60,558 nt of DNA from Macrostomum lignano (lineage: Eukaryota). The stretch spans positions 1 through 60,558 of the forward strand of contig NIVC01004106.1 in NCBI GenBank assembly GCA_002269645.1, read 5' to 3'. Of this stretch, positions 1 to 60,558 are shown piece by piece. A program made the position numbers and the translations under genes. Under the pieces are notes generated by a model. The model saw nothing but the letters and a program-made list of their open reading frames with translations. It was not told the DNA's origin and did no database searches. How positions within the stretch are numbered: position 1 is the stretch's first letter; each line of letters opens with the position of its first letter.

Positions 1-945
1 GCCAATCCTTTGGTGATTGCCTTCCAGGAGCGTAGCAAATTCCTCGTACAGTTCCAACTGATCCATTCACAAGTCCATTGCGCTACTGACAGATTTCTAG
101 TTAGCATTTACTCGAGCACCAATACACAAATAGAGTCGCTTCTCCAGATTCGTATCCGATTTTTTATGTTCCTTCTTTTTGCCACACAATTTTGCTTCGT
201 CTCCTTTACAAATTGCGTTAATTTGCCGCACAGGATTCAATTCGGAAACCATCTTTCCCAATAGCATGTAGTTGCGATTTCTCACATCCTCGTTAGTGTG
301 ATATAAAAATGTACACCCGCTTTGGAAACCTTCAGGCAAAAGGTCGGGAGCATAGACGCGACAATTGTTCATCAACGAATTCCAGCAGGCTTCGTCGGCC
401 TTGCCTTCGCGAAGTTTATCCAACAACTGGGCGAATTCCGTATCGTTTGCTTGTCGGACTTGTTCTGTCAGATGCACAACCTTTTTGAACTCCATGTACA
501 ATTTATAGCCTTCAGATTTCAATATATCGTGCTTCTTTTGATTTGGATTGTAAACGTACAGTTGCGTGTCCAAAACTGGAGGCAATTGAAACACGTCGCC
601 AATTAGGATTACAGATCGACCACCAAAACTCTGTTTACTGTGTTCTGGAAACAATTCGCGCAAACGAGCATCCACCTTACGGAGTAACCTTTGGCCAAGC
701 ATGCTAAATTCGTCAATAAAAATGTAGCGCACATCTTTCCACTGCTCTTGCATCTCCATTAGGGATTTCTTGCCAACACCAGCACTAAAATTTACATTCA
801 ATTTCAAAGCCGAGTGCAAAGTTTCGCCTGCAATATTGAAAGCGGCTACGCCTGTTGATGCCATAATTCTGCATCTTGATTCTCCAATCAACCGACGCAA
901 TGTAGAAATCAGTAGCTTTTTCCAGTTCCAGCGCTACCATACAAT
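1..945 (-). pseudogene. PIF1-family (SF1B) helicase domain of RepHel, frameshifted in this assembly
   Basis: Walker A YGSAGTGKSY lies in a third frame (~913-942). ORF 97-900 has ASTGVAAFNIAGETLHS, Walker B IFIDEFSM, GDVFQLPPV and LTEQVRQ. GARVMLTRN and GLVNGSVG continue after further shifts near 107 and 78. Confidence 0.9.
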
Positions 946-3900
946 TTGCTTTGAGAGGCTCCGGCTTTTCGCCTTGGTTTTCTTCGGCTAGTCTTGAAAG
1001 CTGCAAATGACTTTCAATTAGGTTGTACATTTCTCGCTGCCGAACATTAAGCGATTCAACACTGTTTATCGGCATGTCAGCGACCTCTCTTGCGCCAAGT
1101 TTTAGGTCGCTACTTAAAAACGCCTTTGCTTCTCCAACCGTTGGAAACTGGCCGCCACTAGCTGCGCTCCAGTCAAAATTTTCTGGCGGCTTTGGCAATT
1201 GATCTTCTGGACAGGCCAATAGATTTCTCTCGCGATGAAGTGCCCCCACTGCAACCATCCAATCTTCTTGCTCTTCGTGCTCATAAGTTGGCTGAGCAGC
1301 AGATTGCGCATTTGCGTTGGTCATTTCGGGTAGCTCCGCAACTGCTTCGACTTCTTCGTCAGCTTCGTCGTTGCGCAAATCGTCCAAATTGGGCAGCTGC
1401 AGCTCGCATCGATTCTCAGCAGGCATGGCTTCGTACGCTTGCTGCCAGCTTGTGTGCAAACCTTTGGCTTCTCGCTCATTTCGCCAACAACTGTACAACA
1501 AAACCTGCTGCCGATAATAGCCTTCGCGTCTTTCGTCTGATTGCTCATTCGGTCGAAAAAATGGACTGATTAGCAAAACTACTTGTTTCGGCCTTTTTGT
1601 GCACCTCCCATTAGGGCTGAGACAGTAGTCGGAAAAGAAACGAAACATTGTTACATTTTCCAAATTCTTTGCACGCTTTGAATACTTGTCGCAACTATTC
1701 CTGCAAACACCCTTTTCCTCCACTGCGCGGGTTTCGCCAGTCTGAACAAAAACAAATTCTCGCGAACCCTTGTACATTGACGTCTGCAATAGCAAATGCA
1801 TTGCCTCTTGCGCCGAATAATCACGCGCTCCAACTTGCGCCATCAAGTGTTGTTGTACAACACGCCTTGCAGTGTTGCTACGCTGAAAATTGTTATCGGC
1901 ATTCTGTTCTGCATTATCTTCCAACTCCTTATGAAGACGCTTTGTCAGCTCCGCCATATAATCCGACTCCTTTTCGCTTTTTGTCGCATACTTGATCAAA
2001 TAGCGAATCAAATTCTTCACGGACGAAATCATTTGAACATCGACATTGGCTCTCCACATGCACAGCAACTGCGGACTGTGAGAAATCATTCGCTCGTCGT
2101 TGCGCTGCGTCTCAACTTGCCAATTTAAACGGGATACTCGCTTTGCAACAGTCTTTTCCTGCGGCTCGCGCGGATACTTGAATCGGCACTCTTGTTTGCC
2201 TTTTACTGTTCGCAAGCACTTTTTACTGCAAATAGTGTGCCTCTCTGTCAAATGCGAAATTAACTGCAAATCTTGCTTGTCATTTTCAATCTCTTCCGGT
2301 TTCAGTTGAGCTGGATGACCTTGACCTGCTAAACTGCCATTCAAAACTTGATTTCCATAATCCGATTCGTCCATGGCCAAATTCCAACTACAGATGTACT
2401 TGTCAACAAAGCTCGTCAATTCTTCTGCATTCAATGTATTCGATGTCACATCAACACCATCTGGCATCCAAATGCAACCGTGAACGTGTGGACTTCCGCG
2501 ACTCTGATATTCTATGCGAAACCAATAATCGTTTACTTTCCAGTGCTCGACCAAAAAACGTTTCAAACATGTTTCAAATCGCAACCAAAACACAGTGTCT
2601 GCCATTCCGGGATCTTTTTGCAACTTTGACAACATTTCTGCTCTTAGTTCTACATTGCTTTCATATTGCTCTGCATCGATTCCCCAGGCATGCTGCAACT
2701 CTGGCCAATGTACATCTGCTGCCGATAGTGTCACGAAAAAATGAGGAACACCAAGCGTTCGAATCATGGCTTCCAATTGCCGTCCTTTACTCTGCCAATA
2801 AGCGCTTGTGCCTCGCAAATCTGATGCTCGAACTGACACGCTAGCCAATACTGCCGGGTCATTTAGTGCTTCAATCATTTCCTTGGCACTTAATCCAGCA
2901 TACTTGTTGTCGTGTACAAACACGCGACCAACTTCCAGCGCCCTCCAACGCATCACCATATTTTCAATGTAAAATTTAAACCGCAAATCGGTACGAAATC
3001 TTGGACACCGGAATTGCATCAAATGCTTTGCATAGTCGCCCAAACTTAGTCCAAAATTACGTGGCGTACTATAATCTCCTGCTCCATCCGGAAAGAGATG
3101 AGGATAAGCCAATGTAAAATATCCTTCATCCTGAAATTCGTTTACCGGCTCGTTGCTTCTTGCTGGCCATTTCAATTTTTCACTCAAAAATTTGTCTCGT
3201 ACTGCCGATTCCAATCGACGCAAAGGAGTCTCCAACAGCGAACTAATTGTTTCCTCGAGCTCGTTCGTCTCGTCCGCATTTTTTTCTACTTGTTGCTGCA
3301 ATCGCTCAGCTCTGGCTGAGCCGCCTTCTTGCTGTGCCGCCTCGAAATTCACTTCATTGTCAGACTGCATTTCGACAATCATACCTTCTACTTGATGAGC
3401 ATAACCATCTTCAGGCAGATGTAGCAACGCATCATTATTCATTGAAACCTGATACTGTCTAAAGTACTTGTTGTTTGCCATTAAATAGCGCATCGCATTA
3501 GTCACTTTGTCGCGTCGAACTCGCAAATTGTTCATTGTGCCGCTTTGCGCTTCTCCAGGCTGAACACGGGCTCTTTCGTCGTACATTAAAACAACTGGCA
3601 GAGATCGTCTTGGCAGCTCTCGCAAAACGTGCGACTGATCTTGAGGCAACATGATTCCGTGTCCTCTCGATTTTGTTTGCTTTTGGGGAAAAATTTGTAC
3701 CACAACAATAACCGACAAAACTGGCGAAATCAACATTTGCTCTGCTACACTCAAATCTTGCAAATCTTCTGGCTGCTCCAACATCGGAATCGCATTGTTT
3801 TCTTGGCTAAACGATTTCGGCTCATTGTCATCTCTGAAACAACGATCGCACATGTCTTCAGAATCGATGCTAAAATATTTTCCAGGAAACTTTTCCCTAC

Positions 3901-5598
3901 ACACGTAGCACTGTTTCAAATGTGATACTTTTGTTATGTTTTCATTGAAAAAGTCTTGCCTCATCTTTTTGAACTGGTCTGTGAACGGATTGCGAAGGCA
4001 CTTTGGCAGATTAGGATCTCCGATTTCATCTTCAACAATTGGAGCATCTTGAGCGCTCTCTTCTGAAGTGCTGCTCTGCGGAACATTTTCTTTAGCTGGC
4101 TGCTGCTCCATTGTAGGCCGCTTTCTGGGTGACGAACGGATCGCTTCATCAGGCTTCTCCTGAGTAGCACGTGTCTTTCGTGGTGATGAATACGTAGAAG
4201 TAGCTGGAATATTATCAGACTGACGTTTATCTTGCTGCTCCTGCTGCAAAGGTGCCGTCTTCCTAGGCGACGATCGAACGGGTTCGCAGATATGATTTTC
4301 TGCGTTTGTCAATCTCTGTTTCCGTGGTAAAGAATTTGCATAGTTGACCACTTGCTGCTGGTTTTTCAAACGCTCGCTGCGACGAGTAGGAGCACTTGGT
4401 ACAACGTCGCTCTTCTTTTCTCGACCTCTTCCTTTTTCCAAATGGCAAGAAACGCTTGAAACCGCCGAAACTGAGTCGCCACAACCGATGCAACTGCAAC
4501 ATGGTGCTCTCCGAGTGCGACTGCTTCTTCTCAATAAGCTCTGACCAGATACACTAGAGGCTGCAACAGACACAGACTCTAATGTGTTTGCTTTAGCGCT
4601 CAGTCGACTACTCCGACGCGTAGCGCAACTTGCCTTCCCAACATCCTTTTTACGCCGACTGCGCCGCGGAACATTTGATGGCACGGACTCTGACACACGA
4701 TCACTTTTAACTGACTCTGACACATGCTCAATTTCAACTGACTCTGCGCTATCCTCCGCGTCAAGATCGACATTCCAATTCCAGACAGAGTTGTTCCGAT
4801 CCCGAAGCACTTCATATGAATTCGGATGCGCAAACAAACTCGTATTATTTTCCAAGGACTTTGCTTGATTTCTACAACGTCCCTTCCAATGCCTACTTTG
4901 AACTCGGGTCCAGTCTGCAACCTTTTCAAAAGGCGTCATTGGTGGAGCTGGAGGTGGCATCATTACAACAGGATCTTCGACAACATGAACATTCTCGTTG
5001 AGAGGGGGCATTTCCACATTCTTGGCGCTCAAATCTCCTTGGCCAGTCGGCCGAACTGAGCTTGCTTCATTAACTTCCAAATCATTGACACGAACGATTT
5101 CGTAGTGTTGACTACCAGGATTAAACAACAATCGAATAGTAGCCAAACGTTCTCCAATATTCGGTCGGGAATAATGGCCAGGCCGCGCTAGATTAAGCAT
5201 GTTTGACTGATAAATAAACACTTCTAGCCGCAACAGTTCACCAATTAGTTCTGGAACTCCGCATGGCACGTACATACGGGGACGCCTTGTATCGTCGCGC
5301 ACTTTTTCCCAATTCAGTCCTGTTTGCATAATTCTTTCCTGATTATTGACATCGCGATGCACCCATTGCTCGAATTCTGCAGCAACCGCATCTCGAAAAT
5401 CTTCTACGCTTAGCGATTGATAGGCGGAAAAACCTGGCAGTTCTTGTAATTGTCTCAATATGGCCGTGAAAAAACAGTTGCCGTCACCTCGTACATTCTC
5501 AACGCGACACGAAGAAAAAGGAACCCATACAGGTTGGACTTGTACAGCAGCAGTTACATGACCTTCGGCAAAATCCATTGCAGTAGCACCTGTTTCAT
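940..5598 (-). CDS. RepHel main exon: OTU-like protease, basic low-complexity linker, CxxC..CxxC plus DUF6570-like region, HUH-Y2 Rep, start of helicase
   Basis: OTU: VRGDGNCFF...QHYEIV. Linker/Zn region: CYVC..CDRC, LQDLSVAEQMLISPV, RVRRDKVTNAMRYL. Helitron N region: AYPHLFPDG. Rep motif 1 FFVTLSAAD, motif 2 EYQSRGSPHVHG, motif 3 YLIKYATK, then DYSAQEA. Confidence 0.92.
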
Positions 5599-5783
5599 CT
5601 GTAAAAGAATACAACTCTTAAACAGTGAGGTATGATAATTTTAAGGAATTGAGCATTAATTGTATTTTGCACAAGTCGTAAACACTAAAATCTAATTTTC
5701 AATATTCGCAAGCAAAGTCAGATGTAAGAAAGAAAATTAACTTGTACTATGCATAGAAATTCAATAAAAAATAAAACTCTCAC

Positions 5784-6155
5784 CAGCACTCAAGTAGCCT
5801 ATAAGTTGCTCATTGTAAGCAGCACCAGAATTGGGCACTTCAGCATCACCTTCGACCACGGGGTATTCCGAAGCAGCCAGAGCGTCGGCCAGAGCAGCAT
5901 CATGTTCAGCTAGCAGGGCAGCCAGACCAGCCTCGTCCAGCTTAATCACAGACTCAGTTTTAGCAGCAGCATCAGCAGAAGCACCAGCTTTAGTCCCAGC
6001 AGCGGCAATAGAAGAGGCAGCAGCAGCTTCCGGTTGTACATCTGGCTCTTGAATCTGTTCTTCGCCAGCAGTTAAATCACCGACAGCAGCAACTTTAATA
6101 TTATTCTTGGAGCGGCTCCAGTTTTTCTTCTTCGGCCGTCCGCACTTTTTCGCAC
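5784..6155 (-). CDS. Predicted internal exon of RepHel (124 codons, Ala-rich, AT-hook-like KKCGRPKKK)
   Basis: Acceptor tttaaacag| and donor |gtgaga; 372 bp, phase 1 to phase 1, no stops; joins in frame to acceptor ttttacag|AT GAA ACA at 5598. Confidence 0.75.
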
Positions 6156-6190
6156 CTGTTTAAAGTCACAGTAAAAAAGAAATTTATAAA

Positions 6191-6824
6191 TCTACCTATA
6201 TATATATATATATATATATATATGTCTGTCCATCTATTTCGCTCTAGAGCGTGCCATTCTTGATCAATTTTGATAGCGTTTTTTCTAAACTATTGCAGAT
6301 TTTGCACTGATTATACAGTGGTCAAAATTTCTTAAATCTGCTCAAATTCTAAGGGTGTTAAACATTCGAAAATAGAGTTTCTATAATTATTTTAATGATC
6401 TGTCAAACAAGGTCAGATTCCAATTGAATTTATTCCCTTTGTCGAAACTATTCAGTCGAAACTACTCAGTCGAAACTATTGAGTTCACACTATTCAGTCA
6501 AAACTACTCAGTCAAGATTATTAAGTCTAAACTATTCAGTTGTAACTATTCAGTTGAAATTATTCTGTCTGTCAAAACTATTCAGGCGAAACTATTCAAT
6601 CTAAACTATTGAGTGTGAACTATTGATTTGAGCTGCGTCAGTTAAGAGTTTGAAAAATTCACATTTTTAGACATCTGAAAAACACTTTTTTACAGAATTA
6701 CCTGTGAACTATTCAGTGTGAGTTATAGTGTGAACAATTGAGATTTATTGTTTGGTAAATAAATTGTGTAGTGCAGGAACTTTTTAGTTTGTCTGTTGCC
6801 CAAATGGGCAGCCAAGAATGCTAG
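6191..6824 (+). mobile_element. Non-autonomous Helitron (family C) inside the RepHel intron, opposite strand
   Basis: A|TCTACC(TA)n start; internal aaactattcagt microrepeats (~6440-6620); 3' hairpin tgccc-aaat-gggca, then CTAG|T; no TSD. Confidence 0.75.
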
Positions 6825-6938
6825 TAAAAGCTGGTTTCCTAAGGTGTGAATATTAATAATAAAGGTAGGATTGCTTTGAAACTATTCCTGAAAGTAGCAC
6901 CTATCACCTGCAAGTTGCAACAAATGTACAAAACTTAC

Positions 6939-7017
6939 TATTGGCAGCAACAGAAGAAGCACTTGTATCCTTGTTAATGCTAGTGTTGTCCTTGATGCTG
7001 TTTTTGTCGTTGCCCAT
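6939..7017 (-). CDS. Predicted first coding exon of RepHel (MGNDKNSIKDNTSINKDTSASSVAAN)
   Basis: ATG at 7017; consensus donor A|GTAAGT at 6938; phase 1 matches the next exon. An acceptor just upstream (cag|G ATG) implies a further non-coding exon. Confidence 0.6.
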
Positions 7018-8510
7018 CCTGTCTAAATAAACATGTTAGTAAATATTTCAGAATGATAAAGAAACTAATTAGCTAAACACAGAAAACATGCTACTCTTTA
7101 CCAAGTTAACTCAACTCTTTTCTGGTGGCAAATTTAGTTAAACTACGAACACTAGCACTGCTACTGGATTGTGGATTAATATGCTGCAGCATAATATACT
7201 GGCATATAGGCGGTGTGTGCCATGTAGTTTTTGTGCTTTCAACATTTTTTCTTGGATTTAGTGCATATTTTCTAGAGTTTTTTCAGGCATATTCCATGTT
7301 TTTGTACATGCTTCTAGGAATTCTATATCAGCAAAAAAACATCCCTTGGTAAAAATTCACCATAAACTAAGTGTCTAGCACTTTCAAGCATTGCTTGATA
7401 TAAGGAGCATTGGCATGTATATATTGTCTAGCAAAAATGCTAAATTTATAATAAATTGAGCAGAATTTATAAAAAGTGTCCACAAACTTCTACCATTAAG
7501 CAGAGTACTACAGATATTTGTACTATGCTAAACATATGAAGAAATAAAAAGAATACTTACTTCAAAACTAAAGTCTTAAGTCAAAATTATGCAAACAAAA
7601 GGAAAATTCAAGTTAAATTTGACTGATAACTACAAAATAAAATGTGAAAGGATGAGTACTTTTAAAAGATATATGTAAATATGACTATAATTTATAAAAA
7701 TATGGAGCAAAAAGCAAAGCAGAGAAAAAAAACGTAAATATTTGGCAGAATACAATTAATTAGCTATAAAATAATATTAAAGTACTATACTTCAGTTATA
7801 TTTCAAATAAAATTTGAAGCTTACACTTACAGTGTAAAACTGATAACAATTGAATATATTACAATTAAAACTTGTACTTGTAGAATATAATATATTGTAC
7901 AATAATTATATATAATGTAGTAGGATACGAATAAATAGCGTAACAAAACCGAATATTATAGCTACAGATTGAAGCTTGAAAATATTTCAGATTTAGATAG
8001 CGTTTGCTTAGATAAGTTGCTTTGAAAATTTGGGGTCAAATTTGTCCTACAGCAATAAACTACTGTTAACATAACTGATTTAAATTTAAATTTTTGTAGA
8101 AATTATAAGGAACAGAACGACTGAAATGTACAGTTTAATTATTTCAAAATTAAATAATTTCGAATTCTATTTTACCTTATTGCTTTCTTCAATTAAATTT
8201 TGTTATACAATTTATAAAATGCCTATTTTCAAAATATACCTCAAAAAGTAAGTTCAACAGCTTTAAAAATGCGCACGTTTTTACACTTCACGGCTCCAAA
8301 AAGTCACCATAGAAGATTTTTGCAGGACGCAAGACTTTTTACGTTACAAAATAGCACTTTTATGTGCATTTTTTATTCAGTTTCAAAAGGCTTTTTAGTT
8401 ACCTATTTGGTATTTTTTGTTTTAAAGATTTTTGCGAAATCAGGTCATTTTAACTTGTTACGAAACTGTGGACCCACACTTTTACGCAACGCAATGCGCA
8501 TGATGTCATC

Positions 8511-9565
8511 TTAAAGCACTTGCTAAATGCTATTTATTGACACTACACTGAAGGCCTGGCGTAGGATAGTTAATAAATGGCAGCGTGAAATATAGCAAAA
8601 AAACGCATAGTACCGGAACCTCGTAATTCGGTAAAATGTTAATAGCGTCAAAATACGAATTTTCGCACACTAACGAAGATGGCAGTCATCTGTACGTGTT
8701 TACTGGGCACAATAGTGCTCTTGGAAGCTAAGAACCTCATAGCGAAAATTAATATATTTTCCGCCCTATGTAGTGCTCAAATGGGTTGTTTTTGCACAAA
8801 ATCACGTTTTTCGATTTTGAGAGTCAATTAAAAATTTTTTTTGCAACTGACAGACGTGAATGTCACTTTTTCTGAGAGTATTCATCTAGATGTTTCTAAT
8901 AAGTACTAATATGGGTCATTCTTATGCTTCACCTATCCTTAGTATAGGTACAAAGTCATTATTTCATTTCCAGCAAGTCACGTGACCTGGCCTGAGGTGT
9001 ACAACGCATCGTGCAATGCCAGCGAACATACACTCAAATTAAAGCACTTTTTAAATGCTAACTATTGACACCACACTGAAGGCCTGGCGTAGCATCGTTA
9101 ATAAATGGCAGCGTGAAATATAGCAAAAAAACGCATAACACCGGAACCTCGTAATTCGGTAAATGTTATTAGCGTAAAAATACGAATTTTCGCACACTAA
9201 CGAAGATAGCAGTCATCTGTACGTGTTTACTGGGCACAATAGTGCTCTTGGAAGCTAAGAACCTCATAGCGAAAATCAATAAATTTTTCACCCTATGTGT
9301 GCTCATATAGGTTGTTTTTGCACAAAATCACGTTTTTCGATTTTAAAAGTCAATTATAACAAAATTTTGCAACTGACAGACGTGAATATCATTTTTTCTG
9401 ACAGTAGTCATCTAGGTGTTTCTAATAAGTACAAATTTTGGTTCATTCTTACGCTTCACCTATCCTTAGTATAGGTACAAAGTCATTATTTCATTTCCAG
9501 CAAGTCACGTGACCTGACCTGAGGTGTACAACGCATCGTGCAATGACAGCGAACATACATTCAAA
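8511..9565. repeat. Tandem duplication of a ~528-bp unit (8511-9038 and 9039-9565)
   Basis: Both units start ttaaagcact and align along their length with scattered substitutions; each contains gtcacgtgac. Confidence 0.85.
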
Positions 9566-10123
9566 TTAAAGTACATCTAAAATGTAGTTCAATGACACCA
9601 AGCGCGTCGCGCTCCGGTAATCCGCTCAAAAGTTACAGGCTAAAAAGTATGTTCGATATGCAAGCCCCCGTACCGTCGTTAAAGTACATTTCTGTACCGG
9701 CAGCGACTTCAATAAACTAAGACGAAATTTCAAAATATACATATTGTGCGCAATTTAGTTGTGCACCTTGCCTAAAAAGTCTGATTTTCCTAGCATGTCG
9801 TCGTTTCTTATTTTTTGTACATTTGTATCATGAAAAATACATAAAAATAGCCTAAATCACGTTTATCGACTTTAGCAGTGTATGGCTCAGAGTCAGTGCA
9901 ACGAAACGGCTCAAAATGTATTATAAACATGTAGATCTTACCTAAATGACCGCATTCATGTACTTTTTAGAGTCTCGCAACAAGGTTGAATTTCCTTTAT
10001 TTCGGTTCGAATACCTACCCGTCGAATATTCGAATGTAATTAACAGGTGCGAATGTACAGTTAAAGTGAGTATCTTGGTTAAAGTCGTGCGTCATGTAAG
10101 AGTCCCAGGTGCCATTGTTAGAA

Positions 10124-10171
10124 TGACGCAGCTCAAAGGTCGCGCTGACGCGCGACCTTTGAGCTGCGTCA
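10124..10171. repeat. Perfect 22-bp stem hairpin with 4-nt loop
   Basis: tgacgcagctcaaaggtcgcgc-tgac-gcgcgacctttgagctgcgtca. Confidence 0.9.
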
Positions 10172-10590
10172 GTTGAAAGTTGATAAAAATGCGCATTTTT
10201 TGACACTTAAAAAACACACTTTTACAGAATTACCTATCAAGGTAAGCATTTAGCGGAAAATAACCAATCAGTGTCTTGAAGGTCTGAAAATTCGCCAAAA
10301 GTTGGGTTCAATCAATTTTTGACTCCATATTGTGAATCCTTATTTTTTGAGATTCAAGATTTGGACGGGTCTAAAAAAAGTCACTTTTTTGTTGCCATGG
10401 CAACCAAGACGCGTTGCTATGGAACTTTCACGTCACACATCTTGTAGCCCTAAATGTTTTACGTCCATAGAGGGGTCACACATGGTTTCATCTCAAGTGG
10501 TTTTAACTCTGCATCAATTTTATTTTCTAAAACGTTGATTTTACGTTGGGGGAGTCTCCGGGACATCTTATCTCGGTCTCGTTTGTCCGA

Positions 10591-10651
10591 AAAAATTGCC
10601 AACGAGGAGCTACGCTCGCTTCGCTCGCTTCGCTCCTCGTTGGCAATTTTT
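10591..10651. repeat. Perfect 20-bp stem hairpin with gctcgcttc-repeat loop (possible Helitron2/Helentron-type end)
   Basis: aaaaattgccaacgaggagc ... gctcctcgttggcaattttt; loop tacgctcgcttcgctcgcttc. Confidence 0.75.
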
Positions 10652-10861
10652 CCGGACTGCACTTCGACCTAACTAGGTTTAGGCTAGGCGTAAGGTCCCA
10701 GGTTCGAGTCCACCTACTCGGTGGATAATTAAAACAAATTAATTCATTCATTTGTAGCTTGTGACTCGACTGAATATAACATATTTTTATTAATTTTAAT
10801 TCCAACATTTTTTTATTAATGCAAATTAATTTTTGCTACTTGGCACAAGCCACTTACCAAA

Positions 10862-12938
10862 TCCAATATACTAAAAATGAAAATCTTGCTTGCTTGTAAT
10901 CGATTAGAGAAAAAATGGCTTAACCGATTTTCATGAGACTTGCACTGTTCGATCAGAAATTTTCCCGTGACGGTACATGCATCGTGGCTAAGAAATTGCT
11001 CGATGCTAAAGGCATTAAATATTCGAAAAACATGCTTTTTTGCAAAGGTGAAGCAAACTTTTCGACTTGAAATGCATTGTAAGAATGCTAGAGAAAAATC
11101 TGACTGGTTGAATTCTGATTCTGAAATAGATTGCATCATAACTGAATTGTAACTCCGACTTGAATTGAAAATGCAGTGTGGAAGCGTAGCACCAGACTTG
11201 ATTTAAATTGCGTAACCATATTGTTAACTGATACTGACTGACTGAGAAACTGATTATGTCATAACTGCTTCGTGTGATTTACTCTATGCTTGGATTTTAA
11301 AGTGTTGAATTATATAAGTGAAAAATTTCATGTTATCAAAACGATGAGAGCTAGCCTAGAGGTGAACAAACTGAAATGCTAAATGCAGTTTGGTTCGAAT
11401 TGGTTCGAATTTTCATAGAGTATAATTTTTTTAATTAAAGCTTTTCAACGTCAGGAAAACTAAAAGACTTTTTAAAAAGAAGCGTCATGTAAAAATCATA
11501 GAAGTGTCATATAAAAATGATAGATGCGTCATTTACAAAATCATAGAAGCGTCATATAAAAATCATAGATGCGTCATTTAAAAAATCATAGAAGCGTCAT
11601 GTAAACAATCATAGAAGCGTCATGTAAACACTCGTAGAAGCGTCATGTAAACAATCATAGAAGCGTCATGTAAACAATCATAGAAGCGTCATGTAAAAAA
11701 TCGTAGAAGCGTCATGTAAAAAATCGTAGAAGCGTCATGTAAAAAATCATAGAAGCGTCATGTAAACAATCATAGAAGCGTCATGTAAACAATCATAGAA
11801 GCGTCATGAAAAAATCATAGAAGCGTCATGTAAACAATCATAGAAGCGTCATGTAAACAATCATAGAAGCCTCATTTAAAAACTAATGAAAGTGTCATTT
11901 AAAAAATTAAGAAGCGTCACGGTAGAATAAAAGAAACGTCATGTCAGACATGAAGGGTTCATGTAAAAATTAAGTGCAACTATAATGCTGTGCTGGGGAG
12001 AAAAACTGAGACGTCAAGGCTCTCAGAGAATAACTGAGATTACGGGGGGGGTTCTGAGATGTCAAAGCAAAAGTCAGAAGCTACTTCAAAGTTCATGTAC
12101 TTTACTCAATTTTTTTATTGCATTCTTTGTTGGCTCGTGACGGGGGGGGGGCGCCGATAGAAGAAAAGTCATGTAAAAAATAAAAGTACCACTATGTATA
12201 CATAAAAGAAAAGTCATGTCGAAGTTAAAAGATTCATTTGGGAATTGCTACGATGTCAAAGCTTGGTGGAAATCGTTATAGTGCTGTGATTCTTAAAGAA
12301 AGAATCACTAAAATGTCAAGGCTTAGGGGAGAAGAATTGCTGAGATTTCAATGCTTTAGGTTGGGTTAAAGTTAGGTTTACGTCAGGTTTGGGTTGAGGG
12401 TTAGATTTTATCGGGTTTCAAGGTTAACAGGGGATTTTTTAGATTTCTAGGTTTATGGGGGCTATCGCTGACATGTTAAGGCTTACGGGGGGAATAGCTG
12501 AGATGTCAAGGCTCACGGGGGTATAAATGAGATTTCAAGGCTAAAGTCAGAAGCTACATGTAGTTTATTGAAAACTTTTTATTACATTATTTGATGCCTC
12601 CTCAGGGGAGGGATCGCTGATAGAAAAAGCGTAATGTAAAAAATAAAAGAAGCTTCATGTCGAAGTTAAGAGATTCATTTGGGAAGGTTAGGCTAGGGTT
12701 AGGGTTAGGGTTAGAAGGTTGACAGATATTTTTAGATTTCCAAGGCTTATTGGGCATTGCTGAGATGTCAAGGGGGGAAGTTGATAATATGTTAAAGCTT
12801 GTGGGGGGGGGTAACTGACATGTCAAGGCTTACAAGGTTTGACAGGAGATTTTTTAAGATTTCAAGGATACATGTAGCTTATTAAAAAAACGTGTATTGC
12901 ATTTCTTTGGCTCCCCAACGGGGGGCGTAGATTGCTAG
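10862..12938 (+). mobile_element. Non-autonomous Helitron family A, copy 1
   Basis: A|TCCAATATACTAAAAATG start; ~600-bp core shared with four other copies; 23-bp minisatellite; ends cccc-aac-gggggg...CTAG. Confidence 0.82.
11478..11885 (+). repeat. 23-bp minisatellite (aatcatagaagcgtcatgtaaa[c/a])
   Basis: Direct tandem copies visible. Confidence 0.9.
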
Positions 12939-13621
12939 TCCAATATACTAAAAATGGTCTGTCGGTATGTGTGTGTGTGTATGTGTGTGTGTGTGATCGA
13001 TTTTAGCAAAAACGGCTCAACCGATTTTCTTCGAACTTGCACTGTTCGATCAGAAATTTTCCCGTGACAGTACATGCATCGTGGCTAAGAAATTGCTTGA
13101 TGCTAAAGGGATTAAATATTCGAAAAACATGCTTTTTTGCAAAGGTCAAGCAGCTCTTTCGACTTGAAATGCATCGTAAGAATGCTAGCAGAAAAACTGA
13201 CTGGTTGAATTCTGATTCTGAAATAGATTGCATCACAATACACTTTATTTATCGTCTGTGTACTGGCTGAATTTGACACTCAATTGAATTGCGTCACAGC
13301 TTTGAGTGTGAAAGCATAGCGCAGTACTGAATTTATATTACGTAACCATATTGTAAACTTTCATAGACACTGGTACTGACTTGCCTAAGAAATTGATTAT
13401 GTCATAACTGCTTCGTGAGACTTTTTACTCTACCTGACTTGGTGTGAGTGTTGAATTATATAAGTGGTACAACATCACTGATAACTTCGATGAGAGCTAG
13501 CCTAGAGCTGAACAGACCAGACTGCTAATGCAGCGACCTAGGTTCGAATCTAAGTAGTTTAAAAGTAGTAGTGTAAAATTTTTTATTAAAAGGTTTATTA
13601 AAGGACTAAATAAAAACACTT

Positions 13622-15790
13622 AGATTACTGCACTCGATAAGCCAAGGATTATTGCTATTAATAAACCAAGGACTACTGCACTCGATAAACCAAGGACTAT
13701 TGCTCTTGGCAAACCAAAGATTACTGCACTTGATTAATCAAGGATTATTGCTATAAATAAACCAAGGATTACGGCACTTGGAAAACCAAGGATTACTGCA
13801 CTCGATAAACCAAGGACTATTGCTCTTGGCAAACCAAGGATTACTGCACTCAAGAAGCCAAGGATTATTGCACTTGGAAAACCAAGGATTACTGCACTCG
13901 ATAAACCAAGGACTATTGCACTTGATAGGCCAAAGATTACTGCGCTTGATAAACCAAGGATTATTGCACTTGATAAACCAAGGATTATTGCACTTGATAA
14001 GCCAAGGATTACTGCGCTTGATAAACCAAGGATTATTGCACTTGATAAACAAAGGATTATTGCACTTGATAAACAAAGGATTATTGCACTTGATAAACAA
14101 AGGATTATTGCACTTGATAAACCAAGGATTATTGCACTTGATAAGCCAAGGATTATTGCACTTGATAAGCCATGGATTATTGCACTTGATAGTAAAGAAT
14201 GTTGCACTTGATAAGCCAAGGATTAATGCACTGGATTATTCAAGGATTATTGATATTAATAAACCAAGGACTACTGCACTCGATAAACCAAGGATTATTG
14301 CTCTTAATAAACCAAGGATTACTGCACTTGGAAAACTAAGGATTACTGCACTCGATAAACCAAAGACTATTGCACTTGATAAACCAAGGATTATTGCACT
14401 TGATAGGCCAAGGATTACTGCACTTGATAAACCAAGGATTATTGCACTTGATAGGCCAAAGATTACTGCGCTTGATAAACCAAGGATTATTGCACTTGAT
14501 AAGCCAAGGATTATTGCACTTGATAAACCAAGGATTATTGCAGTTGATAAGCCAAGGATTATTGCATCTGATAAACCAAAGATTATTGCACTTGATAAAC
14601 CAAGGATTATTGCACTTGATAAACCAAGGATTATTGCACTTGATAGGCCAAAGATTACTGCGCTTGATAAACCAAGGATTATTGCACTTAATAAACCAAG
14701 GATTATTGCAGTTGATAAGCCAAGGATTATTGCATCTGATAAACCAAGGATTATTGCAGTTGATAAGCCAAGGATTATTGCATCTGATAAACCAAGGATT
14801 ATTGCACTTGATAAACCAAGGATTATTGCACTTGATAAACCAAGGATTATTGCACTTGATAAACCAAGGATTATTGCTCTTGGCAAACCAAGGATTACTG
14901 CACTCGATAAGCCAAGGATTATTGCTCTTAATAAACCAATGATTACTGCACTTGGAAAACTAAGGATTACTGCACTCGATAAACTAAGGATTATTGCTCT
15001 TGGCAAACCAAGGATTATTGCACTTGATAGGCCAAGGATTACTGCACTTGATAAACCAAGGATTATTGCACTTGATAAACCAAGGATTATTGCACTTGAT
15101 AAGCCAAGGATTATTGCACTTGATAGGCCAAGGATTACTGCGCTTGATAAACCAAGGACTATTGCACTTGATAAACCAAGGATTATTGCAGTTGATAAGC
15201 CAAGGATTATTGCACTTGATAAACCAAGGATTATTGCACTTGATAAACCAAGGATTATTGCACTTGATAAACCAAGGATTATTGCACTTGATAGGCCAAG
15301 GATTACTGCACTTGATAAACCAAGGATTATTGCACTTGATAGGCCAAAGATTACTGCGCTTGATAAACCAAGGATTATTGCAGTTGATAAGCCAAGGATT
15401 ATTGCACTTGATAAACCAAGGATTATTTCACTTGATAAACCAAGGATTATTGCACTTGATAAACAAATATTGCACTTGATAAACCAAGGATTATTGCACC
15501 TGATAAGCCAAGGATTACTGCGCTAGATAAACCAAGGATTATTGCACTTGATAAACCAAGGATTATTGCACTTAATAAACCAAGGATTATTGCACTTGAT
15601 AAACCAAGGATTATTGTAGTTGATAAACAAAGGATTATTGCACTTGATAAACCAAGGATTATTGCACTTGATAAGCCAAAGATTACTGCACTTGATAAAC
15701 CAAGGATTATTGCACTTGATAAACCAAGGATTATTGCACTTGATTAATCAAGGATTATTGCTATTAATAAACCAAGGATTATTGCACTAG
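13622..15790 (+). repeat. 24-bp minisatellite (gattattgcacttgataaaccaag)
   Basis: About 2.2 kb of tandem units; this is the source of the ALDKPRII-repeat ORFs. Confidence 0.95.
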
Positions 15791-15909
15791 CTGAGAAGCT
15801 GATTACTGCGCTGTCTAAAAAAGAGATTATTGCGCTCGCTGAGACGTGGATTGTTGCACAACCTGAGAAAGCGATTATTGCATTAGCGGAAGTAACATTT
15901 GCACTAGCT

Positions 15910-16305
15910 ACTTGCTGTCTCGTGGATGCTTGCTCTCGAGGGGGATACTTGCTATTTGGGAGAGGGGGTACTGGCTACATGCATGGGATTCTTTCTATCC
16001 AGGGATGCTTGCTATTCAGGGATTCTTGCTATCTGCAGGATGCTTGCTATTTAGGGATTCTTGCTATCTGCAGGATGCTTGCTATCTGGGTGGATGCTTC
16101 TATAATATCTGGGGGGTGCTTGCTATCTGCAGGATGCTTCTATAATATCTGGGGTGCTTGATATCTGCAGAATGCTTGCTATCTGAGTGGATGCTTGCTA
16201 TCTGGGTGGATGCTTCTATAATATCTGGGGGATGCTTGCTAATCTGCAGATGCTTGCTATCTGTGGTGATTCTTGCTATGAGCATTAGAGGATGCTTGCT
16301 ATCTG
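15910..16305 (+). repeat. Degenerate 18-bp repeat (ttgctatctgggggatgc family)
   Basis: Same unit as at 22520, 24470 and 30905; each array is preceded by gcactagctact. Confidence 0.8.
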
Positions 16306-18337
16306 CGATTGTTCACTTTTGGAGGGGGTTGCTTGCTGTCTTGGGAATATTTTCTATTTAGTGAAACGATATTTTGTTGACTGTTTGTTAATTTTAGAGA
16401 AAAAGTGATTTTTTAATTTTGCAAACATCTTAGTCCGTGACAATTTTACACGAATAAGGTGATTTTTAAAATGTGAAGAAGGAATTAGTGTTTAAGAAAA
16501 TGTGTTTTTTTATTGTTTTCCATGAACTATTTTTGCTCCTTTCTTATTGGGCGCCCCGAAGGGGGGCCGCACTAGATTGCTTTTGATTTTAAAAAACTGC
16601 TTCGTGTATTACTGATCCCATCAATGAGTACTGCCTAGCTCCATGAAAGTACGAAATTACTAAACTGCAGACAATGCTGCAAAATGCTGAGCTTTTCAAG
16701 ACTTTCCAGACTTAAATCTAATTTATAGATTTCACTTAACTGCGCATTGGCTCTGCCTGCATGCAAACCGTGCACTGAGCAGCCTATCACTGCTGTGTAT
16801 TTGACTGCAGTGCCAAAGCATATATGGCTGATTTTATCGCCCTCCGATCAATAGGCGGAGTAGCCGCACTGTAGGCACTAGGACCAGGTTTAGGATAGGC
16901 GTAAGGTCCCAGGTTAGAGTCTGCCTCGCAGCGGACAATTAAAATTGAACTAATTATTTATTTTAGCTTGTGCTTCGACTAATTGAAACTTTTATGCTTA
17001 ATTAACAAGGCACACTTAATGAACTACATGTATTTTTGCTGTTTGGCACAAGTTGATAAGCAAATTTGATTTGTAAAAAACTGCTTCGAGTACATGTATT
17101 ACGAGCGTACTGATCCCATCAATGGGTATATTGCCTAGCTCCATGAAAGTATGAAATTGCTAAACTGCAGACGATTCTGAAAAAAACTGCTGAAGGTATT
17201 GTTAAATGCTGAGTTTTGTAAGACTGCCGATATGTATGGAAAATTATTAGTGAGCCGTAAAATGCTGAGCAAATTGCAGTTTGCAGAGGAGACTGAGGAG
17301 CCGGCCGAGAGGAGAACTGCAGGCTGCTGAGAGAATGAATGAAAATCGTTAATGGTACAGTTGTAGACTGAAAATGAAATGACTGCAGACTGCTGAGGGG
17401 AACTGCAGACTGTCGAAGGGATCATTGCAGATTGCAAAAGGGAAACAACTGCAAACTGCTGAGGTAGTTCCTCCAGACGTATGAGCGTATAGCTGCAGAC
17501 TGCTGAGAGGGAAAACTGCGGACTAATTGGAGGATAATGGCAGACTTCTGAGGCTAATAACTATAACTATTGAGTTTTGAGTGGATATTAACTGTGGAAG
17601 ATTAAGTGCAAGTTGTTTAGGGGATTACTGCGGCCTGCTAAGTGAAATATTTTTTGCTAAGGGGACAATTTTATTGCCGCTGAGGGTATACATGCTTAAT
17701 TTTAATAAAAGTTGTCGAATGCAAAGTGGATGATAAATGCCGGCTGCTAAGAAATAACTGCAGTCTTTTTGCGGGATTAGATGAAGGGATAATTTCAGGT
17801 TGTTGTGGGGATAAATGCCGATTTCCGGGGGTTAACTTCAAACGACTGAAGTTGCTAAACTAGATTATTTCGACCACATGTCAATAGGCACAATAGCCGC
17901 AGTAGGCAGGCAGTATCAAGCAGAAGCAAACAGAATGCTTTGATGTCAGCAGTTCGAGCCTGCATTGAAGCAGCGAATTTATCTTTGTGACCTGTGACAA
18001 TAATGATTGCATCCTATGCAGATTCATGGAGATGTTAAACACTTAAATTTAAAGATTTAAGAAATTTAAATTTATTTAAATTTAAATTAAATTTATTTAA
18101 AGCTGGGGCTGCGTTAGCCTTCTAGAGCAGTGCTAATCTGCTGTAAGTGCTAATTTGCAAAGGGTCTAATCTGGGTGAGCAGTGCTAATCTGACGTACAA
18201 TGAATTAATAAATATGCAAGAGAATTGCAAATCAATTTTAAACTGCAAGTTGCAAACATTTCAAATGGTTTCGATTATTGAGAAGCATATGGAGATCAGT
18301 AGCCATCTGCTCCCAGATTTTGCGGAACAGTGCCGGT

Positions 18338-18520
18338 GAACCATTGCTAAACTGCTGGTGAATCATTGCTAAACTGCTGGTGAACCATTGCTAAACTGCT
18401 GGTGAACCATTGCTAAACTGCTGGTGAATCATTGCTAAACTGCTGGTGAACCATTGCTAAACTGCTGGTGAACCATCGCTAAAGTGATGGTAAACCATTG
18501 CTAAAGTGATGGTAAACCAC
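18338..18520 (+). repeat. 22-bp minisatellite (aaccattgctaaactgctggtg)
   Basis: About 8 tandem units. Confidence 0.88.
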
Positions 18521-18639
18521 TGTAAGTTTTTAAAAAATGCTACTTTAAACAGAAGAAAACTCAACACAAGAAAAAGCGACAAAAGAATCATCATGTCAAC
18601 CATAAAAGAAGCGGTCTGTCGAGAATAAAATACTCAATG

Positions 18640-20740
18640 TGAATTGCTAAGATGTCAAGGCTGGTATGGAAAATTTCTGTGATATCAAGACTCATGGGAG
18701 AATTTCTAAGATCTCAAGGCTCAGCGGTAATTGCTATAATGATGTGATTCTGGGGAGAATTGCTTTGATTTCAAAGCTTAAGTTCAATTGCTGCGACGTC
18801 GATCTTAATGAGGGAATTTCTGAGATGTCAAGGCTTACTGGGGAATTATTGAGATTTCAAGGCTTACTGGGCCATGGGCCAGATCAAGGCCCATGAGAGA
18901 AATTCTGAGATGTCTTGTCAAGTCTCAGAGGGAAATTCCTATACTGATGTGATTCTGGGCAGAATTGCTTTGATTTCAAATTCCATTTGAGAAATTTCTG
19001 AGGTATCAAGGCTCATTAAAATTATTTGCTGTCAAGGCTCATGGAAATAATTTCTGGAATGCTGTGGCTCTTGAGGGAATTGCCGACATTGTTAGGGTAA
19101 GAGTAAGACGTAAACCATATAAATGAATAGGCCTGTCTAACATTAAATACTCATTGGGGAATTGCTAAGTTGTAAAGGCTCGTGGGGGGGATATCCGACT
19201 TATAACGTGGCTCAATGCTCAGGGGGATTGTTGTGATTGCAGTACCTGCTCATATTGCGAAATTTTGTGGCTCAAATAGGAGTTGCTGAGATATCAAGGC
19301 TCATTGGGGAATAGCTGAGATTTCAAAGCTCACGGGGGATCCCTGTAATGCTGTAGGCTGTGACTCTTGGGTATTGCTGAGATGCTAAGGTTCACGGGGG
19401 AATGACTGAGATTTCAAAGGCTCCTAAAGCGAATAGCTGAAATTCACGAAATGTCAAGGTTCATTGGGTATTTGTTGAAATGCTGTGGTTTACAGTGGGA
19501 ATTGCTGAAATGCTGTGACTTGGCAGGGTTAGTTTTCAACCATAAGACTCATGTGAAAGTGCCAAGATATCAAAAGGTTAGTCGCTAAATTTTCATGCTC
19601 ATGGGAAAATTGCTATGATTGTAAAAGCTCATTGGGGAATTTTTGAAATTCTTGGGCTGAGAGGGGGAGTTGCTGAAATGCTGTGACTCGGCTGCAGGTT
19701 AAGGGTTAGGGTTTGAGTTTAATTATAGAGCGATCGTCGTGTCAATCATAAATGATTCATCAAGGAATTTCAAAGATTAAAGGGGCGAATTAGTTATATG
19801 CTTTGGCTCTTCGGGAATTGCTGACAGTTCAAGGCTTTCGGTGAAATTTAGATTTCAAAGCTTATGAGGAAGTTACTTAAATGCTCAGGCTCAAGGCTCA
19901 CGGGGGAGATTGCTAACATGCCAAGACTCACTTATGGGTTAGGGTTAGGGGCTTAGGGTCAGTTTTGGTTCAATCATAGAATAACCATTCTGTTAACCAT
20001 CAACCAAGGACTTGCCATCAACTAAAGACTTGCTAAGATGGGAGTTGCTAAGATATCAAAGCTCATGGATGGAATCGCTGAGTTGACAAGGCTCATGAAG
20101 AAATTGCTGAGATATCAAGGCTCATAAGGGGATTGCTGAATTCTTGGGGGAGGGGAGTTGGGTTGTTGGGATGTCAAGGCTTACTCAGCTGAGAGAACTG
20201 CGTAGATGTCAAGGCTCGAGTTTAATTGCTGCGATGTCGATGCTTAATGGGGGAACTGCTGAGATGTCAAGTCTTACTGGGAATTGCTAAAATGTGAAGG
20301 CTTTCTGGGGGAATGCTGAGATTTCAAGGCTTACTGGGGAAATGCTTAGATTTCAAGGCTTACTGGGGGAATTCCTCAGATGTCAAGGCTTATTGGGGGA
20401 ATTGCTGAGATGTTAAGGCTTACTGGGGGAATTGCAGCGATTTCAAGGCTTACTGCGGCAATTGCTAAGATGTGTATTCTTTCTGGGGGAATTGCTAAGA
20501 TTTCAAGGCTTACTGGGAGAATCGCTGAGATGTCAATGCTTACTGGGGGAATTGCTGAGATCTCAAGGCTTCTCAGCAATTCTTAGCAAGTATTTTAGCA
20601 ATTGTTAGCTAAGTATTCTTAGCAATTCTTAGCAATTCTTGTCAAGGCTTACTGGGGGAATTGCTGAGATTTCAAGGCTTACTGGGGGAATTGCTGAGAT
20701 GTCAAGGCTTACTGGGGGGAATTGCTAAGATGACAAGGCT
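18640..20740 (+). repeat. Degenerate ~30-bp repeat array (ctgagatgtcaaggcttactgggggaattg)
   Basis: Homogeneous at ~20250-20730, degenerate upstream; similar units at ~12000-12860. Confidence 0.8.
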
Positions 20741-21255
20741 CATGGACGATGGCTGAATTGTTGGGGGTGTTAGGTTGTTGGGCGATTGTCAGATAGTCAG
20801 GTAGTACGGCTGAAGTAGCTCATGTAATTCAGATAATGAAATAGTACACACAAGTGATGCTGATTTCTGCTAATAGGAAATACCAGCGCATTTATTAAAG
20901 GTTTCATTCTTTGATTTAGGCTAATTAAAAGAGAGGGTCTAAGGCCGTCAGTGATTTGCATATTTGGTGCAGATAAGAATATGCCCCGGCCAGCGACGAT
21001 ATGCACTAAGAGTTTGTGCTTGAAAGGATCAGCACTATTTGCTGATTGAGAAAGGGTTTTGGGCTGATGAAGGAAACTTTTTTGGCTGATGAAAGTTCTG
21101 ATTCATGGCAATTTATTTTTGCCAAAATGAGAAAAGGTAATTTTTGATTAATGGAAATCAACATTTTGGATAATTATAGTAAGGTTACTCTTGTGTCAAA
21201 ATAAAAACCAATTGGTGTCATTTTAGGGCTCCCCAGCGGGGGGCTAAATGGCTAG

Positions 21256-24200
21256 TCCTATATACTAAAAATGAGTTGTCTGTGGGTGGGTAGGTATGCG
21301 ATAGATTTCAGAAAAAATGGCTCAACCGATTTTCTTCAAACTTGCACCATTCGATCAGAAATTTTCCTGGGACGGTACATGTATCTTGGCTAAGAAATTG
21401 CTCAATGTTAAAGGGATTAAATATTCGAAAAACATGCTTTTTTGCAAAGGTCAAGCCAAATTTTCGACTTGAAATGCATTGTAAGAATGCTAGAGAAAAA
21501 ACTGACTGACTGAATTCCGATTGTGATAAAGATTGCATCACAACAAGTTGAAAACAGTGCCGAAGAAATGCACACACGACTTGATTTAAATTGCGTAACC
21601 ATATTGCTAACTTAAATTGAGACTGATACTGGCTGACTGAGAAATTGATTATGTCATAACTTTTTACTCCGATTGACTTGCTGTAAGAATTGAATTATAA
21701 GGGCCACAACTCATGTTCTCCAATTGAAAAGAGATAGCCCTGATGCGAACAGACTGGAATGCTAATGTAGCAACCTGGGTTCGAATCTTAGTAGTACAAA
21801 AAGATTTTTTTTATTAAAACACCTTAAAAACACAACAAAACTGCTAAACATCAAAGAAGCGCAATGTCAAACATAGAAGAGCCAACATATCGAACATAAA
21901 AGAGTTACCATATCAAACATAGAAGAGCCACCATGTCGAACATTAAAGAGCCACCATGTCAAACATAAAAGAGTCACCATTTCGAACATTAAAGAGCCAC
22001 CACGTCGAACATTAAAGTGCCACCATGTCAAACATTAAAGCGCCATCATGTCAAACATGTATGTGACTGCATGTCAAACACTAAAGAGCCACTATTTCGA
22101 ACATTAAAGAGCTACCATGTCAAACATAAAAGAGCCACCATGTCGAACATTAAAGAGCCACCATGTCGAACATTAAAGAGCCACCATGTAGAATATTAAA
22201 GAGCCACTATGTCAAACATTAAGGAGCCACTATGTCAAACGTAAAAGTGACTTTATGTCAAACATATCAGTGTTTTTTGTCAGACATTAAAGAAGCACCA
22301 TTTCGAACATTAAAAAGCCACCATTTCGAATATTAAAGAGCCACCATGTCAAACATTAAAGAGCCACCATGTCAAACATAAGAGAGCCACCATGTCAAGC
22401 ATAAAATATACACAATTTCAAACGTAAAACTATTGCCAGCCAATGCCAATTTTTAGTCATGCCAATTTTTAAGGAGCCACTATAAAGCTAAGGAAATTGT
22501 CGCACTAGCTACTTTTGTCTGGTGGATGCTTGCTATTTGGGGATACTTGCTATCTGGGGGATGCTTGCTATCTGGGGGATGCTTGCTATCTGGGGGATGC
22601 TTGCTTGCTATCTGGGGGATGCTTGCTATCTGGGGGATGCTTGCTATCTGGGGGATGCTTGCTATCTGGGGGATGCTTGCTATCTGGGGGATGCTTGCTA
22701 TCTGGGGGATGCTTGCAATCTGGGGGATGCTTGTTATCTGGGATGCTTGCTATCTGGGGGATGCTTGCTATCTGGGGGATGCTTGCTATCTGGGGGATGC
22801 TTGCTATATGGGGGATGCTTGCTATCTGGGGGATGCTTGCTATCTAGGATGCTTGCTATCTGGGGGATACTTGCTATCTGGGGGATGCTTGCTATTTGGG
22901 GGATGCTTGCTATCCGAGGAATGCTTGCTATTTGGGGAATGCTTGCTATCTGGGGGATGTTTGCTATCTGGGGGATGCTTGCTATCTGGGGGGTGCTTGC
23001 TATCTGGGTGATGCTTGCTGTCTTGGGATGATTTCTTTTTGCATTGCACTTCATTTGAGCAGTTTGTCGGTTTTCTTTGTGAAGGTTTTTTGTATGTCGA
23101 ATATTAAACAGCCACCATGTCAAACATATACGTGACTACATGTCAAACATAAAAGAGACACCATGTCGACATAAAAGAGCCACCATGTCGAACATTAAAG
23201 AGCCACCATGTCAAACATTAAAGAGCCAACATGACAAACATTAAAGAGCCACCATGTAAACATTAAAGAGCCACCATGTCGAACATTAAAGAGCCACCAT
23301 GTCAAACATAAAAGAGCCACTATGTCAAAAAACACGTGACTTTATGTCAAACATAAAAGAGCCACCATGTGAAACATACACGTGACTCCATCTCAAACAT
23401 AAAGAGCCACTATGTCAAACATAAAAGAGCTACCATGTCAGACATAAAAGAGCTACCATGTCAAATATACAAAAGCCATCATGTCAAACATAAAACAGCC
23501 ACATATACGTGACTTAATGTCAAACCTTAAGGAGCCACCATGTCGAACATTAAAGAGCCACCATGTCAAACATAAAAGAGCCACCATGCCAAACATAAAA
23601 GACCCACCATGTCGAACATTAAAGAGCCACCATGTCAAACACAAAAGAGCGACCATGTTAAACATATACGTGACTCCATGTCAAACATTAAAGCGCCATC
23701 ATGTCAAACATATATGTGACTGCATGTCAATCATAAAAGAGCCACCATAGAGAACATTTAAGAGCCACCATGTCAAACATTAAAGAGCTACCATGTCAAA
23801 CATAGAAGAGCCACCATGTTAAACATAAAAGAGCCACCATGCCAAACATAAAAGAGCCACCATGTCAAACAACTAAGCCACCATGTCAAACAAAGAAGAG
23901 ACACCATGTCAAACATAGAAGAGACACCATGTAAAACATAAAAGAGCCACCATGTAAAATATAAAAGAGCTACCATGTAAAATATAAAAGGGCCATCATG
24001 TCAAACATTTACGTGACCTAATGTCAAACATTAAAGAGCCACCATGTCGAACATTAAAGAGCCACCATGTTAAACATAAAAGAGCCACCATGCCAAACAT
24101 AAAAGAGCCACCATGTCAAATATATACGTGACTCCATGTCAAACATTAAAGCGCCATCATGTCAAACATATATGTGACTGCATGTCAAACATAAAAGAGC

Positions 24201-24983
24201 CACCATGTCAAACAACAAAGCCACCATACATGTTAAACAAAGAAGAGACACCATGTCAAACATAGAAGAGCCACCATGTCAAACATAACAGAGACAACAT
24301 TTCAAACGTAAAAGGGCCGTCATGGTAAACATAGAAGAGCCACTATGTCAACATTAAAGAGCCACCTTTTTAAACAAAAAAGAGACACCGTTTCAAGCAT
24401 AAAAGAAGTGTCATGCCAAACAAAATGGAGCCACTATAAATCTAAGGAAATTGTTGCACTAGCTACTTTCTCTGGTGGATGCTTGCTATTTAAGGATGGA
24501 TACTTGCTATCAAGGGGATGCTTGCTATCGGAAGGATGCTTGCTACTGGGGTAACTTGCTATTGGGAGATGCTTGCTCTTGGGGCGTGGAGGGTACTTGC
24601 TATCTAAGAGGGGGTTGCTAGATATCTAGAAGGTCTCTTTGTATCCAGGTTATGCTTGCTATCTGGGGTTGCTTGCGGTCTGGGGGATGCTTACTATCTG
24701 GGGTCTGGGGGATGCTTGCTATCTGGGGGATGCTTGCTAGCTGGGGTTGCTTGCTATCGAGGGGATGCTTGCTATCTGGGGGATGCTTGCAGTCTGGAGG
24801 ATTTCGCTATTTGGGGATCGATGCTTGAATGCTGTCTGAGGATGCTTGCTGTCTTAGGATGTTTTGTTTTTAGAGGGAATGTCTGTTGTTTTTTATGAAG
24901 GCTTTATTTCGCTGTCTATTTGTTATTTGTAAAGAACAAGGATTCTATCCAGATGTCCCCCAACGGGGGGCGAAGATTGCTAG
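21256..24983 (+). mobile_element. Non-autonomous Helitron family A, copy 3
   Basis: CTAG|TCCTATATACTAAAAATG junction; shared core; 22-bp, 18-bp, 22-bp, 18-bp arrays in series; ends ccccc-aac-gggggg..CTAG. Confidence 0.85.
22520..23030 (+). repeat. 18-bp minisatellite (ttgctatctgggggatgc); further blocks at ~24470-24850 and ~30905-31055
   Basis: Direct tandem copies; source of the GGCLLS and GDACYL ORFs. Confidence 0.92.
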
Positions 24984-26579
24984 TCCTATATACTAAAAAT
25001 GAGTTGTCTGTATGTGGGTAGGTATGCGATAGATTTCAGAAAAAATGGCTCAACCGATTTTCTTCAAACTTGCACCATTTGATCAGAAATTTTCCTGGGA
25101 CGGTACATGCATCTTGGCTAAGAAATTGCTCAATGTTAAAGGGATTAAATATTCGAAAAACCTGCTTTTTGCAAAGGTCAAGCAGCTCTTTCGACCTAAA
25201 ATTCATTGTAAGAATGCTAGAGAAAAAACTGACTGGCTGAATTCCGATTGTGATAAATATTGCATCACAACAAGTTGAAAACAGTGCCGAAGAAATGCAC
25301 ACACGACTTGAATGAAATTGCGTAACCATATTGCTAACTCAATTTGAGACTGATACTGGCTGACTGAGAAATTGATTATGTCATAACTTTTTACTTTAAT
25401 TGACTTGCTGTAAGAATTGAATTATAAGGGCCACAATTCACGTTCTCCAATTGAAAAGAGATAGCCAAGATGCGAACTGACTGGAATGCTAATGTAGCGA
25501 CCTGGGTTCGAATCTTAGTAGTGCAAAAAGATTTTTTTATCAAAACACCTTAAAAACACAACAAAACTGCTAAACATAATAGAAGCGCAATGTCAAACAT
25601 AGAAGAGCCACCATGTCGAACATTAAAGAGCCAACATTTCGAATATAAAAGAGTTACCATGTCAAACATAAAATAAGCACTATGTCAAACATATACGTGA
25701 CTCCATGTCAACGATTAAAAAGCCACCATTTCAAACATAGAAGAGCCACTATGTCAAACCTATACAAGCCACCACGTCTAACATTTAAGAGCCACCATGT
25801 CAAACATTTAAGAGCCACCATGTCAAACATTTAAGAGCCCCCATGTCAAACATTTAAGAGCCACCATGTCAAACATTTAAGAGCCACCATGTCAAACATA
25901 TATGTGACTTTATGTCAAACTTTAAAGAGCCACCATTTCGAACATTAAATAGCCACTTTGTCAAACATTAGAGAGCCGCCGTGTCAAACATAAAAGAGCC
26001 ACCAGGTTAAACATTAAAGAGCCACCATGTCAAACAATAAAGAGCCACCGTGTCATACATAGAAGAGCCACCATGTAAAACATTTAGGAGTCACCATATC
26101 AAACATCAAATAGCCACTTTGTCGAAAATTAAAGAGCCACCGTGTCAAACATAAAAGAGCCACCATGTTAAACATAGAAGAGCCACCATGTCAGACATTA
26201 AAAAGCCACCGTATCAAACATAAAAGAGTTACCATGTCGAACAAAAAACAGCCACCATGTCGAACATAAAAGAGCCACCATGTAGAATATTAAAGAGCCA
26301 CCATGAAGAACATTAAAGAGCCACCATGTCAAACATAAAAGAGCCACCATGTCAGACATTAAAAAGCCACCGTATCAAACATAAAAGAGTTACCATGTAG
26401 AACATTCAAGAGCCACCATTTCAAACAGTAAAGAGCCACCATGTCAAACATTAAAAAGCCACCATGTCAAACATAAAAGAGCCACCATGTAGAATATTAA
26501 AGAGCCACCATGAAGAACATTAAAGAGCCACCATGTCAAACATTTAAGAGCCACCATGTCAAACATTTAAGAGCCACCA

Positions 26580-28673
26580 TCTCTCTCTACCTATAAAAAT
26601 CAAAACTCTGTCTGTCTGTCTGTCTGTCTGTCTGTGTGTGGACAATTTTGATCGCTATGGACTCCCAAACCGCTCAACCAAATTACACCAAACTTTACAC
26701 CCACCCTAAACTTACTACGGAGAATGTCTTAGGCTACCTTAAAATTTCCTAAATTTGAGTCTTCCCACCTAAAAGTGCAAAAAACTGCTCAAAATGCGCG
26801 ATTTTTTTCACTTAATCCTCCATAGCGCCGCTCCACTTCTACCGATTCTCTTCAAATTTGACACAGATAATCTTAATTTATTTTGGCACAATCGTGTAAA
26901 ATTTCGAGTTTCAAAGTTAATCCTGAGCGGTGCTGTGCACTTTTAAAGTTGTGCTGTTTTTTTCAGCGTAGCAACCACCCCAACCTCCGCCCGCCTGCCT
27001 CTCTTTCCCGATCTGGGCCCAGATGTGTAAAAGGATTTCAAAATTGACTAACTTTCAGCTGCCATAAGTTTGCTCCACGTAAAGCGATTGACTTTAAACT
27101 TGACACAATTCTTCATTGACTCATTCTCTATCTAAATGTAAAGTTTCAACTCTGTAACTCAACCGAAAAAGAAACTGTAAGCATGTGAAGTTTGTCTGCT
27201 TTTTCTGTTGTTTGTGCCACTCACTCACTCATTCCCCCAGAGCCAGACGAAGGGTCAGGCGATAGGACTGATTGTACATAGCAAATGTACAGTGTTTTGG
27301 AATAACTTTTTAATAGCCTTCTCTGTACCCCCGCGCGTGGAGAGGCTACGTTTAGCCATAACAGTTTAGTGAGAAATTCTAACCACTGCCCTCCCCTCTG
27401 TATTGGCAAACTCTGCAGCAGTTTAACAGTGGATGGCAATTGGCAATTGGCAAATCGATGGAATCGACTATCCAGCAGGGTTTGTAAAAGCGAAAGATTT
27501 ATGAAAAGGCGATGCGATGCAATGCAATACAACCCTACTAAATTAGGCACACCATGGAAATTTTAGGTTTCTTTTAAAGGTACTGTGTAAATACTAAATG
27601 GCCTTTTAAGAAATGCGTATTTCCTTGGTTGTTAGACTGATGCAGACTGCAGTGAAGTTGAAGATACACAAATTCCTTTCAGGGCTGCAACTGCAAATTG
27701 GCAAGAAAGATGACGGGATCTAAGCATGAGAACAACCATGAGAGTACTACGTCCCACAAACTGGCTTTCCAAGCAGGGATGGGCAGATTTTTACCTCAAA
27801 GGCCAGATAAAGAATCCAGCTCATAGCTGAGGGGCAGATAAAAGTGGAAAGAAGAAGGAATAGACGATTCGAAGAGAGGAGAGGCGAGAGGGGGGTAAGA
27901 GAAAACATGGAAGATAAGAGGAGAGACAAGTGGTGAGGAGAGAGCAGAGAAGAAGGGAGGTAGAAGCGAGAGGAGGGGAGAAAGGAGGGAGAGGAAAGAG
28001 TAAAGGTGAGAAGAGGGGAGAGATGAGACAGAGGATCGATGAGAGGAGAGTAGAGAAGAGTGAGAAGAGAGTAGAGATGAGAGAGCAGAAAGAAGATGAT
28101 AGAGGGTCAAGAGGAGAGGAGAGATTAGAGAGGAGAGAGTAGAAAGGATAGAGAAGAGAGGAGATAAGAGGGGGAGAGAGGAGTGAAAAGAGAAGAGATA
28201 GAGATAAGAGAGGGGTGTAAGAAGAGGGGAGAAAGGAGAGATGAGATTGTAGAGAAAAGACAGATTAAAGGAGAGATGAGAGAGTAAAGATGAGAGATGA
28301 AAAAGGAGAGAGGAGAGTGCAGAGAGACGAGAGAAGATAATAGAGGAGAGAGAGTATAGAAGAGGGAAGAGAAAAGAAGAGAGGAGTGAGGAAAGAGGAG
28401 TCAGAAGAGGTGAAAGAGAAGAGTACAGAGGAGATAAGTGAGAGAACGTATTAGAGAGTAAAGATGACAGATGAGAGAGCAGAGATGAGGGAGGGTGAAC
28501 AGACGAGAGATGGGAGAGTAGAGAGAACAGAGGAGAGATAAGAGAGAAGAGATTACAGAGACTAGAGGAGAGAGGAGAGACAGGGAGAGAGAAGAGGAAA
28601 TATGAGAATGAAGAGGGGAGAGAGTAGAGAGGAGAAGAGAGATGGGAGAGGAGAGATAAGAGAGAGAGAGAGG

Positions 28674-28728
<55 letters not shown>

Positions 28729-29485
28729 CAGAGCAGAGAGAAACGAGAAGAGATAAGAGAGAAAAGATAAAAGAATAGAAAGGAGAGATGAGAGAGTAGA
28801 GGAGAGAGTTAAGAGATGAGAGAAAAGAATAGAGAGGAGAAGGAAGAGACGAGAGAGAAGAGGGGGAGAGAGGAGAGAGGAGAGGAGGGTCAACGAGAAA
28901 CGAAAACGAAAACGAAAAAGTAGAGAGGAGGGAGGAGAGCAGAGAGAAAAGAAGAGGGAATTGAGATGAGATAAGAGATATGAAAGAGAAGAAAGATGAG
29001 GGAGGATACGAAAGAAGATGGGAGAGAGGAGAGAGGAGAGCAGAGAGAAAACAAAAAGTAGAAAGGAGAGAGGAGAGGAGAGAGAAAAGAATAGGGAAGA
29101 GATGAGGGAAGATATGAGAGAAGAGAGGAGAGAAGAGAGAGAGAGACGAGGGACAAGAGAGAAGAAAGGAAACAAAAGAGACGATAGAAATTTTAAAGGA
29201 TCCAAGGGACATAGGGAGAGTACATATTGGCCAGAGTTTGCCAATACATGTTTTAGAGTCAGACAGACATTGCCTAACATTCTGCGCAGTACCCCAGCCA
29301 ACAATATCAACGTTTGCCTCAAACCCTAATTTTACACGAATGTGCTCCATTTTATGTCTACCTCTATCCTACTAACTATTAACAAGTTTTTGTTTGTGTA
29401 TGGCCTTAGATTTCAGAATACGTGTAAAAGTAGTTCCGGGTATTGGAATTCCCCGGGTTCAAAATCCGCGGGTTTCAACAGCTTG
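26580..29485 (+). mobile_element. Non-autonomous Helitron family B, copy 1 (~2.9 kb)
   Basis: Splits the minisatellite unit gagccacca|tgtcgaac exactly between A and T with no TSD. Starts TCTCTCTCTACCTATAAAAATC, then (gtct)n and an AG-rich interior; ends cccgggttcaaaatccgcgggtttcaacagCTTG. Confidence 0.88.
27840..29180 (+). repeat. Purine-rich (AG) low-complexity tract; homologous tract at ~43540-45010
   Basis: Almost exclusively A/G, with pure (GA)n runs near 28665-28725 and 43910-43998. Confidence 0.95.
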
Positions 29486-31188
29486 TGTCGAACATAAAAG
29501 AGCCACCATGTCAATTATAAAAGAGCCACTATGTCGAACATAAAAGAGCCACCATGTCGAACATAAAAGAGCCACCATGTCAAACATTAAAGAGCCACCA
29601 TGTCAAACATAAAAGAGCCACCATTTCAAACATAAAAGAGCCACCATGTCGAACATTAAAGAGGCTCCATGTCTAACATTATAGAGCCACCATGTCCAAC
29701 ATTAAAGAGCCACCATTTCAAACATTAAAGAGCCAACATTACATTAAGGTGCCACCAGGTCAAACAATAAAGAGCCACCATGTCTAACATTAAAGAGCCA
29801 CCATGTCAAACATAAAAGAGCCACCATGTCAAACATAAAACAGCCACTATTTCAAACATTTAAAGAGCCACCATGTCAACCATAAAAGAGCCACAATGTC
29901 AAACATAAAAGAGCCATCATGTCAAACATTAAAGAGCCACCATGACAAACATTAAAGAGCCACCGTGTCAAGCATTAAAGAGCCACCATGTCAAACATAA
30001 AACAGCCACCATGTCAAACATAAAAGAGCCACCATGTAAAACATATATGTGACTCCATGTTAAACATTAAAGAGCCACCATGTCGAACATTAAAGAGCCA
30101 CCATGTCTAACATTATAGAGCCACCATGTCCAACATTAAAGAGCCACCATTTCAAACATTAAAGAGCCAACATTGCATTAAGGTGTCACCAGGTCAAACA
30201 ATAAAGAGCCACCATGTCTAACATTAAAGAGCCACCATGTCAAACATAAAAGAGTTACCATGTCAAACATAAAACAGCCACTATTTCAAACATTTAAAGA
30301 GCCACCATGTCAACCATAAAAGAGCCACAATGTCAAGCATAAAAGAGCCATCATGTCAAACATTAAAGAGCCACCATGTCAAACATAAAAGAGCCACCAT
30401 GTCAAACATATATGTGACTCCATGTCAAACAGTAAAGAGCCACCATGTCAAGCATAAAAGAGCCACCATGTCGAACATAAAAGAGCCATCATGTGAAACA
30501 TATACGTGACTCAATGTCAAACATTACAGAGCCACCATGTCAATCATTAAAGAGCCACCATGTCAAAAATTAAAGAGCCACCATGTCAAACATAAAACAG
30601 CCACCATGTCAAACATAAAAGAGCCACAGCCACCATGTCAAACATATATGTGACTCCATGTCAAACAGTAAAGAGCCACCATGCCAAGCATAAAAGAGCC
30701 ACCATGTCGAACATAAAAGAGCCACTATGTCAAACAATAAACAGACACCATGTCAGACAATAAAAAAACCCCGAATCAAACATTAAAGAGCCACCATGTC
30801 AAACATAAAATTTACACAATTTCAAACGTAAAAGTAAGCGTCTTGCTAATTTTAAAGGAGCCACTATAGAGCTAAGGAAATTGTAGCACTAGCTACTTAT
30901 TGTATGGTGGATGCTTACTATTTGGGGATGCTTGCTATCTGGGGGATGCTTGCTATCTGGGGGATGCTTGCTATATGGGGGATGCTTGCTATCTGGGGGA
31001 TGCTTGCAATCTGGGGGATGCTTGCCATCTGGGGGATGCTTGCTGTCTTGGGATGATTTCTTTTTGCATTACACTTTATTTGAGCAGTTTGTCTGTCGTC
31101 TTTGTGAAGGCTAGAGAGCTCTGAAGGTTACTTGTAGAGAACAGAGATTCTATCCAGATGTCCCCCAACGGGGGGCGAAGATTGCTAG

Positions 31189-32953
31189 TCCCATATACTA
31201 AAAATGAAATGTCTGTAGCTATGCGATAGATTTCAGAAAAATTGGCTCAACCGATTTTCTTCAAACTTGCACCATTCGAGCAGAAATTTTCCTGGCACGG
31301 TACATGCATCTTGGCTAAGAAATTGCTCAATGTTAAAGGGATTAAATATTCGAAAAACATGCTTTTTTGCAAAGGTCAAGCCAAATTTTCCACTTTGAAA
31401 TGCATTGTAAGAATGCTAGAGAAAAAACTGACTGACTGAATTCCGATTGTGATAAAGATTGCATCACAACAAGTTGAAAACAGTGCCGAAGAAATGCACA
31501 CACGACTTGATTTAAATTGCGTAACCATATTGCTAACTTAAATTGAGACTGATACTGGCTGACTGAGAAATTGATTATGTCATAACTTTTTACTCCAATT
31601 GACTTGCTGTAAGAATTGAATTATAAGGGCCACAATTCATGTTCTCCAATTGAAAAGAGATAGCCCTGATGCGAACAGACTGGAATGCTAATGTAGCGAC
31701 CTGGGTTCGAATCTTAGTAGTGCAAAAATATATTTTTTATTAAAACACCTTAAAAACACAACAAAACTGCTAAACATCAAAGAAGCGCAATGTCAAACAT
31801 AGAAGAGCCAACATATCGAACATAAAATAGTTACCATATCAAACATAGAAGAGCCACCATGTCGAACATTAAAGAGCCACCATGTCAAACAATAAAAAGC
31901 CACCATGTCGAACATTAAAGAGCCACCATGTCAAACATAAAAGAGCCACCATGTAGAATATTAAAGAGCCACCATGTCAAACTTTAAGAGCCACCATGTC
32001 GAACATTAAAGAGCCACCATGTCAAACATTTAAGAGCCACCATGTCAAATATATATGTGACTTTATGTCAAACATTAAAGAGCCACCATGTCGAACATTA
32101 AAGTGCCACCATGTGTAACATAAAAGAGCTATATCATGAAGAAAATCAAAGAGCCACCATGTTAAAAATTAAAGAGCCACCATGTGAAACATTAAAAAGC
32201 CACCATGTCGAACATTAAAGAGCCACCATGTCAAACATAAAAGAGCCACCATGTAGAATATTAAAGAGCCACCATGTCAAACTTTAAGAGCCACCATGTC
32301 GAACATTAAAGAGCCACCATGTCAAACATTTAAGAGCCACCATGTCAAATATATATGTGACTTTATGTCAAACATTAAAGAGCCACCATGTCGAACATTA
32401 AAGTGCCACCATGTGTAACATAAAAGAGCTATATCATAAAGAACATCAAAGAGCCACCATGTTAAAAATTAAAGAGCCACCATGTGAAACATTAAAAAGA
32501 GCCACCATGTCAAACATTTAAGAGCTACCATTTCGAACACTAAAAAGCCACCATGTCAAACAATTAAGAGCCACCATGTCAAACATTAAAGAGCCACTTT
32601 GTCGAACATTAAAGAGCCACCATGTAGAATATTAAAGAGCCCCCATGAAGAACATTAAAGAGCCACCATGTCAAACATTTAGAAGCCACCATGCCAAAGA
32701 TTTAAGAGCCACCATGTCAAACATAAAAGAGCCACCATGTCAAACATTAAAGAGCCACCATGTCAAACATATATGTGACTTTATGTCAAACATATATGTG
32801 ACTTTATCTCAAACATTAAAGAGCCACCATTTCGAACATTAAAGAGCCACCATGTCGAACATTAAAGAGCCACCATGTAAAACATTAAAGAGCCACATTT
32901 TCAAACATAAAAGAGCCATTATGTCGTACATTAAAGAGCCACCATGTAAAACA
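31189..32953 (+). mobile_element. Non-autonomous Helitron family A, copy 5 (3' end not found)
   Basis: CTAG|TCCCATATACTAAAAATG junction; shared core; 22-bp array that ends abruptly at GC-rich sequence. Confidence 0.75.
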
Positions 32954-33811
32954 TCAGCTGCAGCGACCGAGGCCAGCGACATTGCAGCTGCAGGCCCGAC
33001 CGGGGCCGCCGGCGGCGGCAGTTCAGCTGCAGCGACCGAGGCCAGCGACATTGCAGCTGCAGGCCCGACCGGGGCCGCCGGCGGCGGCAGTTCAGCTGCA
33101 GCGACCGAGGCCAGCGACATTGCAGCTGCAGGCCCGACCGGGGCCGCCGGCGGCGGCAGTTCAGCTGCAGCGACCGAGGCCAGCGACATTGCAGCTGCAG
33201 GCCCGACCGGGGCCGCCGGCGGCGGCAGTTCAGCTGCAGCGACCGAGACCAGCGACAGTGCAGCTGCGGCCCCGGCCGAGGCCAGCTGCGGCGGCAGTTC
33301 AGTTGCAGCCCCGGCCAAGTCGAGCAGACGCAAACGTGTAGCAGCCCCGACTAAAAAGTCGAGCGACAGTGCGGCTGCATCCAGGACTACTGAGTCGTCC
33401 AGCGCCTGTGCAGCTGTGGCCCCGACCGAGGCCGCCGGCGGCGGCAGTTCAGCTGCAGCGACTGAGGCCAGCGGCAGTGTAGCTGCAGCCCCGACCACGT
33501 CGAGCAGACGCCAGCGTCGAGGAGCCCCGACTGAGTCGTCGAGCGGCAGTGCAGCTGCGGGTGCAGCTGTGGCCCCGACCGAGGCCGGCGGCGGCGGCAG
33601 TTCAGCTGCAGCGACTGAGGCCAGCGGCAGTGTAGCTGCAGCCCCGACCACGTCGAGCAGACGCCAGCGTCGAGGAGCCCCGACTGAGTCGTCGAGCGGC
33701 AGTGCAGCTGCGGGTGCGGCCCCGACTGAGTCGTCGAGCGACTGTGCAGCTGCGGGAGCGGCCCCGACCAAGTCGAGCAGAGGGAAGCGTCGAGCAGCCC
33801 CGTCCAGCTGT
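32954..33811. repeat. GC-rich coding-like repeat block (4 x 63 bp, then duplicated longer units); possible exon
   Basis: Sharp GC jump; open frames on both strands; minus-strand acceptor-like ttttttttcag / gacag near 33805-33815. Confidence 0.6.
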
Positions 33812-34160
33812 CAACTGAAAAAAAAGTGAACAAAAGAAAGCGTCGGTGACTGTGTGACAAGCTGTGAATAAGACAGACCCGGCTTTCATTTTATTTTTTT
33901 TACAATTGTATTTGATTTACGGCGTTTCCTGACTTATTTTGTAAAAAGGCTTTTGGACTTTGTGGGACATATAAAAAAATCTTCCGTTAAAATATAAATA
34001 TAAATTTATGTTGTTTTTGTAAATTTGCATGTGTGTGTGACCGTTTCATTAAAAATCGAGTTAGTATCAATCAATTCTTCCAAAAGTTTCGATCGCACCC
34101 AATGTAATTGGCGAATTAATTGTACGTCGTACATGTACATGGTGGCCGGTGTACAGGTGA

Positions 34161-35666
34161 GGTGAGTCTGGTCATGCGACTTGGTCATTAGAGCAACTGT
34201 GCATTTATGAAATACCGGTCCATTTATGAAGTCTTGATCCAAGACTGCGGAACTCGCACCCGCGTATGAGCCTCGCACAGTGCCTGTACTGGCTTGTACT
34301 ATGATAGTTTAGGCGGAGTACAATGGTCGCTCATCGCGCTCAGGGGCCTAGGTGAGTCTGGTCATGCGACTTGGTCATTAGAGCAACTGTGCATTTATGA
34401 AGTACTGGCGACTTGATCCAAGACTGCGGAACTCGCACCCGCGTATGAGCCTCGCACAGTGCCTGTACTGGCTTGTACTATGATAGTTTAGGCGGAGTAC
34501 AATGGTCGCTCATCGCACTCAGGGGCCTAGGTGAGTCTGGTCATGCGACTTGGTCATTAGAGCAACTTTGCATTTATGAAGTACTGGCGACTTGATCCAA
34601 GACTGCGGAACTCGCACCCGCGTATGAGCCTCGCACAGTGCCTGTACTGGCTTGTACTATGATAGTTTAGGCGGAGTACAATGGTCGCTCATCGCGCTCA
34701 GGGGGGCCTAGGTGAGCCAGGTCATGCGACTTGGTCATTAGAGCAACTGTGCATTTATGAAGTACTGGCGACTTGATCCAAGACTGCGGAACTCGCACCC
34801 GCGTATGAGCCTCGCACAGTGCCTGTACTGGCTTGTACTATGATAGTTTAGGCGGAGTACAATGGTCGCTCATCGCGCTCAGGGGCCTAGGCGAGTCTGG
34901 TCATGCGACTTGGTCATTAGAGCAACTGTGCATTTATGAAGTACTGGCGACTTGATCCAAGACTGCGGAACTCGCACCCGCGTATGAGCCTCGCACAGTG
35001 CCTGTACTGGCTTGTACTATGATAGTTTAGGCGGAGTACAATGGTCGCTTATCGCGCTCAGGGGGGCCTAGGTGAGTCTGGTCATGCGACTTGGTCATTA
35101 GAGCAACTGTGCATTTATGAAATACCGGTCCATTTATGAAGTCTTGATCCAAGACTGCGGAACTCGCACCCGCGTATGAGCCTCGCACAGTGCCTGTACT
35201 GGCTTGTACTATGATAGTTTAGGCGGAGTACAATGGTCGCTCATCGCGCTCAGGGGCCTAGGTGAGTCTGGTCATGCGACTTGGTCATTAGAGCAACTGT
35301 GCATTTATGAAGTACTGGCGACTTGATCCAAGACTGCGGAACTCGCACCCGCGTATGAGCCTCGCACAGTGCCTGTACTGGCTTGTACTATGATAGTTTA
35401 GGCGGAGTACAATGGTCGCTCATCGCGCTCAGGGGGGCCTAGGTGAGCCAGGTCATGCGACTTGGTCATTAGAGCAACTGTGCATTTATGAAGTACTGGC
35501 GACTTGATCCAAGACTGCGGAACTCGCACCCGCGTATGAGCCTCGCACAGTGCCTGTACTGGCTTGTACTATGATAGTTTAGGCGGAGTACAATGGTCGC
35601 TCATCGCGCTCAGGGGCCTAGGCGAGTCTGGTCATGCGACTTGGTCATTAGAGCAACTGTGCATTT
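34161..35666 (+). repeat. Complex satellite, ~8.4 units of 179-190 bp
   Basis: Unit starts at 34161, 34351, 34530, 34711, 34890, 35071, 35261, 35442 and 35621; units are near-identical. Confidence 0.95.
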
Positions 35667-36952
35667 AATTTCTTTGTTCTTTTGATATTGGCCTAAAATA
35701 TTGTAGGGCCTATGGCTAGATAGTACTATTTAGAAAACAGTCAAAATTAGTCAAAAATTGAATAAAATTTCTAGTACGTAGATATCCAAGAGCTTTTTAT
35801 ATCTATTCCTACAATATTTCAATATTATAAAGCTACAAAAAATGTTTAATTTGTGAAGTTCATTAAAAGTTAACTGATTATCATTAAGCTTTATTCCAAT
35901 AATATTGATATATACCATATAGAAATTTTGATTTTTTTGTTACAAAAATACTATAAATAATATATTGTTTGCTTTCCATCTTTTCAGCCAACATGGTCAC
36001 GGGCCATCCAAGTGATTTACAATTCGTTACCAGAGGCAATGAAACAATCATCCCAATTGTTTTTCTGTTATTGCATTTCTAGTTATTGTGTATTGCTATT
36101 TTTGTTTTATTGCAATGAAAACTATTATTTTAATTTATTTTAATGTATTGTTTTTATTTTATTTTGGTGATTTTATTGCTGTCTTTTAATTCAATAAAAA
36201 CTGTTGTATTATCCTAATATATGGTTTTTCTTCTGAATGCTGCATTCTGTTATTGTGTAATGTGTATTGTAATTTATGTTTAAATTCAATCAAAACTTAA
36301 TTTTAATGTATTGTCTGTCTTCTGAATGCTGAATTTTAGTTCTTGTGTATTTGGCTACTATTTTTGTTTCATAAAATGAATATTATTAAAACTATTGTGT
36401 TATCCTAATGTATAGTTTTCTTCATATTTAACATTAACATTCTACTGAATATTACACTATAGAATCAAATGTGCTGTAAAGAATTATTTGCAATTAAAAA
36501 ACGTTTTTACTTTAGAAGAAAAATTAAGTCAGTCGAAGTCTGTCTTAAGAGTATAGAAAATAAATAGTGCCAATGGTTGATTCTAAGTTATACATTAAAG
36601 TAGTGCCTGAAGTATTATTGTGGTGGTACTTTGTATGTTGCAGGTCTTGTTCTGAAATTTGAACTATAGTTCTTTGGGGTATATTTTTTTAAAACTCAAA
36701 TGTGCCTTAACGAGTAGTATATACAGCCAGAATTAACAATCATACATGTCCATCCATGTGTGGAAAGTAATACATCGATGATCATGTATGGCTATTCCGC
36801 CATCCATGGAATGAGCATGAAACCATCTATGAACATGGATCGGTCCATAGATGATCAGGGATGATGCATGGATGGGCGCATGCATGGATCATGCATGATC
36901 TGGCCATGATTCCGGCCCTGGGAATCAGAAACCAGTTAAGAAAACTGTAATA

Positions 36953-37783
36953 ATGGAAGATCTTGATGCGATTGCATTCGACGAATTACTGGCAACTTTT
37001 ACTGTAGAATTAGGCCAGAATGAAGAGGCAGTGAATGCCAAGAACTTAGGAGATCAAAAGGCAGTGAATGCCCAGAACTTAGGAGATCAAAAGGCAGTGA
37101 ATGCCCAGAACTTAGGAGATCAAAAGGCAGTGAATGCCCAGAACTTAGGAGATCAAAAGGCAGTGAATGCCCAGAACTTAGGAAATCAAGAGGCAGTGAA
37201 TGCTCAGAATTTAGGAAACCAAGAGGCAGTGAATGCCCAAGGTTCAAAAGAAAAGGCGAGGAACGCCCAGAGTGCAGAAAGTTTGGCAAGCAACAGAGAG
37301 TACAAGCAAGAGCCGAGTGAGGCCTTAACCAAGTCAAAGGAAGAATCGCGAAAGCTTCCACAACTCAAGTCTGTAATCATAAGGCCAGTGCCGCACGAGC
37401 CTGGCGCCCGTGCTAGTCTGCTTCGAGCAGCCGCCACCACGCCTGTGGTGGTTAGCCCGGCTTTAATGAAACGCCAGCCCGAGGGCGCAGCGCCAACAAA
37501 GTACATGGCTGCCAAACGACAGCGCACTATAGCGCCAAGGCCAGAACCGACTATTCAACAACTACGGCAACCATCGAAACAAGCCGCAGTATGGCAGCAG
37601 CCGCCGCCACCGGCCCGGCAGCAGGCCGCCGCATGGCAGCAGCCGCCGCCGCCGCCGGCCCGGCAGCAGGCCGCCGCATGGCTGCAGCCGCCAAACACAT
37701 ACCAACAAGAAGACTTTGAAGATCCGGCCGACCTGCGCGACGAATTATTACGCGGCAGACCGTCTCGCAGCATCCCCAGATGA
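36953..37783 (+). CDS. Hypothetical protein with 11-aa repeats (AVNAQNLGDQK) and a Q/P-rich tail
   Basis: ATG-initiated 276-aa ORF; GC-rich against AT-rich flanks; in-frame 33-bp repeats; no family recognised. Confidence 0.5.
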   Translation: MEDLDAIAFDELLATFTVELGQNEEAVNAKNLGDQKAVNAQNLGDQKAVNAQNLGDQKAVNAQNLGDQKAVNAQNLGNQEAVNAQNLGNQEAVNAQGSKEKARNAQSAESLASNREYKQEPSEALTKSKEESRKLPQLKSVIIRPVPHEPGARASLLRAAATTPVVVSPALMKRQPEGAAPTKYMAAKRQRTIAPRPEPTIQQLRQPSKQAAVWQQPPPPARQQAAAWQQPPPPPARQQAAAWLQPPNTYQQEDFEDPADLRDELLRGRPSRSIPR

Positions 37784-38148
37784 TGCCGGGGGCCAATTCT
37801 TCGGCCATACTGGACACTATTCCGCAAACCAGGCGGGAGTACTATAAACAATGTATTGGACAGATTAAGGGCTACCCAGTGAGAGTGGCTTTACTCCGGG
37901 TGGATGGCCGAGGCTTTCTGCCTCAGGCCGAGGAGCCCCGAGAAGTTATTCGAGTTATGAAGCTTAGCTTCAATTACGAACAATGCATTGCGGCCTGGCG
38001 AATGGCCGTGTGGTATGCTCTGCAGAGCATTCACCAGTCCGGATGGGCCTACTACAAGGCCCAGGTTCGTCACGAAATCTGCTGGATGGCCGACGACCTG
38101 GGCTGGCCGGTAAAGGACCGTTTACCTAATGAATTTGCCATGAATTAA
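37780..38148 (+). CDS. Hypothetical protein, 122 aa, overlapping the previous stop (ATGA); may be a frameshifted continuation
   Basis: Protein-like composition with several W and Y; no family recognised. Confidence 0.45.
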   Translation: MMPGANSSAILDTIPQTRREYYKQCIGQIKGYPVRVALLRVDGRGFLPQAEEPREVIRVMKLSFNYEQCIAAWRMAVWYALQSIHQSGWAYYKAQVRHEICWMADDLGWPVKDRLPNEFAMN

Positions 38149-38443
38149 GACTATAATATGAAAAGACATTACTTACTTTACATACCTATACTTTTGCTTA
38201 CTTGCTCACAACTGCTAATATCGCTTATATGTACTTTTGCTTACTTGCTCACAACTGTTATACTCATATTGCTTAAATGTATACCTGTATATTACTTATG
38301 CCCAAATTGCTTATATGCGTTTAATACTCTGCTCATTTTGTATATGGTTGTTTTATGTGTGCGACATTAACTACTTTTAAGTAATATTGTATGATAAAAA
38401 TTTTCACGTAATACTGTATTCAAAATTTTAGTTAAGGGAAGCC

Positions 38444-39631
38444 AGTTGTGGTGGGGTCAATTAAATATCTTAATCAGTCTACTTATAGTAAATAATCACG
38501 CGCATTTTTATCCCAACCAATCAGCGAGTTTCTTCTCTGTTTTTTGTTTAAATATGGCAAATATTTAATAATTTGTATCAATGTGTTATGCTCACCCCTC
38601 CTCTGTCAACGACTATATAAGAAAGAGATTTGGGCCGCAATATATACAACTCGTTTTACTCGATTCACTTGTTCGACAGCCTAATAACTCTTAGTATTTA
38701 AAGTTCAACCTTAAAACTTCCGCTAAGACTTGTTTTCGCTATTTATTTACTGAACAGGAGAAATTTGAGGTCGTGGAGACCCAAAACTAGGGATCTAAAT
38801 AGGAGAAATTTGAGGTCGTGGAGACCCAAAACTAGGGATCTAAATAGGAGAAACTTGAGGTCGTGGAGACCCAAAACTAGGGATCTAAATAGGAGAAACT
38901 TGAGGTCGTGGAGAACCAAGACTAGGGATCTAAATAGGAGAAACTTGAAGTCGTGGAGACCCAAAACTAGGGATCTAAATAGGAGAAATTTGAGGTCGTG
39001 GAGACCCAAAACTAGGGATCTAAATAGGAGAAATTTGAGGTCGTGGAGACCCAAAACTAGGGATCTAAGTAGGAGAAATTTGAGGTCGTGAAGACCCAAA
39101 ACTAGGGATCTAAATAGAAGAAACTTGAGGTCGTGGAGACCCAAGACTAGGAATCTGATTAGAGAAATTAGAGGTCGTGAAGACCCAGGATAGAGGCCAA
39201 AAAGGGGGAATCTCGAGGTCGTACACACCCTAAGAAAGCCGTACAGGCTAACAATAGACATTAGGCGCTAAGAGATTAGGTATTAGGGAAGTAGATTAGC
39301 TACCGCTGGACACCCTTGATCCTCGGAAAACGCTAGACTTTCGGACTGAACTAGCGAATTAGACTGTGTCTTACCGCTCGGGCACTACACGCTATCACAA
39401 GGTTTCTAAGAAATCGTATGAATTAGGAATTCCTAGGAAAAATCATAGTTTAGAATATTTAAAGTAGGCATTTAGTGATATTTTAATTAGACAGACAGCT
39501 AGGCCTGCTACAACTTGGTGGCATTTAGTGCAAAAAAGGAGAAAACACACCTACTACAACTTGGTTGAAATAGAATTCATAAGGGTAAGAGCCATAAGGT
39601 CTACAACAACTTGGTGGCTTTCAGTGGGATC
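38444..39631 (+). mobile_element. LTR-like segment followed by a degenerate tRNA-Leu-like primer binding site
   Basis: Purine run aagggaag before AGTTGTGG; ends C(T/A)ACAACT; CCAAT (~38517) and tatataag (~38614); TGGTGGCtttcaGTGGGAT at 39612. No gag or pol seen. Confidence 0.4.
38756..39190 (+). repeat. 45-bp tandem repeat (aggagaaatttgaggtcgtggagacccaaaactagggatctaaat)
   Basis: About 9 units, degenerating towards the 3' end. Confidence 0.92.
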
Positions 39632-39899
39632 TTTTAGCGAAGAACGATAAAGCCTATAACACAAAGATGTTCTTCGTGAGAAGCGTGCGCCACTTGCTGA
39701 CAGCACTCTAACCAAGCTGTTGCTCCTGCGCGAAAATCGTCACCTAATTGGGCTGGGCGGCAGCAACAACTGAACTGACAATTTTTTACTCTTGATTAGA
39801 ATTTGATCCTGCTGTGCTGGTTAGTGGTTAGTTAATAGCTATATTTGCAGTGGCGAGACTATGGGGTAGCTACATGTACTATTACATTGCTAAACCCGC

Positions 39900-40290
39900 C
39901 GGGGAATAGAGTCGTTTCTTTAGACGATTCCGCTGGGAAACGCATTCGTTTCTCCTTAAAAAACGGCCAAACAAAAAAACGTCTTTGGAAGTCGATTCTT
40001 TGGATAAGAATCGCCACTCAGAGCAGTATTTCTTGGCATTGTTTGGAAACGGCCAGGAAACAGCCGAAGCGATGGAATCGAATAAAGAATCGAAAGAATC
40101 GTCGTTCGATTCCTGGGTCGATTCCAAAATTTCTTTCGATTCTGTTCTCGCACAGAAGCGAAGCAAGATTTTACTTCGATTCCTGGGTCGATTCCAACCT
40201 TTCTTTCGATTCTGTTTTCGCACAGAAGCGAAGCAAGATTTTACTTCGATTCCTGGGTCGATTCCAACCATTCCTTTGATTCTGTTCTTT
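39900..40290. repeat. Cluster of short direct and inverted gaatcg/cgattc motifs plus ~58-bp repeats (subterminal-repeat-like)
   Basis: Repeated cgattcctgggtcgattcc and gaatcg. Could be a CACTA subterminal region, but no TIR was found. Confidence 0.45.
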
Positions 40291-40662
40291 ACATAGAAAC
40301 GATGCAAGATTATAATCTTGATATCATTTAAATGATTAATCATTTATCATGTAAATGTTCGCAGTGTAGACTGCACTTTTTTGTAAAAAAATTTACGTCG
40401 CAAAATGTTTTTGGTTCTGGAACACGCATTGAAAAATTAAAAGTCAATCTATCTAGTTAATCATCTATCTAATGGATCTATCTGATTTTATTCATGTAAT
40501 TTCCTATTAAATTTTTTAGCTATGTTCGTATATCGTTTACGATCGAGCTTCGTGTGTAATGAAAAAAACCGAAATATATTTCTCAAAAGTTATCCTGTAA
40601 ATTACAGCAAATTAACTGCACTAGCCAAACGAGTCAGCTCTACCCGAGCCAGCATTTTGAAT

Positions 40663-41714
40663 CAAGGACTTCTAGACTAACAGGACGTAAAACTCAAAGA
40701 TCGTGCAATTTTTTGGAGGCCACGATTTCCTGGAAAAAATACACTGCAAAGATAGGAAAAAATCAGTTTTTCGTCACAAAATCTGTGATTGTATTTGATC
40801 TGGGGCAGTGAAGACTACCATTCTTTTAATTTAACATGCACAATATGTTACTCTATTATATTTTCATATAGCTGTGTAGTGAAGTTTTCATTTTCATATT
40901 GTTTTCACTTTATTTCATAAGCCCAAAGTTGCAAACTCACAAGTGGCATTAGCCAAATATCAAATTCAAGAAAAGAAAAGCTATTCAAATTTGTAATATA
41001 ATAATATTTTTAGCCTTTAAAATAAAAATTATAAAAGGACTAATCAATGTTTTTTTCTTATAGATACCTAGTAAAAATGGTTAGGGCCTATTTTTGTGAT
41101 TAAGTCTATTCTTCTTAAATCTTAGTCCTAAATATAGGCTTGGCTTAAAAACTGATAATACAGCTTTCTCAAGCCTAGGTAACCAACCATATGAAACTAT
41201 TTATTGGTAATCTATATATAATAAAAAAATCTAAATATACTAATCTCTAAGTCATTGTCTAAATTGAATTACTTATTAGGCTAGATAGTGTAGTGATAGG
41301 TCTAGTTCTAGTAGGCCTAGGAATTAGTATAGTTACTAAACCTACAATAATAGCTTAAGACTAAGAGTACCTACATGCAATGTTTTTATACTTTATTTTA
41401 AAAAGAACAACACAAAAAGTTTGGCTAATGCCACTTGTGAGTTTGCAACTTTGGGCTTATGAAATAAAGTGAAAACAATATGAAAATGAAAACTTCACTA
41501 CACAGCTATAAGAAAATATAATAGAGTAACATATTGTGCATGTTAAATTAAAATAATGGTAGTCTTCACTGCCCCAGATCAAATACAATCACAGATTTTG
41601 TGACGAAAAACTGATTTTTTCCTATCTTTGCAGTGTATTTTTTCCAGGAAATCGTGGCCTCCAAAAAATTGCACGATCTTTGAGTTTTACGTCCTGTTAG
41701 TCTAGAAGTCCTTG
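40663..41714. mobile_element. Foldback MITE with ~295-bp TIRs, probably P superfamily
   Basis: Arms ~40663-40957 and ~41421-41714 are near-perfect inverted copies; termini CAAGG...CCTTG; 8-bp TSD ttttgaat at 40655-40662 and 41715-41722. Confidence 0.85.
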
Positions 41715-42281
41715 TTTTGAATATCTGAAAAAGAAGGTAGTGTTTGTTTTTCAGCTAGATTTCGTTACAGATAAATCAAAAATATTGTTTTTTTAACTGA
41801 TTAGTGTAGATTTATGTAATTTTATATCCAAAATATAGTGTTTGTAATATAGTGTGGTTGCTGTGAATTAGTAGACGTTTTTTTATCGTTTGTTAAAACT
41901 CGACAAATTCAAATATACGAAACTGTAAGACGTATATACGAGCTCGTAGAACCTCGCTCGAATCGAATACATTCGATCTCCAAGGTTCGGTTCGGCAATA
42001 CTCCCAGAGTCCCAATATGCGTGTTTCAGAGATTTGATACTTTACAAATCATTTTATATTTGTGACTATCATGATTACTTATGTATGTAATTAGTTAAAA
42101 AATTAAGTTGTTCACACTGGACTCATAACACAAAGGACTGGAAACTAGACTGATACTCTAGATTCTAGGCATACTTTGTGCATTGTATTCCTAAGTTAAA
42201 TGTTGTATGTCTAATTCCTTTTGAACTTTATTGTTAGGGAACAAGGGTAGATTGTGCTTTGTATGCTTTGTATATTCTGTA

Positions 42282-43908
42282 TCTATCTCTAACTATAAAA
42301 ATCAAAACTCTGTCTGTGTGTCTGTCTGTCTGTCTGTATGTGTGTCTGTGGACAATTTTGATCGCTATGGACTCCCAAACCACTCAACCAAATTACACCA
42401 AACTTTACACCCACCCTAAACTCACTACGGAGAATGTCTTAGGCTACCTTTTAATTTCCTAGACTCAAGTCTTCCTACCTAAAAGTACAAAAAACTGCTC
42501 AAAATGCGCGATTTTTTCACTAAATCCTCCATAGCGCCGCTCCACTTCTACCGATTCTCTTCAAATTTGACACAGGCAATTTTCAACTATTTTGACACAA
42601 TCGTGTAAAATTTCAAATCTCAAAGTTAATCCTGAAAGCCGCTGTGCACTTTTAAAGTTTGGCTGTTTTTTTCAGCGAGGCAGCCACCCCAGCCTCCGCC
42701 CGCCTGCCTCTCTTTCCCGATCTGGGCCCAGATGTGTAAAAGGGTTTCAAAATTGACTAACTTTCAGCTGCCATAAGTTTGCTCCAAGTAAAGCGATTGA
42801 CTTCAAACTTGACACAATTCTTCGTTGACTTATTCTCTGTCTAAATGTAAAGTTTCAACTCAATCAGAACAGAAACTGTAAGCATGTGAAGTTTGTCTGC
42901 TTTTTCTGTTGTTTGTGCCACTCACTCACTCATTCCCCCAGCCCAGACGAAGGGTCAGGCGATAGGGCTCAATGTACATAGCGAATGTACAGTGTTTTGG
43001 AATAACTTTTTAATAGCCTTCTCTGTACCCCCGCGAGTGGAGAGGCGTGGAGAGGAGAGAGTTTAGCGAGAGATTCAATTTCAAACCACTGTCCTCTGAA
43101 TAGACAAGTCTGCAGCAGTTAAACAAGGATGGCAAATCAAGGCGATGTGGGATGGTTTGTAAAAATATCGAAAAATTAATGAATAACTGATTACAATGCA
43201 ATCCTACTAAATTAGTTAGTTAAAGCATGAAGCTTTTAACATTAAGATTCGCATAAGGTAACTTTAAAATTTAAATGGCTACGAAGAAATGCGTATTTCC
43301 TTGGTTGTTAGACTGCTGCAGACTGGTGGTGGAGCTGGGGAATGGAGATACACAAATTCCTCTCAGGGCTGCTAATTGGCCAGAAAGATGACGCGATTAA
43401 AGCATGAGAAATGATAACAAATAACAACCATGATAGTATTACTTCCCATCCCATGCACAAACTGGCTTTCGAAGCAGGGATCGGCAGATTTTTATCTCAA
43501 AGGCCAGATAAAGAATCCAGCTCATGGCTGCGGGCCAGATGAGAGTGAAAAGGAAAAGGAATAGACTATTAGAAAGGGAGGAGGGGCGAGAGGGGGATAA
43601 GAGAGCAGATAGAAGATAACAGGAGAGACGAGGGGGTTGAGGAGAGAGCAGAGAATATGGGACGAAGAAGCGAGAGGGGGGAGAGAGAAGGGAGACGAAA
43701 TAGTAGAGGTGAGAAGATGGAGAGAGAAGAGGGGAGAGATGAGACAGAGGATCGATGAGAGAGGAGAGTGGAGAAGAGTGAGAAGAGATGAGAGATGAGA
43801 GAACAGAGAGGCAAATGAGAGAGCATCGAGAGAAGAGATTAGAAAGGATAGAGAAGAGAGGAGATAAGAGGGGGAGAGAGAGGAGTGAGAAGAGAGGAGA
43901 TAAGAGAT

Positions 43909-44001
<93 letters not shown>

Positions 44002-45272
44002 GAGAAAGAAGAGAGGACAAAGGAGAGATGATAGAGTAAAGGGAAGAGGAGGAGAGAAAAAAGAGATGAGATTGTAGAGATGAGGGAGATGAAAGGAAAG
44101 ATGAGAGAGTAGAGATGAAGGAAGAGAGAGCAGAGTGCAGAGAGACGAGAGAAGAGAATAGAGGGGTGAGAGTATAGAAGAGGGAAGAGAAGAGAGGAGT
44201 AAGGAAAGAGAGGAGTCAGAAGAGGAGAAAGAGAAGAGTACACAGTAGAGAGGAGAGTAGAGCTGACAGAAGAGAGAGGGATATGAGAGAGCAAAGATGA
44301 GAGTGAACAGACGATATAAGAGAGGAGAGAGGAGAGTGGAGAGAGAAGAGAGAAGACAAGAGAGGGAGAGAGTATAGAAGAGAGAAGAGAAGAGACGAGA
44401 AGAAAGAAGAAAGGAAAGAGAGTCCTGAGTCAAAAAAGGGGAAAGAGAGGAGTACAAGAAGAGAGAGGTGAGAGAACATATGAGAGTAAAGATGACAGAT
44501 GAGAGAGGGGAGATGAGAGAGCAGAAACCAGAGTGAATAGACGAGAGATGGGAGAGTAGAGAGAAGAGAGGAGAGATAAGAAATAAGAGATGAGATGTGG
44601 GGACAAGGGAGAGATGAGAAGTGAGTGAGGAGAGAGGAGGGGAAGGGAGAGAATTGAGAGGACAGGGGAAATTGGTGAAAAGGACGAGAGAGGAGAGGAA
44701 AGAGAGGAGAGATTAGAGAGAAGAGAGATAGGACAGGAGAGAGCAGAGAGAAGAGAGGAGAGAGAGAAGAGAGAAATGAGAAAAGATAAGAGAGAGAGAG
44801 AGAAGATAAAAGAAGAGAAATGAGATATAAGAGAGCGAAGACGAGAGAGAAGGGAGGTGAGAGAAAAGAATAGAGGGGAGAGGGAAGAGACGAGAGAAGA
44901 GGGGAGAGAGGAGAGAGGACAGAGAAGAGAAGAAAGAAGAGATAAGAGGAGAAAAAGAGGAGACGAGAGACGTGAGAGAAGATAGGAAACAGAAAAGAAG
45001 ATGGAAGTTTTAAAGGATGCAAAGTACATAGGGAGAGGCAGAGGCAGAGGCCAGAGTTTGCCTGACATTCTGCGCAGCACCCCAGCCAACAATATCAATG
45101 TTTGTTTCAAATCCTAATTTTACACGAATCTATACTCTATTTTATGTTTAACTCCATCCTAACTATTAACAAGTTTTTGTTTGAGTTTGACCTCAGATTT
45201 TAGATTACATGCAAAAATAATTCTGGGGAATGGAGTTCCCCGGGTTCAAAATCCGCGGGTTTCAACAGCTTG
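42282..45272 (+). mobile_element. Non-autonomous Helitron family B, copy 2 (~3.0 kb)
   Basis: A|TCTATCTCTAACTATAAAAATC start; same body as 26580-29485; same CTTG|T end; no TSD. Confidence 0.88.
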
Positions 45273-45276
45273 TCAG

Positions 45277-47718
45277 TTAATAAAAAGCAGCTTGATAGTG
45301 ATAGCAGTGACAATGAGTATGTGTCTGCAGGTGATATACTTAGTGAACCTACTAATTCAAGTAGTAATGGCTTGGCTCATACCAATGAAGACTTACAATT
45401 AGATTCAGTGAAGCTGCCTGCTGGGTCTGATGGCACAGACGACATTGAAAGTGAGACCTATTCAGATGATGACCCAGTGTCTGATCTAGATGCTGACAGT
45501 AACAGCGTTGACGAGGAGTACGAGTCTGCTGAAGAAGCAGATAATGAACCCACTCAGACGTCTACAGATTCGTTTGTTGATGGCTCATCTGTTTGTGACA
45601 ATTTAAACTGCGATTCACCAAAACTGCATGCTGGATCTGATGTTCCGCTAAAAGATGCAGTTATCATTTTAGAACGCTTTGCTATGGAGGCAAATTTGAC
45701 TAGAGAAAAAAGCGAAGCCTTGCTTAATATGTTGCACTATTTTATTCCAGGCTGCCGGCTTCCATGCACGTTGTATAAATTAGATGACTGTTTAAAAGAG
45801 CAGGCGTCTGTGATGGGCAGCACCGTGTGCCACATTGTGTGCAACAGCTGTGGACACACTTGCGTGGGTCGAGCTCAACCAAATAACTCGAGCTGTACAA
45901 ACTGCAACAAAAAAAACATTGGGAACTTTTGGATGTTCGATATTCGAGCGCAGCTTCGCTCTATGATTGAGTCTAGTAGACTGCTAGAGTCGGTGAAATT
46001 TCAACAAGATCTCATTAAGGAAACTAGTCCAGAAGTTCTGCACCTAGTTAACAGCGTACTTTATCGCGAGTTTCTTCAAACTGTACCAGTTGAAAGTAAA
46101 GATGATCTTACCTACACTTTGTGTAGCGACGGGTTTCCTGTATTTAGTACTGCACATGTCGAGGTGTGCCCTGTCTATTTATCTATTAACGAATTGGCAG
46201 ATGGTGTAAAGCACAAGTATGTTGTCCTGTGTGGTGTTTGGGCCGGTCGTGTCAAGGTAAATTCCGCTGGATTTCTGCCAGTCGTTGTCAAGGAATTAAA
46301 TGGCTTAGTGGACCCCGGTGTTGAGTACACTGATCATGGTGGTAGCTCTAGGATATTGCGTCTGCACCCATTACTAGCAATGTTCGACGCTCCAGCAAGA
46401 GCAGATGCACTGTGCTTTAAAAGATTCAACGCCGTTTTTGGCTGTGATAAGTGTCTCATTCAAACGATCCCCCAAACTCGTGGCGGAATTCAGACTGGCG
46501 GCCGACTCTATCCGCTCAACATAAAAAAGTCGACTATTTCGCAAGCCAGGTTGGAGGGGTGCGATCATCCTGAGGCCAGATGTGTTCCAGATACAGAAAA
46601 GCTGGCCGCTAAGCAAGTCGATAGGCATGGCCATGATGTCGTCTTTAAAACTAACTCAGACCTTCTTGGGGTCAAAGGGCCATCTCCGCTTCGTTCGCTG
46701 ACTGGCCTTGACTATATCCGCGGCACTCCGCCATGTTATCTACATCAATTCCTCAGTGGTGTAGTTCGCTGGCTACTTCTGCAACTGTTCTTGTTGCGGG
46801 GGCAGAAACCTGAACCCAGTGGCCGAAACCCAGACTTGCACAAACGACGCGACGCCATTGACAAGCATGTCATTGAGATTCGAGTTCCACATTGTGCTCA
46901 GCGACGACCACCAATAACGTTAAAGGAACTCAAGAATTTCCGTGGATATGAACTAGAAATGTGGCTTCTAATTTATGGACCAATGGTACTGGAATCATTT
47001 TTGCCTGGTGATTATTGGCACAACTTTGCAATGCTTTTAAGCGCAGCTTTCTGGCTCACATTTAACCGTACACCAATGACGGAACTTGAGGCCGTACATC
47101 GTACCCTGCGACACTTCCACTCTGCACTTCCAACATTGTACTCGCAGCGTGCGTTAACTTACAATGTGCATCAAGTCTGCCGACATGTCGTTGCACATGC
47201 TGGACCCATACACGCACAGTCGTCCGCTTTGTTCGAAGGGATGCACAGACGCATCGGAAGTCAGATACGAGGCTCGCGCAACATTGACATTCGATGGTGC
47301 TTTTAGATGGATGTCCGCTTTTCTACCGGCTGGCTTTAAAATTGAGGTTTACCAGCCAAACATGCGACATCGCCGAGTATTGTCGTGCTTCCTCGGACTT
47401 GTCGGGACCTCACCGACAAACTTTCACTTTGGCCGGCTGCAGTATCTGTACACAACGACTGACAACCGAGTCATGGCTAGTGTACAACTCTTGTCTGTCC
47501 ATCCGCCTCAGTTCGATCACCTGCCGGCACTGGTGGGTGTGTTATCAGACTCTCAAAGCCGAGGATGTGCGTACAGTCACGTGAGAAAGCTCAATTGCGA
47601 CCCCTTCGGCGATTTAGACGTCGTGAGTAACGTGCCTATTGCGGACATTGTTGGATGCTGTGCCATCAGTGGGGATTGCGTTGCATTAATGCCACATGCG
47701 CAGCATGGTACCGCTTAA
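45277..47718 (+). pseudogene. EnSpm/CACTA (CMC)-type DDE transposase exon, frameshifted near 47290
   Basis: Acidic N-terminus; CNSC..CTNC; LCSDGFPVF; VYLSINEL; FDAPARA..FNAVFGCDKC; HQFLSGV; TYNVHQ; SSALFEG; C-terminal FHFGRLQYLY in the next frame. Confidence 0.82.
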
Positions 47719-48490
47719 GCACTAGAACGTTTCAACTAACTATAATTTAGTGCACATCTAACCAGATTAAGAAGTTTTATTAAAGTCATAAAGTAGAAAA
47801 AAAAGAAAGACCAGGGGGACGCAGCACATTCCCTTGCCGTATCATCACCAACGCCTGGATCTGCGTTGCCCAGCCTGGGTGTGAACGTTCTAGCCCCCGG
47901 GAGGGCACATTCATCTCAAGAAGACAATCTATTTGGCTTTATCAGGCCCTTTTGTCTTTGTCCTTGAAATTATGTAATATTGTAATGAATGCACACGAAT
48001 GCTTTTATATTTAATCAATAATAGATACTCGTAAAATTAACCAAATTCTGATTACGAGCTTGTATGCAATAAGTAACGAACCCCTAACCTTAATGTTGCT
48101 ATGCTACAGTTTATTGCTACCAATGACACGGCTTCAATTTTCCTCATGTTAAACACGTGCTTTAGCAATATAAGTAACCTAAATTTTCTGGCAGCTACAG
48201 TACGTCATGGTCTCGAACTGTGTATGTGGTGAAATAGGTGAATAGGTTAGAAATTGAGGATCCAGGATTCTACGATCTACGATAAATGCTACCTATTCTA
48301 AACATGTGCTCAACTTTTTCAGTACAGCAATTTTTAGAAATGTTTTATAGTTAGAATGGCGAATGCTTTTGTAACTATTTTTGTATGTTGCTGGTATATG
48401 ACTATGCTATAGTAGTAGTAGGGCGAATTATGATACTGCCGCACTAGCACTGGCGAGATAGGCGGCAATGCAAATGTATAGGGAAAAATA

Positions 48491-48894
48491 CACTGCGGAG
48501 ATATGAGCCCTATCTCTGTGCATTGGGGACGGCTAAGCACTGCAGAGATATGAGCTCTATCTCTGTGCATTGGGGACGGCTAAGCACTGCAGAGATATGA
48601 GCTCTATCTCTGTGCATTGGGGACGGCTAAGCACTGCAGAGATATGAGCTCTATCTCTGTGCATTGGGGACGGCTAAGCACTGCAGAGATATGAGCTCTA
48701 TCTCTGTACATTGGGGACGGCTAAGCACTGCAGAGATATGAGCTCTATCTCTGTGCATTGGGGACGGCTAAGCACTGCAGAGATATGAGCTCTATCTCTG
48801 TGCATTGGGGACGGCTAAGCACTGCAGAGATATGAGCTCTATCTCTGTGCATTGGGGACGGCTAAGCACTGCAGAGATATGAGCTCTATCTCTG
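48491..48894 (+). repeat. 47-bp tandem repeat in the Polinton terminal region (~8.6 units)
   Basis: gcactgcagagatatgagctctatctctgtgcattggggacggctaa; internal cagagata/tatctctg stem. Confidence 0.95.
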
Positions 48895-48899
48895 CTTAA

Positions 48900-49072
48900 C
48901 ACTGGAGTGATAGGAGAAGAGGCGGCCTATCTCTTTACACTGGAGATGGTTAACACTGCAGAGATAGGAGGAGAGGCGGCCTATCTCTTTACACTGGAGA
49001 TGGTTAACACTGCAGAGATAGGAGGAGAGGCGGCCTATCTCTTTGCATTGGGGGTGGTTAACACTGCAGAGA
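48900..49072 (+). repeat. 54-bp related repeat (~3 units)
   Basis: cactgcagagatag-gaggagaggcggc-ctatctct units. Confidence 0.85.
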
Positions 49073-49116
49073 TAAGATGTTAATCTATGTAATTGGAAAT
49101 AATGTTTGCGAAAGAG

Positions 49117-49177
49117 CCAATCACAGAGCCCGGAGTGGGATGAGTGGTTTGGGGTGGTTCGGTCGAGGGTATATAAG
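49117..49177 (+). promoter_or_regulatory. CCAAT box plus TATA box (GTATATAAG) upstream of the PC4-like gene
   Basis: ccaat at 49117; gtatataag at 49169; ATG at 49282. Confidence 0.6.
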
Positions 49178-49281
49178 CCCCGAAATTGACAAGAAAGAAT
49201 TCTCAATTTTTCAAATCCAAAATTTCATCCGAACTTTTCCTCAGCTTTTAACTTTTGTGAGTTTTCAATTGCGAAAGGAAA

Positions 49282-50055
49282 ATGGACATCTGTGAAGGCT
49301 ATAAGGCACAAGTCCAGGAGTTTGAAGGACAAAAATTTATCGCTATTCGCAAGTTTTACCGACACGGCAGCACGGCAAGTCTGAAGCCAGGCGTCCCAGG
49401 ATTCAACCTGAATGTTCACCAATGGAAGAAATTGAAGGAGGTGAAACGCTCACTTGTGATTTCTGCACGCAACAACGAGCCCAAGGTCGTGAAACTCGGC
49501 TTCGATAAGTTTGTGGAAGTCAAAGGCGGCATCATTTGGCTCAAACGGCTGCCGGAAGATTGCTGCGAGGAGTTTTTGAGACGAAACGCCGTACCACTGA
49601 CTCCGCCGCTGTGGCAGAAGCTCTGGAAAATCGCCTCCTGGATCGACGGTCAGCTGGTGGCTCCCTTGAGGAACTCAATGCAGTACGAGCTGGAGTCTGA
49701 TGAGGAAGAGGAGGAAGAGGACAAGAAGCTCAAGTTGGAGGCTGACCAGGACACGAAGCCCATAATGGAGACTGATGAGGGCGGAGAGCATGCTGATGAC
49801 GAGGACGTTAGCTCGCCCACAAGGTCGCGCATTGTGACTGAGCCTATCACATCCACACCGATACCTTTGGTTGATTCTGATGCTGGACTGCTTCCGCAGC
49901 GGGACACCAACCTTGAGGAAGATCCGGTGTGGTATCAGTTCAGGGCGCATGCAGCGGCTTCGACGGTGAGCAGCAGCAGCAGAAAGCGAAAGCTGCCATT
50001 TCAACTTCGTCGGCAGGACGCGATGAGGCTGCCCAATGTTCGCTTTGATAACTGA
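49282..50055 (+). CDS. PC4/Sub1-like ssDNA-binding protein, probably two PC4 repeats, with an acidic tail
   Basis: YKAQVQEFEGQKFIAIRKFY..LKPGVPGFNLNVHQWKKLKE parallels the PC4 core (RYVSVRDFKGK..IDIREYW..KPGRKGISLNPEQWSQLKE); weaker second copy LGFDKFVEV..VPLTPPLWQKL. Confidence 0.75.
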   Translation: MDICEGYKAQVQEFEGQKFIAIRKFYRHGSTASLKPGVPGFNLNVHQWKKLKEVKRSLVISARNNEPKVVKLGFDKFVEVKGGIIWLKRLPEDCCEEFLRRNAVPLTPPLWQKLWKIASWIDGQLVAPLRNSMQYELESDEEEEEEDKKLKLEADQDTKPIMETDEGGEHADDEDVSSPTRSRIVTEPITSTPIPLVDSDAGLLPQRDTNLEEDPVWYQFRAHAAASTVSSSSRKRKLPFQLRRQDAMRLPNVRFDN

Positions 50056-50381
50056 ACAGCTAGAATGCTTTGAATGCATTGGACTAACTAAATTACTTTT
50101 AGCTTGCACATGATTATCCAGCCTATATCTGACGGCACTATGCTGTTTTTTATCTCTGCTATTTCTGAAATGCTGGTGTGCGAGTGTTTTAGTGTTCGTT
50201 TTTATGGATTGTTTGCTTTCGGAAAATACACCGACTGTTACGATGTTAGAGGTTTCAATCTGACAGTAATAAATTAATTTGCCACTCGTTTCTCTATCAT
50301 TTAATTGGAATATAAATTTCTACTTAAGAAAAAATACTGTACAGCTAGAGCAGGTGGATAGGCACGTATCTTGATAAACCC

Positions 50382-51452
50382 ATGATGGAGAAAATTTATT
50401 TGAAACCTGAGCAACCGGCTAGTTTTTCTTGTGCCTCAAAGTTGCTGCATGAAGTGAGGCAAAGAGGTGATCGAATATCTGCAAAGAGCATTGAGCAGTG
50501 GCTCAGCGAGCAGCAAGTGCACACTCTGCACAAGCCAGCTAGGAGGCGATATCCAAGGGCCCCAATCATAGTGCGCGCAATCGATGATCAGTGGGAACTT
50601 GACTTAGTGGAAATGATTCCATTCGCAAAGCATAATAAAGGCTACAAATATATTCTCACATGCATTGACGTGCTCTCAAAATGTGCTTGGGCCAAGGCAC
50701 TGAAAAATAAATCTGCTGCAGAAGTGAAGTCAGCATTCGAGAGCATACTGAGAAGTTCAAAGCGACAGCCACGCACAGTTCGCACAGATCAGGGGAAGGA
50801 ATTTATCAACTCCACTTTCCGTCAATACTGCATTGACAGAGGGATTCTGGCTTTCCCAACTAACAGCGAGCAGAAGGCGGCTGTCATTGAGCGATGGAAT
50901 CGAACTCTGAAAAGTAGAATGTGGCGCTACTTCACCTACAAGAGCACACTGCACTGGCTTGATGTGCTGCCTAAGCTGGTAAAATCCTACAACAATACCT
51001 ACCACAGAAGCATCAAAATGGCACCCACTAGTGTCTGCAAAGAGAATGAATCTGAAGTGTGGATGAACCTGTACGATGGAAAAGCAGTCGAGACTCTAGA
51101 AAAATTAAAGGAGCCTAAGTTCGCTGAAAACCAGTCAGTGAGAATTTCCAATGCTCCACGGATATTCAAAAAGGGATACAAAGCGAGCTGGAGTGAGGAA
51201 GTGTACACCGTGGTGAGCAGAGCCCCAAAACATTATCCCTACATGTACAAGATTAAAGACATGCGGGGGCAAGAGATTCGAGGACTCTTCCATGAGCACG
51301 AGCTGCAGGCTGTCCCGGACTCACAGCGGCTGTATGTGATTGAGAAGATCCTGAAAACGGAGAAGCGGAAGGGAAAAATTCGCTATCTGGTGAAATGGGC
51401 GGGCTACGACTCGACTGGCTGGGTGGATGAAAAAGACTTAAGAAAGGTTTAG
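50382..51452 (+). CDS. Retroviral-like (rve) DDE integrase with C-terminal chromodomain
   Basis: WELDLVEM, CIDVLSK, RTDQGKEF, IERWNRTLK; chromodomain YVIEKIL..YLVKWAGY..WV. Confidence 0.95.
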   Translation: MMEKIYLKPEQPASFSCASKLLHEVRQRGDRISAKSIEQWLSEQQVHTLHKPARRRYPRAPIIVRAIDDQWELDLVEMIPFAKHNKGYKYILTCIDVLSKCAWAKALKNKSAAEVKSAFESILRSSKRQPRTVRTDQGKEFINSTFRQYCIDRGILAFPTNSEQKAAVIERWNRTLKSRMWRYFTYKSTLHWLDVLPKLVKSYNNTYHRSIKMAPTSVCKENESEVWMNLYDGKAVETLEKLKEPKFAENQSVRISNAPRIFKKGYKASWSEEVYTVVSRAPKHYPYMYKIKDMRGQEIRGLFHEHELQAVPDSQRLYVIEKILKTEKRKGKIRYLVKWAGYDSTGWVDEKDLRKV

Positions 51453-51489
51453 CTTTGGCACATCCCTCATCTTGAAGTTTATCATTATA

Positions 51490-52299
51490 ATGCGAACTAT
51501 TTTGATTAACAGTGAGCATGCTGAAGGTACTCCTTGTGACTTTAATTTTTACCTGCCTTCACCTATTTACTTGGATCGAAATGTGGACTATGAGGCAGGT
51601 CTGGCTGAAATCCATCTGCCTGCTGCATGGTTCAATGTTGACGAGCCTTACTGCTTCACTGTCTCAGATGGAAGAGAGCATGAGGCCCTGGTTCTTCAAC
51701 CCGGACGCTTTGCTAGAGTGGAGGAGCTGGTGGAGCGCCTGAATGAGCTGCTGGCCAACTCTGATTCGCTGTTCTTTGATGCAATGAGTGACAGGGAGTC
51801 TGAGATGGAGGCTGATGAGTCCGGCCTGATGGGGCGTAGTGGCAACAGGGAATTCGGTATGAAGTTCGAAATCCACAACTCACGAACTGTGGTGCACAAC
51901 AACACTGCGAGAGCAGAGCTGTTTCTTCCATCTAGTAAAATTCTGCATTGGCTGGGATTTGGAAACCAGGCTGTGAAAATCCAGCCAGGGAGCCGCGTGT
52001 CCGAGCATTGCACTGGCTGCCCGCGCACCAGCTTAATCAATGTGCACTGCAGTATCGTTGAGTCAACTAATTGCAACTGGAGCTCCTTGTTGAGAACAGT
52101 TGGAATGAAAGCCGGCATTGAATGGGGCAACTATCAAACAAAAATATTTAAGAAAACAATATTCTTCCCGATTCAACGAATCAGTCTTCTTCACAGCATT
52201 CGAGTTCAGCTCCGTGACATCTATGGTTGCCCACTGATTGCACAGACTCACAGCCCTGTTCTGCTTACAGTTCAAATTCAGGAGAAACGCATTCAATGA
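51490..52299 (+). CDS. Minor capsid protein (penton)
   Basis: FNFYLPSPIYL..YEAGLAEIHLPAAWFNV; LINVHCSIVES; SIRVQLRDIYG; typical Polinton mCP pattern. Confidence 0.82.
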   Translation: MRTILINSEHAEGTPCDFNFYLPSPIYLDRNVDYEAGLAEIHLPAAWFNVDEPYCFTVSDGREHEALVLQPGRFARVEELVERLNELLANSDSLFFDAMSDRESEMEADESGLMGRSGNREFGMKFEIHNSRTVVHNNTARAELFLPSSKILHWLGFGNQAVKIQPGSRVSEHCTGCPRTSLINVHCSIVESTNCNWSSLLRTVGMKAGIEWGNYQTKIFKKTIFFPIQRISLLHSIRVQLRDIYGCPLIAQTHSPVLLTVQIQEKRIQ

Positions 52300-52673
52300 A
52301 CTACCAGCAGCTAATCCAGCAATATTCGGGGGTGAGGACAGGACACGAAAAGCCTGCACTCTATGGCTGTGGGAGCTTCCCAGGGATCATGACATACCAG
52401 CCTCCGCCAGCGGCTATATCATCATCATCAGCCTCGACGCTTAGCAACGTCAGGCGCAAAAGAAATACTGAAGCAAGTCCGAAACGATTGAAGAAAAAGA
52501 AGGGCACCCGAAAGGCAACTGGTGGAAATCGCAGTAAGAGGTCGAGCAAGGCTAGTGGGAAAAAGCTTAAGAATAGGAAGACGAAAGCAAAGAAGAATAG
52601 AGCAGGCGGAGGAAAGCGAAAGCAAAAAGTCAGCAAGAAAACTGTGAAACGCGTGCTCGACTCTCTGTCATAG
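52296..52673 (+). CDS. Small basic pVII-like core/DNA-binding protein
   Basis: ATG 52296 overlaps the penton stop; LYGCG motif then a K/R-rich C-terminal half; lies between penton and hexon. Confidence 0.65.
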   Translation: MNYQQLIQQYSGVRTGHEKPALYGCGSFPGIMTYQPPPAAISSSSASTLSNVRRKRNTEASPKRLKKKKGTRKATGGNRSKRSSKASGKKLKNRKTKAKKNRAGGGKRKQKVSKKTVKRVLDSLS

Positions 52674-52675
52674 AC

Positions 52676-53958
52676 ATGGCTTACGGATTCAATCCCAGAC
52701 TTGATTTATTTAAGACGCCCGTTCTACAAACCTGCATTGAAAAAGCTACTTATGTTGATATTCACCCAGTTAATTCCATTGTTGCAAACTCTCCCATTGA
52801 ATTTGACTGCCACCAATCTGCCGATGAATACACAGATCTGCTGAATTCTTTTCTTTATATTCGCTGCCGCCTTGTGAGACTGGATGGGGGTTTGCTGAGG
52901 GAGGATGTTCGAGATGGAGATGGCATCATCACCGAGCGCAGAGACAGTGACGTGCACCCAGAAAATTTTGTTCTGTCTACAGCCTTCTCAGATGTAATTG
53001 TGAGCATTAACCAGCGAGTGGTGTCTGGTGGAGACCAGCTCTATCCCTACCATGCGTACTTCAAAGCACTAATGAGCTCATCCGATGCCCAGCAACTAAA
53101 ACTTTACCCTGCTGGCTTCCTGGAGCCGAACTCGGCAGCTGAAGAGCACACGGAGAGCCACAGGGAATCCCAATGGATGGAGTATGCGGGGCCGCTCTTC
53201 AGCGATGTTTTCCAGTGCCCAGTGTTTCTGCTAAGCAATCTGCACCTGCACATCAAACTGGTCCCCAGCGATGGGGCCTTTGCCATCAGAACCCCGAATG
53301 CAAACAACGCGGCATACCGAATGGAAATCTCTCACAGCATTCTGCATCTTCGCCGAGTCAAAGTGATGCCCCACATCAGCCTGGCCCATGAGCAGGGGCT
53401 GACAAACCAAAATGCACTGTATCCCATCGAGCGAACTGAAATGCAGAACTTCATCCTACCCCAGGGTATTCAGTCAAAAAACATTGAAGGATTCACTCAT
53501 GGAAAATTGCCGAAGTTTATCATGCTGGCCTTCGTGAGCCACCGAGCATTCAACGGTCATCATCACGCGAGCCCGTTCCAGTTCCAGAGCTTCAACCTTA
53601 GCCGATTGGCTCTAAAGAAAGGTGGGGAAACCGTGTGCCACGGCGCCTTCACACCTGAAAACAATTCCTTTGTAAGAGAATACTTGCACTACCTGAAAAG
53701 CTGTCAATCTGCAAGCCACACAAACTCGGTCCGTGGATCCCCTACCAGCTCTTCTCCAACAACAGCACGGTGTTTGCATTCGATCTCACACCCGAGGGAG
53801 CGGCTCTGTGGTACGGACAGAAGGAGGGCAACCTGCGGCTGGAGATTCGCTTCCAACAGGCTCTGAATGAAGCGGTGTCCCTGATTGCTATGTGCCTGTA
53901 TGACTCGCTGATTGAGGTCACCAAGCACCGAGAGCTTTTGCTGGACTATTCATCTTAA
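52676..53958 (+). CDS. Major capsid protein (double jelly-roll, hexon-like); one frameshift near 53720
   Basis: LDLF..P; PIEF; LYPYHAYF; LYPIERTE; GKLPKFIMLAFVSHRAFNG..PFQF; second frame VFAFDLTP..GNLRLEIRF. Confidence 0.9.
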
Positions 53959-53963
53959 TTGAC

Positions 53964-54476
53964 ATGGATGCAATTCAACTACTTAATCTCGCCAGAAAAT
54001 TTTTGCCTTACCAAAAATTTCTCATAGTTACTTTACATTTGCGCTATAAAAATTCTCTGCCCTTGAATGTAAAAAGAAAATTTAGATCATCAATTTCCTT
54101 TGAAAACAAGTTTGTTTTTGTCCTACTTCAGCACAATGGCTCATTTGGTCACTGGGTGGTGTGCTATGTTGGGCAAGGAAATCGCATTGAGTTGTTCAAC
54201 TCCCTCGGCTGGGAACCTGAAATTTTATCTTTGGTTTATAATTTGTTTCGAGAGATTAAAACAACTGGCTTTTGGCTCCGAAGCAATATAAACAGAGTTC
54301 AATGTGCTAACTCTAATAAATGCGGAGTGTTTTGCATCTATTTTGCTTATCAAAAGTTTCTGTTCAATCGGTCATTTGAGGGGATTTTGAAGCATTTGCA
54401 TGCTAATGAAAAAAATCATTTGAATGATAGAATCTTACAGAGGTTTGAAGCCAACTTAAGAAAAAGATGTCCGTGA
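53964..54476 (+). CDS. Adenain/Ulp1-like maturation cysteine protease
   Basis: GHWV, ELFNSLG, VQ..SNKCGVFC: the H, (D to N), Q, C order of Polinton PRO. Confidence 0.8.
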   Translation: MDAIQLLNLARKFLPYQKFLIVTLHLRYKNSLPLNVKRKFRSSISFENKFVFVLLQHNGSFGHWVVCYVGQGNRIELFNSLGWEPEILSLVYNLFREIKTTGFWLRSNINRVQCANSNKCGVFCIYFAYQKFLFNRSFEGILKHLHANEKNHLNDRILQRFEANLRKRCP

Positions 54477-54499
54477 TTTCTAATATTTATGCATTAAAC

Positions 54500-55144
54500 A
54501 TGGGAGAAAAGCAAGTTTGCTACGATATCCGCCTCAGGCAGGGAAGCTGCATGATTGTCTGCGGGCCCACCAATGCAGGAAAAACAACCTTTGTCAAACA
54601 CCTGATCCAGTACAGAGACGTCATGTTTGATGTGAAGCCTGGCAGAGTTCTGTGGTACTATGGGATCTCACAGGCAGGCCATGCAGAACTGAGCAGCCTA
54701 GGTGTGCAGCTGCGCCAGGGATTTCCCACCAACATCGAGGCAGCACTTAGGCCCAATGACCTGGTTGTTTTCGATGACTTAATAGAGGAAACTTCAAACT
54801 CTGCTTCAATGCGAAATTTTTTCACAGGAATCGCACATCACTTGCCGTGCTTTTTGGTGATGCTGACTCAGAATATATTTTTCAAGGGAAAAGAGTCGCG
54901 AACAATGAGCTTGAATGTAATGTATTTAGCTATCTTGAAAAACCCCAGAGACCAGCTGCAGATTGCAGCACTGGGCAGGCAGTGCTTTACAGAGAAGCCC
55001 GGCTTTCTGCTGTCAGTGTTCAAGCACGTGACCGCGCAGGGCAGGGGAGCTACCTGTTCCTGATTTTCACCATCAACTCCCGATGAGCTGCGAGTGCGGG
55101 CCAGAATTTTACCCAACCAGCGACCCCATCTTGTATTTGCTTAA
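54500..55144 (+). CDS. A32/FtsK-like genome packaging ATPase; three single-base losses at ~55045-55075
   Basis: Walker A GPTNAGKT; Walker B VVFDD; LTQNIF; KNPRD; restored tail YLFLDFHPSTPDELRVR ends at TAA 55142-55144 in the original frame. Confidence 0.92.
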
Positions 55145-55185
55145 GAAAGTGAAGCTTGTTTTTATCAGCTATTGTTTTCATCGCT

Positions 55186-55524
55186 ATGGAAGTGCTTGAT
55201 TCACATGCAAGTCTTTTTGCGGTTCTTGCGTCACCTAAATATACCGTGCGCTTCAAGCGGCTGTTGATAAAAAATTGTCCAAAAGAAGTGCGTTATTTTC
55301 TTGTCGAGGCCTGCCATAATCTCTTACAAAACAATCTATCGTTTTCGCTCGATGAAAAAGCTGTTCTTGCAAAGTCAAAAGAGATAATTCGAAAAATTAC
55401 TCACAAAAGAAGAAAGACAGACTTGTTGAAGGCTGGCTTCATCAAAATACTCCCGATTCTGCTTAAGCTGGTAAAGAAGAAGAAGCAAAATGAACAAATT
55501 TTCAGAAATGGTTCTGATTCCTAA
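55186..55524 (+). CDS. Conserved small basic Polinton protein with an amphipathic C-terminal helix
   Basis: EACHNLLQNNLSFS..L.K.K.IIRKI..KAGFIKILPILL pattern recurrent in Polintons; position after the ATPase. Confidence 0.65.
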   Translation: MEVLDSHASLFAVLASPKYTVRFKRLLIKNCPKEVRYFLVEACHNLLQNNLSFSLDEKAVLAKSKEIIRKITHKRRKTDLLKAGFIKILPILLKLVKKKKQNEQIFRNGSDS

Positions 55525-56110
55525 AGCAGAGTATGAGATGTTGATGCAGAATTTGAAGCCAAATGAGACTACCACTGAAGCTGACTTGAAGCAGGCTCAG
55601 AAGAAATGCGATGACATCTTGTATGCCGAGGATTGTCCAGAAGATGTGAAAACCGCCATGTACCAAAGTGCAATGCAAAGTTTGCTGGCCAAGCGCAAGC
55701 ACGCTGGAAAAGAAGGAGCACGCAATACTGAAGCCAAGTTGATGAAAACAGAGACACCCCAGATAAGCACCTGGGAAGAGAAGATCAGCAAGTCGGTGCC
55801 ACAGAAATTCAAAACCAGGGCTCGCAGTCTGTGGACGATCCTGTCCACCAATCCAGAGCTGATTCGAGTTTGTGAAAACGGGGAGGTGGAAATCGCAGGC
55901 ACGTCAATCCCTTCCTCAAACATACTGGACTTGATTCAGCACACAGTGAGGGATTCGCCATGTGAGCGTGAACCAGTTGGGTGGAACGAGTTCATCGATT
56001 TTCTGCAGCAGAAAAAGCTTAATGTTCCGCTTTCCGCTATTGGTAAATCAGTTAAGAAGAAAATGGCAACCAGCAGAGGGGTGAACTGGAGAAAGAACAG
56101 GAGAGTCTAG
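55490..56110 (+). CDS. Conserved Polinton hypothetical protein
   Basis: MVLIP start; NGEV.I.G..IPSSNILDL..EPVGWNEF..L..NVPLSAIG pattern typical of Polinton core ORFs. Confidence 0.7.
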   Translation: MNKFSEMVLIPKAEYEMLMQNLKPNETTTEADLKQAQKKCDDILYAEDCPEDVKTAMYQSAMQSLLAKRKHAGKEGARNTEAKLMKTETPQISTWEEKISKSVPQKFKTRARSLWTILSTNPELIRVCENGEVEIAGTSIPSSNILDLIQHTVRDSPCEREPVGWNEFIDFLQQKKLNVPLSAIGKSVKKKMATSRGVNWRKNRRV

Positions 56111-56160
56111 TCAAGGGGTACGGGAGCAACACAGCCTGGCTGAAACTGCCTGCCAGAAAA

Positions 56161-56169
56161 GTATATAAG
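56161..56169 (+). promoter_or_regulatory. TATA box (GTATATAAG) upstream of the DEDD-like and TBP-like genes
   Basis: Identical 9-mer to 49169-49177, 50 nt before ATG 56211. Confidence 0.55.
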
Positions 56170-56210
56170 AAGGTGGACTGACTCCGAAATTTTCGAAGGA
56201 AAGCTGCATC

Positions 56211-56690
56211 ATGAACTACATTGACTTCCAAGGATTCCGTGCAACAGCACAAGCAAAAAATTTGTTGTGAAGGAGTTGGCAGTTGTTCAAATCAGAGCGG
56301 GGAGCTACCGCATTGCTCACCATGTGTACGCACCTCCGTATCCATGGGAGAGAGTCTCACCTGACATGCGAGTTTACTACAGACAGCTATCTAAGAGTCT
56401 GCACCAGTTTAAGTGGAATGATGGAACCCGTCCGTACATGGAACTGGCGGAAGACATTCTGAGCATTGCCAGTGGTCCGATCTGGTCAAATGGGGAAAGG
56501 AAGTCGATTTTTCTGACTGAGCTGCTTGGAAGACAGGTTTATAACCTAGAAGATTTGGGAGCACCCTCGACTGAAGATTCAGATACTGGCTGTGCAGTGA
56601 GAAATTCGTTGCTGCACTACAGTTGGCTTAAGCCAAAGTTCTGCATCAACTTAAGAAGCGAGCAGTGTCCGTGGCACACGAGCAGTAAAG
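56211..56690 (+). CDS. DEDD-exonuclease-like Polinton accessory protein; frameshift in an A run near 56258; C-terminal end uncertain
   Basis: MNYIDFQGF..KFVVKELAV..HVYAPPYPW..HQFKWNDG..Y..VYNLEDLG..CAVRN. Confidence 0.6.
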
Positions 56691-56729
56691 TTGGCAGAAG
56701 CAGATTTGGTGAAGAAGTTGACGATCGAA

Positions 56730-57302
56730 ATGAGCCCACCAGCTACAGCCCTAAGAGTGACCAATCTGGTTGGCGGAGTAGATCTGAGACTGGATGGTGG
56801 CAGGGGCGCTCAGCTGCCTCTACGGGAACTGGCTCTCAGCATGGCTCATGTGATCTACCGGCCCGTCTGGCCCCGGGTGCTCATCAAGCGGATGCGGATT
56901 CCCAGAGTGACTCTCCTACTCTACCCTACTGGGCAACTGAGCATCTGCGGTGCCAAGACCCACGCAGACGCCAAAAGGGCTGCCCGTCGCTTCGTGGCTA
57001 TGCTGCATCGGAGAGTGCCGGCTCAACTGCTGCCTCATCAAACAATTTTGTGTTCGAATTAAAACTATTACTGCTCATGGACAGCTCCCAGTTCATTCCG
57101 CACTTTCCTTATTAATGTTAAAATCAATTATCCCAAACGCCGAATATGAACCAGAATCCTTTTCTGCTTTAATTTTCAATTTAAACTTTTGTAAATGTCT
57201 GCTTTTTCACAGCGGCTCTTTGTTCTCAGTGGAGCTCGGTCCTTGAATCAGTTGCATACCGATAGCATGCGTCTACTCAATGTAGTTCTTTCCATTGAAT
57301 AA
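56730..57302 (+). CDS. TATA-binding-protein (TBP)-like protein, both repeats, split by two compensating frameshifts
   Basis: Repeat 1: VTNLVGGVDL..YRPVWPRVLIKRMRIPRVTLLLYPTGQLSICGAKTHADAKRAARRF. Repeat 2: RIKTITAHG..AEYEPESFSALIF..KCLLFHSG..VLSGARS. Stop TAA 57300-57302 overlaps AATAAA. Confidence 0.85.
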
Positions 57303-57874
57303 AAATAAAGTCAAGTCAAGCAATTTGCCGCAAATATTTCAATGATTAGTGAAAAGTGAATAAAAGGATAAACTTGTATTCTTTACATTCATTTTCCCAG
57401 GCAGACAGCTATGGAACACTTCAAAAACGTATTTAGCCATCACCAAAAGTATCGCAAAACGCATATCAAATCCGAAAGTAAACAATACTACCATCGTTAT
57501 AACAAACGATGTGCACCGAGAGAAGAGAAATAGAAAAGTGATAGAGAAAATATGATTAAAACGCTGATTGAATTTACAGGAACAATTTGTGTCAGATAAA
57601 AACCAAAAACACATTTTAAATAGTAACAAAGCAAAAAAAATGAATTAATATTGTATGAGCGCACTTGCCACAGCTTTATAAAAAGTAAAACTTAAATTGA
57701 TATCAATATTTCACGCCGCAAAAACAAATTGACAGCTAAATCTAGCGCAATTAGCCAAGCATACAAATTTGTAAAAGTTACTACATGCAAGTCACTACAT
57801 TTAAAACAGAATTTGGCAATTTAAACAACTCTAAAAGCAAGAAAAAGTACTAAACAGTCTGTTAAACACCCGCA

Positions 57875-60558
57875 CTAGACCAGTCGGATGCGCTTCAGCT
57901 GATCGTGGGATGCGGGCGTCAGCGCATAGTGTCCGTAGGGCAGGCTTCGATTACTGCTAAGCCACACTCGCTTATCCTCCCACACCGATAGGCTTCTTTT
58001 CTCCATGACCGACGTGAAGATTTCGTGTTTCTTGGAAACAATCGCTGTCATGGCAACCATCTGCTCTTGCTTGGACTCGAACGCGTCGACATAGTTCGCA
58101 TGCGAAATTTGCTGTCTTACTACTGACTGCTTACGCCTTTGGCAGTTTTCTTGATCTTTGCACTCGAATTCTCGGCAGGGAGAAACGAATAAAGTTTTGG
58201 ACGCAAAAGAATCCACTCCTGGTAAATTCCACCAGCAGATTCATCTTTAACGCAGCCCAGCTTTCCTTTTAACTCTTCAGAGAAATGCGGATGGTCTCGA
58301 GAATAGTTGGATGTGTCAAGTATTTTTCCTCTCTAAGCTTCGGGATTACCTCCGATGTTAAATCATGATTCTTGAAAGCTAGAAAAAATGAGTCAGTATC
58401 ACCTCCGCAAAGCATCATGTCTCTGGAACCGTCTGAATGACAGAACAGCGGTCGAGCCTGTCATATAGTAGGCTGTACATGGCCATCTTAGAGAGATCGA
58501 GAACTGCCTGGCCAACGAAAATGGCCTTGTCAAGCGTGACTTTATCTTTTTTGAGCTGAAAAATGCTCAACGACTCATTGATAATCGAGAATGCGGCACA
58601 GTTTGGTCGAGAGGTGCAAGTTTCTGCTTGAGTCTGGTTAGTGCAAATTCGAACATCGCATCTTTTTCGAACGTTCTCCATAGTTTTTCCAAAGAGAGAA
58701 TTGTTTTCAATTTGTAAAAATCCTTAGCAAACTCGGAAGTTGCCAAAGCTCTTTTTCATTGTTGCTGGCAATGTACGGCGCGAAAATATTTTCCTGCTTG
58801 AACGAAATCATTTTTTTGACGCACTTGATCCGCATTCCGTGTTGCAGGTAAAATCTTAAAACGGTGCTGTGAACTACGTAAGATCCTTGTCGGTACAGGT
58901 GAGTAGAAGCTTCTCCGTTGCTTGAAACTTAGCTTCAGCATTGCCGTTCGCTGTTCAGCAATCTCTTTCCATAGTTCGGCCATGTACGGCGAGAATTGAT
59001 CTGGCTGTGGTTTTGATTTTTCAGGTGCAAACGGTAACTCCTGAGTCGAATCGTGAATCTCAGCTGGGTATTCTAGATCGAGTTGAACAAGGTAGGCGAT
59101 CTCGGCTTCTGGATTGAGTGACAGAAACCGATTGGAGTCCCAGAACTGGATTTCTGTTCCGGTACCCACCTGAATTCCCTGCATGGAAGCGGAAGCGACA
59201 GGGCAAAGCCATACAAGTTGTTCATATCGATCGGCATGAGGCTTACACTCTCTTGCTGATCATCATAACCTGGCAAGCTAGGATTATTACCTTTGACGCA
59301 ATGCACATTAATGAAGGACATGCCTCCTCGTATTCCTTCTCAAACAGATGATACATGTCAGCATCAGTCAGCTGCTCTAGAACCACTCCAGTCGACTTTA
59401 GAGCTGAGTCGTAAGACAAACCAGGAGTAGTAAAGTAGTGTACCGGATCCAATCCGTCCTCTTTCAGACTGGCCTGTCGGAATGTCTCGAAAATGTCAGC
59501 CAGCTGCCTTACATCCATTTCAAGATAGGCGAGCATATAATCCTTCAAACTTTTGCATTGAAATGCCGCCCATGCCGCTCTTGCTCTATTGTAGTCGTCG
59601 TCGGAAATTCCCCTATCGGAAAGTCGATTAAAAAAGCATCTTTAGGCGGCAAAACCGACTGCTCGAGAATCTCAAATCCTGTGAGGTAATCATATGGGAA
59701 GATCCCTTTTTTTCGAAGTAGCTCTCTTGAAGATGTGGTCTTGACTCAAGCATTTGCATTGTCAGCTTGCATTCAGCTTCGGGAAGATTAGCAAACAAAT
59801 TGGACAAACTTCCTTCAAAAGCAGAGCGAGTCGATGAACTGAATTGTAAACATGATTGGCACAACTTTTCCGTTCTTTACGTAACTTGCAACGGGAATTC
59901 CGCCTTAGTGACAAGTATCGCTCGATGATTGCGGAACAACACTAAGTTTCCAATTTTTCATGCTCCCAAGCGCAGTGGAAAGTAGAAGATGAAGGTCGTA
60001 GCCACCTAAGTTGTGAAAAACCAGGGGCAGAAACCGCGTCGGAGCTGTGCTCGCAGGTTGCATTCTTGACATGCTGCACCTTTGTACTGTCCATTTAAAT
60101 GATCGTGGTCAAAATGTTTATCTGTAGAACTTTTAAAGTTCTTCTTGCAGTAGTGACATACCTCAGCAGAATTGAAATCATCCATGACGGTCGCGGATGA
60201 TCGGTCAGCCGGCTGGTGGCTATGCTTCTGGTTCCAGTGAAATATATCCTGAGCCAGGCTTTCAGAGATTTGAGAAACCAAGGATACACTCATCAGGGTC
60301 CGCATTGCAAAAGACCTTGTACATGTCTCCTTCTGGCCTAAGCGGAGGTCCTGTCATGCCTTCACGAGGCACTGCAAGAAAACTGCTGCACATGGTTCAT
60401 GCTTTGAGATCAGGTTAGCAGGGTCTGTGTTCGCTCGCAAAATGGCTTCCAGGTCGGCATAGGCAACGAATGGTGGACTGACAGTGTTTTGACAGTTTCG
60501 GAACTTATTATTTCATTCTGTCCTGGAACTGGAAGCGTTTCTTTGACAGGATTTTCTG
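57875..60558 (-). pseudogene. Protein-primed DNA polymerase B with an endonuclease-VII-like insert; many frameshifts; N-terminus outside the window
   Basis: CHYC..DHDHLNGQYKGAACQECN; HNL.GYDLH; YLEMDV; motif A DMNNLYG; motif B KLK(N)NSLFGKTMENVRKR; motif C GGDTDSFF; C-terminal EDKR..SLPYGH. Confidence 0.93.

Follow-up and report, generated by a model that had tools for sequence, protein, structure and literature searches.

The locus and the question it raises

Polintons carry no RNA polymerase, and the question we address is how the timing of their capsid genes is controlled. We analysed a 60,558-nt stretch of the Macrostomum lignano genome (hereafter the window), one region of which forms the left 12 kb of a Polinton that is young and present in many copies. 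Its left terminal inverted repeat (TIR) matches the right end of another copy (G000:C100) in inverted orientation, at 99% over 325 nt, and is followed by 47-bp tandem repeats that extend to ~48960. The TIRs begin with AG at both ends (left end in the window, right end in copy C100), and the element encodes a retroviral-type integrase, recognized by Pfam, and an ORF that we take, from its motifs, to be a protein-primed family B polymerase (pPolB), as in Polintons/Mavericks. The polymerase ORF is 1096–1152 aa long in other copies and matches an ORF of a viral contig at 29% over 1148 aa. We refer to the family of the window's Polinton as family A, and to a sister family with 26–57% protein identity as family B; the L081 subfamily is ~50% different at fourfold sites. 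Gene starts were picked by us from ORFs and homology. The main features are as follows:

48414..48737, + strand: left terminal inverted repeat, beginning AGTAGTAGGG at 48414
49282..50055, + strand: PC4-like ORF (two tandem PC4-type repeats, aa 1–126; acidic low-complexity tail)
50382..51452, + strand: retroviral-type integrase with chromodomain (PF00665, E 2e-13; PF00385, E 1e-5)
51490..52299, + strand: putative minor capsid (penton) ORF
52296..52673, + strand: basic, presumably core-like ORF
52676..53959, + strand: putative major capsid ORF (window frame broken near 53730)
53964..54476, + strand: adenovirus-type cysteine protease (PF00770, E 1e-4)
54467..55063, + strand: packaging-type P-loop ATPase (weak Pox_A32 and AAA matches)
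55186..55524, + strand: conserved ORF112
55490..56181, + strand: conserved ORF230 (window frame broken at ~56080–56110)
56211..57062, + strand: DEDD-like ORF (window frame broken near 56235)
56730..57302, + strand: two-repeat TBP homolog (window frame broken near 57050)
57298..57309, + strand: two AATAAA hexamers at the block end
57875..60558, - strand: putative pPolB (frame broken at many points; cut by the contig end)

The genes between the PC4-like and TBP-like genes are tightly packed, as an earlier note on this DNA had described, and AATAAA is rare within the block. The capsid ORFs, including the penton ORF, had no match in a Pfam scan; we presume the penton label from where the ORF lies in the usual gene order of Polintons, the major capsid label from the same considerations together with ORF size, and the core-like label likewise as a presumption. 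The putative major capsid ORF is 427 aa long in other copies, and none of its 27 homologs at E ≤ 1e-20 has a Pfam family. Searched against viral contigs, the capsid query gave no matches as a single sequence and one contig as an alignment; in that contig, which may be incomplete, 1/6 sense HTAAGAA sites lies before a start, and no TBP was matched. The packaging ATPase likely starts at 54500, and its 3' end is unlike that of other copies near 55050. The DEDD-like ORF is 278–283 aa long when intact (283 aa in 18/30 copies), and over its final ~110 codons it shares DNA with TBP repeat 1, read in a different frame; this overlap stays open. Similar proteins in the Atlas are unnamed ones from arthropods, and Maelstrom, at 0.87, is a lead.

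TIRs, pPolB, integrase, protease, ATPase and putative capsid genes are common to Polintons/Mavericks (adintoviruses; Starrett et al. 2021, PMC8502044). The words "promoter" and "PC4" do not occur in the main text of that paper, and in its available text we found no description of a box, of a pairing of TBP and box, or of a cascade as discussed below.

The element encodes a tandem PC4-type protein and a two-repeat TBP homolog

Both genes that had been recognized from the sequence are real. The PC4-like ORF matches PF02229 (E 5e-8) and human PC4 (phmmer, E 3e-5). Its model (pLDDT 86.5) contains the four-strand-plus-helix unit twice, and the protein is predicted, from the secondary structure of that model, to be a tandem single-strand-binding fold. 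The PC4/Sub1 coactivator carries an N-terminal regulatory region before its DNA-binding domain; in the element protein the domain begins at residue 2–8, and no such region precedes it. The four-strand-plus-helix unit is common to PC4/Sub1 and the phage T5 PC4 homolog (PF02229; available text of PMC7549692), whereas the element protein has two units per chain (type I, intramolecular, predicted) and an acidic tail. In family B, PC4 lies downstream on the opposite strand and shares a terminal TATA promoter with pPolB; from its placement, PC4 appears to travel with a terminal, polymerase-type promoter.

The TBP-like gene matches PF00352 at E 1e-12 in the window, and twice, at E 8e-25, in other copies; the full two-repeat frame of 190 aa is present in 27/30 copies. 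The model (pLDDT 86.2) superimposes on human TBP with Z 19.1 and an rmsd of 2.2 over 173 residues. With its two repeats and predicted saddle fold, the protein belongs to the TBP family (PF00352), at ~30% identity to cellular TBP. Database models P0008–P0010 and P0014, which fuse TBP to its neighbours, are likely annotation artefacts. TBP relatives were found at 32 metagenome loci (23–33% identity); none was found in viral contigs.

Canonical TBP has four intercalating Phe residues and a symmetric Asn pair, and its acidic repeat-2 stirrup serves TFIIB. We assigned residue roles in the element TBPs on the assumption that known TBP structures apply. In lineage 1, that of the window's element, the Phe set is P/Y/F/F and the Asn pair is N/T. 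The protein shares with cellular TBP and TRF2/TLF the acidic stirrup, the repeat-1 Asn and Phe/Tyr at 3/4 Phe positions, and differs from them in that the first Phe is Pro and the repeat-2 Asn and Val are Thr. It also differs in having no N-terminal extension, in its long separate branch, and in being encoded by an intronless, multi-copy gene within a mobile element. The stirrup, E140-P-E142-x-F144, is invariant in 12/12 lineage 1 rows, and among sequences as little as 30% identical the changed DNA face varies little or not at all.

A shared PC4/TBP promoter is not supported

The earlier note had proposed that the PC4-like and TBP-like genes bracket the block as an initiation module, each unit preceded by the 9-mer GTATATAAG and, shortly after it, by CCGAAATT. 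Both 9-mers exist, at 49169 and 56161 only, a count reached by 4/100 shuffles. They belong to two sites:

49170..49177, + strand: consensus-type TATA box TATATAAG before PC4 (TATA kept in 14/15 diverged copies)
56161..56171, + strand: second GTATATAAG(AA), a single site combining a consensus TATA (56162) with a box TATAAGAA (56164)

The PC4 TATA is kept across at least five unalignable contexts, and is likely an early promoter read by the host TBP. The second 9-mer is not intergenic; it lies in the last codons of ORF230, whose frame is broken in the window copy, and reads V-Y-K at the 3' end of this 230-aa ORF in 13/30 close copies. It is 570 nt upstream of the TBP start, ahead of the overlapping DEDD-like ORF. 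Among 20 diverged copies, the site reads GTATATAAG in 9 and CTATTTAAG in 8, the remaining 3 having other variants, and family B has CTATAAGAAG at this place; judged from these variants, the second 9-mer is a form of the [ACT]TAAGAA box described below. The CCGAAATT matches, at 49180 and 56184, lie at different distances behind the core (2 and 14 nt), are at chance level (1.8 expected; 56/100 shuffles reach 2), and the one before PC4 is kept in 0/15 diverged copies. Conservation upstream of orthologous genes thus fails for CCGAAATT, which we rejected as a signal, and is variable for the second 9-mer. TATAAAT, also pointed out before the integrase, is present at 50311 and recurs in 1/15 diverged copies, in another context; it too was rejected.

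A co-regulated early module of PC4 and TBP with a GTATATAAG/CCGAAATT promoter would fit the presence of both genes in families A and B, and the 56162 site, a match to consensus TATA that agrees with the window's PC4 box in all of 9 nt. We nevertheless regard it as very unlikely: TAAGAA stays where the second site has become CTATTTAAG, the family B PC4 promoter is common to pPolB, and the PC4 protein begins directly with its DNA-binding repeats and ends in an acidic tail. The two genes co-occur in families A and B only; in the other TBP-bearing lineages described below, 0/10 loci gave a PC4 match, in stretches that may be shorter than a complete element. In one viral contig we found a weak PC4-like ORF but nothing matching TBP. 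The PC4 homolog of phage T5 has been linked to replication (available text of PMC7549692), and a role as replication single-strand-binding protein, which the earlier note had offered as its own alternative, appears more likely for the element PC4 than that of a coactivator.

A sense-oriented box precedes most genes of the block

The sequence CTTAAGAA occurs at 6 sites in the block (shuffle mean 0.23; 0/500 shuffles reach 6). This six-fold repetition was overlooked in the earlier note. The broader motif [ACT]TAAGAA has 9 sense and 0 antisense sites in 50150–57300, all nine of them 44–159 nt upstream of a block gene start. All nine fall within 5–180 nt before starts, a zone covering only 25% of block sequence; a binomial test, made post hoc, gives p 3e-6. 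The box precedes 8/10 genes of the integrase-capsid-packaging block, and is absent from PC4 and from the pPolB coding region; this distribution resembles that of the non-canonical late boxes of the herpesvirus vPIC system. Of the box sites in other copies, 8/10 in the L081 subfamily and 7/7 in family B lie before a start. Sites in the window include:

50323..50330, + strand: CTTAAGAA, intergenic, before the integrase (TTAAG[AC] kept in 11/15 diverged copies, four unalignable contexts)
51437..51444, + strand: CTTAAGAA within the integrase 3' end, before the putative minor capsid gene
52147..52154, + strand: variant TTTAAGAA, 149 nt upstream of the basic core-like ORF (kept in 9/9 copies having that ORF; equivalent site in family B)
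52566..52573, + strand: CTTAAGAA before the putative major capsid gene
54455..54462, + strand: CTTAAGAA before the packaging ATPase
55140..55147, + strand: CTTAAGAA, intergenic, before ORF112 (kept in 10/10 copies, three contexts)
56650..56657, + strand: CTTAAGAA, 80 nt upstream of the TBP start (kept in 10/10 copies)

The protease gene has no box upstream in family A or B, and ORF230 is preceded by box variants only. Many boxes sit in Lys/Arg-rich coding 3' ends, and the sense bias may be partly a coding effect; the box is also retained in non-coding, unalignable contexts and in differing reading frames. The family A box CTTAAGAA differs from the family B box CTATAAGAA, although the TBPs of the two families share the changed face. 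No initiator-like signal was seen 25–35 nt behind the 49 boxes examined, all at starts that had been chosen because a box precedes them.

Three TBP lineages in one genome each have their own box

Two further Polinton lineages in the genome each have a far-diverged TBP-like frame and their own box. The lineage 2 box, TATAAATA, is upstream in 6/6 and 6/6 sites, and the lineage 3 box, TATAAGC, in 5/6, 3/4, 4/5 and 6/6. None of the three boxes ([ACT]TAAGAA, TATAAATA, TATAAGC) was found upstream of starts in another lineage. Pfam and tblastn detected the TBP-like frame in 9/10 lineage 2 and 3 loci, the tenth being cut by the contig start; Pfam TBP E values are 1.2e-4 and 2.2e-7. An Atlas search with the ORF before the lineage 2 TBP gave no usable match. 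In a quick tree of 140 rows, in which long branches meet at the deep nodes of the element TBPs, each lineage forms one clade (SH-aLRT 98–100), apart from the host TBP. All three lineages have lost the first repeat-1 Phe and changed the repeat-2 Asn and Val, each has further changes of its own, and all retain the (E/D)xE-F stirrup. TAAG is included in the lineage 1 and 3 boxes and absent from that of lineage 2, and sense-only boxes lie 34–165 nt ahead of most starts.

Against the host TATA consensus, which we take to be TATAWAWR, TATAAATA fits, TATAAGAA and TATAAGC are off at few positions, and CTTAAGAA is off at three. The host TBP could therefore read the lineage 2 box. Because box and TBP are inherited together, the three lineages give few independent changes. 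We consider it an evenly balanced question whether TBP and box have co-diverged into at least three mutually insulated pairs in one host, each element running its own late programme with a single minimal TBP.

A candidate element-encoded late programme

The reading that we favour, and consider probable on the comparative evidence, is that the element TBP, with host RNA polymerase II, reads a lineage-specific late box before the block genes. The earlier idea that the structural genes are activated by the element TBP, in an early/late order, gains strong comparative support, with [ACT]TAAGAA, rather than the 9-mer then named, as the motif. Host TBP would first read consensus TATA boxes that lie immediately internal to the TIRs, at PC4 and the right-end accessory ORF in family A and at PC4 and pPolB in family B, and possibly also the dual site at 56162. 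Element TBP would be made next, in family B from its own consensus TATAAAAG; in family A the box upstream of the TBP gene would give positive feedback. With its changed DNA-facing surface the element TBP would bind the [ACT]TAAGAA box and recruit host TFIIB and RNA polymerase II, so that the block is transcribed as late genes. Nested transcripts would start ~25–30 nt behind each box and likely end at the AATAAA pair at 57298–57309. PC4 would likely bind the single strands that pPolB displaces during synthesis, with a possible side role in promoter opening. Binding, start sites and timing are inferred in this scheme; what the analysis shows are the genes with their predicted folds, where the boxes lie, how well they are conserved and how they pair with lineages.

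The boxes could instead be TATA variants for the host TBP or TRF2-like protein, with the element TBP acting elsewhere, for example in sequestering TFIIB or in host or early repression. The match of TATAAATA to the presumed host consensus, the nearness of TATAAGAA and TATAAGC to it, the presence of both a TBP gene and a TRF2-like gene in the host, and the loss of a DNA-intercalating Phe from the element TBP all agree with this view. We consider it unlikely, since a different fixed box in each lineage without cross-use in one nucleus is left unexplained, CTTAAGAA departs from the consensus, and the changed DNA face shows conservation where decay might have been expected. Baculovirus-type late promoters contain TAAG, and virophages borrow giant-virus promoters; a late promoter for a helper virus RNA polymerase, with initiation inside the box, would be consistent with TAAG in two of the boxes and with their sense-only placement before most starts. 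The absence of TAAG from the lineage 2 box, the three helpers that three boxes would require, and the retention in each lineage of a TBP-fold protein with an acidic stirrup make this highly improbable. The motif might also be an RNA-processing or translation signal of a polycistronic transcript (3'-end formation, trans-splicing, re-initiation), or partly a by-product of basic C-terminal codons, given that genes abut or overlap, several boxes are in coding ends and AATAAA is scarce within the block. A host RNA signal should, however, be common to all lineages, which the box is not, and the box is kept outside coding sequence and across reading frames; we give this explanation very little credence.

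Reading by the element TBP would resemble the late system of beta- and gamma-herpesviruses, whose TBP-like proteins bind TATT late boxes (available text of PMC4893493, here and below). The likeness of the vPIC (BcRF1/ORF24/UL87) to the Polinton system lies in a virus TBP-like protein, a non-canonical box at structural genes and, as we infer for the Polinton, host Pol II; we draw it as an analogy. The vPIC TBP-like domain has ~10% identity and acts in a six-protein complex, whereas the Polinton protein is a bare ~190-aa core at ~30%, and the Polinton boxes (TAAGAA, TATAAATA, TATAAGC) differ from TATT. EBV BcRF1 bound TATA and TATT alike in vitro (PMC4893493), and a viral TBP therefore need not alone carry specificity. 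Among ORF112, ORF230 and the DEDD-like ORF, we found no Pfam match to vPIC partners. Virophages and PLVs are likewise small dsDNA elements with a short motif before many genes, their promoters being common to the helper giant virus; by contrast, the Polinton carries its own candidate reader, and its motif differs by lineage in one host.

A conserved box ahead of every structural gene, together with a candidate reader encoded by the element itself, makes the question of a late phase in animal Polintons directly testable, and three reader/box pairs in one genome offer natural variants for studying the sequence preference of the TBP saddle. If TBP and box have indeed diverged in step, nature would here have supplied a series of TBPs with altered specificity, and the elements would seem to have a regulated particle-forming phase. 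The pairs also suggest that a herpesvirus-like solution was arrived at independently in a small virus-like element.

We also looked at coverage in 8 runs (assembled contigs; RNA status a guess or unknown), which gave no start, end or splice-leader signal and weigh neither for nor against transcription. Six cover 30/30 bins and span the intergenic parts and the DNA upstream of the PC4 TATA, the other two cover 10 and 4 bins, and one run, from a single study, dips at 57124–57891.

The box upstream of the structural genes

The element is a Polinton of ~17 kb whose left part lies at 48414–60558; the contig end falls inside the polymerase gene. Its left terminal repeat is 99% identical over 325 nt to the right end of another copy (G000:C100). 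Family A, the family of this element, is young: among 40 scored of 151 candidates, the TBP region gave 33 full-length matches at 99–100%. An NCBI hypothetical protein of Macrostomum lignano is 99% identical to an element protein, and the several frame breaks in the window copy are missing from most other copies. Transposase-like ORFs of another element (45684–47718; DUF1258, E 2e-4, below cut-off) lie beside the insertion, and a 298-nt inverted repeat pair (40660–41717; 99% complementary, 462 nt apart) is possibly a small non-autonomous element. The gene order is:

Plus strand: PC4, integrase, putative minor capsid, core-like ORF, putative major capsid, protease, ATPase, ORF112, ORF230, DEDD-like ORF, TBP
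Minus strand, after TBP: protein-primed family B polymerase (pPolB)

The capsid, core and PolB labels are our assumptions from size, order and characteristic motifs; a Pfam scan of the capsid ORFs gave no match.

Within 50201–57310, CTTAAGAA occurs six times (shuffle mean 0.23; 0/500 shuffles reach six), and TTAAGAA has eight sense sites and none on the opposite strand. The pattern [ACT]TAAGAA has nine sense and no antisense sites, all nine falling within 5–180 nt (actual 44–159) upstream of a start and covering 8/10 genes (placement p = 3e-6, post hoc). It is absent from PC4 and from 3459 nt of pPolB coding sequence. The box before the integrase is kept in 11/15 diverged copies, in four unalignable contexts, and those before ORF112 and TBP in 10/10 copies. 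In L081, a subfamily copy ~50% different at fourfold sites, 8/10 box sites are upstream of starts.

Family B, a sister family with ~25 near-full matches at 94–100%, encodes proteins 26–57% identical to those of family A, in the following order:

pPolB, integrase, capsid block, ORF110, ORF198, DEDD-like ORF, TBP, then PC4 on the opposite strand

[ACT]TAAGAA has seven sense and no antisense sites in family B, and 7/7 lie upstream of starts, including CTATAAGAAG before the DEDD-like ORF. The consensus TATAAAAG is found 53 nt upstream of TBP.

An earlier note had proposed that GTATATAAG, followed shortly by CCGAAATT, is a promoter motif common to the PC4-like and TBP-like genes. The first motif does occur twice (4/100 shuffles), but the second is near expectation (two occurrences versus 1.8), with unequal spacing behind GTATATAAG at the two sites. 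We retrieved 40 regions surrounding diverged TBP matches. The site upstream of PC4 is likely an ordinary TATA promoter, because 14/15 copies keep the TATA box, across at least five contexts that cannot be aligned, and 0/15 keep CCGAAATT. Across 20 copies, the second 9-mer site reads GTATATAAG in nine, CTATTTAAG in eight and other variants in three; it codes for the end of ORF230 in 13/30 close copies, and it contains the block box in register (TATAAGAA at 56164). The observation of the note is thereby confirmed in part, and its early/late switch is partly supported, through a different motif, [ACT]TAAGAA, and without PC4. Copy C100 has a third TATATAAG at its right end, upstream of an accessory ORF (L068:6485-7888). 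This ORF of 468 aa has a Cys/His-rich start and Ala-Pro repeats, and gave no convincing match in a Pfam scan.

The element TBP

The TBP frame is 190 aa long in 27/30 copies and holds two PF00352 repeats (E 8e-25). Its predicted model (pLDDT 86.2) matches human TBP with Z 19.1 and rmsd 2.2 over 173 residues; the best non-TBP row has Z 8.0. Among 1.84 billion proteins searched with a profile, eight matched at E<=1e-30, one of them an ordinary plant TBP model. In a quick tree of 140 rows, the TBPs of families A and B (lineage 1) and five environmental proteins formed one clade (SH-aLRT 99), separate from host TBP and a host TRF2-like protein. The host TBP (218 aa; L090) and TRF2-like paralog (390 aa; L091) have three assembly matches each.

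Compared with host TBP, lineage 1 carries Pro for the first Phe, Tyr for the second Phe, and Thr for both the repeat-2 Asn and the repeat-2 Val, and retains E-P-E-x-F. Across 12 rows, with identities as low as 30%, these states show no or almost no variation; we presume the roles of these residues from known TBP structures.

In both families (window 56730–57062; L116:9213-9601), the DEDD-like frame runs on without a stop through 106–128 codons of TBP repeat 1, and its overlapping tail is Ser/Gly/Arg-rich. Each copy has 12–18 overlap codons where a silent T would create a stop, and none has such a T; in TBP repeat 2, taken for comparison, 3–9 of 10–18 risk codons carry one. Fourfold-site change is lower within the overlap.

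Other TBP lineages in the genome

Further Polinton families came up in a search with the capsid, and we took 10 loci from them. A far-diverged TBP-like frame is present in 9/10, the tenth locus being cut by the contig start. Pfam TBP matched in C4 (E 1.2e-4) and C424 (E 2.2e-7) and gave no match in C384; tblastn also linked the frames. They fall into two additional lineages (SH-aLRT 100 and 98). In the 6/10 loci scored for boxes, the sites upstream of a start were:

Lineage 2, TATAAATA: C4 6/6 sites, C10 6/6 sites
Lineage 3, TATAAGC: C424 5/6, C889 3/4, C362 4/5, C2158 6/6

These boxes were derived from the very loci on which they were scored, which makes their p values post hoc as well. Among the loci scored, no lineage's box occurs upstream of a start in another lineage; the looser pattern [AT]TAAGC[AG] has one such occurrence, in C4. 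The first Phe is lost in all three TBP lineages, as are the Asn and Val of repeat 2; all three keep the acidic stirrup, and they differ among themselves at other DNA-facing positions.

Lineage 2 elements (L163:2765-5614) have a Fic-domain ORF (E 8e-14). The ORF that precedes their TBP-like frame also overlaps it and has the consensus TATATAAGG upstream; no ATG stands near the start of the TBP-like frame. Lineage 3 (L171, L173, L175, L179, L181) has its TBP-like gene upstream of pPolB; between pPolB and ATPase lie ORFs that we take, from their motifs, to be dUTPase-like and parvovirus-type phospholipase A2-like.

A proposed transcription mechanism

From the gene content, the predicted folds, the placement and conservation of the box, and the pairing of each TBP lineage with a single box, we infer how the element may be transcribed. 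Host TBP would fire the terminal TATA promoters; element TBP would then bind the box of its own lineage and recruit host TFIIB and Pol II, giving nested late transcripts that would likely end at 57298–57309. Against this model, the lineage 2 box matches the host consensus, co-inheritance of box and TBP limits the number of independent changes, and sequencing runs available as assembled contigs yielded no start sites. Of 49 box-to-ATG distances, all taken at starts chosen because they have a box, 22 are 42–58 nt and three are <30 nt, which fits a TATA-like position without proving it; no initiator signal was seen behind these 49 boxes.

By analogy, the Polinton TBP and box may work like the vTBP/TATT system of beta- and gamma-herpesviruses, as outlined in PMC4893493. 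No partner proteins were identified for the Polinton and its box binding is a prediction, so we do not class it as a member of that system. In print, a MELD virus already bears a TBP label (PMC8502044; preprint 10.1101/697771). A literature search of titles and abstract starts, covering few subscription journals, found no description of a Polinton TBP together with a box before structural genes.

PC4 and the polymerase

The module of PC4 and TBP envisaged by the earlier note is not supported. PC4 goes with the polymerase, not with TBP: in family B, an identical terminal promoter sequence precedes PC4 and pPolB at the two ends. The 10 lineage 2 and 3 loci, whose stretches may not span whole elements, gave no PC4 match. 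For the first 130 residues of the PC4-like protein, the predicted model (pLDDT 86.5) shows two units, each of four strands plus a helix; an acidic tail comes after them. A review lists PC4-like domains of an intramolecular type I and links a phage T5 PC4 homolog to replication (PMC7549692). A viral contig with Polinton genes (L162) has a weak PC4-like ORF (E 0.003) and no TBP match; TATA-like or TAAG sites lie 34–45 nt upstream of three of its genes. Outside the studied families, five weak PC4 matches occur in G000:C1753:139563-211908, three of them ~3.4 kb apart.

Follow-up and report, generated by a model that had tools for sequence, protein, structure and literature searches.

Cellular TBP (PF00352) adopts a saddle fold built from two repeats, and the pairing of TBP with TFIIB is textbook knowledge. 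TRF2/TBPL1 is a paralog of TBP in which intercalating residues have changed. The fold is also encoded by viruses. The TBPs of Nucleocytoviricota and mirusviruses are two-lobed, and in the available text of PMC7221094 most viruses that have a TBP encode a TFIIB too, while the TFIIB-contact glutamates of the viral proteins are variable, being about 40% conserved. KSHV ORF24, the TBP mimic of the beta- and gammaherpesviruses, has a TBP fold in a virus without its own polymerase, has a more polar DNA face, and serves non-canonical TATA boxes (TATTWAA, in late promoters) before structural genes. ORF24 has a Pol II-binding N-terminal domain and a C-terminal DNA-binding domain and keeps the four Phe; it is without the TFIIB glutamates and requires five other viral proteins (PMC12529657).

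Maverick/Polinton/adintovirus elements are recognised by terminal inverted repeats, (AGT)n ends, a 6-bp target site duplication, a protein-primed polymerase (pPolB), and the gene orders int-mcp-pw-Mcp-pro and atp-pm-pz; their core features, as set out in the accessible part of PMC8097293, include neither a promoter box common to several genes nor genes for TBP, PC4-like or DEDD-like proteins. A TBP has nevertheless been labelled in the map of a midsize MELD virus (Starrett et al., 2021, PMC8502044, legend to Fig. 5), and likewise in the preprint (bioRxiv 10.1101/697771, legends to Figs 5 and 6). That virus resembles the element described here in having both a TBP-like gene and an adintovirus-like PolB on a midsize linear dsDNA genome; it differs in that the map label stands by itself, the accessible text of PMC8502044 naming no element, family, selection or promoter. 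A first-pass annotation of the present locus had raised the possible novelty of a TBP in such an element, and the printed label lowers that claim. A search of titles and the starts of abstracts, with subscription papers and Repbase outside its scope, gave no description of a Polinton TBP family or of its promoters. What is new here is the comparison of two families, the TBP-less control, and the fit between residues and box.

The window, meaning the whole stretch of DNA analysed, is a contig of 60,558 nucleotides from the flatworm Macrostomum lignano; coordinates refer to it and features lie on the forward strand unless stated. The element that carries the TBP gene is a Maverick/Polinton of approximately 16.7 kb, a size that it shares with described members of the group (PMC8097293), along with the terminal features, the pPolB and, as judged by position and size of the ORFs, both gene orders given above. 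Its left end (48411..48790) has an (AGT)n terminus and a terminal inverted repeat with 47-bp internal repeats, and its right end lies past the end of the contig. A complete copy (C530:476841-493511) is 16.7 kb long with 341-bp inverted arms that are 99.7% identical. A 6-bp target site duplication was found in two of three copies inspected (C530 and C114), the ends of the third (C754) being ambiguous; the window copy has one end only. Three other features were seen in the window: one or more Helitron Rep/PIF1 helicase genes (100-5617, reverse strand); a 298-nt inverted repeat (40660-41717) with 99% complementary arms 462 nt apart, which is possibly a MITE; and a 700-aa ORF directly to the left of the element (45204-47306), with a weak DUF1258 match, which is possibly a transposase-like gene.

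The gene order, read from an unbroken relative (C130), is PC4-like, integrase, putative minor capsid, PW-position ORF, putative major capsid, protease, ATPase, PM-position ORF, PZ-position ORF, DEDD-like ORF and TBP, followed by pPolB on the opposite strand. In the window these are a PC4-like gene with a transcriptional coactivator p15 domain (49282..50055; PF02229, E 5.7e-08), an rve integrase with a chromodomain (50382..51452; PF00665 and PF00385), a putative minor capsid protein without a family match (51490..52299), a small basic ORF in the PW position (52296..52673), a putative major capsid protein (52676..53958) that is broken here and 427 aa long in an unbroken copy, an adenain-type protease (53964..54476; PF00770, E 1.1e-04), a putative packaging ATPase (54499..55143) with a Walker A motif and weak, sub-threshold AAA-type matches only, a small ORF of 105–112 aa in the PM position (55186..55524), an ORF in the PZ position (55490..56179), and the DEDD-like ORF (56211..57062), which keeps its name from the first-pass annotation and is without a Pfam match. 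The TBP-like gene (56730..57302) comes next, and the protein-primed B-type DNA polymerase with its endonuclease VII insert (57875..60558, reverse strand) converges on it; the window copy of the polymerase is broken and is truncated where the contig ends, and in unbroken copies the polymerase matches PF03175 and PF02945. Pfam thus supplies PF03175 (pPolB), PF00665 (rve integrase) and PF00770 (adenain protease) as Polinton genes. The capsid, PW, PM and PZ ORFs are named by position and size, following the order in PMC8097293 as available, and these ORFs gave no Pfam, PHROG or PDB sequence match. The ESM Atlas returned no usable match for the PM-position ORF, and TBP clusters for the unbroken element TBP (P0001) only. 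A Pfam search of the element ORFs found no RNA polymerase gene. Introns in the pPolB and major capsid genes of the window were considered and dropped, since other copies have single frames. PC4-like genes lie behind a canonical TATA box in both families described below, and also occur in pPolB elements bounded by terminal inverted repeats that have no capsid or TBP match (C173 and C491).

The TBP-like gene has two repeats, is intronless and without an N-terminal extension, and encodes 190 aa in unbroken copies. It starts at 56730 and stops at 57300-57302, in the same frame as the start. Two Pfam TBP matches were obtained in the window (56655-57059, E 2.2e-12; 56941-57243, E 7.2e-07), both above the curated cut-off, and the unbroken protein P0001 matches PF00352 in two stretches with 87 bits (E 7.9e-25). 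The first-pass annotation had proposed that both TBP repeats are present, that the stop lies in the starting frame, and that the gene lacks introns and is flanked by the DEDD-like ORF and the pPolB 3' end; all of this is borne out, the last in the window and in the other copies. It had also placed compensating frame breaks near 57035 (+1) and at 57219-57221 (−1). The second site is correct, and the first break is really in a T run near 57046-57049. Two AATAAA hexamers seen at and directly after the stop (57298..57309) are likely to form the polyadenylation signal.

The frame breaks were compared with other copies. A DNA search of the whole 764-Mb assembly gave 40 scored matches, the window included, of which 38 cover all 686 bases at 98–100% identity; this suggests a recent spread of the element. 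These copy counts are inflated, because the assembly holds even the host TBP on three contigs (G000:C70, C713 and C1301). In all 19 other near-identical copies fetched, from 39 other matches listed, TBP is one unbroken intronless frame of 190 aa. Over 7.7 kb of alignment the window has 32 indel columns that are private to it against all five copies compared, and about 22 substitutions; 30 of the 32 are missing bases, and 29 adjoin runs of two or more. Short-read contigs from four of four runs have the unbroken form at the second break (57219-57221), although such contigs are not assignable to one particular element copy. Because private indels outnumber substitutions and are nearly all missing bases beside runs, and because the read contigs are unbroken, the frame breaks in the window are probably assembly errors, real decay of this copy being the alternative. 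An NCBI protein 99% identical to the element TBP is a hypothetical protein of Macrostomum lignano. In the public gene models P0007, P0008 and P0009 the element TBP is joined to exons of the host or to exons next to it; these models are likely to be annotation artefacts of frameshifted copies.

The structure of the element TBP was predicted with AlphaFold from 90 aligned TBPs, cellular ones included, giving a pLDDT of 95 and a Foldseek TM of 0.82 to TBP structures. This model is partly circular in view of its alignment, and the protein was therefore refolded from four Polinton-type sequences only. The refolded model has a pLDDT of 80, and its best match is TBP (Z 19.4, rmsd 2.5, 179 aligned; VIA); TBP rows span Z 19.4–15.9 and the next, unrelated row has Z 8.2. 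Both the Pfam repeats and the saddle of the predicted models thus agree with a TBP fold.

The element protein is 26% identical to host TBP and 23% to host TRF2, which is a separate locus. It differs from cellular TBP in consisting of the core only, in being carried by a mobile element in many copies, and in its DNA face. Residue numbers here are those of yeast (Table 1 of PMC12529657, as accessible), mapped through host TBP. In families A (that of the window) and B (see below), the changes are F99 to P/L, F116Y, V122S/T, T124C, N159T, V161T and P191S/T/N; N69, V71, L114, F190, F207, E186 and E188 are kept, as in cellular TBP. The changed residues are nearly invariant inside each family and common to both. 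In the element's own numbering the intercalating-Phe positions are P48 (with W47 beside it), Y65, F144 and F159, so that two of the four Phe are kept; N12 is kept (N69), T112 replaces N159 and S145 replaces P191, leaving one of two Asn. The TFIIB-contact glutamates are E140 and E142 in the C-lobe stirrup, and are invariant in both families. Set against a canonical TATA-binding TBP, the protein therefore lacks the full set of four Phe and the N159/P191 pair, and has the TFIIB glutamates. DNA binding by the element TBP is putative, because only two of the four intercalating Phe and one of the two Asn are kept. A change of Phe to Tyr at a universally conserved position affects TATA binding (PMC7221094, in the text available); we infer that this position is F116/F207. 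The window's subfamily keeps four of five basic positions on helix 2, a patch that is not kept in family B. An A100/P191 swap was considered and dropped, as an ungapped alignment places P48 at F99, and the equivalent of V203 was left out of the comparison, being K in one alignment and a gap in the other.

By analogy, the element TBP most likely works like KSHV ORF24. V122 and V161 are changed in both, and both combine a TBP fold with a more polar DNA face in a genome without a viral polymerase, and with non-canonical TATA boxes before structural genes (PMC12529657, accessible text). The Polinton protein differs as a bare 190-aa core with the glutamates kept, and is not a member of the ORF24 family. 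Nucleocytoviricota and mirusvirus TBPs differ from it in mostly having their own TFIIB encoded alongside and in their less conserved glutamates (PMC7221094, as available), no TFIIB having been found in the element. TRF2/TBPL1 has other residues changed and forms a separate branch of the tree.

The tree (65 rows, LG+G4, 179 columns) groups families A and B in a clade (99/95), within a larger clade with short metagenomic TBPs (97/91). The element-TBP clade belongs to the eukaryotic side of the tree, separate from both TRF2 and archaea, and has long branches; the TRF2 rows form their own branch (100/99), and the giant-virus TBP sampled falls outside the Polinton TBP clade. A tree constrained to hold the element proteins with host TBP was rejected (p-AU 0.0028). 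The metagenomic members are a large clade of minimal TBPs of about 170 aa on contigs of up to 18.8 kb (P0031, P0036, P0043, P0096, P0162-P0189 and others), which share N159T with the Polinton proteins. Relatives of the element TBP were found at 70% identity (Logan) and 50% (IMG), and a relative of the family B protein, P0018, at 64% (ENA). A Polinton link for P0003-P0005, P0010, P0018 and the 170-aa and 180-aa clades is suggested by their likeness to families A and B and by the tree. Scans of viral contigs for the context of distant relatives gave no match or two giant-virus TBP loci, and scans of metagenomes gave none or 21 weak matches; none of the seven inspected has Polinton genes.

Among eight unbroken copies, dN/dS in the 5' half of TBP is 0.07–0.25 in 27 of 28 pairs and 0.55 in one, and in the 3' half it is 0.06–0.26 in the 16 of 28 pairs that could be estimated, the other 12 being saturated. 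The element TBP is thus, as judged from its codons, under purifying selection. Values so far below 1, together with 26% identity to host TBP, are not those of a captured pseudogene.

The two halves of the gene have different histories. The 5' halves are near-identical between subfamilies (dS 0.03–0.7) and the 3' halves near-saturated (dS above 1.1), with a breakpoint inside the gene at approximately 57080; loose contig ends lie at 57081-57082. The low dS in the 5' half indicates that subfamilies have probably recombined. TBP codons 1 to ~110 (56730-57062) are also covered by the DEDD-like frame, which is open over them in eight of eight family A copies, as against 1.7% with random synonymous codons; most family B copies are without so long an overlap. 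The overlap was considered as the cause of the conserved TBP 5' half and rejected: selection is on the TBP frame, and in the overlap the DEDD-like frame has pN above pS in five of six pairs.

The gene is present in other copies of the element and beyond. Ten further TBP-bearing loci comprise nine with the same cassette and one decayed piece, with pPolB segments 42–67% identical where present; as these loci were chosen by their TBP, they give no measure of prevalence. A second family, B, was found by its ATPase, which is 42–46% identical to that of family A. In 10 of 10 fetched copies its TBP, 35% identical to the family A protein, comes directly after the DEDD-like gene, the same place as in family A, and the gene order differs elsewhere in the element. 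Among ten stretches of other pPolB families, one has a very divergent TBP-like ORF and nine are without. The one exception, family C, is Polinton-like and also encodes a deoxynucleoside kinase and a dUTPase; its TBP-like ORF (G000:C2285:176242-176856) has an hhalign probability of 85 (E 6e-6), no Pfam match, and 72 matches in the assembly at 24–100% identity. The C506 family is an AT-rich Polinton whose genes include an A32 ATPase and one resembling adenovirus protein X; no TBP was found in the 20 kb fetched. The proposal that the element encodes a complete TBP homolog is therefore supported by fold, by selection, by the copies, in all 19 of which the frame is intact, and by the second family.

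We then consider the DNA upstream of the genes. A box with the consensus Y[A/T]TAAGAA recurs there. It is a variant of TATA in which position 6 is G, position 1 may be C, and position 2 is T in family A and A in family B. The 60.6-kb window has six copies of CTTAAGAA, all in the cassette, on the coding strand and before a gene: before the integrase (50323..50330), the putative minor capsid gene (51437..51444), the putative major capsid gene (52566..52573), the packaging ATPase (54455..54462), the PM-position ORF (55140..55147) and TBP (56650..56657). The last falls within the DEDD-like ORF, 80 nt ahead of the start of TBP, and occurs in nine of nine family A copies. The small basic ORF has TTTAAGAA (52147..52154), and the DEDD-like ORF has a dual box, TATATAAGAA (56162..56171), which reads both as canonical TATA and as TATAAGAA. 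The PC4-like gene is preceded by a canonical TATA box, TATATAAG (49170..49177); end-proximal genes carry ordinary TATA boxes. The protease and PZ-position genes are without a box, and one family A copy has none before the integrase.

Six copies of CTTAAGAA across the whole window is within chance (25 of 100 shuffles), and the weight lies in clustering, strand and placement, not in the total number. In nine family A copies, YTAAGAA occurs 68 times in 14,960 nt of upstream windows, seven times in the other 57 kb of the coding strand and four times on the opposite strand. In six of six copies tested, Y[AT]TAAGAR occurs 6–8 times on the coding strand and not at all on the other, against a shuffle mean of 0.8–1.2, and 0 of 200 shuffles reach the observed number. 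The box precedes seven of ten cassette genes in family A and also in family B, at the same gene positions, compared with 7–10% of random windows. The pattern was chosen on family A, and position 2 was widened after family B; counts across copies are not independent, the copies being related. TAAGAA and ATAAGA are the top de novo 6-mers upstream of genes. By contrast, the box precedes one of 15 genes in the C506 family, without detectable TBP, where CTATAAA is the top upstream 7-mer (five of 15 genes); this control is one TBP-less family with capsid-type genes, whose element may reach past the 20 kb fetched. In family C the box precedes one of ten genes, in a single, rearranged copy. The loose pattern is above shuffle in the host flank too (23 against 13.9), with 14 of these being one word, TTTAAGAG.

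Family B has CATAAGAA or TATAAGAA at the gene positions of family A, and its TBP gene is preceded by a canonical TATAAAAG; box and canonical TATA thus alternate at homologous sites, and this fixes the register of Y[A/T]TAAGAA. The box persists where the DNA upstream of the integrase has diverged, and inside coding DNA it uses the rare Leu codon TTA (16 of 182). It lies about 35 to 150 nt before the ATG, mostly 35–80 nt; relative to the stop of the upstream gene, its position ranges from some 410 nt before to some 270 nt after. No pyrimidine tract was found at the boxes. Three runs guessed to be RNA gave even cover of the whole element, repeats included, and no splice joints; cover of this kind resembles that of the DNA run, which makes them uninformative on expression.

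In the accessible text of PMC1636458, the C-lobe of TBP reads the 5' half of TATA, P191 would exclude any base except T at position 1, and G at position 6 is not selected by wild-type TBP. We infer that positions 1 and 6, at which the box departs from TATA, fit the change at P191 and the altered DNA face.

No Pfam TFIIB was found among the element ORFs. Across the assembly, TFIIB (PF00382) gives 15 matches, spread over seven contigs, and TBP 150 rows; no TFIIB recurs in many copies as the element does. An intron interrupts the TFIIB core of the host. The element thus appears to be without a recognisable TFIIB, a very divergent one being conceivable.

We consider it probable, on this comparison of genes and boxes, that the protein is an altered-specificity TBP, putatively binding Y[A/T]TAAGAA and steering host TFIIB and Pol II to the element promoters. 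Host TBP would start the end-proximal genes from ordinary TATA boxes: the PC4-like gene, the TBP gene of family B and, via the dual box, the DEDD-like/TBP pair of family A. The element TBP would then bind the variant box, recruit host TFIIB and RNA polymerase II, and turn on the box-bearing integrase, putative capsid and packaging genes, and in family A also its own gene. The outcome would be an early-to-late switch with positive feedback. Several observations count against this reading: all four Phe are required in KSHV ORF24 (PMC12529657, as available) and two are present here; family C has a divergent TBP-like ORF yet little sign of the box, in its one rearranged copy; and the spread of box-to-ATG distances, the genes without a box and the excess of the loose pattern in the host flank weigh on the same side.

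Both mechanisms offered by the first-pass annotation, redirection of Pol II and a decoy for host TBP partners, bear on this. Redirection has gained circumstantial support from the shared box and the altered DNA face, and a pure decoy has less. In the latter case host TBP or another host factor would read the box as a weak TATA variant, and the element TBP would compete for, and tie up, TFIIB, TFIIA, TAF1 or Mot1. We regard this as unlikely. E186 and E188 never vary in either family even as several residues of the DNA face are lost, the window's subfamily keeps most of the helix-2 basic positions, and some boxes are near-canonical, so that TATAAGAA could be readable by host TBP; but the helix-2 patch is not a feature of family B, near-invariant changes common to both families fit a new specificity better than a loss, and the box goes together with TBP in families A and B, a pattern absent from the TBP-less family. 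It is highly improbable that the gene is a processed copy, of host TBP or TRF2, that was captured passively and is now decaying. The window copy is indeed broken and the gene intronless, and the host TBP core exon is intronless as well; against this stand the low identity to both host proteins, dN/dS well below 1, rejection of the tree with host TBP, and the intact frame of every other copy fetched.

The remaining alternatives concern the partner and the box. The element TBP may read the box and need an element protein (DEDD-like, PC4-like or PM-position) in place of host TFIIB or in addition to it, which is how factors of herpesviruses and poxviruses work. In both families TBP comes after the DEDD-like gene and a PC4-like gene is present, and TBP-encoding viruses mostly bring a TFIIB (PMC7221094, in the text available); we nevertheless think a required partner very unlikely, given that no element has a TFIIB family match, that the TFIIB-contact glutamates are intact, unlike those of ORF24, and that PC4-like genes occur in elements without TBP too. 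The box, for its part, could be an initiator with the start inside TAAG, a trans-splice acceptor or a 3'-end signal, with TBP having another job such as bending the terminal repeats for replication, excision or packaging. Transcription of baculovirus late genes starts inside TAAG, and trans-splicing occurs in Macrostomum lignano. TAAG is the invariant core of the box, a number of boxes are close to where the upstream gene ends, and in family B TBP is followed by a TAAGAA that has no gene further along the same strand. The box is, however, tied to the next ATG much more closely than to the upstream stop, is without a pyrimidine tract and swaps with canonical TATA at homologous sites, and the element showed no RNA polymerase gene; a role of this kind is quite unlikely.

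Returning to the altered-specificity TBP, we put forward more tentatively a wider picture, of an animal Polinton lineage with its own promoter code, in which a minimal, retuned TBP would read a G-containing TATA variant shunned by host TBP and use host TFIIB and Pol II as a self-amplifying switch from latent to active for the integrase, capsid and packaging genes. If true, no known viral hijack of Pol II would be smaller, with one protein against the six of herpesviruses, and it would be a third route to viral basal transcription, namely an own TBP with host TFIIB and polymerase, beside the TBP–TFIIB pair of giant viruses and the herpesvirus complex. It would also be a natural altered-specificity pair of TBP and promoter, and the many unplaced 170-aa metagenomic TBPs would be a wider family of such proteins. 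The two diverged families suit a swap comparison of TBP and box. TBP and an 8-bp box are a concrete candidate switch for waking integrated Polintons and timing their capsid genes, and with many intact copies in this laboratory flatworm, the element TBP could misdirect host genes that bear the box.
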